A stretch of DNA of 64,000 nt from Schmidtea nova (taxonomy: Eukaryota). Below the pieces are notes generated by a model, which was not told where the DNA came from, ran no database searches, and saw nothing but the letters and a program-made list of their open reading frames with translations. The translations under genes were made by a program, and so were the position numbers. Position 1 is the first letter of the stretch. Every line of letters begins with the position of its first letter. The stretch covers positions 257,238,001 to 257,302,000 of the forward strand of contig CM097883.1 of assembly GCA_044892505.1 (NCBI GenBank), read 5' to 3'. Positions 1 to 64,000 of this stretch are shown one piece after another.

Positions 1-361
1 CTTGATGTACTCTTTTTGTCTTTCTTTATTTCTTTAAAGTTCTATAATATACATACCCCTCGACCCACGACTGTTCTTTTTACTTCGTATTGACTAGCGT
101 TTCTTAATTCCTTTCATTTCTTTTCGTATCAAATTTCGTTTGGCTTCATTTTTAATTAGCTCAATTGATCCACCATTTCAAATACTTTCGTTTTGTCTGT
201 CATATTGGTTTTTTGCTTTACTCTTATCGCGTCTGATGAGGTTAATCTACCTTCGTATTCCGTTGTATTAATTAGTTTAATATAGTCTAATTTTAGGTTT
301 TCTTTTCTAGATCTCTTTTCTGGCCTGATTTACCCATTTTCCTTTCTGATTTTCTTTGTGA

Positions 362-396
<35 letters not shown>

Positions 397-611
397 GTTG
401 TCTGGGTTTACAGTGAACTAGCTTGATGATTTCTTGATTTTTTTTTTTTTTTTTTTTTTGCTTATTGATTTTTGAAATACATATACATTGGGTTTACATA
501 TATCTGTTTCATTACTGGTATTTAAATTTCTTTGATTTCTACAAATAGTAATACCATATTGATACGTATACATTGAATTTGCTATTTACAATTTATCCAC
601 TTTATTTCTTT

Positions 612-3587
612 CTACACTTCCCTCTTCACCACCTCATTGTTTGCGGTGAGAGCTTTTACGGTTTCTACATTTTTTGCTATTTCGACGAATTCTGATGCCG
701 ACTCTTGATAGTTTCGATTTTCCTTCTCTTCTAATCGAGTTATTACTGACATTAGTTGGTTTTGAGATCTGGTTATTATTTCTTTTTGTATAATAATTTC
801 TTGTTGATAAATGAGAGCTAATCGCATCATATTAGTAAATTGTGTCTCTTGACTTTTATTTTCTTCCATCAAGATTTTTTGTTTTCTACTGAGATTGTTT
901 ACTTGCTTTTCCAACATGTGGACTCTATTATCTTCCCATTTGTTTATGTTGTTCAACTGCTTTTGGTTTCCTTGATTTGCGTATTCCTTGTTGTTTTGAT
1001 TAATTTTCGCCTGATTCCTTGCTATGGTACACTGGAATGCTAAATGTCCTCTTTGTCTGCATTGGTAACATATTTGTACATACTCATGAGTCACTTTGTT
1101 TCGTTCCTTCTTGTGATCGTTTTGAACAATTCGATTTTCGTAATACCCTTCTACCTGTTTGTTATTATTATTTATGAATTCGTATTGCTTCGTTTCTTTG
1201 GTTGTCTTTGACCTACTTTTGTTACTGATTTTGTCCAGCTGATTTTGGTTTTCCTGTTGTTTCTTGCGATTCCGGCAATTTCTTGAAATGTGCCCTTTTT
1301 TCCCACAGTTGTAACATCCTTGAATACCACAAACTTTCTTTCCATGTCCTTTCCTTCCACATTTGGTACATACTTTGTTCTTGAAACAGCTGCTTTCTAA
1401 GTGTCCTTGTCTTTGGCAGCATTTACACCATTTGTCCTTTTTGTATAGATACTCTTCTTTTAGTTCTTGTTGGCTTTTCTTTTCCTTCTTTTCCTTCTTT
1501 TCATTTTTGTTTCCTTCTTCTGCGTTTCTGGTTTGTTCTTTTCTCTTTTCGACTTCTGTCATATCGTTTATTACTGACTGCTTGCTGTGTTTATTTCCCG
1601 TGACAAGTTGATCTATTGTTATCTTTCCCATTTCTTCGATTATTTCGCTTTCAATTATGGTTTTTCTGTCCTGCTCTGTTTGATTCCTAGTTTCTATTTT
1701 TCTTAGCATATTGATTCTTGGTTTATTCTTTTCTTGTTGTTTCCATAATTCTTCTATCTTTTGTGCATTATTACTTCTATTCGCCATTTTCAACATATCT
1801 GCTTTTAGTAGTTCTTCCTTTATCTTCCTGCAATGTTCCTCGTTGTCACAGGCCTGCAATCCTCCTAATTTACTCCATGTGAATTCTTCTTGACGGGCTT
1901 CTTTGATTGTTGGCTTTTGTAGTTCTGATTGGCAACTGGTCATCATGTTGATTCTCAATATTTTTCTTGCTAGTTCATTTCCATTTTCTTTGAATTTCGC
2001 GGTTTCGTCCTTTTCACTTGTGACTGTTATCTGTTTGAGTACTTCTTCAAATTGCTCCTTTTGTTCTTGGAATCTTCCTTGTAATATACGAGCTTCATCC
2101 CCATTTAGTTTGCTGCCACGTTCTTCTCCTATTCTTGCCTCATCTAATTGCAACTCTAGCCATTCTCGACGTTGTTTCTCTTGTGGTGTTTCTTCTGTTA
2201 GTGTTGGTTCGATGAATGTAAGTTTGTTGATTTTTGGTTGTTGCGTTATTCTTGTCCTCTTTTTGATCACCTCATTTAGCCTTAAGATTTCTTGCATTAG
2301 TCTTATTTCTCTGTCATTCGGGTTGTTGCTCAGACTATTGTTTTGATTATAGCTGTTTACTCCGTTTCCATTGGTCTGCTGGTTTCCTTGTAGATTATTT
2401 TTTGTCCCACATTTTCGTGCTATATGTCCTAATTCGCCACAACTATAGCATCCCCGTATTCCACATATTTTCTCAGAATGTCCCCACATCTTGCACTTCT
2501 CGCAAAATTGATTTTTATAACACTCACTACTCGAATGTCCGGATTTCCAACATGTTTGGCATTGTTTGGTGTTGTTCAGGGTGTTATTGTTTCTGGGGTT
2601 ATTCTTGTTGTTGCCTGTATCGTCGTTATTTTCTTTCCTCGTTTGTCTGTTCCCAGTTCCTTGGTTTGATTTCTTTGGCTTAACTTGATTCCCTTCGTCT
2701 TCCGATTCGTTTGGTGTTACTGTTACGATTCTGATGTCGTTTACTCCTATGTGTAACTCATATCTATTTGCAATTTCTAGCGCATCGTCAATTGTTAGGC
2801 ATCCTTTACATCCCACTTGAGCTCGAATATCTGGCCTTCTCAACCCTCGCACAAATATTGCTGTCATCAATTCTTCGTTTATAGGGTTTTCTCTGTTGAA
2901 TGCTAGTTTGGATAATTTCCTTAGTTCGCTTGCGTATACCGCATTTGACTCGTTCTTCCTCTGCCTTCTTGCTGAAAAATCATCGAATGCCTGGCTTAAT
3001 ACTTTGTTTATTCCGAATGTTTGTCGGAAAAATTCTTTTATTTCGTCCCAATTTTTAAATGGTTTGGTTCCTCCTTGGGCTTCTAGGTACAAGTCTAACG
3101 CACTGTCTCTAAGGTATAGTGGGATTCGACCGATTATTGTTTCTGGATCCCATCTATATACCTCGACGAATACACCAAATTCTTTTAAAAACGTTTCTAA
3201 TCTACTAGCGTCTCCGTTGAATGGTTCGCCTTGAAATCTTTCTCGATATTCTTTTCTCTTTTGTGCTATTGACGTTGCTGGTGTATTTGACTCATTTCCG
3301 TTTCTTTCGATATTCATTTTCCTGTTTCTTGTTTCCCTGTTTCTTGTTTCCCAATTTGTTGTTTTATTCTCCGTATACTTTTCTGGTTGTTCAATTTGTG
3401 CTTGGCTTTTCCTAGAGTTATCTTCGATGCTTGTTCTTGTTGTCTTTTGATAGAATTGGGTGTTTATTGAAATTTTTCTGATTTCTTTGATGCTTGATTC
3501 ACTGTTTGTATTCTGGGTGTATTTATCGTTTGTTATTTGATAGGGTCTTTTTATTGATACTGATCGTGCTCTTTTAATTTTTTCCAC
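612..3587 (-). CDS. gag: Gag-like protein of element A (capsid-like region plus 7 CCHC zinc knuckles), 991 aa; annotated start is GTG, first ATG near residue 91
   Basis: CX2CX4HX4C motifs CQTCWKSGHSSSEC, CEKCKMWGHSEKIC, CYSCGELGHIARKC, CKCCQRQGHLESSC, CTKCGRKGHGKKVC, CYNCGKKGHISRNC, CYQCRQRGHLAFQC; capsid region alignable by eye to residues ~150-280 of the 5129-aa ORF. Confidence 0.88.
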   Translation of the reverse strand: MEKIKRARSVSIKRPYQITNDKYTQNTNSESSIKEIRKISINTQFYQKTTRTSIEDNSRKSQAQIEQPEKYTENKTTNWETRNRETRNRKMNIERNGNESNTPATSIAQKRKEYRERFQGEPFNGDASRLETFLKEFGVFVEVYRWDPETIIGRIPLYLRDSALDLYLEAQGGTKPFKNWDEIKEFFRQTFGINKVLSQAFDDFSARRQRKNESNAVYASELRKLSKLAFNRENPINEELMTAIFVRGLRRPDIRAQVGCKGCLTIDDALEIANRYELHIGVNDIRIVTVTPNESEDEGNQVKPKKSNQGTGNRQTRKENNDDTGNNKNNPRNNNTLNNTKQCQTCWKSGHSSSECYKNQFCEKCKMWGHSEKICGIRGCYSCGELGHIARKCGTKNNLQGNQQTNGNGVNSYNQNNSLSNNPNDREIRLMQEILRLNEVIKKRTRITQQPKINKLTFIEPTLTEETPQEKQRREWLELQLDEARIGEERGSKLNGDEARILQGRFQEQKEQFEEVLKQITVTSEKDETAKFKENGNELARKILRINMMTSCQSELQKPTIKEARQEEFTWSKLGGLQACDNEEHCRKIKEELLKADMLKMANRSNNAQKIEELWKQQEKNKPRINMLRKIETRNQTEQDRKTIIESEIIEEMGKITIDQLVTGNKHSKQSVINDMTEVEKRKEQTRNAEEGNKNEKKEKKEKKSQQELKEEYLYKKDKWCKCCQRQGHLESSCFKNKVCTKCGRKGHGKKVCGIQGCYNCGKKGHISRNCRNRKKQQENQNQLDKISNKSRSKTTKETKQYEFINNNNKQVEGYYENRIVQNDHKKERNKVTHEYVQICYQCRQRGHLAFQCTIARNQAKINQNNKEYANQGNQKQLNNINKWEDNRVHMLEKQVNNLSRKQKILMEENKSQETQFTNMMRLALIYQQEIIIQKEIITRSQNQLMSVITRLEEKENRNYQESASEFVEIAKNVETVKALTANNEVVKREV

Positions 3588-4680
3588 TACGGATTTGTCT
3601 AATAATTGGTTAAATTTAGAACTGGGTCTGAATTTTTTTCTGTAAAGATTCTCAATGATGGCGAATTTCTTTCCTGATTTGGATTCCGATTTTGGTACGG
3701 TTACTCAATTTACCGTTGGCTTTTTTTTTTGACTTGGGTTTGTCCTCTTGAATTATGTTTTACTTGTTCTGTATCTGTAGCTTTCTGTTCGTTTGACTTG
3801 TTGGTTGTTGTTGACTTGAATTGGTTGCTTGGTTCGTTGTTTGATTGAAATCTACAAAATAAAATACACTTTTAACCATTTGGGTGGCTGTCACCGCTCA
3901 CCCAGTTCCTTCAAATAATTATTATTAAATAAATTCTGCTCTTTAGTTTTTTCGAATATTTATGGGTATTTTATGGCTCGGTTATCTTTCTCCCTTGATT
4001 TTATTCTATTCTATCTGTATTGCAATATTAATTGTACTTTACCTCGTCATAATTCATCTTAGACAATTCTTTTATTAACTTCATCACTTTGAACTTTTCA
4101 GTGTTTTGTTGCTTTTATTATTTTGGTAATTATGTTTCTTGACACTTAATTCTCTAAATCGATGTAATTCTTTTGAATTATTCTATATCCTTGCTTCTTG
4201 TGGTCTTTATGTCCTTTCTTATAATATCTCGAATTCTCTCGAATTTAGTTGTTTTACTCTTGTCGTCTTCACTATTTTCTCTAGTCGATGATTCTTAGTT
4301 TATTTCACTTAGGTTTTATGTCACACAATTATTATCTATTCGTTCCTACAACTTTTACTTGATCGTACAGCTATTGTTTTAATTGTTTATAACACTTTTA
4401 TTTTACTTGTTCGATTTTTACTCCGTTCTATCCTTTGTTATTTTACTTTAACTATGTATGCTGCTTTTTTTCAGTCAATATTTAGACTACATCATCAGCT
4501 TGTCTCTCGTATCCTTTTAATCCTCTGGTGCGCACCTTTTAACTCTATGAAACTCTAATCGTCGACGACTTTATTTTCCTCAATCGCTATTACTATTTCT
4601 ACTATCCGGATAGTTTTTAATATGACTCTCTTTAATCTAATAATTTCTATAATAAACCCTTGACCTCTTTCAAATTATTT

Positions 4681-5975
4681 TATGCCCCTTTTAATATATT
4701 CATGGCTCTATATGTCCCTTGGCCTCAATTTTATTGTATGTCCCTTTTAATATATTCATGGCTCTATATGTCCCATGGCCTCAATTTTATTGTATGTCCC
4801 TTTTAATATATTCATGGCTCTATATGTCCCTTGGCCTCAATTTTATTTTATGTCCCTTTTAATATATTCATGGCTCTATATGTCCCTTGGCCTCAATTTT
4901 ATTGTATGTCCCTTTTAATATATTCATGGCTCTATATGTCCCTTGGCCTCAATTTTATTGTAAAGTCCCTTTTAATATATTCATGGCTCTATATGTCCCT
5001 TGGCCTCAATTTTATTTTATGTCCCTTTTAATATATTCATGGCTCTATATGTCCCTTGGCCTCAATTTTATTTTATGTCCCTTTTAATATATTCATGGCT
5101 CTATATGTCCCTTGGCCTCAATTTTATTGTAAAGTCCCTTTTAATATATTCCTGGCTCTATATGTCCCTTGGCCTCAATTTTATTTTATGTCCCTTTTAA
5201 TATATTCATGGCTCTATATGTCCCTTGGCCTCAATTTTATTGTATGTCCCTTTTAATATATTCATGGCTCTATATGTCCCTTGGCCTCAATTTTATTTTA
5301 TGTCCCTTTTAATATATTCATGGCTCTATATGTCCCTTGGCCTCAATTTTATTTTATGTCCCTTTTAATATATTCATGGCTCTATATGTCCCTTGGCCTC
5401 AATTTTATTTTATGTCCCTTTTAATATATTCATGGCTCTATATGTCCCTTGGCCTCAATTTTATTTTATGTCCCTTTTAATATATTCATGGCTCTATATG
5501 TCCCATGGCCTCAATTTTATTTTATGTCCCTTTTAATATATTCATGGCTCTATATGTCCCTTGGCCTCAATTTTATTTTATGTCCCTTTTAATATATTCA
5601 TGGCTCTATATGTCCCTTGGCCTCAATTTTATTTTATGTCCCTTTTAATATATTCATGGCTCTATATGTCCCTTGGCCTCAATTTTATTTTATGTCCCTT
5701 TTAATATATTCATGGCTCTATATGTCCTTTGGCCTCAATTTTATATTATGTCCCTTTTAATATATTCATGGCTCTATATGTCCCTTGGCCTCAATTTTAT
5801 TTTATGTCCCTTTTAATATATTCATGGCTCTATATGTCCCTAGGCCTCAATTTTATTTTATGTCCCTTTTAATATATTCATGGCTCTATATGTCCCTTGG
5901 CCTCAATTTTATTTTATGTCCCTTTTAATATATTCATGGCTCTATATGTCCCTTGGCCTCAATTTTATTTTATGT
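4681..5975. repeat. Tandem array of ~23 copies of a 56-bp unit in the element A leader
   Basis: Unit tatgtcccttttaatatattcatggctctatatgtcccttggcctcaattttattt repeats directly, with minor variants (attgta, gtaaagt); tatgtccctt occurs twice per unit. Confidence 0.97.
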
Positions 5976-8768
5976 TTCTCACATGGCACACTGGCCCTAT
6001 TTATCCTATTCTGAGTTGATTTTCCATTTATCTTATTCTAGACCGGTCTATTTATGGCCGTTAATTATCGGCAACTATATTTACTAATCTCAGTTGATTA
6101 ATTCCTACTACCTCTATTCATTCTAACTTCTACAACGTCGTTTTATTCTGATTTTTCGGTATTCTCGTTTTTATGCTATCGTCTTTTATCGTTACTTAAT
6201 TGTTATTCATGCTAGCTAGCTTTTATTTCACTTTCCTTATTCGCTATATTTACCTGGTTCGTTTCAATTGTTACTTTTCCCTTGCTTTCTTGGTTCTGAC
6301 AGCGCTGTTTCTACGAAGTTTCAAATTCTCGTGATGTTTTATTAGTTTAATTTTATTCCTTGTAAGCTTACAGATTTTCTCTCTTGCTTCTATGATTTAA
6401 CTATTCACGGTGTATTTTTATATTACCTATTTTTATTGCGCACTTTTTATAATTTATATTCGTTATGGGATTTCCTTCACTTCCTGACTCCAGATAAGAG
6501 ACAATCGCACTAGTCCATTCCAGAATCGTATGGTGATCAGTCACACGCAAGAATTTTCCAGCCTCTGCGATGGTACCCAGTCTCTCATCCTTCATCGAGG
6601 ATGATCGGTAATTTCCAAATTATTATATCGTACTACCTTTGTGGTAGCTCAAAAATTCGTTTTACTATTACCTAACAAGCTATTCAACATACACTAAATT
6701 GAAAATAATTGGTTCTATTCGAATGATTTGGTTCTAAATCTTTTCCTTTTTAATTTACCCATCTTTTAGTTTGATTTCCCTACCAGCCAGTCTTTATTCG
6801 GTTACTTTGTGATCTACTATCGTCTATCTTAATTTTGTTATCCCTATTTTTTTAACTTATTTTGTCTCTACCCCGTTATTTCTGGATTCTGTTTTGAGTT
6901 TAGCTCATTTTTTTTTAATTGTCCTTTTACACGATTTTACTTTTGCTTCCGTTCATTTCGTTTAATTATTATTAATTTTTATTCGTCTCTGTTCGTAATA
7001 TTTACTGTTGTTTGTTTCCCCCGATTCCCCGGTCTTACTTTATTAGACCTGCTTTTCTTTCTCGTCGAATTTATCTTTCAAGTAGGCATGTCATCCGTTT
7101 TTTATAGTTTTAATTTCCGGTTAGCGTTTTCTTTTAATATTTTCTGTGCTGTTCTCTCCGCGGTTTCCTCCAAATGTCGTCCTCGACATAATGTTCGTTT
7201 TGTATTTGTTAACGTCATATATGTTGTTTGCAATTTATCTTTGATCTTGACTTTTTCTCTTTGAGTAACGTAGTTCTCGTCCGATAAGTTTTCAGCTTGT
7301 GTATTTTCCCTGGTTATTTACTACTTTTAGAGCTTTTACTTTAGCTTGGTTCGACTTTACCTCTTGATTTACTACTAACTTCCTTATAACTTTCATATTT
7401 TTCGCAAACAAACGTCTTTATCCATTTACATTAGTTGTTTTTATATTTACTTTACTTTTGGCTTTATATCGGTTATTTCTTTCGTTTTATTCAATCATAC
7501 TTCCTTTCCCACCTTTCTCTATTCAAACGTTCCTCTATGCGAATCTTTCAACAAATTCTAAGCACTTATCCTTTATTCACTCACATTTTTCTATCTGTTA
7601 ATGGTTTTTATCACAAATAATACTTTGCACTAATTGCATTCCATTTGCTGATTTCGACATAATTTCTGTAACGACGCTGTATTTCTTTTTCCAATATTTG
7701 CTCTAGCAACTACAAAATTTGATTTATTCCTTGTTTTTCGTTTCATTATAGCTTTGAACGTTAATCATTGTCTTTCCGCTTAAATTTTCGGCGGGTCCTA
7801 TTCATTCTAACAAGATGAGTATTTTCCGTTTTCGGGCATTATTCATTGTTAGTCAATGCATATTTTCAATTTTGACGTTAATTACTGCAATATTTCCTAT
7901 ATTTCCGATTTTGATTTTTTTTTTCACTGTACTGCAGCACATTCTTTTTATTTTGATGTTGTTCACTGAAATATTACATATCTTATCGCTTTTGATATTA
8001 TTCACTGATATGTCACGTATCTTTTCGATTTCGATGATATTCATTGACACGCAATATACATTTTCGCCTTTGGTGTTATTTGTTGAAGCTCCTCATTAAA
8101 TTTCGATTTTATTGGTTGATATACAATCCTTTTCCAACTTTTGATGTTAATCACTGAAATATGTTCGTTCTCATTACTTTCGATGCAGTACAATTTTGTT
8201 TCGTCAGTTTTGATGTTATTCACAGTCATTATGCATTTTAAATATTTTAATATTATTCATTGTCATATCACAAATTTTACCTATTTTTATGTTATTCATC
8301 GTCATATCAACTATTTTATCTATTTTGATGTTAATCATTGTACTACTATTTATTTTACAGAATTTGCTGTTATTCACTGCAATCTAACCATCCGTTTTTA
8401 GGTATAATTTAATGTCTGCTTGTTCTACCATTAATTCATTGTAACACGAATCATCCTACTAAATTCAACGACATTCATACCATACAGCTCTTAATATTTG
8501 TTTTGTACTGTAATTTACTGTTAACTTATTCAACTATCAATCTGAATGCTATTCATTATCCTTACAATGTTATTACTTGCCTAGTCACTCCCCATCAACT
8601 ATTGCTTCGCTTTCCTTAATAAAATCACTTTCATCTCGCGGGAGAACGCACTCTTTTTCATTTTATTTTTATTTTTACCCATAAAAATCGCTATCAATTC
8701 CGGCTAATTATGCACGACAAAACTCTTTCTTTATGTTTGTTTTTCACTTTCCCCATAAAACTACTTTC

Positions 8769-8786
8769 ATCCCGGCTGAGCCCCCA
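8769..8786 (-). promoter_or_regulatory. Primer-binding site (tRNA-Pro type) of element A
   Basis: Minus strand TGGGGGCTCAGCCGGGAT, 6 nt from the LTR end; 16/18 identical to the classical tRNA-Pro PBS TGGGGGCTCGTCCGGGAT. Confidence 0.85.
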
Positions 8787-8792
8787 AATTTA

Positions 8793-10503
8793 TGCTGGGT
8801 TTATGGGTGGGTTTTAAATGATTAATAATAAATAAATAAATAATAATTAAACAAATAATCATAAATAAGTATACTAGGGATGCCTCACCCATAACCATAC
8901 ATAAAAAACAAATCGTCTCACTCGCATGCCCCTAACTATTCCCTACCTAGTTAGGTTGGAACTGCGCGCGGTGGTTGAAAAATGATGGGCAGGTGAGCTC
9001 CATCGCTGGAACTACTCCCCATTTATTTTCACGGGTTCTCGCTGCCGCTAGAAGGTCTTACGCGTTATCCTCTCAAAGTCTACGCTCGACTTCCTTAAAA
9101 AAATTAACAAACGTCTTTTAAATAGAGATTTGATTTAGCTACAAACTCAAAATAATGCGCTGCACCTTAAAATTATATTTATTTATAAAAACTCTCGAAA
9201 ATCTCCTTTACTCTAAATCACTGCTATGTCGTTGCATCGCTATGCGTAACAAAATCTATTGATCAAGTTCGTCTTGCTAACATTTTAATTCTGAAATTAA
9301 ATCACTACATAAGATGTAAAATTCCTGTAAAGCTCCAAAATTATCGCTGAAAAATGAGCAAACCTCAAAACCTATCGTTCAACACTCAAAAATCCTATCA
9401 TTATATGAAACCCTCAAAATCTATCGCAGTTTCCAAAACTATTCTCTATGTGCAACCATTCATTATGTGCAAACTCAAAAATATCCGAAAAATCCCAGAT
9501 ACATAAATTATAAAAAGGTACAACCGCCGTGTGAAGCGACGAGGCTCCACGATGACGACTATGTCTCCCTCGCCGCGTTAGCAGCCTAGGAAGCATAACT
9601 ATATAAATATTTTATATAATAACTACAATAATACTCATCATCGAATATTTATTTTCGGAAAAATTAGCCTCAAAACTTTACTATGACCACTACATAACAA
9701 ATTACCCAACACATCTCACACAAAATTACTCAAATAACACAAAAATACCCGTTCGAAATCGATCCACACGACTGGCGAAATCAAAACCAAAATTTTGCTC
9801 TCAGTAAATTAATGCCAAGTAAGTTTAGATTGTGATTTTTCAGCATCTATTTATACTAATTTTACTGACGCTTAGATATTTTGTTATTAACATAATTTAT
9901 TAACAATTTAAACTTACTTATTAATTTTAATAAGTGAGCATTTATTTATCTTTCATAAATTTAACTTTATAATTTGATTTATTTGTTTCGAAAATATTTG
10001 TTTTTAATCCTATTAAATTAGGTGTGTATCTATTGTTTTATTGTGTATTTATTGATTAAAACAATTTAATTTTAAATCTATTTTCATTCCTATCTCTATT
10101 AATTTTGCGATATTTCAATGGGGATTTATTCTATAATTTTTAATAAATTATTTTCTTTATTCTGATACCGATTTTATTCTTTGATCATACTTTTCATAAT
10201 CACTTTACAAGCACTGATCTTCCCCATTCAATTCTCATGCGGTCCTTCGTGTGTAAATCTGACCTGCACTCAAATTGTGTGCTCTCCTTTGAGATGCCTC
10301 TTTTTATCGCTTCAACCCTATCTCGACAGACTTATAAGATGCAGTTCGTATGACTACTATTGTACTTAACTGTTTTTATTTTCCCTTGCGTTATTTTACT
10401 GCTTAACGTCTTGTCGTTCGTTTCTATTTGTTTCTCTTTGTATGTATTTATTTTTTTTAATAAATTTTAATAAAATTTTATTTTTGGTTTCACCAGCCCA
10501 ACA
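8793..10503 (-). repeat. 5' LTR of element A (~1711 bp)
   Basis: Termini TGTTGGG...CCCAGCA on the minus strand match element B LTR termini; the first ~270 bp on the plus strand align with element B LTR; adjacent PBS. The partner LTR is outside the window, so the outer boundary rests on terminal similarity only. Confidence 0.75.
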
Positions 10504-12294
10504 TGTTATATTAACTCTATACTAAATAGTAACCTTAATTATTTTTTTAATATTTTATAATAATTTTATTGGATGAAAAAAATTTATTTAAATTTTTTTG
10601 TGCGAATTGAATGTTGTCGGACGGTTTGTATTTTTTAAGTAAAAAGTCTCGGAAGCTAATCTTTGTAATGAATTTTTGAATACCTCTTGTAGAATCTGGC
10701 ATTTTGTTTCTTTAATAATTATTCTATAATTACTGGACTCAATATCGATCAAATACTAGAACACAAAAGAAATTTAGATAAGACTAACATCATAGTAAAA
10801 CCAATTTGTTGAATTCATTGTAAATGCTACCCGAATCGGAAGCTTTTAAAAGATAAGGAAGGGCTTCTTTATGCTCTCAAAAGATGCAATAAAGATCATT
10901 TGATTAATGAATAAAATTTTATTTTCATTCTTTGACTTTTTAATCTCATATTTTGATTCTTTTTTGTATGTTTTTATAAATTTTAAAGGTTTTTAAGGTA
11001 TTTGTTTAAGTATTTTAAAGTATTCATCTTTTGTTTGGTTATTTACTTGTATTATAACAAGTTTTCTTGTGTTTAATATCATTTTGGAAGGATTAAAATT
11101 ATTTGGTAACAATAAATCGATCAAACCAGTTAGATCAAAGATGATGCGAAACCAGTTAAATTGTATCTCGATCATCAAATTTATATTTTGGTAAATGAAA
11201 TCAAATAAAGGTTTTCAATAAACTGAGTATTAACACGAGTCTAAAGAAATGAATATTTTCATTATACATTGTCATTTTAAACAAGGTACTATTCTAAGAC
11301 CCTTAATAAGTTGAGTGCCATGTCATACTAATTTTGTTTCTCTACGCCACGTGAAAAAGATTTATTCTTAAAAAGAAATTTTAAAATTAAGAATTTATTT
11401 TGAAAGATTTTCATTTGTTTTGTAATTATATATTATAAAACTAAAACTTGCGATTTTACTAGATTTACCTATTTATTTCAAGACCTTATCATTGAAAAGG
11501 ATTAGATAACTTCAAGCTACCTTCGCGTTTTGCTTTATTCTTTAACTTGTTATCCAAATGTCTAATTTGAATTTCAATAAACTAGATCAACTGACTTTTG
11601 AAAAATTTATTTGAAATTTTTCCCATTGAAATGCAAAACTTTTTTCAAAGAAATTTACTATTTTCATTACAATAAACATATCATTTGTCTTTTCTTGATC
11701 CCCTCGTTTTTTGTTATATTTAATAATCATTTTATACCACCAGTTAAACAAAAGATGAATTTTATTTGCATCAAACATGACGGAATATTTTAAATTTTTC
11801 ATTTCTATTTTATTCCGATTACATTTTTTGAGATTTTTAGTTTCGTACCAAGGAGAACCTCAAAGAAAAAAATGCAATTTCTAACAAAAATCTATCAAAG
11901 GAAAAAAATACTTTTAATGCAAATATTTGATTATTTTGATTTTGTCTGCAGCTCTTAAAATTTGTTTTAATCAGGTATTCTGTAATTTACTTTCAAATCA
12001 TTGGAGTTAAATTGTAATTCCATAAAAACAATTTCAGATATTTAATGCATTACCTCTGTGATTATCATGCCGCTTCATTTCTAGTCGGTCTACTTGGTTG
12101 TCAGGTATGAAATTGCCGATTTTGTTTTAGTCTTTTCAGTTTTGGCATTTTCTTAACAATTATGTCTCTGCACATTTTTATGTAAGGAACTTATTATTGA
12201 ACTATTCTTTGTAATTAGTTTTATTTGGTTTTATTACTTTATTTATTTTAATCTACGATTAATGCTCATCGTTACACTGAATAACTTGCAATTA

Positions 12295-12495
12295 CATCTA
12301 TCCCCCGATTTACACTTTACTTTTTTTGCACGTTTTCGCTTTTACACGGTTTCGAAAATTATATTTTTTTTTATTTCACTCTTATCAATACATATTTATA
12401 ATAATAATGATAACAGTAGATGTCTCAATTTACACGGTTTCGATTTACACAGAATTCTCAGGAACCAATCTACCGTGTAAATCGGGGGATAGGTG
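12295..12495. mobile_element. Tc1/mariner-superfamily MITE (~200 bp)
   Basis: 21-bp terminal inverted repeats catctatcccccgatttacac / gtgtaaatcgggggataggtg (1 mismatch), flanked by TA on both sides. Confidence 0.75.
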
Positions 12496-12529
12496 TATTC
12501 GTTCTAATCTGCCACAAAAATACTTATCT

Positions 12530-12942
12530 TAGTGAATAGAACGGGTGTCATTTTATTGCATAACAACGCACGCCTTCACGTTTTAAAATTTGAACTTTTG
12601 AAGATGAAAGAGTTGAAGTTCGAGACTCTCACAAACCCCCATATTTGCCCTACCTGTTTCTCATAGATTTTCACTTTCTCAACTCTGGACCATTTACTCA
12701 CTTATAAAGAATTCAGGAATTAGAGTGAAATTGAAGAGATCTTTAACAAATTTATCTCCTTCCGCAATTATGACTTTTACGAGAAAGAAATTAATGACTT
12801 ACTGCCAAGGTGGAAGAACTGTATAAATGCAGAAGGAAACCATTTTTACTAAATAAATGTATAGTTTTTTATTGCTTTTAATAAAATACTATTGGGTATA
12901 TTTCTCGACAACTTCACACTTGACAACCTTATATTTTCCTCA
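12530..12942 (+). pseudogene. Degraded 3' remnant of a mariner transposase
   Basis: Broken translations LLHNNARLH (HDNARPH-like), HKPPYLPYL..DFH (HPPYSPDLAPSDF-like) and LPRWKNCINAEGNHF (mariner C-terminus); stops and frameshifts. Confidence 0.65.
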
Positions 12943-12981
12943 TTTCTGTAAATTTAAATATTATTATTTACATAATTAATA

Positions 12982-13150
12982 ATTATTATCAATAATTCCC
13001 ATAATGATGACTATAGATCAAAGTTTTTTTTATAAACAATAACACAATATTTCGGCACAGCCTTTATCAAGTGTTTGCCAAAATACTGTGTAATTGTTTA
13101 TAAAAAAAATTTGATCTATAGTCATCATTATGGGAATTATTGATAATAAT
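12982..13150. repeat. Palindromic MITE-like repeat (family member 1)
   Basis: ~41-bp perfect inverted arms attattatcaataattcccataatgatgactatagatcaaa; core ttcggcacagcctttatcaa is shared with the copy at 16.3 kb, and related sequence occurs at ~15.3, 18.2 and 33.2 kb. Confidence 0.8.
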
Positions 13151-13231
13151 AATAAAAAAAGATGAAAGGTGAAAAAAGATAATTATGATATAATTAATAA
13201 TGTCGTTAAGAATGCTATATATAGTTTTTTA

Positions 13232-13980
13232 CAGAATAAACCGATAAGTTTTGTCCGGTGAAACATGTATAAATTTCAAAACATCAAAAATGTCAATCAT
13301 GTGTGTCCGAGAGATGTTCAAAATATGCACCATTATGAAGGACAAATCGGCGCCATCTATCAGGCAGTTTCCTGATTCCATCGGAGAAGAAGCTACGTGG
13401 TTTACTGTCCAACCAAGCGTTCAGAACCACTTGAATTTCATCAACTCCGTTGAAATCTCTTCCATGAATCGCATTTTCCAAAGGGGAAAACAAATAAAAA
13501 TCGGATGGTGCGAGATCTGGGGATTAAAGGAATGTCTCAGAACAGTAAAACCAATGTCAGTTAGTTTTTGCACAGATTTGGCTGCCGTATGGGGTCGTGC
13601 ATTGTCGTGGAGATAGAATTTGATGAAACCCACCACCAAGAAGACGGCGTCGCTTTTCTTGTATTACCGTCACCAGACGGGACAGCTGTTCGCAGTAAAC
13701 ATCGGCGGATATCCTCTCGTGAGAACTTCATTTCAAATCGACGTATTCTAATGAAAACAAAAAGTATTTCAGTCAAACAAGAAATTTATTAAAAGTGCAT
13801 AATCCATGTAAGACATATCAAAGTTAATAGCAATGTTAAAAATTATTAATAAGTGATTTTTTAAAATTTTACAAATCTACAACATATATAGCATAGACAC
13901 ACAAAGTTGCAGACCTATACACTCATTACAGCATTGGAAAGCTGAGTATAAGCACCGGACAAAACTTATTGGTTTATCTG
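13232..13980 (-). mobile_element. Internally deleted mariner element (~750 bp)
   Basis: TIRs (ta)cagaataaaccgataagttttgtccggtg / caccggacaaaacttattggtttatctg(ta); transposase N-terminus MKFSREDIRRCLL is joined to C-terminal YLHDNARPHTA...GIRKLPDRWRRFVLHNGAYFE, with frameshifts. Confidence 0.88.
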
Positions 13981-14118
13981 TATTTACTGTAATTAACATT
14001 TAAGTTTTTCGTCTTGATAAATGATAATTTACATTTTGTATTTGAAAATATAATTGTTTACATTTATTTATTTATGAATACGGTTTAAAATAAAAGTATG
14101 CAAAAACTTGCTATAGAC

Positions 14119-14838
14119 TAAGGGTCGGCAACCTATGGCACGCGGTGGAGTGGTCAATGGCACTCTCTACGCCATTATAAAGTTGCCTGGGTAAACACTA
14201 CTCTTATACTGCTAAAGTCGGTTTCACATTTATTCTTTAATATTATATATTTAAAATATATCTTTGTATTAGTTTAAAAAGCATAAAATAAAATGGTGTT
14301 TTTTTGCTTTATTAAACAGCAATTTTCCAAACAATTTTTTTCCAAATAATATCACAAGCATTCCTTGTGTTGACTGTAGATCACACATGTGTTACTGTGG
14401 GGGCTTTCAACAAGTGGGTATATTTAACCCTGTAACTATTGCATGCTTTTGGTTCTACATGTCTCTGTGAACAAAATTTTTCTCATATAAAACATATTTT
14501 GAGTCCACAAAGAAGTCATTTAACGGATGAGCATTTAGAATTTTGTGTGAAATTAAAACTGACAAAATATACCTTTGATATTGAAATATTGACTAAAGCA
14601 GTGCAGGAACAAGGTTTGCATTAAAAACTTTAAAATTGTGTTGGAATTTTATGTTGTTTGTTTTTCAATTAAATATATTTAAAAGATAATTTTGGGATCA
14701 AATATTTTCATAAAGAACTGTATTATTTAATGTGACAGACATGTACCATTACTTATTTGTAAAAAGAAATAAGGTGGCACCCTGAATTAATTGACAGAGT
14801 GGCTTGGCATACCACAGCTAAAAGGTTGCCGACCCCTG
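14119..14838 (+). mobile_element. Non-autonomous hAT (Buster/SPIN-like) element, 720 bp
   Basis: TIRs taagggtcggcaacct / aggttgccgacccctg, 8-bp TSD ctatagac on both sides, and hAT dimerisation-domain remnant FGSTCLCEQNFSHIK...RSHLTDEHL at 14439-14624. Confidence 0.88.
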
Positions 14839-15284
14839 CTATAGACTAATCAAATTCTTTATAGACTTGAATTTTGTCATAAATTCAAAAGATTTCATTT
14901 TATTTCAATAAAAATTGTTGAATTTACAACTTCCTCATCTTTCTCATATATCTAACATTTCTTTAAAACTTAATTAAAAACAAACTTTGTCTCATATTGT
15001 TTTTCTTTAAATTGCTTTTATCTTCTTCTCTTCCAAAAATTTGTCAATTGTTGTCAATTATTGTCAACTGTATGTTAATATTCTTGTTTCCTTATCATTT
15101 AATAACCGAATCATCAATTAAATTAGTATTTTTTATAAATATGAGCCGAACTATATCCAAAAAGTTACAGATTTTACTTGTTTATGAGTATAAGTATAAT
15201 AAAATAAGCACGAAGATTCAACGAAAACATCTTATCTTAATATCATAATTATTTTTTGTTTCATCTTTGATCTATTTTCTATAT

Positions 15285-15480
15285 CAATAATTTTCATAAT
15301 TGTATGACTATTGATCAAATTTTATTTTGTTTTGGGTATTTTGGTTGTTAAGTATACGATATTTTGTCACAGCCTTTATCAAGTATGTATCGAAACATAC
15401 AATAGATAAAGGCACTTAACAACCAAAAAACCCAAAACAAAAAAAAATTTGATCTGTAGTCATACAATTTTGAAAATTAT
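15285..15480. repeat. Palindromic MITE-like repeat (diverged family member)
   Basis: Imperfect inverted arms aattgtatgactattgatcaaa / tttgatctgtagtcatacaatt, with inner ttggttgttaagt / acttaacaaccaa and cagcctttatcaa core. Confidence 0.65.
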
Positions 15481-16232
15481 TGTTATTTTAATATGTTAAT
15501 TATCTTAATAATCGACTCCAAGTTCATTGTAGTCGAAATAGTTTAATACTTCCGTCATTGATCTTTTGGAAAATGTTTTCATGGATGACAGAATACGGTT
15601 TTAAATATCATTCATTTGCATAAATAACGCAATTGTCAGTGAATAAGTTTTACTTTTTACATTATGATCCATATCGTATTGCAACAAAATTATCTATCAG
15701 ACATCTTTCCTTGATTAGTAGTCTTCCTGTATAAGAGAGTGATCTATAAAGAGCTTTCAAGCCGTGTTAATGCCTTTTTGAATTAGGTGACTTTTGAGTC
15801 AATCGGAAACCTTATAACATCAAATATGGAAATACAAATTTTAATAATTATAGAACTTTTAAATCTTTGAAAGTATTATGATATTATTGGACTCACTAAG
15901 GTGTTTGTTAAAATACCACTTTACATGCAAAGTTACAGTTTAACAGCGAAATAGTATATCACTTTTAAAAAAATAACGAATTAAATAAAATGAAATAATT
16001 TTCACATTATTTATTCGAATAATTTTAAACTCAAAAATTATTTAGAAAACTATCTGTAACTCGTGAAAAATCACGTGATGTATCAACACATTAATTATAT
16101 CTCTCATAGCTCAGGAATTATATTTTAATTATATAATTAAGTTTTATTTTTTAAAAATAATCCGCAACCGACAAACAATAAAGATTTAATATTTTAAATG
16201 TGTTTTAAATAATAATAATTTTTATATTATTA

Positions 16233-16415
16233 ATATCAATAATTCCCATAATGGTAAAACTATAGATCAAAATTTTTTTAAACATATACACAATAGTTCG
16301 GCACAGCCTTTATCAAGTGTGTATACATATTTGATAAAGGCTGTGCCGAAATATTGTGTACTTGTTTAAAGAAATTTTGACCTATAGTCATACATTATGG
16401 GAATTATTTATTAAT
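16233..16415. repeat. Palindromic MITE-like repeat, near-complete ~180-bp hairpin
   Basis: Outer arms aataattcccataatg / cattatgggaattatt and inner arms ttcggcacagcctttatcaa / ttgataaaggctgtgccgaa around a short loop. Confidence 0.8.
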
Positions 16416-18460
16416 TATATATTAAGATCAAAAAAAGAGCAACGGTTAAACAAAAAGATAATTATGATAATTTTTAAATTGCCACATAGATTGAAGAAAG
16501 TGTCAGAAATTTGTGTACTTGAGTTCAAAAACATTGTCGACTTAAGGGAAAGGAGTAATATTTGTAACCATAATAAAAGGTATGTGTGATTTAAAACTTT
16601 ATCAAAGAACATCAATAACTATTGGAAAGAGTCGTTAGTGGAACATTGATACTAAAACCTTTAGATCTCAAAATTAATTTACAATTTTTAAAACTATAGA
16701 TGGAAATTTATGAAATAAAGCGAAAAGATCAAAAGTGAAAATAAGAAATAATTATGATACTCAAAGTTAGAGTTCAAAATGCTCTCATCGCAAATAATTT
16801 AAAGATTTTTAATTAATTTGTTAATGCAGTTTCAATTCATTTTATTTTTACACACACGATTACATAATTAATATAATATTAACCGCCGCATACCCCGCGA
16901 TGGCCTTGTATATTATTATATGGTGACATACTTACTTTTATTATACTTTTATTTAGTAAAAAATACGATACGTTTATTTTTTTCTATTCAAGAGTATTTA
17001 TTATAGTTATTCCATGATACAGATTCTAAACGAAAACACCATACAAAATAATGATAAATTTAGATGTTTATAATATTTATAATTTATTTCTGCAACTCAA
17101 TAATACTACCTACATCTATTATTCAATAGATAAACAAATCCTGAAATGTATCCGTGTCGGACACGATCATATAAACTCTCTTTACAACGTAATATGGTTG
17201 GATGTGTGACACACGGGAATGTTCAAAATTTACCAGAAAGGAATGGACGTGTCAGACACGGGTTATGCATTAAGTAGTTAAAGTTATCTACCTGTCTTTT
17301 TCTAATGCAATTGTACAAGCCAATTGCGTAAAAATATATTTACACTGTATAAATAATAAAATTTATAAGTTTTTAAATGGAAGTCAACTTAAATGAAAGA
17401 ATTTTTCAAATATAACAGCTCTCTAAAATAAATCTTCTTAATCCATCAGCTTTCACTGTCACCATTATTAAAAATACAAAATCTAGTTCTTATCCAGTTT
17501 TTACATGATAAATCGCATAAAAGTTATGACAAAATAAAATACAATCAGTAGGCTCCAAGTTTAAAAAATAAGCCGAGCGATGTCAAATGGTCTAACCAAC
17601 CTCGAGTATTCTTTCATGTTTTTTAAATCATCAAATGTTATTTTTCATTATTTTCAAAAAATATTATTTTTTTCATCTACGACCACTCAAAGGTAATTTT
17701 TTTATAACCGACATTAAAGTTTACTACTCATAATTTAACAAGAAGATTTAAACCTCTTTCCAGTTTGACACGAGTTTACTCGTCCAATATAAATAAACAT
17801 TTCTGTTGCGTAAAAATTTTTAATAAATACTGCTTATATTATAAAAGAAAAGTTTGAAAAATATTATCAAATTTAAGTGACAGAATTTAAATGCAATTCC
17901 AAAAAAATAATTAAACGGTAAAGGGGTTAAGATTTCCATACCTACGTTGAAGGCAAATGGAAATTGTAATTTTTATCCTTATCAAAAATAACAACGTTTC
18001 TGTCATTGAACATCGACATTTAAAGATATTTTCGAACAAATAAAAATAAATTCTTATATATTTGAATTTATTATGCCATTTTTTACAAATGTGTACTCAA
18101 GAATTTAATAATTTTGAAAAAAACTTAAAAATATTTTTAAATCAACTAAAATTTTATTATCAATAAAATAATAAAGGCTGTACCGAAATATTGTGTACTT
18201 ATTTAAAGAAATTTTGATCTATAGTCATTCATTATGGGAATTATTGATATTAATATTAAAAAAATATCAAAGGTGAAACAAAAAGATAATGATAATTATT
18301 TTATTTATCATAATAAACTCAAGAATTAAATAATTTTGAAAAACTTAAAAATATTTTTAAATCAACTAAAATTTTATTATCCATAAAAATAATAACATTA
18401 TTTTATTTATCATAATAAACATCGAACTAATAAAAAAATTATTTCAATTTATCATCCCAT

Positions 18461-19369
18461 TTATAATTTCTTGCAAATTAATATCAATTTTCTAAATCGT
18501 TTAAACAACACAAAATGTGAAAACGGATTTATAAATGTAACTATAATTAATAAATCATTTAAAAAATAATAATAACAAAACACATCGAAAAGAACAATTC
18601 CATAATGATTTAGCACATATCCCGTCATATCGGTTAATAAAATAATAATATAACACAATGTGGATACAAAAGTGATAATTGAATATTTATAAAATACTAA
18701 ACTTCTTCTCTTAATAAGTCTTAAATTTTGTGCAATAGTAAAACTTTTGGAGTTCTTGTAGAGATCTCTAGCAGAAAATAATCCAAATATAAGCAGAGTG
18801 AATATTGGATAAAAATAGTTGAAAATAATGCTGACATAAATGCCGACAACTGACGGCTCCCATCGACATGAATAACTTATAGTGCCATTATGATCATCCA
18901 TTTCAGCACCATAATCAAACATCACATTGAAAATGCCCACAAATGTCGAAATTATTAAAACGATTATTGTCAAAATCAAATTTCTATTTTTGGTAATGAA
19001 TTTGTATTTCAGTGGATAAACAATGCAAATAAACTGATCAAATGCAGACAGGATCATCATGTAAATATCAACTGTTAGAAATAAATAAAACGGTGCCATA
19101 CTAAACCAAACGTAACAATAAAAGATTGCAGAAATATAATTGTTTATTTTTCGTTCTTTGAAAACATTCATGAAATAGAAAACTAAAAGAACCAAAGACA
19201 CAACCGTTCGGATTTTGTTAATAATCATTGCGTTATGAGATGAAATTTTATACCGGAATAAAAATATCAACAGTGATAAATTTAGGATAAAATAGAAACA
19301 AATTATAAAACTTCTGAAACTGAAGAAATAAAGGTTGTCACTGCAATTATTGTTGAGGAATAATTGCAT
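18461..19369 (-). CDS. Intronless divergent rhodopsin-class 7TM GPCR (paralog 1); likely ATG at 19369 (MQLFLNNNCSD)
   Basis: Seven hydrophobic segments, N-terminal NCS sequon, Cys near TM3 start and in ECL2 (YSCRWEP), DRY-like DQFICIVYPLKY, NPxxY-like INPFSHFVLFKRFRK. Confidence 0.8.
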   Translation of the reverse strand: MQLFLNNNCSDNLYFFSFRSFIICFYFILNLSLLIFLFRYKISSHNAMIINKIRTVVSLVLLVFYFMNVFKERKINNYISAIFYCYVWFSMAPFYLFLTVDIYMMILSAFDQFICIVYPLKYKFITKNRNLILTIIVLIISTFVGIFNVMFDYGAEMDDHNGTISYSCRWEPSVVGIYVSIIFNYFYPIFTLLIFGLFSARDLYKNSKSFTIAQNLRLIKRRSLVFYKYSIITFVSTLCYIIILLTDMTGYVLNHYGIVLFDVFCYYYFLNDLLIIVTFINPFSHFVLFKRFRKLILICKKL

Positions 19370-19556
19370 TGTGCAATATTTTATGAATAAAATCACTAAG
19401 ATGTAAATGCTAAATATATTATTTTCATAATTTAAGATGATTTCTTATTGGGTAAGTTTCAGAAAATTTTAGAAATAGTAAATATTTGACATTGGAATTT
19501 TTTGTGGCATAATTTGATATTATCATTAGCTCTTCTAATCCAAGTAACTTGCAGAC

Positions 19557-19695
19557 NNNNNNNNNNNNNNNNNNNNNNNNNNNNNNNNNNNNNNNNNNNN
19601 NNNNNNNNNNNNNNNNNNNNNNNNNNNNNNNNNNNNNNNNNNNNNNNNNNNNNNNNNNNNNNNNNNNNNNNNNNNNNNNNNNNNNNNNNNNNNNN
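19557..19695. other. Assembly gap (139 N)
   Basis: Run of n in the sequence. Confidence 1.
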
Positions 19696-19973
19696 CACTG
19701 GTTCGAGAAAGATTTAATTAATAACAAAATTTTATATACACAAATAATAATTTACCGAAACCAAAATAAATCAGTCAGTTTATATACTAATTTATATACT
19801 AGTTTGTAATTTCTTCTTGAGTTGATTGAATATGAAATTATTTTTATAACATAATTGTTTTTTTACCTTGGCATTGAAAATATTGTTTTATTTTCTTGAC
19901 CTTTGTAGGGGTTGTTAAAATAAAAAGAAAATAAAGTTAAAATGCACCTATATACGAAAATTGGAAAAATAAT

Positions 19974-20570
19974 TGTAGGAATGCTACAAGCAAATAAGAT
20001 TTTATTAATAGAAATTGATCTCCAATTGACAAGTTGGTCTTTGGCAACCGGAAATCCTGACCGATGATAACAAGAGTTGAAATGAGCAAGCTCCATGACA
20101 GTCCGTATTGATTGATTTTTGGTGCTGGCGAATAATCGTTTAATCGAGATTGATTGTGATCCAATGTATTGGTTTGTAGATTTTTGGAGTTATACATTTC
20201 AGATTTGTCTGGATAGTATATTAATATTGATCCAGTTGTTGACAAGCATCTTCCAGTTTATACGGCTTCTTTTCGCATTCCAGCAGCGAAACATTTCTGC
20301 AATCTACGGAACTGGCAATTGTTTCTTCTTTGAATATCGACTACACAATCTCCACTAGAGTAGAACTGATAATTGTTGTCATTTGATGAAAACGAGTCGC
20401 TGTGAATGTCTTGAGTGAATTGGCATATCGAATCATTGTTAACAGCTTGCATTTTTTTTGATCAGCGTGAAAAAAGTGAAAAAATATGTAAATATTAAAA
20501 CAACATCTAATTTAATCCATTTAATAATTAATTAATTTATAAAATTGAAAATTTAATCTAAGGCACTACA
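19974..20570 (-). repeat. 3' LTR of element C (597 bp), containing a nuclear-receptor-derived segment
   Basis: Matches 25165-25762 apart from 4 substitutions and a 1-bp poly-T indel seen by eye; preceded on the minus strand by G-rich cggcgggggc (PPT-like). Confidence 0.93.
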
Positions 20571-20634
20571 ATAGCCCCCGCCGAAGTACGCGGAGCGTCT
20601 CTAAGCTACAAAATGGACTTGAGTGTTGGGTGAG

Positions 20635-23600
20635 TCACTGAAGGTGATAATCGGAGAGATATTGAGGGAGTTTATGTGTTCGCCTAGAAGAGAATGGCGG
20701 GTTGTCTTGAGAAAGTTGGGTATTTGTCGTTTCTGTAAGGGTCTTCAGTTGTTCCGTGTCTTCTTGAATGTCTTCATCTATAGGATCTTCTTTCATGATA
20801 TGGTAATTTGGTCGTTCATCATACTTAAGTGTGCAAAAGGATGGTTTTAATCTTGATAGGTTGACCATAATGTGATTGTTATCAATTTCTAGTTTCGCTG
20901 TGTTTTTGTATATTTCGATGATGCGGAATGGGCCTTTGTATCTAGGTTTGAGGTTTGATGAGTCAATTGTCTTCATCCATGCGTGGGTGGCAGATGAAGT
21001 GATTGTGGTATATAAGGTTTGTATGATGTAGAATATGTGAAAGATGGATTTGTATCAAGACTCAAAAAATGATTGCGAGTGAGGTTGATTTCCTCTAGTG
21101 ACGATTCGTTCTGTAGATCTATGAGTTCGTTGGGCATGGATGTGTTGGAACCGAACAAAGGTTGTGAAGGTGACACGCCACTTGAGCGGTTGGGAGTGTT
21201 GTGCCACCCGAGCAAGACGAATGGTAATGCTTTGGTCCACGAAGTTGTCGTTGAGAGTATTCTGAGGGATGATTTCAAAGTCCGGTGGGCGCGTTCCACA
21301 AGACCGTTTGTTTGTGGGTGATATGAGCTGGTACGTAAATGACTGATGCCGAGGCTGGTGGTCAGATGATCGAAAAGGTCTGATTCAAATTGTGTTCCTT
21401 GGTCTGTGATTATGGCGGTTGGGATTCCATAACGCGAAAACCAAGTGGATATTAAGGCGTGTGCAACCGTTTTTGCGGTGATGTCAGAAACTGGAATAGC
21501 CTCGAACCAGCGTGTTTTCCTATCGATCATTGTCAGTATATAGCAGAATCCGTCGTCTGCCGGGAGTTTGCCTACTAAGTCGATGTGGAGTATGTCGAAT
21601 CTTGAACCAGTCGGGAATGGTGTGTTTGGTGGTTTAGTATGTTTGTTCACTTTGTGTTGTTGGCAGCCTGTACATTCAGAGACCCACTGTTTAACGTCTT
21701 TAAATAATGAGAACCAAGTGACCTTTTGTCGTATGAGATGGTATGTGGACTTAATTCCTGGATGGTGTAGATTATGAATCGCGAAGAATGCTTCTTTCCT
21801 GAGTGACGAGTGCAAAATTGGTCTAAGAGTGTTTTTATACGTTGTGTCATAATGTATACCGTCTATTATCTCAAGCGAGTCTTTGAAGCGGGCGAGGTCA
21901 GCTGTCGTTGGTGGAGTCGAACGGAGAATTTGTTGGGTGAAAACCGGTGTAGAGGTAATTGATGCAGCAATGTTTCTAGAAAGATAATCAGCGACCACAT
22001 TATCTTTGCCCGAAACGTGAACAAATTTAATGTCAAAAGTTGATAGGTATGTTATCTGACGATGTACTCTGTTCGATGGGTCTTTCATGGTAAGGCAGTG
22101 GATGAGAGGTTTGTGGTCGGTGAAGATTGTAAATTGTCTTCCTTCTAAAATGTGACTAAAATGTTTGACTGCTAGAAAAATGGCAAGTAATTCTCTGTCG
22201 AATGCGCTGTACTTTGACTCTGCTAATGAAAATTTTCTCGAAAAAAATTCTATTGGTAGTGAGATTTTATCCTTAATTTGGTGAAGGACTGCGCCTGCAG
22301 CAATATTTGATGCGTCAGTTGTCAGGGTGAATGGGAGGTCGTGACATGGGTAGTGAAGAGTGGTAATCTTGGTTAGAGCGTCTTTGACTTTGTTGAATGA
22401 GTCGCGTGTTGTGTCGGACCAATTGATGACGGAATTCTTTTTTCCTGTGTTCAGTGCTGAAAGAGGTGCTGTTATGTGAGATGCGTTTTTATGAATCTAT
22501 GGCAGAAGTTGACGATGCCTAAAAAGCTACGTAGTTGTGTCACGGTGGTTGGCAGGGGAAAGCTGCGGATTACGTCAAGTCTTTCGGGGAAAGGTTCACA
22601 ACCAGTAGATGAAAGTATATGGCCAAGGAATCTGACGCGTTCTTGAAACAAGCTACATTTGTTTACGTTTATCTGTAAGTTGTGACGGTTCAATATATCA
22701 AGGACCATGTGTAAATCGTTTTTGTGGCTGTCTCGATCCGGGGACGCTATGATGATATCGTCAAGGTATGCGAAAGTGTGAGGGACATCGCGAAAAATTG
22801 TGTCCATGAAACGTTGTAAGGACTGAGCTGCGTTTCTAAGACCAAAAGGCATGAATATGTATTCAAAATTCTCAAATGGTGTAGTGACAGCCGTTTTGGG
22901 GACGTCATCCGTATGGATGGGAAATTGGTGGTATGCTTTCGAGAGGTCAATAGTTGAGAACACTGTAGATTGTGAAAAGCGTGTTATTAAATCTTTAATG
23001 AGTGGCATTGGGTAGGCGTCATGGACTGTTACTTGGTTGAGCTGTCGATAATCTCCACAGGGTCTGAATGACCCGTCTTTTTTTGTTACTACGTGTATTG
23101 GCGAAGCCCATGGTGAAGATGAACGACGTATAATGCCTGCGTTTTCTAGACTAACAAATTCAGCTTTGACTGCGTCGAGTTTCGTGAAAGAGAGAGGTCT
23201 GGCTCGATTGTGTTGTGGTATGCATGGTAATGTGTGAATATAGTGAGTCGATAGGGTAGTGGGTGGTATGGTATCGGATTTAGTGATGAGGTTTGGATAT
23301 TTGATTGAAATTAATTTGATCATGTCATCGATCGTATCTAGATTGGCTGATTGGTCGATGTCCAACGTGTTTTTATCGTTTTCCATCGTGGAATCTTGAT
23401 GAATCGAGTTGAGTTGTGTCGGTGTAGATGTCTGCGTTGAAATTGATGTTACATTTGAAGATGAAATTGTCGGTATATTGGCAATGTCGTGTTTTAGAGT
23501 GAACAACTTACGATTTTTGCAATCTACCATGATGGATTCGTTGCTTAAAAAATCGGAGCCTAATATTGGGTGGATCGTGTCTGTTATGTGGAAGGTGTGA

Positions 23601-23870
23601 GTGAAAGTTGAGTTTAATGTTGGTATTGTGAATGAGAGTTTTTTTGTTCCCAAAAATTGGATCGGTGTGCTGTTAGCGGCCAAGACAGTAAACGAAGATT
23701 TGAAGTCTGGTGTGAAAATTGTTGGAAGGATTGAAAATGTCGAGCCCGAATCTATGAGAAAATGAATTGATGAGCTGGAGTCGAAGTCTGCTTCAACAGT
23801 GAAGATATTGTTGATCGCAAGGACGCTGCCTGAAAATCCAGGGTTGACAGACAGCGGCGCTAGTTTTTTT
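20635..23870 (-). pseudogene. pol: Element C pol (PR-RT-RNaseH-IN), split into ORFs 22472-23683, 20973-22088 and 20635-20976 by two frameshifts
   Basis: SIHFLIDSGSTF, RPCGDYRQLN, YLDDIIIAS, LTTDASNIAAG, IHNLHHPG..CTGC, HIDLVG..ITDQGTQF..NGLVERAHR, RYKGPF. Breaks lie near 22480 and 20980; they may be real mutations or indel sequencing errors. Confidence 0.9.
23823..23869 (-). promoter_or_regulatory. -1 programmed ribosomal frameshift signal at the gag/pol junction of element C
   Basis: A_AAA_AAC heptamer immediately before the gag TAG, then a 6-nt spacer and a 9-bp stem CGCTGTCTG/CAGGCAGCG; the -1 frame opens into the protease. Confidence 0.8.
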
Positions 23871-24771
23871 TGGGAGAATTGAAATTGTTTTTGTCGTATG
23901 ACTTATTTGAGGAACGGTTTACAAAAGTGCAACCTGAAAGGCATTTTTGTGCGTGTATACCGAAGATATTGTGATAGATGCAAATAGGAATGATTCTCAA
24001 AGTGGAAGGAGGGTTTGGCCATGAACATCCTATATGGCATGTTCTTGCGTCGGATGAGAATTTCTTTTGAAAAAAACAAGTCAGAGGGGGAAAAGAATTC
24101 GGTTTATCGTTTCTTTGGGTGTGTATAGTTAGCTGAGAGGAGTTGAGTATCGCGTCGACTGTTTTTGTCAGAGAAGATATCTGTTCCTGTAATGAAGGGT
24201 CGGAAACTGATGCGATGGTAGTTAGTGCGTTTCGGATGGGGGGTCGAGTAACCAACTTATCGGCAATTTTTGCAAGGTGAAAAGGATCATCGGAATCGAC
24301 GACGAGGAGTGAGGTCTGGATGTGATGTGGAAGAGCTGTTAAAAATTGATGGCATAAGAGAGCTGTGTTTTTTGATAAACCGGTGTGGACGGCCTCGAGT
24401 TCGCGTACTAGTTGCGATAAAAAAGATGATGGGGGTTGACCGGCGTATGGGGTGGGTTTTGATAACTTTTCGATCGCTGAAGTGCGCGTGAGTGAATATT
24501 TTTTTTCTATGACCGCTTTGATTGATTCATAAGGGGTTTCTGAGTTTAATGCGTCAGCTATTTGTGAGCCTAATTCTGACATTAACTCGTCGGGTATTGC
24601 ATCCAGCAGAAGATCTTGCCTAGACTTGGGATTGGCTCTAGTGCGCGATTCAAAAATGCGGAACCAAGATGATGGTGTGCCGTCTGCGTCTAAAAATATC
24701 AGTTGAGTGCGACCTATGGACGTGGGAGAGTTTTGGTCATTGTTAGTTTTGGCACCGCCTCTTGCCCGCAT
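23860..24771 (-). CDS. gag: Gag of element C (303 aa)
   Basis: ATG start, position after the PBS and before PR, PSSWFRIFESR...FLTALPHHIQ..LAKIADKL Gypsy capsid-like pattern, Cys/His-rich C-terminus. Confidence 0.85.
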   Translation of the reverse strand: MRARGGAKTNNDQNSPTSIGRTQLIFLDADGTPSSWFRIFESRTRANPKSRQDLLLDAIPDELMSELGSQIADALNSETPYESIKAVIEKKYSLTRTSAIEKLSKPTPYAGQPPSSFLSQLVRELEAVHTGLSKNTALLCHQFLTALPHHIQTSLLVVDSDDPFHLAKIADKLVTRPPIRNALTTIASVSDPSLQEQISSLTKTVDAILNSSQLTIHTQRNDKPNSFPPLTCFFQKKFSSDARTCHIGCSWPNPPSTLRIIPICIYHNIFGIHAQKCLSGCTFVNRSSNKSYDKNNFNSPKKN

Positions 24772-24860
24772 GAAGAGTGTTATTATTGCGTTTGTTGGTA
24801 CTGAAAGAGGATCTGTGATGGGAACTCCGTTATTTAAAATAAAGAAGTCGTTGTGTTCTA

Positions 24861-25643
24861 TTAAAAAAAACGTTTAATATCGTTAAAAAAGTTTGTCGTG
24901 GTAATTTTAACTGTGTGAATAATATTTTTGTGGCGTACAGTGATGTTGAGTAAGCCGTCATGAAGGGTAAATGGTTGTGAACAGGTAGAGGAAACTGTTG
25001 TAGTTTTGGTTATAGGACTATGAAAATTTTTATTAAAATAATTATTGAAATTTTTATTGAGTATATTATTAAAATTATTATTAATATAAATGAAGTAATT
25101 AGATGAATTTAAATATTCACATAATAAATTCAAAAAGCTTATGTATCCCACTTCTGACACCAATTGTAGGAATGCTATAAGCAAATAAGATTTTATTAAT
25201 AGAAATTGATCTCCAATTGACAAGTTGGTCTTTGGCAACCGGAAATCCTGACCGATGATAACAAGAGTTGAAATGAGCAAGCTCCATGACAGTCCGTATT
25301 GATTGATTACTGGTGCTGGCGAATAATCGTTTAATCGAGATTGATTGTGATCCAATGTATTGGTTTGTAGATTTTTGGAGTTATACATTTCAGATTTGTC
25401 TGGATAGTATATTAATATTGATCCAGTTGTTGACAAGCATCTTCCAGTTTGTACGGCTTCTTTTCGCATTCCAGCAGCGAAACATTTCTGCAATCTACGG
25501 AACTGGCAATTGTTTCTTCTTTGAATATCGACTACACAATCTCCACTAGAGTAGAACTGATAATTGTTGTCATTTGATGAAAACGAGTCGCTGTGAATGT
25601 CTTGAGTGAATTGGCATATCGAATCATTGTTAACAGCTTGCAT
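24861..25643 (-). CDS. Chimeric 260-aa ORF starting in the 5' LTR of element C: degenerate nuclear-receptor zinc finger 2, hinge and LBD-like segment, reading through the PBS
   Basis: YQFYSSGDCVVDIQRRNNCQFRRLQKCFAAGMRKEAVQTGR matches nuclear-receptor finger 2 plus the GM..EAVQ extension; NLSIGDQFLLIK resembles the LBD L...DQ..LL signature. Expression unknown. Confidence 0.6.
   Translation of the reverse strand: MQAVNNDSICQFTQDIHSDSFSSNDNNYQFYSSGDCVVDIQRRNNCQFRRLQKCFAAGMRKEAVQTGRCLSTTGSILIYYPDKSEMYNSKNLQTNTLDHNQSRLNDYSPAPVINQYGLSWSLLISTLVIIGQDFRLPKTNLSIGDQFLLIKSYLLIAFLQLVSEVGYISFLNLLCEYLNSSNYFIYINNNFNNILNKNFNNYFNKNFHSPITKTTTVSSTCSQPFTLHDGLLNITVRHKNIIHTVKITTTNFFNDIKRFF
25145..25162 (-). promoter_or_regulatory. 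Primer-binding site of element C (tRNA-Leu type)
   Basis: Minus strand TGGTGTCAGAAGTGGGAT, 2 nt after the LTR end. Confidence 0.88.
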
Positions 25644-25762
25644 TTTTTTTTGATCAGCGTGAAAAAAGTGAAAAAATATGTAAATATTAAAACAACATCT
25701 AATTTAATCCATTTAATAATTAATTAATTTATAAAATTGAAAATTTAATCTAAGGCACTACA
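25165..25762 (-). repeat. 5' LTR of element C (598 bp), containing a nuclear-receptor-derived segment
   Basis: TGTAGT...CCTACA on the minus strand; AATAAA near its 3' end; adjacent PBS and TSD. Confidence 0.93.
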
Positions 25763-25899
25763 ATAATAATTAAAGTACAAACTTTAATTAAAAATTTATA
25801 AAAATTCAAATTGAAGATTGAGAGGGAAAACTGGTATGGGAGGATGCCAAATGATGAGACGAATTCAGATATGGGTATATAAAATTAAAAAGGGGTCCC

Positions 25900-26462
25900 C
25901 AGAAAGAAATATTAAGAAAATACAAATTAATTAAAATAATTAATTTCCTAATAGGAAACCCGAACAATGTGGGAAATCCGGGGCCTCAACAAATCTATTA
26001 ATTAGGAAAATAAATTGACAAGTTTAAGTATGCCCCGTTGAAAAGCCGCAAACCAACTTAGCGGCAACTCCCAATTTAATTAATAATTTGACAGATCCAT
26101 TAAGGCGCGACAGAACTGAGCGACAAGGCACTATTTAAACTAAGAGCAATTTGTCGAAATTGCCAGTCGGTCGAAGAAAAACTCAAAGAGTTAAGCAAGA
26201 AATCGGAACGTAGAAAAGGCAACTGAAACGGTACTTAAAAGTTATAAAGTATCGATCTATCAATTCCTGCGTACCAGAAAGGGAAATATTCAATTGGGTG
26301 TTCTACCCTATCGCAGAGGGCAGAACAATTATAACTTTCTGTGATTTACAGTGTTGTTATTGAATCAAAAATAAAACTTATTGTGTTGGGTCTAATTTCT
26401 TGTCGTGATAAAAAGAGAACACTGGAGTCAGATACCACCTACTACTCATTAATAACCCAGCA
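25900..26462 (+). repeat. Possible solo-LTR remnant (left boundary undefined)
   Basis: Ends in aataacccagca, preceded by tgtgttgggt (terminal hairpin), like the giant-element LTR ends; related by eye to 27540-28198. No TSD found. Confidence 0.35.
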
Positions 26463-27539
26463 AATATAATTTATTTCAAAAAATGTAAAAAAATTTATTT
26501 TATTTTTATTATTATTTATTTCTTCGAATTAAAATATTAAAATATTTTTAAACATATAAAAATAAAATAATAATCATTTTCCAAATAATTTTAAAATGAA
26601 ATTAATTAACATAAAAATACTTTTTCAAATTCACATAAAATGTTTTTCAATTATACAGTTTAATAAAATACGTACGATGCAATACAAATTCGACTAACTA
26701 TTAATTTGCTGGGAACTTGTCTGCCTTCAGTGTCATCATGAATTGTCCATTTCTTTACTTTACGTTTACTTTGTACGTAATTGGTTCCGTATCTAACATG
26801 TAAATAATTTTTGTTTAAATAAAATATATAAAAATAAACCGTATTATAATGGAAAATAATATGTTTTTATCCTGAGTCTTTACTGGGAAACCTTTTAGAA
26901 TTAATTTATTGTTTACCATTAACAATTCTGCCAAACGTTGGCATTGAAAAAAATCACTCGCCGATATGCTGAGATTTATTGATATCGCTTTTATATGAAA
27001 TAAACTGAAACTTTGAATTATAACCAGATTGAAAGAGAACCCTTTAAAATTTTTGGAATTTAAGAAAATCAACTACTCCAAGTCTCACATTATTTCATTG
27101 AAAACTCCTGGTCATCATGAGGTATCAGATTGGTTTGGTTCTCATTTAATTTAAATGACTTTGTCCTTTACTGGCCTAGAATTAAATAGCGTTTATTTAA
27201 GAAATGTTTTCTCTCTATGCCACAAGATTATGATCTTGTCAAAACATATTCTTTGAAATAATATAATATTCCATCTTAAAAATATATGGCCTCTAAGTGT
27301 TTTCAATTCCTTTATAATTATCATTACTCAAATGTAAAATATTTTTAATTTTTATGAATTTAATACATTTTTTAAATCAGGAAATTGAGTCGCCACTTTT
27401 TATTTTAAATTTAGTTACACAGCAATATTTTTAAATAGTAAATTTTAATGAAAATGAAATTAATTAATTATTAATTTATATTTTAAAGATGAAATGCGAT
27501 ATATAGAGTATTCAGGATCACCAAAAATATGCTCATTGG

Positions 27540-28198
27540 GGATAAAAGGATAAGAAAATAAAAATAAATAAAAAATTTTGGGAAATAAAAAATTAATTAA
27601 TCACTCAATGGAAGCCCGAGAGAATGGGAAACCCGAGCAATTAGGAAAGCCTGGAGCGCATGAGAGATCTGAGAGATCAAAGGCAATTTATCAGGGCAGT
27701 TTGAGATGAGTCCACCGGACGAGTAAACAAATAATTCAGTTATTATCATCATTAACCCAAAATATTTGATATAATATTTATACAAAATTAGATAAATGCC
27801 CTTTCAAAAGGGAATAAAATGAGAGCCGAATAAAGACAAAACCCCAGTTGGTCAAAAAGTTTTAGGTCAAAATTGTAAATTGAAAAACGTTAGGAAAGTT
27901 AATAGAGGGAGGAAAGAAGCGATTATAATAAAACCTTACTCAATTAAACGTACTGAAAAAGCGATTACTCCTTGGGTCATCTGCCTTAACTTTGAATCAA
28001 ATTAATAAGCGAAAGTGCAAATTATTGTAAAATTGTAAATTGTATCTATTCAATAAACTGGAATTAAAGTCAAAGTGTAAATTGTTGTGGCAGTCAAGTA
28101 AAATTATTCTGTGTTGGGTATTATTGATTTTGATATATAAAAGGACACGAGGAGTCAGAAATTGCAACGATTTAGTGTTTAAATAAAATAACCCAACA
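27540..28198 (+). repeat. Possible solo-LTR remnant (left boundary undefined)
   Basis: Ends in aataacccaaca, preceded by tgtgttgggtatt; shares ggaaacccga and ggagtcaga blocks with 25900-26462. No TSD found. Confidence 0.35.
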
Positions 28199-29359
28199 CA
28201 ACTGTGCTGATGAGGGAAATAATAATTATTCATAAAATGAAAATTTGTCTACTTAATTTAAATTTTCATTTGAAATATTATTTAACATTTTTATATACAT
28301 TTTTGAGGTTTTGCTTAACTTAAATATTCATTAAATGAATTTATAATTGTGACATTATCTAAATTGTTTTTGGCTTTTTTTCCGTGGCTTTTTTTACCTG
28401 GATTCATTTATTTTAGGGAGTAGCTTTCGATTGTTTTAGAAATTATATTTATTTTCTAAATTTTCGTTATCACTAAGAACAATTCTGAAACTATCTGTAA
28501 CTGTAAAATAAAATATTAGAGTTTATTTTAAATTAAAATTAATCCAAAATTACCTTAGATCAACGAAGTCAACGATGTCAAGTTGTATTATTAGCAGCAG
28601 ACAAAAATATTTACGAAAATTTTAACTTATTAAAAGTAATTGATGAATTTACATTAAAAACTCAAAAAAGGCTGTATTTTTTTTTCTTCATCACTTTAAT
28701 TTTCTGTTTAACCCGAACCCCTGAAACATTGCAAAATTAATTAATTTTACTTTCATTTCATTTTAATAATTTTTGTTGTCTTTCTTATGTAATATGTGTA
28801 ATAAAATATTCACATTGAAAAAAACATTTATTTTTTTAAAAATCCTTGTTTTGGTTTATGAAAATAAAAATTAAAAAATATTTATTTTTGATTGACAATT
28901 GATTGAAACATTGTATATATGTAAACACTGCGAATCAAATTTTTAATTAATCTCCAAGGATATTGACATACATGTCTAGGTATTTTTTTATTAAAAATTA
29001 TTTGGTGAAAAAAAATTGAAATATAATAAAAAATAAAATAAAATTTTATAAAATATCTCATTAGTAAAATCATTGATAAATGTAAAAATACAATTAAATT
29101 TTTTTTCACTTAATAAAAATTACCCCTTAAAATCTTTGCATTTGAGTGGTCAACCCCCCCCCCACCCGAATGACACTGAAAAAATCTCTTAAATAAATTT
29201 TTTAAAATTAAAAACCATTCACAAAGAAAAAAATAAATCTATTATCAGTGAAAGTGAATAACATTAATTTTTCTTACATAAATAAACATCAAAATAATTA
29301 ATTATAAAAAAAATTTTCTAGTCTAATTTCTATTTGCAATATAAATAATTCAAATTTTA

Positions 29360-30283
29360 TCAGTCCGTTTTAACTTTCTTGCAAAAAAATATCAACTTTC
29401 TAAATCGCTTAAACAACATTAAATTTGTAAAAGGATTTATAAAAGTAACTACTATTAATAAGTCAATTAAAAAATAATAAAAACAATCAACATCAAAGAA
29501 AACAATTTCATAACGATGCAAAACATAGCCCGTCATTTCTGTTAGCAAAACCATAACGCAACACAATGTTGATGTAAAGGTGACGACGGAGTATTTATAA
29601 AATACTAAACTTCTTTTTTTTACAATCCGTTCATCATGTGCAATCATTAAATTTTTCGAGTTTTTGTAGAGATCTCTAGCAGAGAACATTACAAATACAG
29701 ACAAAGTAGATATCGGGATGCTATAATAAAATATTATACAAAACAGTATACCAACAAATGACGGCTCCCAGGCGCACGAATATATAATAGTTTGGTTCAA
29801 ATCCAATACCTCTACCCAATTGTCAGAGGACACATAGGATACAGTCACGATTGATGATAGTAAATAAACAAATATTATTAATATCAAATTTTTTATTCTA
29901 GTAATAGATTTGTATCTAAATGGAAAAACAATGCAAACAAACTGATCAAATGCCGTCAGAATCATCATGTAAATATTCATTATAAAAAATAAATAAAATA
30001 TTGGAGTGGTATTCCAACCGTAGCAATATACAAATGCATAAATGTTAGTGTTAATTTCTGATTCTATTTCCTTAAAGAAATTCATAAAATAAGAAACCAA
30101 AAAAAGCATAGACACAATTGTTCGGTTTTTAGTAACCATCATCGCGTTGCGCGACGAAATTTTATACTGAAATAAAAATATCAACAATAATAAATTTAGA
30201 ATAAAATAAAAGCAAATGAATGAACTTCTGAAACTGAAAAATAAAAGAGTGTCGTTGCAAGTGTCATTTATGAATAATTTCAT
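29360..30283 (-). CDS. Intronless divergent rhodopsin-class 7TM GPCR (paralog 2); likely ATG at 30283 (MKLFINDTC)
   Basis: Colinear with paralog 1 throughout (DQFVCIVFPFRY, YSCAWEP, FSARDLYKNSK, INPFTNLMLFKRFRK); upstream flank also similar. Confidence 0.8.
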   Translation of the reverse strand: MKLFINDTCNDTLLFFSFRSSFICFYFILNLLLLIFLFQYKISSRNAMMVTKNRTIVSMLFLVSYFMNFFKEIESEINTNIYAFVYCYGWNTTPIFYLFFIMNIYMMILTAFDQFVCIVFPFRYKSITRIKNLILIIFVYLLSSIVTVSYVSSDNWVEVLDLNQTIIYSCAWEPSFVGILFCIIFYYSIPISTLSVFVMFSARDLYKNSKNLMIAHDERIVKKRSLVFYKYSVVTFTSTLCCVMVLLTEMTGYVLHRYEIVFFDVDCFYYFLIDLLIVVTFINPFTNLMLFKRFRKLIFFCKKVKTD

Positions 30284-33200
30284 TGCGGAATCTTTTTGAA
30301 AGAATCTTTTTAACTGTAAATATAAATATATTTTCAATATTAAAGATGACTTCTCATTGGATATAATCTGAGAAAAATAAATTATAATTGGGAAGTAAAT
30401 ATTATGTAAAAATTATTTCTCTAATTTTATATATATTTTTATTTTAGAAATTATTATAGAAAATAAATAATTAAAAATAGAAAAATATTTATTGCTTGTT
30501 CAATTAACATAGTTAATTTTGGAAGTAAATATTTAATTAGAAGCGTTCATTTTTCTAAAAGAACTTTTGGAGATTGAATGAGAGGACAAAATTATTAAAA
30601 TATAATTTATCAGATAACTGTTTGTTTTTTAACAAAAATCATTAATAAAAGCTAAATCTTTGTGATATCCAGTGCAAAACCCAAATAGCAAATTAGTTTC
30701 GAGATTGTCTCTCATCAGTGCTATGCAGGAGACGCAAAAATTGCTTTCCACATCAGTAGCGATAATTTCTGCTACTAAAAATAGTTTAAACTATCACGAA
30801 CCAAATCTTCAAAAAGAATACAATGAATACTATAAGACCTTTTAGACAGAAAAAGAATAAAGAACCAAATAAAGTACCCATTTATGCTACTAAAAATCCG
30901 ATTTCATGATACTCCACCCTGAAGAATACCCAGGATTGCCTGAACAAGCAAGTACTGCACAGAAATACTTTACCAAAGTGTTTGCTCTCCTAAAATCCGA
31001 TAAAACAGCAATGACCCAGCTCAAAGAACTACTGACCTTAAAAGATCTAAAATATAGTTTTAACTTTATCGATATATACAATATTCCCAATATTCCTGAT
31101 GCTCCCGATCTCCCTGATATTCCTTATTTTAGCGATCTTCCTGAATCAGCAAGAGATAATGTTATTAAAACACTTGAAAGTTCAAAAATTACAAGATATC
31201 CCTGTGATCCCAATACCCTTGCTGTCACTGATGCTCCTGATGTTCTTGATGACCCTGAACCTGAAATCCATTATTGGGTACTGTCTAGATGAAATATACA
31301 AATTAGAAAACTGACAGAGATTAAGTCGTCCTGCATCTTTCGAGCACAGGTTATTTCTTGAATAAAATCTTTAAAAAAAGAGTAAGTGTGTGACAGTGTA
31401 CAAGCATATTTGAATGTACGTATGGAGATAATAAAAAGCTTATACTAGAAAGGTTGCGCGTTTACTGATCCGTTCTATACCTTTCACCTCTACATTCGTC
31501 CAATCAAAGATAATTAGTATATCGTTCAATCTGTGCACTGCCGTATGACTAGCTTTTGACTCGTTGTACTACACAACCACAGTGTACTGTTTCAACTGTT
31601 TGTGGGATGTGACATATGTTAGCTTCAAACGTAAAGAGGACAGAAAACTTGCTATACAGATTGCACATGTAAGCTTGACTCAAGGCTTTAGCCACTAGCT
31701 GATATCTTTTTCATTCCATATATATATAGAAAGAGAGAGAGAGAGCATATATAATTTTCTTTAAAACACTTGATATGTATAACAATTGTATTTGAAAATT
31801 TCACCCTTTGATATTATTTATTAGCCAGTATTATGAGAATTTGCCCCGGTTTAATAAACAAATTCACTTATAATTTAGGACTTAAAAAATCAAAATGTTT
31901 TAACACATTTCGAAAATCAGTTCGTGTCGGTGAGCACATCGGGAGAATATGGAATACTTAGGATCCATTTTCCCACTCAAAATGTGTTTTGCGCTTTTCC
32001 AGGTCCACCCTATATGAGATTGAATTACTTTGAACACTTTCAAGGAATGAAGGTTACCTGTACCTTGAATCCTTATTAACATTAATAAATAATGTCGGTC
32101 AATGAAACTTTTAATTTCGAAATGGATTAATTTTTGACGAGATGATAATAATATATTGAGATTTCACGTGCCTAACTTGGTAAATTCCAAAGGATAGTTA
32201 ATATGTTTCTATTACCTCTTTTTATCACGAATGGCAATACGCAAGGCAGTCGTAGTTTGACCACTTAAATCATCTTCTTCCATCCTTTTCTAATATTTGA
32301 ATAGCTATGGGTGAAAATTTTGGTACCTTGTTTTCGTGCTTTGATCACTTTCACTTCATATGAAAATAGAACTTTATTATAATAAGTAATTGTTTTTATA
32401 ACATTATTCTCAACCATATACAACAAAAGAATCGGTAGTTTAATCAAACTTATAATAAAAAATGCCTCTCGGTTTTTTGGATAATACGCCTGACAATTCT
32501 AATAAAAACTTCGTCATTGGAAGCCCATTTCAATCAAAACTGACAGATAACACTGAGTTAAGAAAAAGGGATTTTAATATTTTGTAAGTTTCTATGCCCC
32601 GTTGTTACTTGATGCGTCTTTTCACACAAATCATCAAAATGGTATTTTAATCCTACAGCAGCACTCTGAGTCTAGTAAAACAATTTTGAAGAAAAAAGTG
32701 GCAAATATTTAGATAAGTTATTCTTTAATGCTACTATAAAATCTTTTTAATATCAATCTGCTGAATTTTCGTACAAAAAAGGATATATAATACGATATTG
32801 TGTACGGCGAGGAAAATGTTGTAAGAATTCTATCCAAATATCGTGATTTTTTGATGTTGAATTGAAGCTTCCTCTTGCAAATATTAAAACTTCAATGACC
32901 GTAACAGAATAACATAAAATACAGAGTATATCAGTGACTTTCAAATTTCAGATAATGATCTCATATCATTTAAACTTGCCTTACCAGAGAATTTTAATAC
33001 TTTTAATTCTTATTTAATCTTGTGAGAGAGTAACATCTTTCTCTTTACTAGTATGTTGTCTAAAATATTTTCAATAATCTTAAGGCTCTTCTTATTAATG
33101 TATAAAACACAATATTTTCCACAGCTTACAAATAAATATTAATGTGTGGTTACTATGAATTAAGAGTTTTGTGAATATTATCAGTTCTCACTACTTAGAT

Positions 33201-36152
33201 TTGACAACCTCTTTGTATCTATGGTAATACACACTTAATAAAGCATCTACCGAAATATCGTGTACCTAATAAAAAATTGTTTTGATATAGTCTTACAATA
33301 ACTAATGTGAAAGTTATTGAATTAAAAAATAGATCAAAAGTGAAACCAAAAGAAAATGATAATAAAACTTATAATTAAGCATAAAAGCATGTTAAATAAT
33401 AATATTTGACTTTTTTAAATATATAATAATAAATAAATAATAAATAATTAGAGTGATTAAGTAAATGCAATATTTAGTTTAATATAAAAATAAATAAAAT
33501 AATAACAAAAAATGATAATAAATTGCTAATAAATAAATAATAATATTAAAGTAAAGTAAATAATTAAAATTAATAAATAATAATATTAAATAATATTAAT
33601 AAATAAATAATTTAATTAATTAAATAAAAAAACCAAACAGTAAAACAAAACACAATGTAAGAATCATGCCAAAAAATTGTCAAATCTTTAAACAAAACAC
33701 TTTAAAAATCTCATTAAAAATGCTCGATAACTCATACGGACCCAGATAACTCATAGCTACCTACTCAATTTAATTACAATTACCATAATTATTAGGCAGA
33801 AATTCAAATCAATATGTTAAATTTATTGAAAACACAATTTTTAATTTTAGCATAGTGTAGCAGTTTTAATAAAAAATATCTGGTTAATCTGAAAAGTCCT
33901 ACGTCATTTGATACAGAAAAGTAAATTTGCTGAAACCAAAGAAATAAAAATGTTAATGTAAATTAAACTTAAGTCATTATAACTTGTGAAATAAATTATG
34001 TAATATTTATTTAATAATGATAGAATAAATGTAAAAATTATCAGAAATATAAAGCAACAGAGAATAGCATTAGGTGACATGATAATTAACTAATAATAAA
34101 AACAATGTTTATTTACTAATATAAAATGTCAATAAAGGAAATATTTAGAACAAAACTCTAAATTAACAATAAGGTTAAAAGTGGTGCGATTTGAGATAAA
34201 TTTCGTAATTTTTGCAAATTAAAATCAATTTTGTCAATCATTTAAACAAAGAAATTAAATAAAATATTTATAACTTAAATCGATAATTATAAAACGAATA
34301 AATAGTAATAATACCAAAATACATCAAAGGAAACAAATTTAAAAGGCTGTAGCACGTACATGGGATTAAACATTTAATAAACTTAAAAAATATTTGTCGG
34401 ATGACAGTTTGTTTTTTAAAAAACCTTTAATAAAAAATAAAGCTTTGTGATTCCCAGTACAAAATCACAGTAGCAAACTGCTTTCGAGCTATTGGCTCTC
34501 AACATTGTTGTGCAATAGCCGCGAATATTGCTCTTCACGTCAGGTAAGTATAAAACAAAGTTGGAACAAATTTATTGAATACTTTTCCTGGTACAGCGGA
34601 TACCACATCACTTGAATACTCAAATATGAAATTATTTCAATTCTAATTTTATTTTTATATATTTTTTAATCTTTTTGCTTCGATTTAGTTTAACTCAAAA
34701 TTTTTTGATTGTTGCAGCGGATTCAATAATTATATGAAATTTTGCATTCGTGAAAATAAGAATGACGATACACGAGAAGACTGTTAAAGTAATGGAAAAA
34801 TGTAAAGGGTATTATAGTAGTCAACGAGAAGCTTCATCCTGTTTCCATTCGTGGTCAAAGTGGAATGAGATAAAGCATGAATGCAATCAAGCAAGGTTTC
34901 AACAAAAATAAGAGAAAAGAAGAATTCAATAAAGAGGATTTTGAATTTTTTAGAAGACATTATACTTCAAGATCATGATTAGAAATAATAATTCCAAACA
35001 CAACCATCGGTTTATGAACGGTCATCTCACGCAGATAGAAACTGTGACTAAATTAAAAACTTCTATTAATTAAATAAAAATATTTATCTTATTTAAAAAA
35101 ATAACTTAAAAAAACATGCCATCGGCATAAACACGTTTCACTCTAGATTCTTGTGAATATTGTTTCTTTTTAAAATTATTTATTACGTAAATAAAAGAAT
35201 ATTGAACGAATTTAAAATTTTGGACTTTTATTTTTCCCCTTTAGGCAAGAAGTGCATTTTTCATTTGTGAATTTAAAAAATAATAAATTTGATAAAGATT
35301 TTACATAATGTTAAGTTTATATAAGTTAAGAAGAAATTAATTTCAATTAAAAAAAATTTTAATCGTTTCTTTTTGGTAAGTATTTTCCTTAATTAACCAG
35401 GTAAGCAAGTAGAAGTGATTCTATGGTGCATTTGTCGTACATATACGTCAGGTGAAAATAAAATTATCATTTGCTATGAAAATTCAAAATATTAGTAAAA
35501 ACTTAAAAATATATTGTGTAAATATAAATATTGCTAATTTTAATTACTCACCCAGAAATACATTTTTGAAAATAAACAACTCGCTTAATAAATTAATAGA
35601 ATTGACCCTTGATTTTTCTTCCTTGTGCTGGGATTATGGGTGGGTTTTAAGTAATTCAAATAAACAATTAATCATACTAGGGATTCCGCGCCCATAACCA
35701 TACATAACATGACTACTACACGCGTATGCCCTTGACTATTCCCTACTAGTCAAGTTGGTACTGCATACGGTGGTGGAAAAATGATGGGCAGGTGAGCTTT
35801 GTCGCCAAAACTACTCCCCATTTATCTTCCCTCGGGTTCTTGCTGCCGATAGAAGGTCTTACGCATTTACATTCTATGGATGTTCGTTTCCTACTGAATT
35901 TTATACTACATATACTTATGATCTATCACACGCTTTTCCCAATGACGCTCTCCCTCGCTGTTCTACAAGCCTACGAAAACTCTCGCTGCTAAGTAACGGT
36001 CGGTGTAGGTTTTACGATGCGATTTTTAGTTCTACGAATTACTTATGTAGTCTTATTTTATTTAGTGAAATCCCACGATGAGAGAAAAAATTTACACAGT
36101 AATACTTTATTAAAATAATAAAGACAGGTTGTTATGTTACATGGAGATTTTC

Positions 36153-36737
36153 CTATTCAAACTCCAGGCTAATCTCCTGGATTAACTCTGCTTCGGTTAA
36201 GGAGTTCAGGTGGTGGATTTGTTCGTCCAGGCGCCTTGCAAATTCTCGGCGACGACGACGCTGTCGCGATCCCATTCGATGTTTTCGAAGCTGTGGGTTT
36301 ATGACCGGTGCTGACGCTATTGTTCTCGGGGGATCACTGGGAAAAATAGGCAAATCTTCCGTTGTAAGAGTGGGTGCCATGATGATTTCCTCTTCCGTCC
36401 CGCAAGCGACATCTTGGTGAGTGCATTGTATCCAGCGCTGAGCCGTGATCGGCCGGATTAGCGCTCGTAATTCGGAGTCGATGTAACTTCTTGTTACTGC
36501 GTTCAGGCAATTTCGGAGTTCTCGCTGGACGGCATCTAATTCCAATTTGGTTGTAGCCAATGCTTCCTGCACTCGCTCGAGTTTTTTCGACTGGTCCTTC
36601 ATCTGTTCGGGCGAGAACCACTTCGCTTTCAATTCATCATTGGCGACCGTGAGTCGCTTGATCTGTCGCTGCTGGTCCCTCAGCTTTCTCTCTTGAATTT
36701 GTCCCATGATTTTCTTCGAATTTTCTGAAGTCGGCAT
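36153..36737 (-). CDS. LTR-encoded 194-aa protein (coiled coil, Arg-rich RQRRRRREF); 3' LTR copy
   Basis: ATG-initiated ORF in a locally less AT-rich block, CAG 5 nt upstream, AATAAA (plus-strand tttatt 36106-36111) about 40 nt after the stop. No recognised family. Confidence 0.6.
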   Translation of the reverse strand: MPTSENSKKIMGQIQERKLRDQQRQIKRLTVANDELKAKWFSPEQMKDQSKKLERVQEALATTKLELDAVQRELRNCLNAVTRSYIDSELRALIRPITAQRWIQCTHQDVACGTEEEIIMAPTLTTEDLPIFPSDPPRTIASAPVINPQLRKHRMGSRQRRRRREFARRLDEQIHHLNSLTEAELIQEISLEFE

Positions 36738-37053
36738 GTTGTCTGAAGATTATAACGATAAATTCACTGGAGGGCCTATCAACAATGTTATTTTATTTAA
36801 ACAACTATTATTATTATTAAACGAGATGTATATTAATGTTTTTAATTGTTGAGTTCTCTACAAAATTATTTAACTATCTAATCATTGAAGACTCAAAAGG
36901 TTTATTGAACTAATTTTATATTAATAAATGAATTTCCTAATGGCTATAACAACTACAATACTAAATCTACATGACAACACTATTAACAAAACGAACATTT
37001 CAGAATTCTTTAAAACATTTATTTAATTTAAAAACAGGCGGCCATTGATTCAG

Positions 37054-37530
37054 CTATTCATCCTCGATCATTTTTCCTCGATACGAAAATACCGAGCGGA
37101 TCTGCAAATTTGTATGGATTCCTGTGTTATTGGACGAGGCCTGCTGGAAACGGATTCTCTCAGCTTCTCGGAGGGGTCGGATGGCTGTATTGAACTTGAA
37201 CCCCAATTCCTTGAAGGTAGAGGCTGGAATGAACCCCCAATAAATGACACATCTCGGGAATCCACCTTTGTCCAACATCATGATGAACCAGGCGGCGTGC
37301 CATGATTCGTATTCCTCGTCTGGGATGATTGGCCAACTAGCGCATCCCCGGTACCATACGTGATGCCGTGGATGGTCCCATACTGTAAATGGACAGGCGG
37401 TTTCGAGCTCTCGGCGCCATGCCCACATCTTTTGATGGATTTGCTGTAAAATCTCGAAAGGAGCCGGCTTTAATGGGCTAACTCGGGCTCGTTCTTGTCG
37501 TTTTTTGATAGTGTATCTATGCTTAGCCAT
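37054..37530 (-). CDS. LTR-encoded 158-aa Trp-rich protein; 3' LTR copy
   Basis: ATG-initiated ORF in a locally less AT-rich block with AT-rich flanks. No recognised family. Confidence 0.55.
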   Translation of the reverse strand: MAKHRYTIKKRQERARVSPLKPAPFEILQQIHQKMWAWRRELETACPFTVWDHPRHHVWYRGCASWPIIPDEEYESWHAAWFIMMLDKGGFPRCVIYWGFIPASTFKELGFKFNTAIRPLREAERIRFQQASSNNTGIHTNLQIRSVFSYRGKMIEDE

Positions 37531-39071
37531 GATTCCAAAACGATGCTGAATTTTATAATAGTTACAATTTACATCAATAATTAATCATAGTAAATGTTAT
37601 CTCTCATCGTGATTCCTTTATTATTTGCCTTCCCCTTAGACCTTAGCTGAAATCAAGAAAAAACTGTTGTTTGTTACAGTATGCATTACTCTCGTATCTA
37701 CTTAGCTTTATCGGTTTATGATCAATTTGCTAGACGAAAAAATGGTGATTTGTCTGCTTGGAGTTTCAAAATATTGGTATTTCAAAACGGAAGCTCTCTC
37801 CCGTCATGTATCCCTAGCTTATTCGAAAAACGCTCTTTTGTACCAAACGCGGTCGACATAATTTTCCTAAGGTTTATTAGACGTTTATTAAACAGCTGCG
37901 CTATGGTGAGGGTGAAAAATTGTGCCTCCTCCCGGTTAACAACTTCTTTCATATCTTTAAGCTTTATCAAAAAATTCTCGTCCCCTCTGTAGCTAAAATG
38001 ATCAGAAAATAATTTTCCGGATTTGTTGGGTGTCCCATGTGCAAGTCTCAACCACTACTGATAAAATTATGCTTTACTATTTATTACTTTACCGTGTGTG
38101 GAGCCCTCGAGCACCACGCCACGGACGGACACCTTGGGAACCTAAAGCTCCCAACGGCGCAAAATTAATATGATCATTATATATTTTAATGTTGAGTCCA
38201 ATCACAATAACGTTTAATTCATATAACAAATTTCAACACATGAATGCATAAACACATAAATAATTAGATCAATAGATAAATGACAAAGCAAATGACACAA
38301 TCATGAATAAAATAATACAGAAACCAAAATACCTAATTCGTCTGGGTTTGCTTCGATCGGTTCGTCTAGAATTCAAAGTCTATTTGATTAGTGAGCTAAA
38401 TTTTACACTCTCAACTGACGTTGTAAGATTAGGTATTAAGTCTGTTTTATCCAAAGTCTGATCAGTATTTATACTGATCAGTCTGATCTAGACTGACCAA
38501 TCGGATTTGGCCGATTTCATGGTGGGTTTTAATTATTGTTTTTGATTCTAATTAATTTTTATTTTTTAGATTGTATTCTTCCTTGGAGGTCCGGGTTTCA
38601 AAAACAATTATTCAATAACAAGTACTTTTATTTGGTTTTAATTATTATTATTTGTATTTTATTTGTTTTTAGATGTCTCCTGGGCCCGTTAATATCTGTA
38701 AATTCATTTATTTTTATTTATAGCTTGTACTTAGTTATTCTATATTTTTACTATATTATTCCTTTCTTTTAATAAATAAATATTCCCCTTTTTACCTTAT
38801 TTTTCTCTTTTTTGTTTTAATTAATCTACTTTTATTTCATTTTTTTCTCTATTTGGCTGGCCCAACATCACTCGGGGACCCCTAAAATTGCGTCCCGCAA
38901 TTAATTATACATTTACACCTATATCATCATACATAAAAATTAAGCAGATAAATGTCAATTTACATATACACAAAGAATCACGTAAGGTGATAGATTTTAT
39001 ACGTAAGCACAAAGTCATATTATTGTTAAATGTAAGTGGATCATACATAAAGTGAATGTAATATATCAGTT

Positions 39072-39644
39072 TTACACAAGCTCTTTGATTTCATGATTGG
39101 TATTGGATTGGATAGGGGTTCTTTCGCTGATTGTTCGTAGTTCGTAGTGGCTTTGGATTCGGTTTAGGTGTTTTCTCATTCGCTTTTGGGTTCTGATGTC
39201 TTGTATTGTTGTTCGATTCAGGATGACATGTTTTTGTTTTAAGATCTTCACTCGGTATGATGTTATGAGGATTGTGATCGCGATAATGGTCACGCTGAGT
39301 GCAAGGATTATTATAATTGCGATGATCCATTTTTCTTGATATTCTATCTCTGCTTGGGCTAAGCTTTTTATGGGTTCTCGACCTTCTTTTAGGGTTTTTC
39401 TGATTGTTTTCAATTTGATTCGATGTTCATATAGGACCTGTTGAAATTTTTCATCGTTTGGGTTGTCTGATGTTATCTGTTGAAGTTGGGTGATTTCTTG
39501 TGTTGCTTCGCTGATTAGTTTATCTAGTTCTTGATAGGTTTTCTCGGGTAGGGCTCGTAGCTCCTTCTCTGTGAGTTGAAGATCTTCTCTTTGTAGGGTG
39601 ATTGTTATTAGGTATAGGAATATCGGTATTCGGAGCTTTTTCAT
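39072..39644 (-). CDS. 190-aa putative type I membrane protein (signal peptide, helical ectodomain, TM, basic tail)
   Basis: MKKLRIPIFLYLITITLQ N-terminus, WIIAIIIILALSVTIIAITILITSY hydrophobic span, heptad-like middle. Confidence 0.7.
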   Translation of the reverse strand: MKKLRIPIFLYLITITLQREDLQLTEKELRALPEKTYQELDKLISEATQEITQLQQITSDNPNDEKFQQVLYEHRIKLKTIRKTLKEGREPIKSLAQAEIEYQEKWIIAIIIILALSVTIIAITILITSYRVKILKQKHVILNRTTIQDIRTQKRMRKHLNRIQSHYELRTISERTPIQSNTNHEIKELV

Positions 39645-39726
39645 ACTGTTTTCTTTACAGGTAGGTCAATACAATTTGATACTACATTTCATACAATTAT
39701 TTACAAAAATATATTTTCCGCTTTAT

Positions 39727-40788
39727 TTACACAATCGTCTCGTTTGGTTCGTAGAAACCTTCGTCCTGAGGTTCTACCTGGTTCGTGGGGAGTGGTATCC
39801 AAACAACCCTGCTCCTCCACATTTCGACTTCATCTCGATACATGTGAGATATCTGGATCTCCTCGTCCAGCAAATATTCTAGGTAATTTGCTTGTTCTGT
39901 TAATGTTTCTATTTGCTTCTCTAATTCGATTACTTTTGTCTTTTGTTCGTCTTCTTTCATCATTTTTGTTACGGCTGCCGTTGTACTTGTTTCTTTGGGT
40001 ATTGCTAGTACTGTTACTCGTTTCTGTTTCAATTCTTCGTTTTCTTTCATCAAATTCGTTAAATTTTCCTCATAACTTTGCTTCGCTTCCTTTAACCTTT
40101 CTCTGGTTCTTTTTAGCTCTATTTTCTTCTGGGTAATCACTCCTTGATAACCATTTATATCTCTCTTCATCTCTTCTTCTTTCTGATTCCATATTCCGGT
40201 GAGCATAGATTTCAGTTGTTCTTGATTAGCTAGTTCTTCTCCCATTCTTTGAACTTGATAGGTTAGTCCTTTAATTTTCTTTGCTTGTTCGCGGATAAAT
40301 TGCTGTCTTTTTGTATTCCATCTTTTATTTAACACTTCCTGGTTGATTTTTTGCTCTAACTCGTCTTTTAGTTCATCGATCTCTTTATATAACTTCCAAT
40401 CATCACTATAAGCTGTCCTTTCTATTATTTCTCTAGCTTTTTCGTAAGATTCTTTCGCTTCTTTCTTCCAGTATCTTGCTTGTTCTGTAATCGAATACAT
40501 CTTGTGTTCAGCTTCCATCTGCTGTCTGTCTCTTTCCTCTCGTCGCTCTTTCATCATTCTCTGGTAATATTCCTTTTGTTGTTGTAGCATTTTGTATACT
40601 TCTTCTATTTTTTCTCGACTTCTTTGACTTGATCTTTCCGCTTCTTTTAATAATTCGGCTTGTCTCTCTATCTCCTCTTGCTTTCCATAATATGCATTGA
40701 CCCATATTTCAATCTGTTCTAGATGATCGCTAATCGCTTCTGTTTGATGCATCGTAATTTCCTGTAAGCATACTTCGATATTTCCCAT
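39727..40788 (-). CDS. 353-aa coiled-coil protein of element B
   Basis: Long ATG-initiated E/K/Q/R-rich ORF with heptad character; no recognised domain. Confidence 0.75.
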   Translation of the reverse strand: MGNIEVCLQEITMHQTEAISDHLEQIEIWVNAYYGKQEEIERQAELLKEAERSSQRSREKIEEVYKMLQQQKEYYQRMMKERREERDRQQMEAEHKMYSITEQARYWKKEAKESYEKAREIIERTAYSDDWKLYKEIDELKDELEQKINQEVLNKRWNTKRQQFIREQAKKIKGLTYQVQRMGEELANQEQLKSMLTGIWNQKEEEMKRDINGYQGVITQKKIELKRTRERLKEAKQSYEENLTNLMKENEELKQKRVTVLAIPKETSTTAAVTKMMKEDEQKTKVIELEKQIETLTEQANYLEYLLDEEIQISHMYRDEVEMWRSRVVWIPLPTNQVEPQDEGFYEPNETIV

Positions 40789-40909
40789 TGCTATAATTTC
40801 AAAAAAAAAATTTTTTAATCGGTTTATATATCAGTTATTTTTTGTTTATATAATAATTTTTGGGTATTTAACTGTACATATTATTTACACGATCACTTCT
40901 CTTGTTACG

Positions 40910-42286
40910 TCAACCATTCTTTCTATCCGCTTTCTCATTCCTTTCCATTTCTATGTATAGGGTGTCTGCATGTAATCGTTCCCATAGGCTTTCTTTCGTT
41001 ATAAACATTGGTTCTCCCGCTGCTAATCCACATTCTGTGGTTGGTTTCTCGCTCGTACTCGCATGTTTCTCTGTCTCAAAGAATTTTTCTACTGGTTTTG
41101 TTACACTTCTGATTCTAATGATGACTCCTACTTTCAAGGGCCATTCTACTAGGTCGTCGTATTCTCCTTTACATAGCGAGAAAAATATTGACACATGTGT
41201 TCCTCGTCCTCTTCCGTCTCCATTTGGGTATAGCTTCAATCTCACTTTAGCTCCGTTTCTCCATAAATAAAATGGTGGGCTTATTACTGCTGTTTTCGTC
41301 ATATTTCTGGCCTCTGTTAATTTGTTTCTAAAATCTGTCACTTTCCACACATATGGTGCGATTGGTAACTTTTCCTCGGTATCCTGGGTGAGTTTGTTGT
41401 ACTGGATTTTCATTCCTTTAGCCAATTCTTCGATAGCTTTTATCTTTTCCTCCATCTTTTCTCGTGTTAGTTCGAATTGCTCTCTGGTTTCCAACAGTAG
41501 GTTTACCATTATCTTGTGTGACTCTATTTCTCTTTCTAATTTTTTGATTGTTTGTTCGGTTTCTTTTGTTGCTTCGTTTGTCATTTCCGCATGCTTTAGC
41601 AATGCTTCCTCCAGATGTTGTTTCATGGTTTTTTGCGTTCTTTTCTCCATACATCTCTGTTTGTTATAAGGGCATTCCCTTGGTTTCTCCGTGCACACTT
41701 TCCAATGTTCTTGTAATTTTACTTCTGCCGTTATCTCGCATTCGTTTGAACATATTCCTACATATTGTCTACATACTTTCTCCTCTTTTACATTCAGGTG
41801 TTCTTCTTCGATCTTTCTCCTCGTTTCTCGAGTTCCACAATATTCGCATAGACTTTCCTCTTCTTTACATTCATCTTTGTGCTGCTCTTTATTCTTTATA
41901 GTTATTTTTTGTTGGCATTTGTTACATTCGGTTCTCTTCTCCTCGCAGTTCTCCAGATGGTTCTCGAGATCGCGTATTTGTCCTTGCCATATACATGGTT
42001 GATTTATACATTCGGTTTTCGTGTTCATGATTTCTCTCTGAGTTGCTCTATCTGGTCCGGTTTCTTCGAATTTTATTTGTCCTTCTTTGCATTCTGGACA
42101 TTCTGGTGGTCTTTTCATACTTAACTCGTGTATGCATTTGGTACATACTCTGCATCCGCATAGGGTTTGTCTTGGTTTCAATATTATGTTTTTACAATTT
42201 ACACAAGTGAGTCTCTGACTCCATTTCCTGTTCTCGGCTCTCAAAATTTCGATTATCCGCTCTTCGGCTTTTCCTTCTGTATTCAT
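40910..42286 (-). CDS. traf: TRAF-family protein (RING, TRAF zinc fingers, coiled coil, MATH/TRAF-C), 458 aa, intronless
   Basis: RING CVNC..KPRQTLCGCRVCTKC..ECPEC; TRAF-type zinc fingers (HLENCEEKRTECNKC, HWKVCTEKPRECPY); MATH hallmarks YVWKVTDF, SPPFY, LKLYPNGDGRGRGTHVSIFF, GEYDDLVEWP. Confidence 0.93.
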   Translation of the reverse strand: MNTEGKAEERIIEILRAENRKWSQRLTCVNCKNIILKPRQTLCGCRVCTKCIHELSMKRPPECPECKEGQIKFEETGPDRATQREIMNTKTECINQPCIWQGQIRDLENHLENCEEKRTECNKCQQKITIKNKEQHKDECKEEESLCEYCGTRETRRKIEEEHLNVKEEKVCRQYVGICSNECEITAEVKLQEHWKVCTEKPRECPYNKQRCMEKRTQKTMKQHLEEALLKHAEMTNEATKETEQTIKKLEREIESHKIMVNLLLETREQFELTREKMEEKIKAIEELAKGMKIQYNKLTQDTEEKLPIAPYVWKVTDFRNKLTEARNMTKTAVISPPFYLWRNGAKVRLKLYPNGDGRGRGTHVSIFFSLCKGEYDDLVEWPLKVGVIIRIRSVTKPVEKFFETEKHASTSEKPTTECGLAAGEPMFITKESLWERLHADTLYIEMERNEKADRKNG

Positions 42287-42377
42287 TCTACAATGATATA
42301 TACACTTGATTTGTTATCTATTTTTTGATTTTTCTTGTTTTTGTTTTTACATATTTACAATTTTTCGCTTTATTTAT

Positions 42378-42734
42378 CTACGGCTCGTTTGTTGAATCTG
42401 GTTCTGGGTCATTTTCTGATCTGTTTATTGCCCAATTTGTCCATCCATCCTCTGCTTCTTCTGTCTCTCCCATTGTTAAACGGTCTATCTCTATTGCTTG
42501 TCTCTGATTTATGTCGCTCATCACTTGATTCTCTCTGGTAAGTTGCGTTATCAATCTCTGTTGCTCCTCGATTCTGTGGAGTTGTTCAAAACTATTATTA
42601 TAACTTTCGGATAACAAATTCTGTTTCTCAATTAACTGATTTTGTAGTGAGTTGATTGTTCGTATTAACATGTCACACTGGGCTTTCCATCGCATAGCCA
42701 TAGTAGTTTCTGCTATTTCTTCCTGTTCGTTCAT
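42378..42734 (-). CDS. 118-aa coiled-coil protein with acidic tail
   Basis: ATG-initiated, heptad pattern, same strand and spacing as neighbouring accessory ORFs. Confidence 0.6.
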   Translation of the reverse strand: MNEQEEIAETTMAMRWKAQCDMLIRTINSLQNQLIEKQNLLSESYNNSFEQLHRIEEQQRLITQLTRENQVMSDINQRQAIEIDRLTMGETEEAEDGWTNWAINRSENDPEPDSTNEP

Positions 42735-42859
42735 TTTCTAAATTATATACATTAATCGTTTTCTCGATTTCTCTTTTTATATTTTTATAATATCGATACC
42801 CATACTATTACGGTAATGCATTGTTATTTACACTATTATTTACAGTCATATCCCGCCTC

Positions 42860-45800
42860 CTATATCACCATCACTGTCTTTCCTTCGTATCGCTCTTCAT
42901 CTTCTATTTGTCTCCAAAATTCTTTACCTTTCGTCCTCCTTTGGAATTCTTTATGTACTTCTTCCGGTAATTCTATACTGTAGTTCATAATCTTTATATC
43001 TGGCCAATGTGTTATTGGTTTCTTGTTGAATACATCATATATCCATATTATTAATAATACTGTTATTACTGGAATAGTTGCTGCTAGTATTCCTAGACCA
43101 ATTAGTTCTCTAACTTGTTTGTTTACGTCCATCTTCGTAATTTCACTCTGGTTAATCATTGGTCCATATTGTCCCTTTAGTTTATTTAGTAGTTGTTCTC
43201 GTTCTTGTTGTTTTCTTTTAACTTCTTTAATTACTTCTTCCGGCGTCCATCTTGCGTAAGGGTCTATTACTATTTGTTCCGCGTCCATTTGTTTCGTTGT
43301 CTGACTTAATTCTTTAAATTCGAGTTTTCTCACTTTCCCTTTGGACGTTGAGTTTACCGGTGTGTAGTACGTTTCGCATTTTTCCTGCTGATTTCCTAAT
43401 ATGTCCGTCTTTTCTACCGCACATATCTCGTATTCTCTATTAAATTTCAGATTTTTGATACTCATTTCTTCTTTTCCTTTTACGTTTTCGCAGTATCGTG
43501 GCTGTCTTTCTTTTTGTTCCTGGACTACTGCCCAACATATTTCTAACGTTTTATTGTCTATTCTCCATAGTATAAGAGTTGCTGTAGTATTCTTTTCGGT
43601 TTTTATTTGTATTTCTTGGTTTTTCTGTTGTCCATTAGGTTTAAAAGTAGTGGTATACCTCGTTTTTCCTTTGTTCCGTTGCCTTCTGCTTTTTCGCGTT
43701 GTCTTTCCAATTCTTGTTCTGGTGGGTGTTTTATATATTTTGCATTCCAGTTCATTTACTGTTATTTTGTCGCTCTTCCTGATCAGGCATATTTCGTACG
43801 TTTGATTACTTTCTAACCCTTCTATCTGTATTGTGGTTGTTCCTCTGTTTGTTCGACATTGCGGCGGTGTATTCTGGTTTGTTTTCTTTTCCTGCTTCTT
43901 CCAGCATACGCCTTTGACGTCCGGTTCTATTCCGGTTAACTCTAACATTATAGTTGTTCTCCGTTTGGTGCGTTTATTTCTTCTTCCTCGTCGTATGAAC
44001 TTCATTGTTTCCCCAGGTTGAAATGTTTTACAAATCGTCGTTCCTTTCTTGTGTCTTTCTTTTTCTAGTAAACATAGTTCATACGTCCTGTCTGCTTTTA
44101 CTTCTGATATCTTGGTTACTTTATTTGTTTTCCTTTTCCGACTCGTCTTTATTTCGCTTACGCCAATTTCTTCGTTGCTTCTGGCCCAACACTTTGGGTT
44201 GGTGTTTTGGGTGTCGTTCATCTCTGTTACTGCCATTGTGTCAATGTCTATCCCTTCTTCTAACCGTTTTAACATTGTTAATATGAGTGCTAAACATAGT
44301 AATTCTGCTTGGTAGGTCACTCTTTCAGTTTCATTTGTGGTTACTCTTACTTCGGGCCTGTCTATGGTAATTTGTATAGTTGGCGTTGTTCGTCTGTCTA
44401 TTGTCTGATGTTTCTTGTTTTTTGTTCCTTGTGTCTCTGTTCTTCCACACTTTCTTACGACATAGTCTCCTTTGGATGACTGCTGTACTGTTATGGTTAC
44501 TTTGGGTGTTAGGTAATTTGCACATGCAATTGTCTTATGTGATCTCGGATCCTTTGGTTTCCGAACGGTGCACATTCTGTACCAAGTATCTAGCTCTAAG
44601 TCATCGATCTCTATGATTTCTTGCTCATATTCTGAGATCCTGCAATCCATTGGACTATTTTGTCCCGATATTTTGTCCTTTTTTGACCAACATACTCGTT
44701 CGATTCCTTTTGCGTTTCCAATTTGTATTGTCGCTTTTTCTTCACATATCATTCCTTGAGTTGGACTAATTAAGGTCATGATTACCGTTAGTAATAATAG
44801 TTCTGGTTTAAAGAATGGGTTTATTGTTTGTTTGTAGCCTGTTCTTTTTACTTCGTTTTTATTTTTATAGTTGTTGTTTCTTTGTTTCCCAAATTCATTG
44901 TTCTTATCATTTTTCTCTGTGTCCCTTCCTTTCTCTTCACTGTCCTCTTTATCTGATAACTTATGATCCTCTGGATTTTCTCGAGTACTATCGTCGTCGT
45001 TTCCTGTATTGTCACCTCCCCTTTGGTCGTTGAACATGTCGTCCTCGACATTAATTGTTTCTATCATTTTTTCATACGTTATGGTTGTGAGTATACTTGC
45101 TTCGTATTCTTGTGTTTCTGCTTGCTTAGGTATTTCCTTATCGGTTAATTTACAATCTAGAATCTCTTTCTTGGCTTTTATCCAATTATTAAGGTACGTT
45201 TTCATTAGTTCTTTCCATTTGTCCGTACGTTCTGTTTCCTTTGGGTTGTTTGTGAATCGTAAATCTTTTCTTCTCATGAAGATATCTATTATCTTTGGCC
45301 ATTTGTTTATTATTAATGCACACTTTATATACAAATTTTGGCCTTGTTCCATGCACTCGTTGATCCTGAATGCTGGTTCATTGGTGTTTGGGTTCATCCA
45401 ATTGAGTATTGCTTCAGTTAGTTCAGCGTTATGCATCATGGAATGTACGCTAGCTTTTTTAACTGTCCTTGTAAGGTATTCTATTTCCTCCTGATTTGTG
45501 ATTGTTTTTATGAAATTTATCACCTCCCAATTGTGCGCTAACAACGCTACGTCTAGTATTGAGCTGTCTTTGTTAGTTCTTCCCATGAGTCCTGCGCCTG
45601 CTTCGTACAGTTCCTGTAACACTCGGGTTTTTGTGTTCGCTCTTGCTGCGAATATCATGAGGGTGTCTCCCTTTTTATCTTTCATGTTCATGTCACTTCC
45701 GCAATCTTGCATCAACCGTGCAATTTCGACTACCCTCCTATTTTTTCCTGCTCGTAAGGCTCTATGTATTGGCAATACTCCATTCTTTGTTAATAAGAAA

Positions 45801-48800
45801 GTCACTGGCATTTCTCTTTTTATGATCATCATATCGTTTTCATTGTAAGTTCCTTCCGCATATGCGTGTACCTTTTCCACAATTGATCCGAGTATCTCCA
45901 GTGTATGTTTAGAATTTTCGAATTCTGGTAATAGTTCTTTTGCTTTGTCCTGTATCGCATCTAACCTTTCTTGATATGGTACCTCTGCGCTGAAAAGTGG
46001 TGTAACTTTCCTTTTGCTTTCTCTTTCCTTTTGACATAGGAATTGTTTGCATTTTTCGGGGTGGTTTAATATGTCTATTAGTTTGTCATACTCTTCCTCC
46101 ACCGTTTTGTATTTATCTTGAAAATTGGATATATCTTTGTAAGTTATCGTCTTGGTTAGCGATTTTGCACACCATTCCCTAATTTTCCTGAATAATGCTT
46201 CTTTTTCACTTTCGAATTTACACTCCTCTTTGTTTTTGGAAATTATGATATTTCTTCTGTCTAATAACGTTAACAGTGCTTTCTGGTCACAAACGAATTT
46301 TAATAGGAATTGTAATAACGTGTTTTGCCCTTCACTGTATACCTCGTTTATATTTAACACCCATGTATCATTTTCGGATCTTTTCCATTTTATTAGCTTG
46401 CGTATTGTTTTGCAGTTACCGATTTTTATTGCCTCCTTGATTATATCACCTTTGATCAGTTCGTCTATTTCCCAAGTGGCCTTCTCGATTATTTGTTTGA
46501 GCATTATCTGATTTGAGCTCCATATTGCGTGATTCAAGACTGTTTTGTTTTCTCTATCGCGTTCCGTCCAGTTGAAATCGGCATTTATCAAAAGGTCTAT
46601 TATTGCTTTATCCGATTTGTAGATGGCTGCTACCATTAATGGTGTTTCTTGTTCGCTATTCCAAAAACCAAGGTGTTGGTTTGTTTCCTTAGCGATTTTT
46701 AGAAATTCTTTTACTCTCTCTACTTCTCCCCATTTTATGGCGTTATGTAATGCTGGTTGTCCTCCTATGTCTTCTAGTGAAAGTATTTCTGGAATCTTTT
46801 CCAGTAGTTCTGAAATGACTGGTTTTGTTGGTAGTCCCCTTGCGTAATCACTAATTATCGACTGAATATCTCTTAATATATCGTCTCTGACATGCCATTT
46901 TCCCATTATTTCTCTGGCTTTTAGTACAATTTCCTTGTTTCTTTTTTCTCGTTGATTGTTCTCTGCTTCGGTACTTTCATTGGTTGCTCTGAGCATATTC
47001 ATTCTGGCTGTCTGGGATCTGGTTATTATTCGTTCTTCTGGCGCTGTGGTTATTGTCTTTGGTACTTTTTTACATCTGCATGTATTAACGTATATTGGTC
47101 GTATCAATGGTCGATTAACAAGTTTTACCTTCACATTGTTTTCCTTTTTGTATATAACTTCGTAAGGGCCTTTTCCTGGTCTTTGTAGTTTTTTAACGGT
47201 TCCTGGTATTATTTCTGGGGTTTCTATCATCACCCAATCTCCGGGTTTAAGATCATTTGTTTTAACATTTTTCTTTTGATCGTGTAGGTCCTTGTAACTT
47301 TCTTGATAAAACTTTATGTTTAGTTCTGCTGTCTTCCATATCTCTTGCATTCGTTCTTTGAATTTGGTGACGTAATCATCTTCCTCCATATATTGAGACA
47401 AAGGTGGTTGATATTCAAGATCTATTGGCATATTGCATTCCCTTCCATACATTAATTGAAATGGACTCAATTTTGTTGCTGCGTGTATCGACATTCGGTA
47501 TGCCATTAGACATAGCTTTATGTACTCATCCCAATCTGTTTGGTGTTTGCTTACATAATTGGATAACATTCGAATCAATGTGCCGTTAAATCTTTCCGTT
47601 TGTCCATTAGTTTGCGGATGATATGGTGACGTTCGTAATTTGGCTATTCTGAAGTAATTTGTTACTTCATCTAGTATTTCGCTCATAAAATTTGTTCCTT
47701 GATCTGTTAGTATTTGTTTCGGGGTTCCGTATCGACAACATATTTCCTCTACTAAAATTCTTGCTACGGTCTTTGCTTTTTGATCCGGCATCGCAAATGC
47801 TTCAGGGAATTTAGTCAAATAATCCGTTATTACCAATATATATTGATTCCCGTTTAAACTTTCTGGCAATGGTCCTATTACATCCATCGCAATGGTAGTC
47901 ATTGGTTCCGCTGGTATTGGCATGGGTTTTAAGGGATTTTTCCATTTCTTCCCACTATCCTTTCTTGTGGCACAAGTTAAACAGTTCTTTATCCATTCCT
48001 TTACGTCTTCGTCCATTGTTGGCCAATAATATTTTTGTCTCATGCGATTTAATGTTTTCTTATCGGACATGTGTCCTCCCAACTTTCCGTCATGGTATTG
48101 AGTTATTATCTCTTTTCGTCTATTACCTGGCAGACACATTAATCGTTTCTCTCCATCTCGTATTAATAACCATCCTTTTTCTATTGTGTATCGATGTTGG
48201 TATTTCCTCATGTGTTCCTTTAACTCTGCATTGTCTTTGAATACATCCATATTTCGTGAGCTTAGGAATTCTATGATGGGTCTTAGTTCTTTATCCTCTT
48301 GCTGATCTTTCTTTAACTCACTGAAATCCAAATCCTCTGCTATCATTATGCATATTCTTTGCACTTCTGGGTCTGTTAGTTCTGGAAACGTTAATCTTGA
48401 CATGCAATCTGCGTTGGCATTCGCTTTTCCTGATTTGAATTTTATATCTGGTGAATATTCTTGTAATTGCATCGCCCATCTCATTAATCTGCTGGATGTT
48501 TCCTTATGTTGTCCTAGCCATACAAGTGGTTGATGGTCTGTGGTTATGCATATGACGTGTCCCCATAATAGATATTTGAAGTGTTTTATTGCTAATATTA
48601 TTGCCAATGCTTCTCTTTCCGTTACTGAATAATTCTTCTCGTGTTTCTTGAATGTTCTGCTATAATATCCGATTACCCGCTCTTTTCCCTCGTCATCATA
48701 TTGTCCTAACACTGCTCCTGCTGCATATCCACTTGCGTCGGTTGCGAGTAAAAATGGCTTTTTGAAGTCCGGGTGAACCAATATTGGTGCAGTTATTAGC

Positions 48801-51800
48801 TTATCTCTCAATGTTTCAAAGGCTGTTTGTTGTTCGCTTCCCCATATGAACGATACGTCTTTCTTTACTAGCTCCTGGATTGGTTTTGCAATCCCTGCGT
48901 AATCCTTTATGAATTTTCTATAGTAACCGCATAATCCGAGAAATTCTTGGATCTGCGTTATCGTCTTTGGTACTGGACATTCTTTTACTTTATCAATGTT
49001 TCTGGGATCTGGTTCCTTTCCTTTTGCGGACACAATATGTCCTAAGAATGTCACTTTCTCCTTTGCCCAATCGCATTTCGATGGTTTGAGCTTGAGTTTC
49101 CATTGTCTCAATCTAACAAATACATCTCTGATATCTTGGATGTGTTGTTCAAATGTGCTTGAGTAGATCAGTAGGTCGTCAATGTAAACCATGCATTGTT
49201 TTATGCCGTGGGTAACGAAATTCATACATCTTTGAAATGATGCTGGCGCATTGGTTAGTCCGAATGGCATTTTCCTAAATTGGTACAAGTCTCTTCCGAT
49301 AGTGAAAGCAGTTTTCTCTTTGTCTTCCTCCTTCATTTTAATTTGCCAGTATCCGCTTTTCAAATCCAATGATGTAAAATATGCCGCTCCTTGTAATGTC
49401 AATAACATCTCGTTGATGTCCGGTAATGGGTAGGTATCCCTTTTTGTAACTGCATTTAATCTCCGATAATCGATACAAAATCGTTGTGTTCCGTCTTTCT
49501 TTTTCACCATTACAACTGGGAATTGCCACGGTGAGCAGCTTGGTTCAATTACTTCTGCGTCTAGCATTTTCTGTACCTCTGCTTCTGCTACTGATTTTTG
49601 CGCTTCAGCTAACTTGTATGGTCTTAACGCAATAGGCGTTTCGTCTGTTAGGGGAATCGTATGTAGTGTGACGTCGCATGTCCCTAGATCTAAATCGAAT
49701 GCTGCGAATATATCTTTATATTCTATCAGTAATCTTTCTAGCTGCTTCTTTTGATCCTCATTTAATAGTTGGCTATCAATGTTCCAAGTGGGTTCCTCCT
49801 CTTTTACTCCTTCTTTTATTGGTATTTCGATATCCATCATTGGAGTTAGTTTACCTAGTCTTTCATTTTCATAAATTATTTTATCCTCTTCATCGAAATT
49901 TACTACAGTTATTGGGATTTCTCCGTTGTCATTCGCACTCACTAATCCCCTTGCCATTGGCAACGACTTTCTCTTTTCAAATCTTTTACTGGGTTCAAAA
50001 ATCATGTCACCTTCTATTGTAGGGTCTATTTTTACGAAGCATATTTTCTCTCTCCGTGCTGGTACGATTATTTGTTTCGAACTTGTTACTTTTGCTTCTA
50101 TTGCGCATATCTGTCCTGTCCTATCCTTTAATCTCATTGTTCCGAGGTCAATAACTATTTCTTTAAATAATGCTGGCATCAGATCCGTGCCTATAATGCA
50201 TGGTACGCTCAGTGCTGGTATTACTGCTACGTACGTTTCGATTTCCGTGTTTTGATGTTTTATCTTTACCCACCATCTTCCGGCAACTTCTACTACTTCT
50301 TTACTGCATGCTATTACGTGAACGTTGGTTCTCTCAATATCCCGTCTTTGTTCTTGTGGTATCCATTTTATATCTATTGCTGAGATATTTGCTCCTGTAT
50401 CAATCATCGCTTCAATTTCCCTTCCGTTAATTTCGATTGTTGTAGTTAATACTGGACCGGTGTTTGATGACATTACTGCAATTGTATGTGAGTCTCCTTG
50501 CGGATCTACGCTTCTGCACCGTCTCGTTCTATAGTCTTCTGGTATCATAGGATATATGTTTGTCATCGGCATCATTTGCATTGTATTTTGTCTCATCCCT
50601 GGTGTTGGTTCTTGGTACATGGTTGGTGGGGGTGCGTAACACTTCCACATTTCCGCTGGATTCTTTTCGACATACTGTGGTACTTGATTTTTAAATACTT
50701 GACCTCCTTCGTTATCATCATCATCGTCGTCACTGGAATCGTCTTGGGTTCTGTACCCTTTCATTCTTTCCCATAGTCCTTTTCTCTCTTTCTTTAGTTG
50801 TTGTCTTGCTTGCTCGTTATTCATTATCTTTTTAAATTTTCGTCCCACCTCTTCATCGGTTCCTTTCATTTTTGCCAGTATTTTTAGGAGTCTCTTTATT
50901 CGGTGAATATCTTTCGAATGACCGTGTAATACCATTGTTTTAGCCAGAAATGGTAAGAATCCTACCACCAATTTCCAATTTACTTTCTTTTCTCTTTTAT
51001 AGATGTCAAAACAGGCTAACATTTGCGTTATTATTACCCGTATTATTTGTATAATTAGTATAACACCAAGTATTCCTGCCATCATTTGTCCAAATATTAA
51101 AAATCTTCCCCACATCGCTTTCATCATGTTTTCCGTTGCCTTCTTAAAGTGGGCTGGTGACAATAATAATTCGTAATTTGGTCCACCTTGGTAATTTGTT
51201 CCTCCTGTTATTGTTACAATACTGGATAACACCGCTTCTCGTCTTGCCGGAAATAGTATGTTTTGTCTTGCTGCTTCTAAATCCTTTGCGCTATAGAATC
51301 CCATATTGCTTACGTCTACGTCTTTAAATTTTCGTCCTTTTGATAGTTGCATCAATTCAAATTCCCTTGGTGCTGGTACCTCTGTTCTTGACGGAAACAT
51401 AACCCAATTTCCGTCTGGTTTTTGGTATAGTGGTCCATATGCGTTGCTGCAATTGAAAGGATTTGGTTCGAAGCTTATTGGATTTATGATTCTTGTCACT
51501 GGTTGTACATATCTTACTTTCCCTTTATATTCGATTTCTAGTTCGTTAGTACACTGACCTGGTTGTAGTTTTGTCATTGTCGCTACCTTCGCATTTGTCT
51601 TTTTACATATGTATACGTACATGACCTCTCCGACTACTCTTCCAAAATGACCTTCTCTTAATGGTAATAATGGCATTGCACTATCCGGGTTTGTGATTGC
51701 TACTGCTAATTTTGTCTTTAATATTTCCCTATTTAATATGCAATCGTTGTTTATTAAATCGTAATACACTTTTTGTAGTGACGCTTGTCCTCTATGGAAT

Positions 51801-54800
51801 AGAAAATCCATTTTATTGTTCATGTAAAGGTGTAATTTAACATCGTTCGTGTGTACTTTGCGTTTCGCACTAGGTACTTCTTGTTTTGATACAAAAATGC
51901 CGGGGTAGTTGGTTTCCAACATGGCTACTCCGCATTTCAAGGCTGTTTTTCCTTTTACAAACCTCATTCCGATATCTGCATCTGAGGTAATTAGTACCGT
52001 TGGTGTATTTCTCATTTTAATTTGTTTTTCTTGTGTTCGGGTTTCAATCTTTTTCTCTCCCCGTACTGTGTCTTGAAGTATTTTTCCTCTTGCTGCCTCG
52101 TCTTCTTCTTCCTCTTGGAAGGTTTTCCCTTGTATCTCATCGAATTCTGCTTCCTTTAACAGTTGTAGTTGACATTCCTTTCCTCGTATCTGGTAGGTTA
52201 GGGTTGACATACCAGTCTGACAAGTGTTTGACTCGATTTTGCACATAGGTAGAGTTTTCATTTCTCCCGTCGTTGGATCGAAGAATGCCTCGTACGTTTT
52301 TAGTTCCACTGTATACGTATCTATTACCACTAGGTTTGTTGCTGCTACTCCGAATATTGGATATGTTGCTCCTTGGCAGTACCCTTCTCCTCCCGTAATA
52401 GCTCCTGCTACATAATATGTTTGTTGCAATATCACTCCCGTTTTTCCTCTTATCTTTACTCTATCTCTAGTCTCTACTTCTCCATGTTTAAATAATTTTT
52501 CACAGTCTTCTCCTTGCAGCATTACCGATTCTCTTTCCGTTCCTGGCATCACGATTGCTGAATAATGGCGGTGCCCACAATAAAAAGCAAATCTGGTTTT
52601 ATAAACTTTGCATTCTCTGACCATTGTTCTTATCAGTTCAGCTTCCTGATATACGTGGTATAATTGTCTCTTTTTTAATGTTTTTAGCTCCGTTGGGGTT
52701 GCGTCTTTACATTGTTCTGTCCCTCGTAATGAGTATTTTTCACCTAATGCCATTTGATCACAATCGAATACTTCAAATGCTGTTGCTCCGTCAGTACTAA
52801 TCATCCATATTAACATCATCATAATGATAGAACTCAGGTTTAGTGATGATTTCCCGTTTCCTGTTCCCGACTTTTCCTTTTCCAATTCTCCCAATATCTC
52901 TTCGAATTTCTTTTTCATATTTTTGGCTTGGTTTTTCTTTTGGTTCGTTTTTGTGAATGTTTCCCATCCTCCTTTACTGATGATGTACGGTTCTATTTCT
53001 TTCTCTATAATTTTGGCTGTATTCTTTATATGTCTTTCAAGTGCTGTGGGTTTCAGTCGACCTCTACTCAGTGTCAGCAGATTGTAGATGGTGTATGCCA
53101 TAGCTATTAAATATTTGTTATCCGTCTCTGCTCCTTCCGTTAACTTCTTTATCAACATCGTGGTTCCTTGCCAATCTAGGTGGTTTGACCTTGTCTTCTC
53201 TTTTATTAGTTCTGGTAGGATTGGTGCGATGGCGCTATGCAGTGATTTCGCCCTTTCGCTTATTTCATTTATTCTCCACCATTTCTTTAATTCCGGATCG
53301 ATTATTGCCAGTATTTCCATTAACATCTTTGATATCCATTCCTCGCCTTGGTATGTTTGTGTTGTTTCTTTTTCTTTCGTTACGGCTATTTTATTTAGTT
53401 TCTTTAGACACAAATCCCATTGATCCCGTCTTTTTTCCTCTCTTGATTTTATAACTACATTTGCTGGATCCATCTTGGGTCTACCTCTAGGTCGTTTATC
53501 CATTGTCGTGCCCGTTTCTACTAATCTTGTTTCTCGTCCAGTTTCTTCTGTGACGTCTCTTGGTTCATTGGCTCTTTCTTCTAACCATCTTTCCATTTCT
53601 TGTGTGAATTGTACGTTTTCTACATTTGCCCTCCTTGTTTCCTCTTCTGCTATTTCATTTACTTCTTCGATGATTATTTCTTGTTCAACTTCATCTTCGG
53701 TGTTGGTTACCGGTATTGCTGTTGGTAATTCCTGAATTCTTTCGAAAATATTATCATCTTTCTCTTTTGTTAGCTCTATTAACTCCTCTAACATATCATC
53801 GCTATCTGTAAAAATTTCGTCTACATCGTATGGTTCTGGTGGTGTTCTTTCTCTTGTCTCTCTTGGTGTTGTTCTAGCTTGTTCTGAGCTTGTTCCTGGA
53901 GTCCTTACCGATTTCATTGGGCTCGGCGTACTCATACTTCCTTTTGGTTTCTTTTCCTCTTTCAATTTCAATGGTTGACCTGCTATTGCTGCTACTGTCA
54001 ATGTATTTGCGATATCTAATTGCGCTGGCGTTATTCCAATTTCTAAGCTGTTATCTAATGATCGTCCTTGGTGTTGTAAATGGAATGGTGGTTCATATCT
54101 CAATTTCTTTTTAATGTCTCGAACTTTCTCCGCTATCCCTACCCAAAACTCTTCCTTTTCTTGGTTCGGATATACTATTCTTAGGTGTACTTTCTGTGGC
54201 GATTCCTGCGAGAATTCTTGGTTTCTCCATTTTTTAATTACGTGATCCAATTGTTCTGGACACCACTCGTTAACTCTTTTGTATTCGGCGATTGCTTTTG
54301 CTACTTTACGCAAGCATGTTATGTCTTCTCCATTAACTACGAAAAAATCTGCGAGACCTTTTACTACTTTTCTCTTGCCGTGCGCATTGGTTTTTAATAT
54401 TTCGACAAATTCTTCCGTTTTTTGTTTTTCTCTTTCCAACCACATGGTTGTCGTTTCTGGTCCGTCTAAATCTGCTGGCATGGCTTTTCTTGTTACCATA
54501 CAGACTCTTCCGGTTTCCGGTTTGTGATCGTCTTCTATGCCTATTCCGTATTCCTCTTCGTATTCGCCTGCTTTTGGTTCCCAACATTTTCCTCGTTCGT
54601 TCCATTGTTTTTCTACAGGTGTTCGTAATCGTCTGTTGAGATTGAGTTCTTCTAATACATCTTCCCATTCTGGCCAAATCCGCCAATTTCGATAAATGTC
54701 TACTATTTGTTGTAATTTATGCACAACTTCTTTTTGTCGTTCCCGTTCTCTTTTCTCATCCTTAGCAGTTTCTCTTGGTGTATCGTCCATTCTGATAACG

Positions 54801-57800
54801 TGGATGGTTTGGTGATTATCCCATATACCAATTTTATATAGCCGTCTTTCATCGTGATCCCATAATACATGTTCGTTGTATTTCATGATTATGTCATCTT
54901 CCCATTCTTCTTCTGGTTCTCTTTGTAATAGTGTCTCGTTGATGACATTTACTAATTCTTTTATGGTACAATCTGCTACCACTTCAATTTCTTTGGTATC
55001 CTCATTAGGTAACTCTACTGCAATTTTCAGATCTGTTATTTTCCCTTGTCTGAACATTGCTTTTCCCATTTTTGCAATTACTTTTCCGTATGAGATCTGT
55101 GACCATCTCGTGTGACTTGTGTCACGTATGCATTCGATACATCGTTTCAACTTTTCGTATTCGCTTCTCATTAACTCCTTTCTATGTTTTTTGATTTGTG
55201 GGATGATTTGTTCTATCATGGAATTTAGATTTCCTCGTAAGATTCGTCCTTTCTCATATTCTAACCGTGGTTTTATCTTCCTCTCGAAACACATATTTGC
55301 TTCTTTTGCTACTTCTTGTAGGTTCTCTTCTCTCTTATCATCGCATATCGATAATGTTGTCACCTCTCCTGGCCATATGCCTGTTTCTATCAAATGCGTC
55401 CTTTTCTTCACTAGTCCATTCTGTGAATAGAGGAATTTGTTTTTATATGAACTCCCTAATCTGTCTTCCACCCATTGATAAATATCTTCCGTGAGTGGAG
55501 TTTTGATCCAAATCCTTGGCAAACATGTTTTTATCTCTATTAGGATTATATATTCATGGAGTGGTTCTTTTAATAATTTTCCTACGTATTGGCTTAGTGT
55601 TTCTACTTCCCGGCCTGGTAACCACTCTTTATAGTTCATTTGTAATATTGCTCTCATGAATTTTCTATAGTGTTTCTTGTCAATGAATTCCTCATTATAT
55701 ATTACTTCTAGCGTATTATCTAATAATTTCTGGATCTCGTCTTCTTTTACTTGAATAGTTTCTGGTGTCTTTACTACTTCTATCTTTTTGTCTTCAATTT
55801 CCGGTTCGTCTAGCATGTCCCCTGCTAGACTACTGACGTCACTATCCTCTTCATCGTCTGAAAAATTCTTTGCCTGGCCTCTCAACATGTTAATGTGTTT
55901 TATCTGGTTAATTTCACTTGGTGTATTTTCCGTTGGTCTTGTTTCACTTTTAATAGCTTTTTGTGTTGATTCACTCTTGTCGTCTACTACTTCGACCTTT
56001 CTCAATTTTCGTTCTAACTCGTCTATTTCTCCCAACCGTCTTCGTATCATTTTCCCTTTAAATATTCGACTGATTCGTGTTTCGTGACGCACTGGCGATG
56101 GAATTCCTTCTGGTTCTATTTCCTTGATTACCATCACATTTCTTTTTGTCTCTACTACTCCCATGTTTTCCCATGTATCCGTTAGTTTCAATTTTACTTC
56201 TGGTGCACCTTCTATTTTTAGGAATGCTTCTCTGGGCAGTTTCGTTACTCCTGGAGCCATTTCATTCACTTTATTGAACAATATTTCTACTTCTTCCTTT
56301 ATGTTATATTGGAATCGAAACACGTGCTTGTTTGGCAAAATTACCATCATTCCTCTTTTCCCGAGTTTCCTTTTCTCTTCTTGGTTCCCTTCTTTTTCTA
56401 CTTCCTTTTCTGTTTCTTTTTCTGCTTCTTCATCTTCTTGTATTATCTCTTTTCGGCCTTCGTTGTTGGTTGGATTTGGGTTTGTTGGATTTATTTCTGG
56501 TACAGTCTCTTTCTCGTGGGTATTTGTTTGATTGGTTGCTCTCATCATATTAATTCTTAGAGGTTGTCGTTCTCTTTCTTGCTGTTTTTGTTCCTCTTCT
56601 CTTTGTATTCTTGCCCATTCCTGAGCATGTCGTGCTTGACTTTCCCGATTCAATCGTTCGTTTTCGCTTTCTATTTTTCTCATCATATTGATTTGTTGTT
56701 GACCTGTTTGCGGATTTCCTCTGGTTGTATTGTTTATCAGCTCCGTCAATCTTTGGACCTCTTGCATTAAATGTATCTCTTTAGTGGTATTTTTATTTTG
56801 GTTATTATTATTACTATTTGGTTGGTTTCCGTATTCCGGTTGGTTTCCATTATTTGGCTGATTTCCATAATTCTGTCGGTTTCCACCAGTTGGTTGGTTG
56901 CCATAGTTTTGTCGGTTTCCGGTATTCTGCCAGTTTCCTCGTTGATTGCTTCTTTGTCCGCAATTTCTTGATAGGTGTCCAGGCCGTCCACAATTAAAAC
57001 AGGTTATTGTGTAACATCTGCTCTCTGAATGCCCTTTTACTCCACATTTTCCACAATTCAAGTTCTGATAACATTCTTGTTGCCAATGTCCCAATTTCCC
57101 ACATGTTTTGCATTGTTTCGTTGGTCCTTGGGGGTTGTAATTGTTTTGATTTCCGTAATTTGATACTTTATTCCCTTCATTCCTTCGTTGCGGTGGTGGT
57201 CGGTTTAATTGTTGTGAATTTGGAATGTGGTTATTCAGGTTCACTTCTTGTTCGTTTTGTGCTGTATCCATAGCTAAATAGATTCTACCATCATTTCCTA
57301 TCATGTGTAGTTCAAATCTATTAGCTGTTTCTAGTGCTTGGTCGATGGTTTTACAACCTTGACATCCAACTTGCGCTCTTATGTCGGGTCTTCTTAATCC
57401 TCCCACAAAGATAGCTGCCATTAACTCCTCATTTATTGGGCTGTCTTGATTAAAGATCAACTTTGCTAACTTTTTCAATTCGCTTGCATATACCGCATTC
57501 GATTCATTTATCTTTTGTTTCCTCATTGAGAATTCCGTGAATGCCTCATTCAATACTTTATTTATTCCAAAGGTTTGTTGGAAAAAGTCCTTTATCGCTG
57601 ACCAACTTGTAGGTGGATTAGTTCCATTCTTTGCTTCCAAATATAGATCTAATGCGCTATCTTTCAAATATAGCTGAATTCTGCTTACAGTTGTTTCTGG
57701 TTTCCACTTGCATACTTCCACGAATATGCCAAATTCCTTTAAGAAAGTTTCTAATTTACTCGCATCTCCATTAAACGGTTCTCCGGAAAATTTGTCTTTT

Positions 57801-58249
57801 ATCTCTTCTCTTGGTTCGCTCATTTCAATTCCGCTGTCTGTAGTTATTTTACTTTCGTTTCCTCTTGTTTCTAGTTCACTGTTAGGTTCGTCACTTGAAT
57901 TTCGGTCGATCTCAGTTTCCTTTGCTGATTCGTTATCTGATGCTTTACTATCGTTATCGGTATCGTCACTTTCTGTTTCTTGTTCTACTTCGTCTTCTAT
58001 TTCTTCTATATAATCGTTGTTGGTTTTGTCGACTTCTATTTCACTTATTGGGTTTCTCTCGGGTTCTGCTTGATTTTCTTTGTTGCTTGAACTGTTGCTT
58101 GTTACTGATAATTTATCGTTTTCGATAATCGACTTTTGTATTATTATCTGCCTTGCTTTACTTCCTTTTGGGCCTTTCTGATTATTATTCTTGGTAGCTT
58201 TATTCTTTTCTGCTGGTTTTATTATGACACTCTTTTCTCCTTTTCTCAA
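42860..58249 (-). CDS. gag-pol: 5129-aa polyprotein: Gag (3 CCHC), 2 UBL-like, AT-hook, Bcl-2-like, env-like glycoprotein, PR, dUTPase-like linker, RT, RNase H, IN, ankyrin repeats, FN3-like membrane protein
   Basis: CCHC at 56960-57113; DTG at 50393-50401; YIDD at 49175-49186; TDAS at 48731-48742; IN GGH..CLTC, AMDVIG, TDQGTNF, TNGQTERFN and GPY; ankyrin TPLMVAA-type repeats; hydrophobic spans near 52810, 51060, 44780 and 43075. Annotated start is TTG; first ATG near residue 143. Confidence 0.96.
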   Translation of the reverse strand: MRKGEKSVIIKPAEKNKATKNNNQKGPKGSKARQIIIQKSIIENDKLSVTSNSSSNKENQAEPERNPISEIEVDKTNNDYIEEIEDEVEQETESDDTDNDSKASDNESAKETEIDRNSSDEPNSELETRGNESKITTDSGIEMSEPREEIKDKFSGEPFNGDASKLETFLKEFGIFVEVCKWKPETTVSRIQLYLKDSALDLYLEAKNGTNPPTSWSAIKDFFQQTFGINKVLNEAFTEFSMRKQKINESNAVYASELKKLAKLIFNQDSPINEELMAAIFVGGLRRPDIRAQVGCQGCKTIDQALETANRFELHMIGNDGRIYLAMDTAQNEQEVNLNNHIPNSQQLNRPPPQRRNEGNKVSNYGNQNNYNPQGPTKQCKTCGKLGHWQQECYQNLNCGKCGVKGHSESRCYTITCFNCGRPGHLSRNCGQRSNQRGNWQNTGNRQNYGNQPTGGNRQNYGNQPNNGNQPEYGNQPNSNNNNQNKNTTKEIHLMQEVQRLTELINNTTRGNPQTGQQQINMMRKIESENERLNRESQARHAQEWARIQREEEQKQQERERQPLRINMMRATNQTNTHEKETVPEINPTNPNPTNNEGRKEIIQEDEEAEKETEKEVEKEGNQEEKRKLGKRGMMVILPNKHVFRFQYNIKEEVEILFNKVNEMAPGVTKLPREAFLKIEGAPEVKLKLTDTWENMGVVETKRNVMVIKEIEPEGIPSPVRHETRISRIFKGKMIRRRLGEIDELERKLRKVEVVDDKSESTQKAIKSETRPTENTPSEINQIKHINMLRGQAKNFSDDEEDSDVSSLAGDMLDEPEIEDKKIEVVKTPETIQVKEDEIQKLLDNTLEVIYNEEFIDKKHYRKFMRAILQMNYKEWLPGREVETLSQYVGKLLKEPLHEYIILIEIKTCLPRIWIKTPLTEDIYQWVEDRLGSSYKNKFLYSQNGLVKKRTHLIETGIWPGEVTTLSICDDKREENLQEVAKEANMCFERKIKPRLEYEKGRILRGNLNSMIEQIIPQIKKHRKELMRSEYEKLKRCIECIRDTSHTRWSQISYGKVIAKMGKAMFRQGKITDLKIAVELPNEDTKEIEVVADCTIKELVNVINETLLQREPEEEWEDDIIMKYNEHVLWDHDERRLYKIGIWDNHQTIHVIRMDDTPRETAKDEKRERERQKEVVHKLQQIVDIYRNWRIWPEWEDVLEELNLNRRLRTPVEKQWNERGKCWEPKAGEYEEEYGIGIEDDHKPETGRVCMVTRKAMPADLDGPETTTMWLEREKQKTEEFVEILKTNAHGKRKVVKGLADFFVVNGEDITCLRKVAKAIAEYKRVNEWCPEQLDHVIKKWRNQEFSQESPQKVHLRIVYPNQEKEEFWVGIAEKVRDIKKKLRYEPPFHLQHQGRSLDNSLEIGITPAQLDIANTLTVAAIAGQPLKLKEEKKPKGSMSTPSPMKSVRTPGTSSEQARTTPRETRERTPPEPYDVDEIFTDSDDMLEELIELTKEKDDNIFERIQELPTAIPVTNTEDEVEQEIIIEEVNEIAEEETRRANVENVQFTQEMERWLEERANEPRDVTEETGRETRLVETGTTMDKRPRGRPKMDPANVVIKSREEKRRDQWDLCLKKLNKIAVTKEKETTQTYQGEEWISKMLMEILAIIDPELKKWWRINEISERAKSLHSAIAPILPELIKEKTRSNHLDWQGTTMLIKKLTEGAETDNKYLIAMAYTIYNLLTLSRGRLKPTALERHIKNTAKIIEKEIEPYIISKGGWETFTKTNQKKNQAKNMKKKFEEILGELEKEKSGTGNGKSSLNLSSIIMMMLIWMISTDGATAFEVFDCDQMALGEKYSLRGTEQCKDATPTELKTLKKRQLYHVYQEAELIRTMVRECKVYKTRFAFYCGHRHYSAIVMPGTERESVMLQGEDCEKLFKHGEVETRDRVKIRGKTGVILQQTYYVAGAITGGEGYCQGATYPIFGVAATNLVVIDTYTVELKTYEAFFDPTTGEMKTLPMCKIESNTCQTGMSTLTYQIRGKECQLQLLKEAEFDEIQGKTFQEEEEDEAARGKILQDTVRGEKKIETRTQEKQIKMRNTPTVLITSDADIGMRFVKGKTALKCGVAMLETNYPGIFVSKQEVPSAKRKVHTNDVKLHLYMNNKMDFLFHRGQASLQKVYYDLINNDCILNREILKTKLAVAITNPDSAMPLLPLREGHFGRVVGEVMYVYICKKTNAKVATMTKLQPGQCTNELEIEYKGKVRYVQPVTRIINPISFEPNPFNCSNAYGPLYQKPDGNWVMFPSRTEVPAPREFELMQLSKGRKFKDVDVSNMGFYSAKDLEAARQNILFPARREAVLSSIVTITGGTNYQGGPNYELLLSPAHFKKATENMMKAMWGRFLIFGQMMAGILGVILIIQIIRVIITQMLACFDIYKREKKVNWKLVVGFLPFLAKTMVLHGHSKDIHRIKRLLKILAKMKGTDEEVGRKFKKIMNNEQARQQLKKERKGLWERMKGYRTQDDSSDDDDDDNEGGQVFKNQVPQYVEKNPAEMWKCYAPPPTMYQEPTPGMRQNTMQMMPMTNIYPMIPEDYRTRRCRSVDPQGDSHTIAVMSSNTGPVLTTTIEINGREIEAMIDTGANISAIDIKWIPQEQRRDIERTNVHVIACSKEVVEVAGRWWVKIKHQNTEIETYVAVIPALSVPCIIGTDLMPALFKEIVIDLGTMRLKDRTGQICAIEAKVTSSKQIIVPARREKICFVKIDPTIEGDMIFEPSKRFEKRKSLPMARGLVSANDNGEIPITVVNFDEEDKIIYENERLGKLTPMMDIEIPIKEGVKEEEPTWNIDSQLLNEDQKKQLERLLIEYKDIFAAFDLDLGTCDVTLHTIPLTDETPIALRPYKLAEAQKSVAEAEVQKMLDAEVIEPSCSPWQFPVVMVKKKDGTQRFCIDYRRLNAVTKRDTYPLPDINEMLLTLQGAAYFTSLDLKSGYWQIKMKEEDKEKTAFTIGRDLYQFRKMPFGLTNAPASFQRCMNFVTHGIKQCMVYIDDLLIYSSTFEQHIQDIRDVFVRLRQWKLKLKPSKCDWAKEKVTFLGHIVSAKGKEPDPRNIDKVKECPVPKTITQIQEFLGLCGYYRKFIKDYAGIAKPIQELVKKDVSFIWGSEQQTAFETLRDKLITAPILVHPDFKKPFLLATDASGYAAGAVLGQYDDEGKERVIGYYSRTFKKHEKNYSVTEREALAIILAIKHFKYLLWGHVICITTDHQPLVWLGQHKETSSRLMRWAMQLQEYSPDIKFKSGKANANADCMSRLTFPELTDPEVQRICIMIAEDLDFSELKKDQQEDKELRPIIEFLSSRNMDVFKDNAELKEHMRKYQHRYTIEKGWLLIRDGEKRLMCLPGNRRKEIITQYHDGKLGGHMSDKKTLNRMRQKYYWPTMDEDVKEWIKNCLTCATRKDSGKKWKNPLKPMPIPAEPMTTIAMDVIGPLPESLNGNQYILVITDYLTKFPEAFAMPDQKAKTVARILVEEICCRYGTPKQILTDQGTNFMSEILDEVTNYFRIAKLRTSPYHPQTNGQTERFNGTLIRMLSNYVSKHQTDWDEYIKLCLMAYRMSIHAATKLSPFQLMYGRECNMPIDLEYQPPLSQYMEEDDYVTKFKERMQEIWKTAELNIKFYQESYKDLHDQKKNVKTNDLKPGDWVMIETPEIIPGTVKKLQRPGKGPYEVIYKKENNVKVKLVNRPLIRPIYVNTCRCKKVPKTITTAPEERIITRSQTARMNMLRATNESTEAENNQREKRNKEIVLKAREIMGKWHVRDDILRDIQSIISDYARGLPTKPVISELLEKIPEILSLEDIGGQPALHNAIKWGEVERVKEFLKIAKETNQHLGFWNSEQETPLMVAAIYKSDKAIIDLLINADFNWTERDRENKTVLNHAIWSSNQIMLKQIIEKATWEIDELIKGDIIKEAIKIGNCKTIRKLIKWKRSENDTWVLNINEVYSEGQNTLLQFLLKFVCDQKALLTLLDRRNIIISKNKEECKFESEKEALFRKIREWCAKSLTKTITYKDISNFQDKYKTVEEEYDKLIDILNHPEKCKQFLCQKERESKRKVTPLFSAEVPYQERLDAIQDKAKELLPEFENSKHTLEILGSIVEKVHAYAEGTYNENDMMIIKREMPVTFLLTKNGVLPIHRALRAGKNRRVVEIARLMQDCGSDMNMKDKKGDTLMIFAARANTKTRVLQELYEAGAGLMGRTNKDSSILDVALLAHNWEVINFIKTITNQEEIEYLTRTVKKASVHSMMHNAELTEAILNWMNPNTNEPAFRINECMEQGQNLYIKCALIINKWPKIIDIFMRRKDLRFTNNPKETERTDKWKELMKTYLNNWIKAKKEILDCKLTDKEIPKQAETQEYEASILTTITYEKMIETINVEDDMFNDQRGGDNTGNDDDSTRENPEDHKLSDKEDSEEKGRDTEKNDKNNEFGKQRNNNYKNKNEVKRTGYKQTINPFFKPELLLLTVIMTLISPTQGMICEEKATIQIGNAKGIERVCWSKKDKISGQNSPMDCRISEYEQEIIEIDDLELDTWYRMCTVRKPKDPRSHKTIACANYLTPKVTITVQQSSKGDYVVRKCGRTETQGTKNKKHQTIDRRTTPTIQITIDRPEVRVTTNETERVTYQAELLCLALILTMLKRLEEGIDIDTMAVTEMNDTQNTNPKCWARSNEEIGVSEIKTSRKRKTNKVTKISEVKADRTYELCLLEKERHKKGTTICKTFQPGETMKFIRRGRRNKRTKRRTTIMLELTGIEPDVKGVCWKKQEKKTNQNTPPQCRTNRGTTTIQIEGLESNQTYEICLIRKSDKITVNELECKIYKTPTRTRIGKTTRKSRRQRNKGKTRYTTTFKPNGQQKNQEIQIKTEKNTTATLILWRIDNKTLEICWAVVQEQKERQPRYCENVKGKEEMSIKNLKFNREYEICAVEKTDILGNQQEKCETYYTPVNSTSKGKVRKLEFKELSQTTKQMDAEQIVIDPYARWTPEEVIKEVKRKQQEREQLLNKLKGQYGPMINQSEITKMDVNKQVRELIGLGILAATIPVITVLLIIWIYDVFNKKPITHWPDIKIMNYSIELPEEVHKEFQRRTKGKEFWRQIEDEERYEGKTVMVI

Positions 58250-58798
58250 CGGGATTACTTTTGTATACTCAATTTTCTTGTCTTATCGTGTTCCGATTCT
58301 TTTCTTCCTTAGTTGATTGGTTTGGTTTGATTGATTTATCTAAAATACAAATGTCACTTCAACGATACTCTATTGTTATCGTTGCGCTTTTATTCCCTTT
58401 TTACGGGACTTCTCATTACTGGGTTTCTATTATTTTTCCCCATTCCCAGATTCCCCTTTATTTAAGTCTATTTAAATTATCTATATACTAGTCACAATTA
58501 TCTATTTAGTCATAACAATTATCTATCGGTTATTAAAATACATCAATTATTTTTCCCGCGGTCTCCCAATTTATTTGTCGTTCGAACGCTCTAATTCCCT
58601 GAGTCATTTGACTCGATTATTATTTTTTCATCTCTTTATCTTTCTCTCTGCTAGCCTCTAATTATTAATTCTGCCGGTCTTTCCGGTCAGCTCCTATTTC
58701 TCGATTCTACTTGCATGCATTATTTTAGGTCGCATAATCAGCTTTACTCGCATTTCTCTATTATCGGTGCGCACTATTCTCATTATCGTCGACGATCA

Positions 58799-59012
58799 CA
58801 ACTCTGGGCCTATATTCCCTCTGTTGTTATTTCTTATCACTTGCAACCCTGGGCCTATATTCCCTCCGTTGCTACTCAAACGATTGTAACCCTGGGCTTA
58901 TATTCCCTCCGTTACTATCTTCCTTTAATTTTAAATAATTGCAACCCTGGGCCTATATTCCCTCCGTTGCTACTCAACAATTGTAACCCTGGGCCTATAT
59001 TCCCTCCGTTAC
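58799..59012. repeat. Five copies of an (aacc)ctgggcctatattccctccgtt motif in the element B leader
   Basis: Copies start near 58801, 58843, 58887, 58940 and 58982, with variable spacers. Confidence 0.9.
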
Positions 59013-59057
59013 TATATATCCGGATATCCCTATTGGCTCCTTTGGCCTCTAATTAAT

Positions 59058-59224
59058 ATCAATTATCTCAAATGGCTCTTATGGCCTCAAATTCATATCT
59101 CAATTATCTTAAATGGCTCTATTGGCCTTAAATTCATATCTCAATTATCTCAAATGGCTCTATTGGCCTTAAATTCATATCTCAATTATCTCAAATGGCT
59201 CTATTGGCCTTAAATCATATCTCT
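59058..59224. repeat. Four copies of a 41-bp tandem unit in the element B leader
   Basis: Unit aattatctcaaatggctctattggccttaaattcatatctc. Confidence 0.9.
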
Positions 59225-59267
59225 CAATAACGCCTAGCTAGGTCATTCAATATGGCTCTTTGGCCTC

Positions 59268-59422
59268 AACCCTTTGTTTCAAGGGACAAACCGCTGATAA
59301 CCCTTTGTTTCAAGGGACAACCTCTAATAACCCTTTGTTTCAAGGGACAAACCGCTGATAACCCTTTGTTTCAAGGGACAAATTCTAATAACCCTTTGTT
59401 TCAAGGGACAAACCGCTGATAA
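59268..59422. repeat. Five copies of an alternating 31/30-bp unit, each containing a small hairpin
   Basis: aaccctttgtttcaagggacaaaccgctgat alternates with variants ending aacctctaat or aaattctaat; ccctt-N6-aaggg stem. Confidence 0.9.
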
Positions 59423-59897
59423 CTTTTCCTTAACCGGTTAATCGTAATTCTTAACTTCGCTAGCGACTACAATTTCTCAGCTGAGTTCTCTCAATTTCAT
59501 GCGAGCTGATTATGCACCTCTTATTTTTCTCTATAATTCCTCGATTCTTTGTTTTATTACTAATTCTTTCGCTGATCAGTCATAATTCAATTTTTATTAT
59601 TTTCTCTGCGCGCATCTTACCTCCTCAGGGTTTTCCCTATTTCTCTCCCCAACCAAAATATACAAAAAGATCGCGTTGGTCTACTAATGCGGGATGTGGT
59701 GATCAATCACATCACAAAAGCTTTCCAACATTTGCGATTGGCCCCTTTCTATATACCCCGAGTGGGTTGATCAACTGGTACCTCCCAATGGGTGCTTAAC
59801 GGACTACTTGACAGTAGCTCAAAAATTAATTAACATTGTTGATTGCTCCCCTGACTTTGTCATTCGATACAATATATTAACACACTCTAAATATTTA

Positions 59898-60359
59898 TTA
59901 TAAATAAACCACAATTTTATCAGCTACAGAGAAATTGCACATGGGGCACTCATCACACTTATTCGCACAGTTTTTACAGAATCGAAAATGTCCACATGGC
60001 AAAAACATTATTTGGATTTCACTGTCTTCGCATATGTAACATTGTTTATATTGTTTTGCTGCCTCGACCCCTTGCGACATCCATCGGTTATATGTTAGAC
60101 TTAACTGCTGTTCTATATGTCGGCATCTGATATTCAACTCGGCATCCTCTAATCGTGCTTTGTACCATTTATATCGCGTATTTATATCGAGTTTATTTAC
60201 TTTCTCTATGATTTTTATTAACTCAGTTGTTTCCTCAGTTTGTGTCGTAGGTTCCTCATATTCGGATGCTCTTATTCGGGTTATTTTTTCGCAGACTGTC
60301 TCAAATGTATCGTTCTCGGTGTTGAAAAATTCTTCGATTTCTTTCAGTTTTTCCTCCAT
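59898..60359 (-). CDS. 153-aa protein with a C-terminal IAP/MDM2-type RING finger
   Basis: CYICEDSEIQIMFLPCGHFRFCKNCANKCDECPMC followed by a terminal hydrophobic KIVVYL, as in IAP-type C3HC4 RINGs. Confidence 0.85.
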   Translation of the reverse strand: MEEKLKEIEEFFNTENDTFETVCEKITRIRASEYEEPTTQTEETTELIKIIEKVNKLDINTRYKWYKARLEDAELNIRCRHIEQQLSLTYNRWMSQGVEAAKQYKQCYICEDSEIQIMFLPCGHFRFCKNCANKCDECPMCNFSVADKIVVYL

Positions 60360-60662
60360 TTCCTAGATAATTTATTTAATTACTGTGTTAATATTATTCG
60401 AAAAGTAGTACTGTGTTTCGTTTTCGACAGTTTATAGCCTCCCCCCGTGTTTCGGTAAATTGTCGTCCCGACCTGTTATTTATGAATGCATTTGTTCAAT
60501 TTATCTACTAATTTGTTTTAATTCTCTGTTTGTAATTATCTATTTCCACGCAACTCACTTTTATCTCGATTACTCTTTCGGTTACTATTTCTACTCACAA
60601 AATTCTTATTTTAAATTTCTCTGTTGTCATTGGGTTCGCATTTTCGCATAAAAACAAAGTTG

Positions 60663-60680
60663 ATCCCGGCTGAGCCCCCA
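60663..60680 (-). promoter_or_regulatory. Primer-binding site of element B (tRNA-Pro type)
   Basis: TGGGGGCTCAGCCGGGAT, 6 nt inside the 5' LTR boundary; identical to the element A PBS and spacer. Confidence 0.88.
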
Positions 60681-61213
60681 AATTTATGCTGGGATTATGG
60701 GTGGGTTTTAAGTAATTCAAATAAACAATTAATCATACTAGGGATTCCGCGCCCATAACCATACATAACATGACTACTACACGCGTATGCCCTTGACTAT
60801 TCCCTACTAGTCAAGTTGGTACTGCATACGGTGGTGGAAAAATGATGGGCAGGTGAGCTTTGTCGCCAAAACTACTCCCCATTTATCTTCCCTCGGGTTC
60901 TTGCTGCCGATAGAAGGTCTTACGCATTTACATTCTATGGATGTTCGTTTCCTACTGAATTTTATACTACATATACTTATGATCTATCACACGCTTTTCC
61001 CAATGACGCTCTCCCTCGCTGTTCTACAAGCCTACGAAAACTCTCGCTGCTAAGTAACGGTCGGTGTAGGTTTTACGATGCGATTTTTAGTTCTACGAAT
61101 TACTTATGTAGTCTTATTTTATTTAGTGAAATCCCACGATGAGAGAAAAAATTTACACAGTAATACTTTATTAAAATAATAAAGACAGGTTGTTATGTTA
61201 CATGGAGATTTTC

Positions 61214-61798
61214 CTATTCAAACTCCAGGCTAATCTCCTGGATTAACTCTGCTTCGGTTAAGGAGTTCAGGTGGTGGATTTGTTCGTCCAGGCGCCTTGC
61301 AAATTCTCGGCGACGACGACGCTGTCGCGATCCCATTCGATGTTTTCGAAGCTGTGGGTTTATGACCGGTGCTGACGCTATTGTTCTCGGGGGATCACTG
61401 GGAAAAATAGGCAAATCTTCCGTTGTAAGAGTGGGTGCCATGATGATTTCCTCTTCCGTCCCGCAAGCGACATCTTGGTGAGTGCATTGTATCCAGCGCT
61501 GAGCCGTGATCGGCCGGATTAGCGCTCGTAATTCGGAGTCGATGTAACTTCTTGTTACTGCGTTCAGGCAATTTCGGAGTTCTCGCTGGACGGCATCTAA
61601 TTCCAATTTGGTTGTAGCCAATGCTTCCTGCACTCGCTCGAGTTTTTTCGACTGGTCCTTCATCTGTTCGGGCGAGAACCACTTCGCTTTCAATTCATCA
61701 TTGGCGACCGTGAGTCGCTTGATCTGTCGCTGCTGGTCCCTCAGCTTTCTCTCTTGAATTTGTCCCATGATTTTCTTCGAATTTTCTGAAGTCGGCAT
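61214..61798 (-). CDS. LTR-encoded 194-aa protein; 5' LTR copy
   Basis: Identical translation to 36153-36737. Confidence 0.6.
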   Translation of the reverse strand: MPTSENSKKIMGQIQERKLRDQQRQIKRLTVANDELKAKWFSPEQMKDQSKKLERVQEALATTKLELDAVQRELRNCLNAVTRSYIDSELRALIRPITAQRWIQCTHQDVACGTEEEIIMAPTLTTEDLPIFPSDPPRTIASAPVINPQLRKHRMGSRQRRRRREFARRLDEQIHHLNSLTEAELIQEISLEFE

Positions 61799-62114
61799 GT
61801 TGTCTGAAGATTATAACGATAAATTCACTGGAGGGCCTATCAACAATGTTATTTTATTTAAACAACTATTATTATTATTAAACGAGATGTATATTAATGT
61901 TTTTAATTGTTGAGTTCTCTACAAAATTATTTAACTATCTAATCATTGAAGACTCAAAAGGTTTATTGAACTAATTTTATATTAATAAATGAATTTCCTA
62001 ATGGCTATAACAACTACAATACTAAATCTACATGACAACACTATTAACAAAACGAACATTTCAGAATTCTTTAAAACATTTATTTAATTTAAAAACAGGC
62101 GGCCATTGATTCAG

Positions 62115-62591
62115 CTATTCATCCTCGATCATTTTTCCTCGATACGAAAATACCGAGCGGATCTGCAAATTTGTATGGATTCCTGTGTTATTGGACGAGG
62201 CCTGCTGGAAACGGATTCTCTCAGCTTCTCGGAGGGGTCGGATGGCTGTATTGAACTTGAACCCCAATTCCTTGAAGGTAGAGGCTGGAATGAACCCCCA
62301 ATAAATGACACATCTCGGGAATCCACCTTTGTCCAACATCATGATGAACCAGGCGGCGTGCCATGATTCGTATTCCTCGTCTGGGATGATTGGCCAACTA
62401 GCGCATCCCCGGTACCATACGTGATGCCGTGGATGGTCCCATACTGTAAATGGACAGGCGGTTTCGAGCTCTCGGCGCCATGCCCACATCTTTTGATGGA
62501 TTTGCTGTAAAATCTCGAAAGGAGCCGGCTTTAATGGGCTAACTCGGGCTCGTTCTTGTCGTTTTTTGATAGTGTATCTATGCTTAGCCAT
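62115..62591 (-). CDS. LTR-encoded 158-aa protein; 5' LTR copy
   Basis: Identical translation to 37054-37530. Confidence 0.55.
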   Translation of the reverse strand: MAKHRYTIKKRQERARVSPLKPAPFEILQQIHQKMWAWRRELETACPFTVWDHPRHHVWYRGCASWPIIPDEEYESWHAAWFIMMLDKGGFPRCVIYWGFIPASTFKELGFKFNTAIRPLREAERIRFQQASSNNTGIHTNLQIRSVFSYRGKMIEDE

Positions 62592-63518
62592 GATTCCAAA
62601 ACGATGCTGAATTTTATAATAGTTACAATTTACATCAATAATTAATCATAGTAAATGTTATCTCTCATCGTGATTCCTTTATTATTTGCCTTCCCCTTAG
62701 ACCTTAGCTGAAATCAAGAAAAAACTGTTGTTTGTTACAGTATGCATTACTCTCGTATCTACTTAGCTTTATCGGTTTATGATCAATTTGCTAGACGAAA
62801 AAATGGTGATTTGTCTGCTTGGAGTTTCAAAATATTGGTATTTCAAAACGGAAGCTCTCTCCCGTCATGTATCCCTAGCTTATTCGAAAAACGCTCTTTT
62901 GTACCAAACGCGGTCGACATAATTTTCCTAAGGTTTATTAGACGTTTATTAAACAGCTGCGCTATGGTGAGGGTGAAAAATTGTGCCTCCTCCCGGTTAA
63001 CAACTTCTTTCATATCTTTAAGCTTTATCAAAAAATTCTCGTCCCCTCTGTAGCTAAAATGATCAGAAAATAATTTTCCGGATTTGTTGGGTGTCCCATG
63101 TGCAAGTCTCAACCACTACTGATAAAATTATGCTTTACTATTTATTACTTTACCGTGTGTGGAGCCCTCGAGCACCACGCCACGGACGGACACCTTGGGA
63201 ACCTAAAGCTCCCAACGGCGCAAAATTAATATGATCATTATATATTTTAATGTTGAGTCCAATCACAATAACGTTTAATTCATATAACAAATTTCAACAC
63301 ATGAATGCATAAACACATAAATAATTAGATCAATAGATAAATGACAAAGCAAATGACACAATCATGAATAAAATAATACAGAAACCAAAATACCTAATTC
63401 GTCTGGGTTTGCTTCGATCGGTTCGTCTAGAATTCAAAGTCTATTTGATTAGTGAGCTAAATTTTACACTCTCAACTGACGTTGTAAGATTAGGTATTAA
63501 GTCTGTTTTATCCAAAGT

Positions 63519-63542
63519 CTGATCAGTATTTATACTGATCAG
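63519..63542 (-). promoter_or_regulatory. Candidate TATA box embedded in a palindrome in U3 (second copy at 38458-38481)
   Basis: Minus strand CTGATCAGTATAAATACTGATCAG: TATAAATA within 11-bp inverted arms, ~395 nt from the LTR 5' end. Confidence 0.4.
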
Positions 63543-64000
63543 TCTGATCTAGACTGACCAATCGGATTTGGCCGATTTCATGGTGGGTTTTAATTATTGT
63601 TTTTGATTCTAATTAATTTTTATTTTTTAGATTGTATTCTTCCTTGGAGGTCCGGGTTTCAAAAACAATTATTCAATAACAAGTACTTTTATTTGGTTTT
63701 AATTATTATTATTTGTATTTTATTTGTTTTTAGATGTCTCCTGGGCCCGTTAATATCTGTAAATTCATTTATTTTTATTTATAGCTTGTACTTAGTTATT
63801 CTATATTTTTACTATATTATTCCTTTCTTTTAATAAATAAATATTCCCCTTTTTACCTTATTTTTCTCTTTTTTGTTTTAATTAATCTACTTTTATTTCA
63901 TTTTTTTCTCTATTTGGCTGGCCCAACACTTGGCTTGTTTGTGTCTCGTTTGACATTGAGTAAAAATTAAGTCTTCTAGTCTCGAAAGTCCATCTGCAGT

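Follow-up and report, generated by a model that had tools for sequence, protein, structure and literature searches.

Planarian Burro elements have been described as carrying a BCL2-like motif, with a ubiquitin-like motif before it and an in-frame Env placed after BCL2 and ahead of the protease, and a Burro-like element of Dugesia tigrina has been reported with a 5,140-aa ORF1 and a MATH domain in an accessory ORF (PMC6431247). A BCL2-like motif ahead of an in-frame Env is therefore already in print for Burro elements, in an account that comes without a structure, a BH-motif analysis or a signal-peptide reading of the motif. In the literature that we searched, no treatment of the fold, the anchor or the function of the Burro BCL2-like domain was found, and Grohme 2018 and Lee 2026 may say more; the available part of a study of Burro1 expression (PMC8532177) does not mention 'bcl'. 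As to other cargo, an IAP-like protein of Burro1 reportedly shields the stem cells of planarians from apoptosis, as relayed second-hand in a passage of PMC13465017. What is added here is a test of the fold, an assessment of conservation across families, and the description of a degenerate groove.

The window that we analyzed is a stretch of 64,000 nucleotides of Schmidtea nova (assembly GCA_044892505.1, contig CM097883.1, positions 257,238,001 to 257,302,000), and it holds a complete LTR element (Table 1) that is a Burro-type planarian retrotransposon, as assigned against the published description of Burro elements. Its 5' and 3' LTRs show 0 mismatches over 3,242 bp, which points to a very recent insertion. 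The main frame encodes, in this order, Gag with three CCHC knuckles, an unassigned region, the Bcl-2-like domain, a predicted signal peptide, Env, protease, reverse transcriptase (RT), RNase H, integrase, ankyrin repeats and a C-terminal membrane protein. For the region upstream of the Bcl-2-like domain, Pfam gives only a weak ubiquitin-like match (E 0.067), and no Pfam family was found for the C-terminal ectodomain of the polyprotein. A genome search with a 236-aa stretch that includes the domain gave 1,421 candidates; all 150 that were scored match, in two subfamilies of about 98% and 84% identity, and 141 of these 150 are stop-free. For 17 of the best 30 copies, the surrounding frame extends over at least 5,000 aa. 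A search of sequencing runs returned no RNA dataset among those listed. As a side observation, a motif that resembles the AT-hook-like KRPRGRPK is found at the equivalent place in sister family B.

Table 1. Features of the Burro-type element and of its Bcl-2-like region (positions count from the first letter of the window; residues are those of the main frame)
Feature	Position	Strand	Residues (aa)	Details
Complete Burro-type Ty3/gypsy LTR element	35626..63928	-		28.3 kb
Target-site duplication CTTG	35622-35625 and 63929-63932			4 bp; bounds the element
5' LTR	60687..63928	-		3,242 bp, TG...CA
Accessory ORF with C3HC4 RING finger at its end	59898..60362	-		5' of main frame; E 8.7e-12
Single open frame	42860..58282	-	5,140, stop to stop	gag-env-pol polyprotein
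AT-hook-like motif KRPRGRPK	53474..53497	-	1596-1603	
Extra helix ahead of helix 1, with L-x-x-I-A	53366..53440	-	1615-1639	BH3-like, aspartate absent; outside the structural match
Bcl-2-fold domain, helices 1-8	52940..53362	-	1641-1781	Structural match to Bfl-1
ETDNKYLIAMAY	53128..53093	-	1719-1730	
Degenerate BH1 position TDNKY	53111..53125	-		Cellular pro-survival proteins: NWGR plus a hydrophobic residue
BH2-like motif YIISKGGWETF	52987..52955	-	1766-1776	
Charged linker, helix 8 to signal segment	52853..52939	-	1782-1810	
Predicted Env signal peptide	52778..52852	-	1811-1835	Basic n-region, hydrophobic core, A-x-A before conserved Env start
Env, class III-type fusion glycoprotein ectodomain and transmembrane helix	51023..52777	-	1836-2420	Pfam Monjiviricetes_fusion, E 4.9e-69
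Protease, RT, RNase H, integrase	47501..50500	-		Pfam
Ankyrin repeats	46481..46750	-		Ank_2, E 4.6e-14
Accessory TRAF-like ORF	40910..42313	-		3' of main frame; RING-like and zinc fingers, coiled coil, MATH E 2e-21
3' LTR	35626..38867	-		3,242 bp

Inside this polyprotein lies a diverged Bcl-2-fold domain, which is classed here as Bcl-2-like and not as a canonical pro-survival member, because its BH1 and BH3 motifs fail. GGW occurs once in the 5,140-aa frame (0.18 expected), and the pattern aromatic-aliphatic-xxx-GGW-xx-F, defined after the motif was seen, is expected 7e-5 times. By sequence comparison, homology to Bcl-2 proteins is detectable only by bridging via sister families. The window sequence itself matches the Pfam Bcl-2 model (PF00452) at E 0.1 with 13.6 bits, over model positions 69-100, against a curated cut-off of 31.4 bits. 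As single sequence, the domain had no Bcl-2 match in the PDB by phmmer; a profile of the window family likewise found no Bcl-2 match there, its one match being unrelated (E 1.3), and the ESM Atlas gave no usable match. Neither 1.84 billion representative proteins nor a set of 5.8 billion proteins, the latter searched by region and by alignment, contained a match to the domain; these blanks carry little weight, because both sets are mostly microbial. Four sister families were located by scanning the genome, B and C with the Pfam Bcl-2 model and D and E with the Env model. Since such searches score only the best candidates, the resulting five families, including the window family (A), are a minimum, and more may exist. 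Some copies of families B and C, which were picked by Bcl-2 score, reach the PF00452 cut-off (31.4-34.9 bits), and 21 of the 24 aligned element rows, which were cut at GGW, match the Pfam model with E values of 1 or lower (best 2.4e-8).

It is these sister families that connect the window domain to known proteins. A profile of families B to E matches Bcl-xL (E 1.1e-7), and the window family aligns with the sister families over 126 columns (hhalign probability 92.9, E 3.7e-7). When the B-E profile was run over 256 window frames, aa 1628-1778 formed the sole significant stretch (E 1.4e-5; runner-up 0.72). The domain scored 28.2 bits with this profile. None of 1,000 shuffles exceeded 8.7 bits, and none of another 1,000 that preserved the GGW block exceeded 18.2; with that block taken out, in other words over the part before BH2, the domain still scored 12.6 bits. 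The homology therefore reaches beyond the motif.

The predicted structure points in the same direction. An AlphaFold2 model of the domain, built from 24 element rows and no host row, is all-helical, with pLDDT 74.7 and pTM 0.69 for the best of five models; the remaining four had pLDDT 50-59. In this model, the domain is a Bcl-2 bundle in which some eight helices pack around helix 5, which is central and hydrophobic. The model was compared to 48,161 chains with VIA-align, of which the best 50 rows were listed. The top match was Bfl-1 (Z 13.9, rmsd 2.9, 138 residues; model residues 28-168, corresponding to aa 1641-1781), and further scores were Z 13.1 for Bcl-xL, 12.9 for Hydra Bcl-2-4, 12.3 for BAX and 12.0 for BAK. 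Lower values were obtained for A52 (7.7), A46 (6.6) and B14 (5.4), which are poxviral signalling inhibitors with a Bcl-2 fold. Rows 1-35 of the 50 are Bcl-2 folds, counting poxviral entries that we take to be such, and unrelated folds begin at Z 5.4. Judged by the model, the domain thus resembles cellular pro-survival folds (Z 12-14) more than poxviral non-apoptotic ones; considering that BAK and BAX also score Z 12, the fold does not separate pro-survival from pro-death proteins. With Foldseek, all 48 rows among the PDB matches listed belong to the Bcl-2 family (best E 2.2e-3, no match at E 0.001 or better), and the best viral structural match is a herpesvirus v-Bcl-2 (E 0.016, TM 0.60). A second model, of family C, was built from sister families only, without the window family; it has pLDDT 55.8 and also matches Bcl-2 proteins (best E 7.4e-4). 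The sequence-only reading of the window, which had proposed a Bcl-2-like domain in the retroelement polyprotein, was borne out by the match to Bfl-1 and by the bridge to Bcl-xL: the motif YIISKGGWETF on which it drew is present on the minus strand, the region that it called helical is helical throughout the model, and NWGR is, as it stated, unrecognizable at BH1, where T-D-N-K aligns with the NWGR position and caps helix 5. Its proposed structure check, with anything other than a Bcl-2 helical bundle set beforehand as the adverse outcome, returned such a bundle, and its profile check returned support beyond GGW.

All five families share the order Gag, Bcl-2, signal-like segment, Env and Pol. 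Identities of the domain between families run parallel to those of Env and RT: for domain, Env and RT, respectively, they are 39, 71 and 80% between B and C, 50, 85 and 91% between D and E, and 18-25, 35-39 and 50-53% between A and the rest. In a tree of 7 element rows and 14 host-type rows, calculated from about 146 columns and showing long branches, one branch separates the element rows from the host-type rows (support 96/95), while the grouping of element rows with L036, L038, L050 and relatives has support 65/40, so that the tree does not single out a host donor. Because domain identities follow those of Env and RT, and element rows lie on one side of a branch, the data fit a single capture, and it is likely that the domain was taken once, long ago, from a host gene and has descended vertically since. 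The possibility that the domain belongs to an independent host gene sitting within the element was also considered, and was ruled out by the continuous frame and by the recurrence of the domain in every family. The dN/dS of the domain core is 0.05-0.08 (relative to five sister-subfamily copies), and the domain is, by this measure, under purifying selection. The linker, the signal segment and Env have dN/dS values as low as the core, so selection does not single out the Bcl-2-like domain.

The stretch that follows the domain looks most like a cleavable signal peptide of Env, judging from its sequence anatomy; situated at an internal position, Env would require a signal peptide of its own in any case. 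The Env start motif was found in 64 of 80 loci, one of which, without an in-frame GGW, was left out. All 63 others have a basic n-region, a hydrophobic core and small residues at -3/-1 in one register, which we fixed by visual inspection, allowing permissive sets of residues; the 63 loci stand for five families in three deep lineages and are not independent cases. In each sister family, a GGW-ended helical domain is located 52-67 residues ahead of the conserved Env start. The sequence-only reading had noted a hydrophobic span about 35 residues past the motif, and an uncharged hydrophobic run of 19 residues is indeed found there, 35 residues past the GGW motif (from aa 1812, 52849..52793), just beyond the interval that it had assigned to the domain. 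Its further proposal, that a tail anchor doubles as the Env signal peptide, stood in part: signal-peptide anatomy recurs in five families and the topology is plausible, but in the window family the segment is short and only moderately hydrophobic: its Kyte-Doolittle 19-residue maximum is 1.47, whereas the Env transmembrane helix reaches 2.57 and the remaining helix 2.65. Any membrane anchor of the Bcl-2-like domain would thus be the stub of the Env signal peptide, and would be terminal only after the predicted cleavage. The anchored capsid proteins of flaviviruses offer a precedent, in which an N-in/C-out stub resembles a tail anchor after signal cleavage. Signal peptide peptidase could remove the stub.

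We give a probability of about 0.5 to the following reading as a whole: a diverged Bcl-2-fold domain, captured once, is held by the signal stub at the ER membrane, on its cytosolic side, and helps the producing cell to survive without classic NWGR groove chemistry. Its steps differ in strength. The internal signal segment would very probably open translocation of Env at the ER, with a cut after aa 1835 that frees Env at aa 1836. Whether the stub would then persist and anchor the C-terminus, with the N-in/C-out topology that tail anchors have, we consider a matter of even odds, and a cut by the element protease near aa 1259-1263, which would free the domain from Gag and yield a membrane-bound product of about 575 aa, is about equally balanced. 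A candidate border motif of this protease occurs 13 times in the window family, compared with a shuffle mean of 2.7 and a maximum of 9, for a pattern that was defined after the sites were seen. The tethered product would face the cytosol, where it would likely dampen death or stress signalling by non-classic contacts; as for its putative role, we lean slightly towards pro-survival activity or damping of death signalling. The TRAF, RING and ankyrin cargo, together with the anti-apoptotic IAP cargo reported second-hand for Burro1, point in this same direction.

How classic such a function might be depends on the BH motifs. We regard it as possible, if unlikely, that the domain acts as a classic viral Bcl-2, as the sequence-only reading had proposed, with a putative groove that binds the BH3 helices of host BAK-, BAX- or BOK-like proteins and blocks mitochondrial apoptosis. 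The modelled bundle, entire with its eight helices and closest to Bfl-1 and Bcl-xL, would suit this role, as would BH2: the motif W-I-x-x-x-G-G-W is there, its first W replaced by Y in the window family and kept in families B to E, and GGW is retained in all families and invariant in 24 of 24 aligned element rows, which were chosen by that motif. At the NWGR position, the families read T-D-N-K, D-K-D-K, N-R-D-R, D-K-E-V and N-R-E-V. In other words, families A, B and C keep a basic residue (K or R) where NWGR has its arginine, but the BH1 glycine is missing from all 24 element rows in the five families, with D, N or E in its place, and the tryptophan is gone from nearly all of them. NWDR, read in the family-C copy L041, was considered as an ancestral state and rejected, with three of the four family-C rows reading NRDR. 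By analogy, the loss of the glycine counts against classic BH3 capture by the element domain: according to the available part of PMC2836074, this glycine is the sole NWGR-like residue that vaccinia F1L keeps and is required there against staurosporine-induced death, and its mutation disables F1L, Bcl-2 and KSHV Bcl-2. This argument, which makes classic BH3 capture less favoured, is tempered by the finding that only 2 of the 14 host-type Bcl-2 matches of the Schmidtea genome read NWGR, so the host family may itself tolerate loss of the glycine. When the domain was modelled in complex with a BH3 segment of a host BOK-like protein, without use of the alignment, the score was 0.02, and no weight is given to this run in either direction. 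The signal-peptide stub, moreover, would be expected to put the domain at the ER and not at mitochondria.

An unlikely extension of the preferred ER-tethered reading is that the ubiquitin-like/Bcl-2/signal peptide/Env cassette is ancestral to the planarian gag-env-pol lineage, and that the Env stub anchors a groove-remodelled Bcl-2 at the ER. If this were true, each Env made would deliver one survival factor where Env folds. In this ancestral-cassette arrangement, the extra L-x-x-I helix could be a built-in lid of the groove that is released by the element protease; a helix of this kind, with L-x-x-I-A, precedes helix 1 in families A, B and C.

Quite unlikely, in our view, is a structural role, in which the domain, joined to Gag, serves as a matrix-like membrane adaptor toward the Env membrane and its Bcl-2 ancestry is incidental. 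Such a role could account for a position between Gag and the Env signal that is fixed in five families, including those with compact frames of 3,000-3,400 aa, for the co-divergence of the domain with Env and RT, and for the erosion of death-regulatory motifs; in addition, the candidate protease motif is sparse in families B to E (1-2 per family), including between Gag and the domain. The window family, on the other hand, has candidate protease motifs between Gag and the domain, four at aa 502-796 and one at 1259, and the neighbouring cargo is of signalling type. In a survey that covers gag-env-pol elements of other phyla (PMC13524379), neither 'bcl' nor 'burro' occurs in the main text, and the absence of 'bcl' also speaks against a structural role.

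Given that the fold does not discriminate, a pro-death or membrane-permeabilizing role similar to that of BAK or BOK, with particle release or removal of competing cells as its outcome, also has to be weighed. The structures of BAX, BAK and BOK match the domain model at Z 11-12, and those host-type matches that we take to be BOK-like lack the BH1 glycine as well. We nevertheless consider this role highly improbable, as more than 100 near-intact copies would be costly if toxic, as other cargo of the element family is reported, second-hand, to be anti-apoptotic, and as the BH3 aspartate for homo-oligomer formation is absent: the strict pattern L-x-x-h-G-D-x-h, with aspartate, has 0 matches in the frames of the five families. 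It is hardly credible, finally, that GGW arose by chance in a helical region of no relation to Bcl-2: the single sequence stays under every cut-off, but the profile bridges, the structural matches and the two separately built models refute this reading.

Compared with the known systems, the window element is closest to Burro/GYPSM1 (PMC6431247), with which it shares its giant size (about 30 kb), multi-kb LTRs and many copies, as well as one huge frame with Gag, a BCL2-like domain, an in-frame Env and PR-RT-RH-IN, accompanied by ankyrin repeats and MATH/TRAF cargo. Its frame equals ORF1 of the Dugesia tigrina element in length (5,140 aa). It differs in that the TRAF ORF lies 3' of the main frame, whereas it lies upstream in the published account; and in having three CCHC knuckles, where two are given for the Dugesia tigrina element. 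Among the element ORFs scanned, which include some but not all of the short or spliced ones, Pfam gave one RING ORF and no match to the BIR domain that is listed for Burro/GYPSM1. As far as described in the available text of PMC13524379, the gag-env-pol errantiviruses of Platyhelminthes with an HSV/gB-type Env have the same Gag-Env-Pol order, and a class III-type Env whose ectodomain has a signal peptide or transmembrane segment at its flanks; those listed for Schmidtea span about 15 kb, compared with 28.3 kb here.

At the level of the domain, cellular Bcl-2 proteins (Z 12.9-13.9) share the eight-helix bundle, the GGW of BH2 and a profile-alignable stretch from helix 4 to helix 8. They are only 9-16% identical to the element domain, in which NWGR is replaced, the BH3 aspartate is absent and an extra helix is added at the front, and which, unlike them, sits in a polyprotein where its C-terminal hydrophobic segment is internal and signal-like. 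With the viral Bcl-2 proteins (herpesvirus v-Bcl-2, BHRF1, ASFV A179L, F1L and M11L, and also A52, A46 and B14), the domain has in common a captured fold with eroded BH motifs, although F1L, according to the available part of PMC2836074, keeps the BH1 glycine that the element domain lacks. The viral homologs are stand-alone genes of large DNA viruses, whereas the element domain is embedded in a polyprotein. Mimics of Bcl-2 are typical of large DNA viruses, and here a retroelement lineage retains one; purifying selection has kept it in families that share only about 50% identity in RT, which suggests that control over the fate of the host cell has been a lasting one. With the IAP cargo of planarian Burro1 reported, second-hand, to aid the survival of stem cells, the Bcl-2-like domain offers a testable second arm.

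The main-frame polyprotein of the Burro-type element ends in a predicted type I membrane protein (aa 4494-5083), as judged from its second signal-like segment and its strong transmembrane helix. A Pfam search of this region returned no match, and its repeated Cys/Trp units have, by eye, what we take to be a fibronectin-III-like appearance. Further upstream in the polyprotein, a motif recurs at the end of Gag, on both sides of the protease, and between RNase H and integrase and integrase and ankyrin. Using a pattern that was written after the sites had been seen, we counted 13 occurrences, against a mean of 2.7 in shuffles, and these candidate sites may mark the cuts made by the protease.

Features of the element and its surroundings in the window
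Feature	Position	Strand	Details
Second Gag frame, related	615-3704	-	1,030 aa; Retrotrans_gag match plus CCHC knuckles
56-bp tandem array	4675-5975		Upstream of second Gag frame
Small LTR element	19971-25765		604-bp repeats, identity 99.2%
Two related host ORFs	29363-30412 and 18464-19444 (-)		DNA identity 74%
Accessory ORFs	39730-40830, 39075-39665, 42381-42737	-	3' of main frame
C-terminal region	43034-44803	-	aa 4494-5083, main frame; second signal-like segment, ~550 aa with Cys/Trp units, transmembrane helix
Recurring border motif	56779, 56695, 56557, 55897, 54508, 50485, 50113, 48358, 47005	-	Main frame
Ubiquitin-like segment	54773-55072	-	Precedes Bcl-2 domain; Pfam match to Ubiquitin_4 is weak (E 0.067)
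18-base stretch	60663-60680	-	Immediately inside 5' LTR
LTR-internal ORFs	5' LTR: 61217-61810, 62118-62645; 3' LTR copies: 36156-36749, 37057-37584	-	198 and 176 aa

Neither the accessory ORFs, two of which look coiled-coil and one of which carries a hydrophobic span, nor the LTR-internal ORFs had a significant match in Pfam. The 18-base stretch is a candidate primer-binding site, resembling the proline-tRNA type. Elsewhere in the window, the small LTR element holds pol-like ORFs in separate frames, and the host ORF at 29363-30412 weakly matches rhodopsin-type GPCRs (E 3.6e-5).

Genome searches yielded 14 host-type Bcl-2 matches (L031-L039, L042, L050, L052, L056 and L059), only two of which carry the NWGR motif. 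In six of the 14 a GT lies directly 3' of the final GGW codon, and these sequences suggest a shared intron at this position.

Four compact sister families of the element (L081-L084) have frames of ~3,000-3,400 aa in the order Gag, Bcl-2, Env, Pol; an ankyrin match was absent from the parts examined, with three of the four sequences incomplete at the 3' end. In these families, too, ubiquitin-like segments were recognized by eye upstream of the Bcl-2 domain. The ubiquitin-like segments that precede the Bcl-2 domain here agree with the Ubi2/SUMO-like motif described in PMC6431247.
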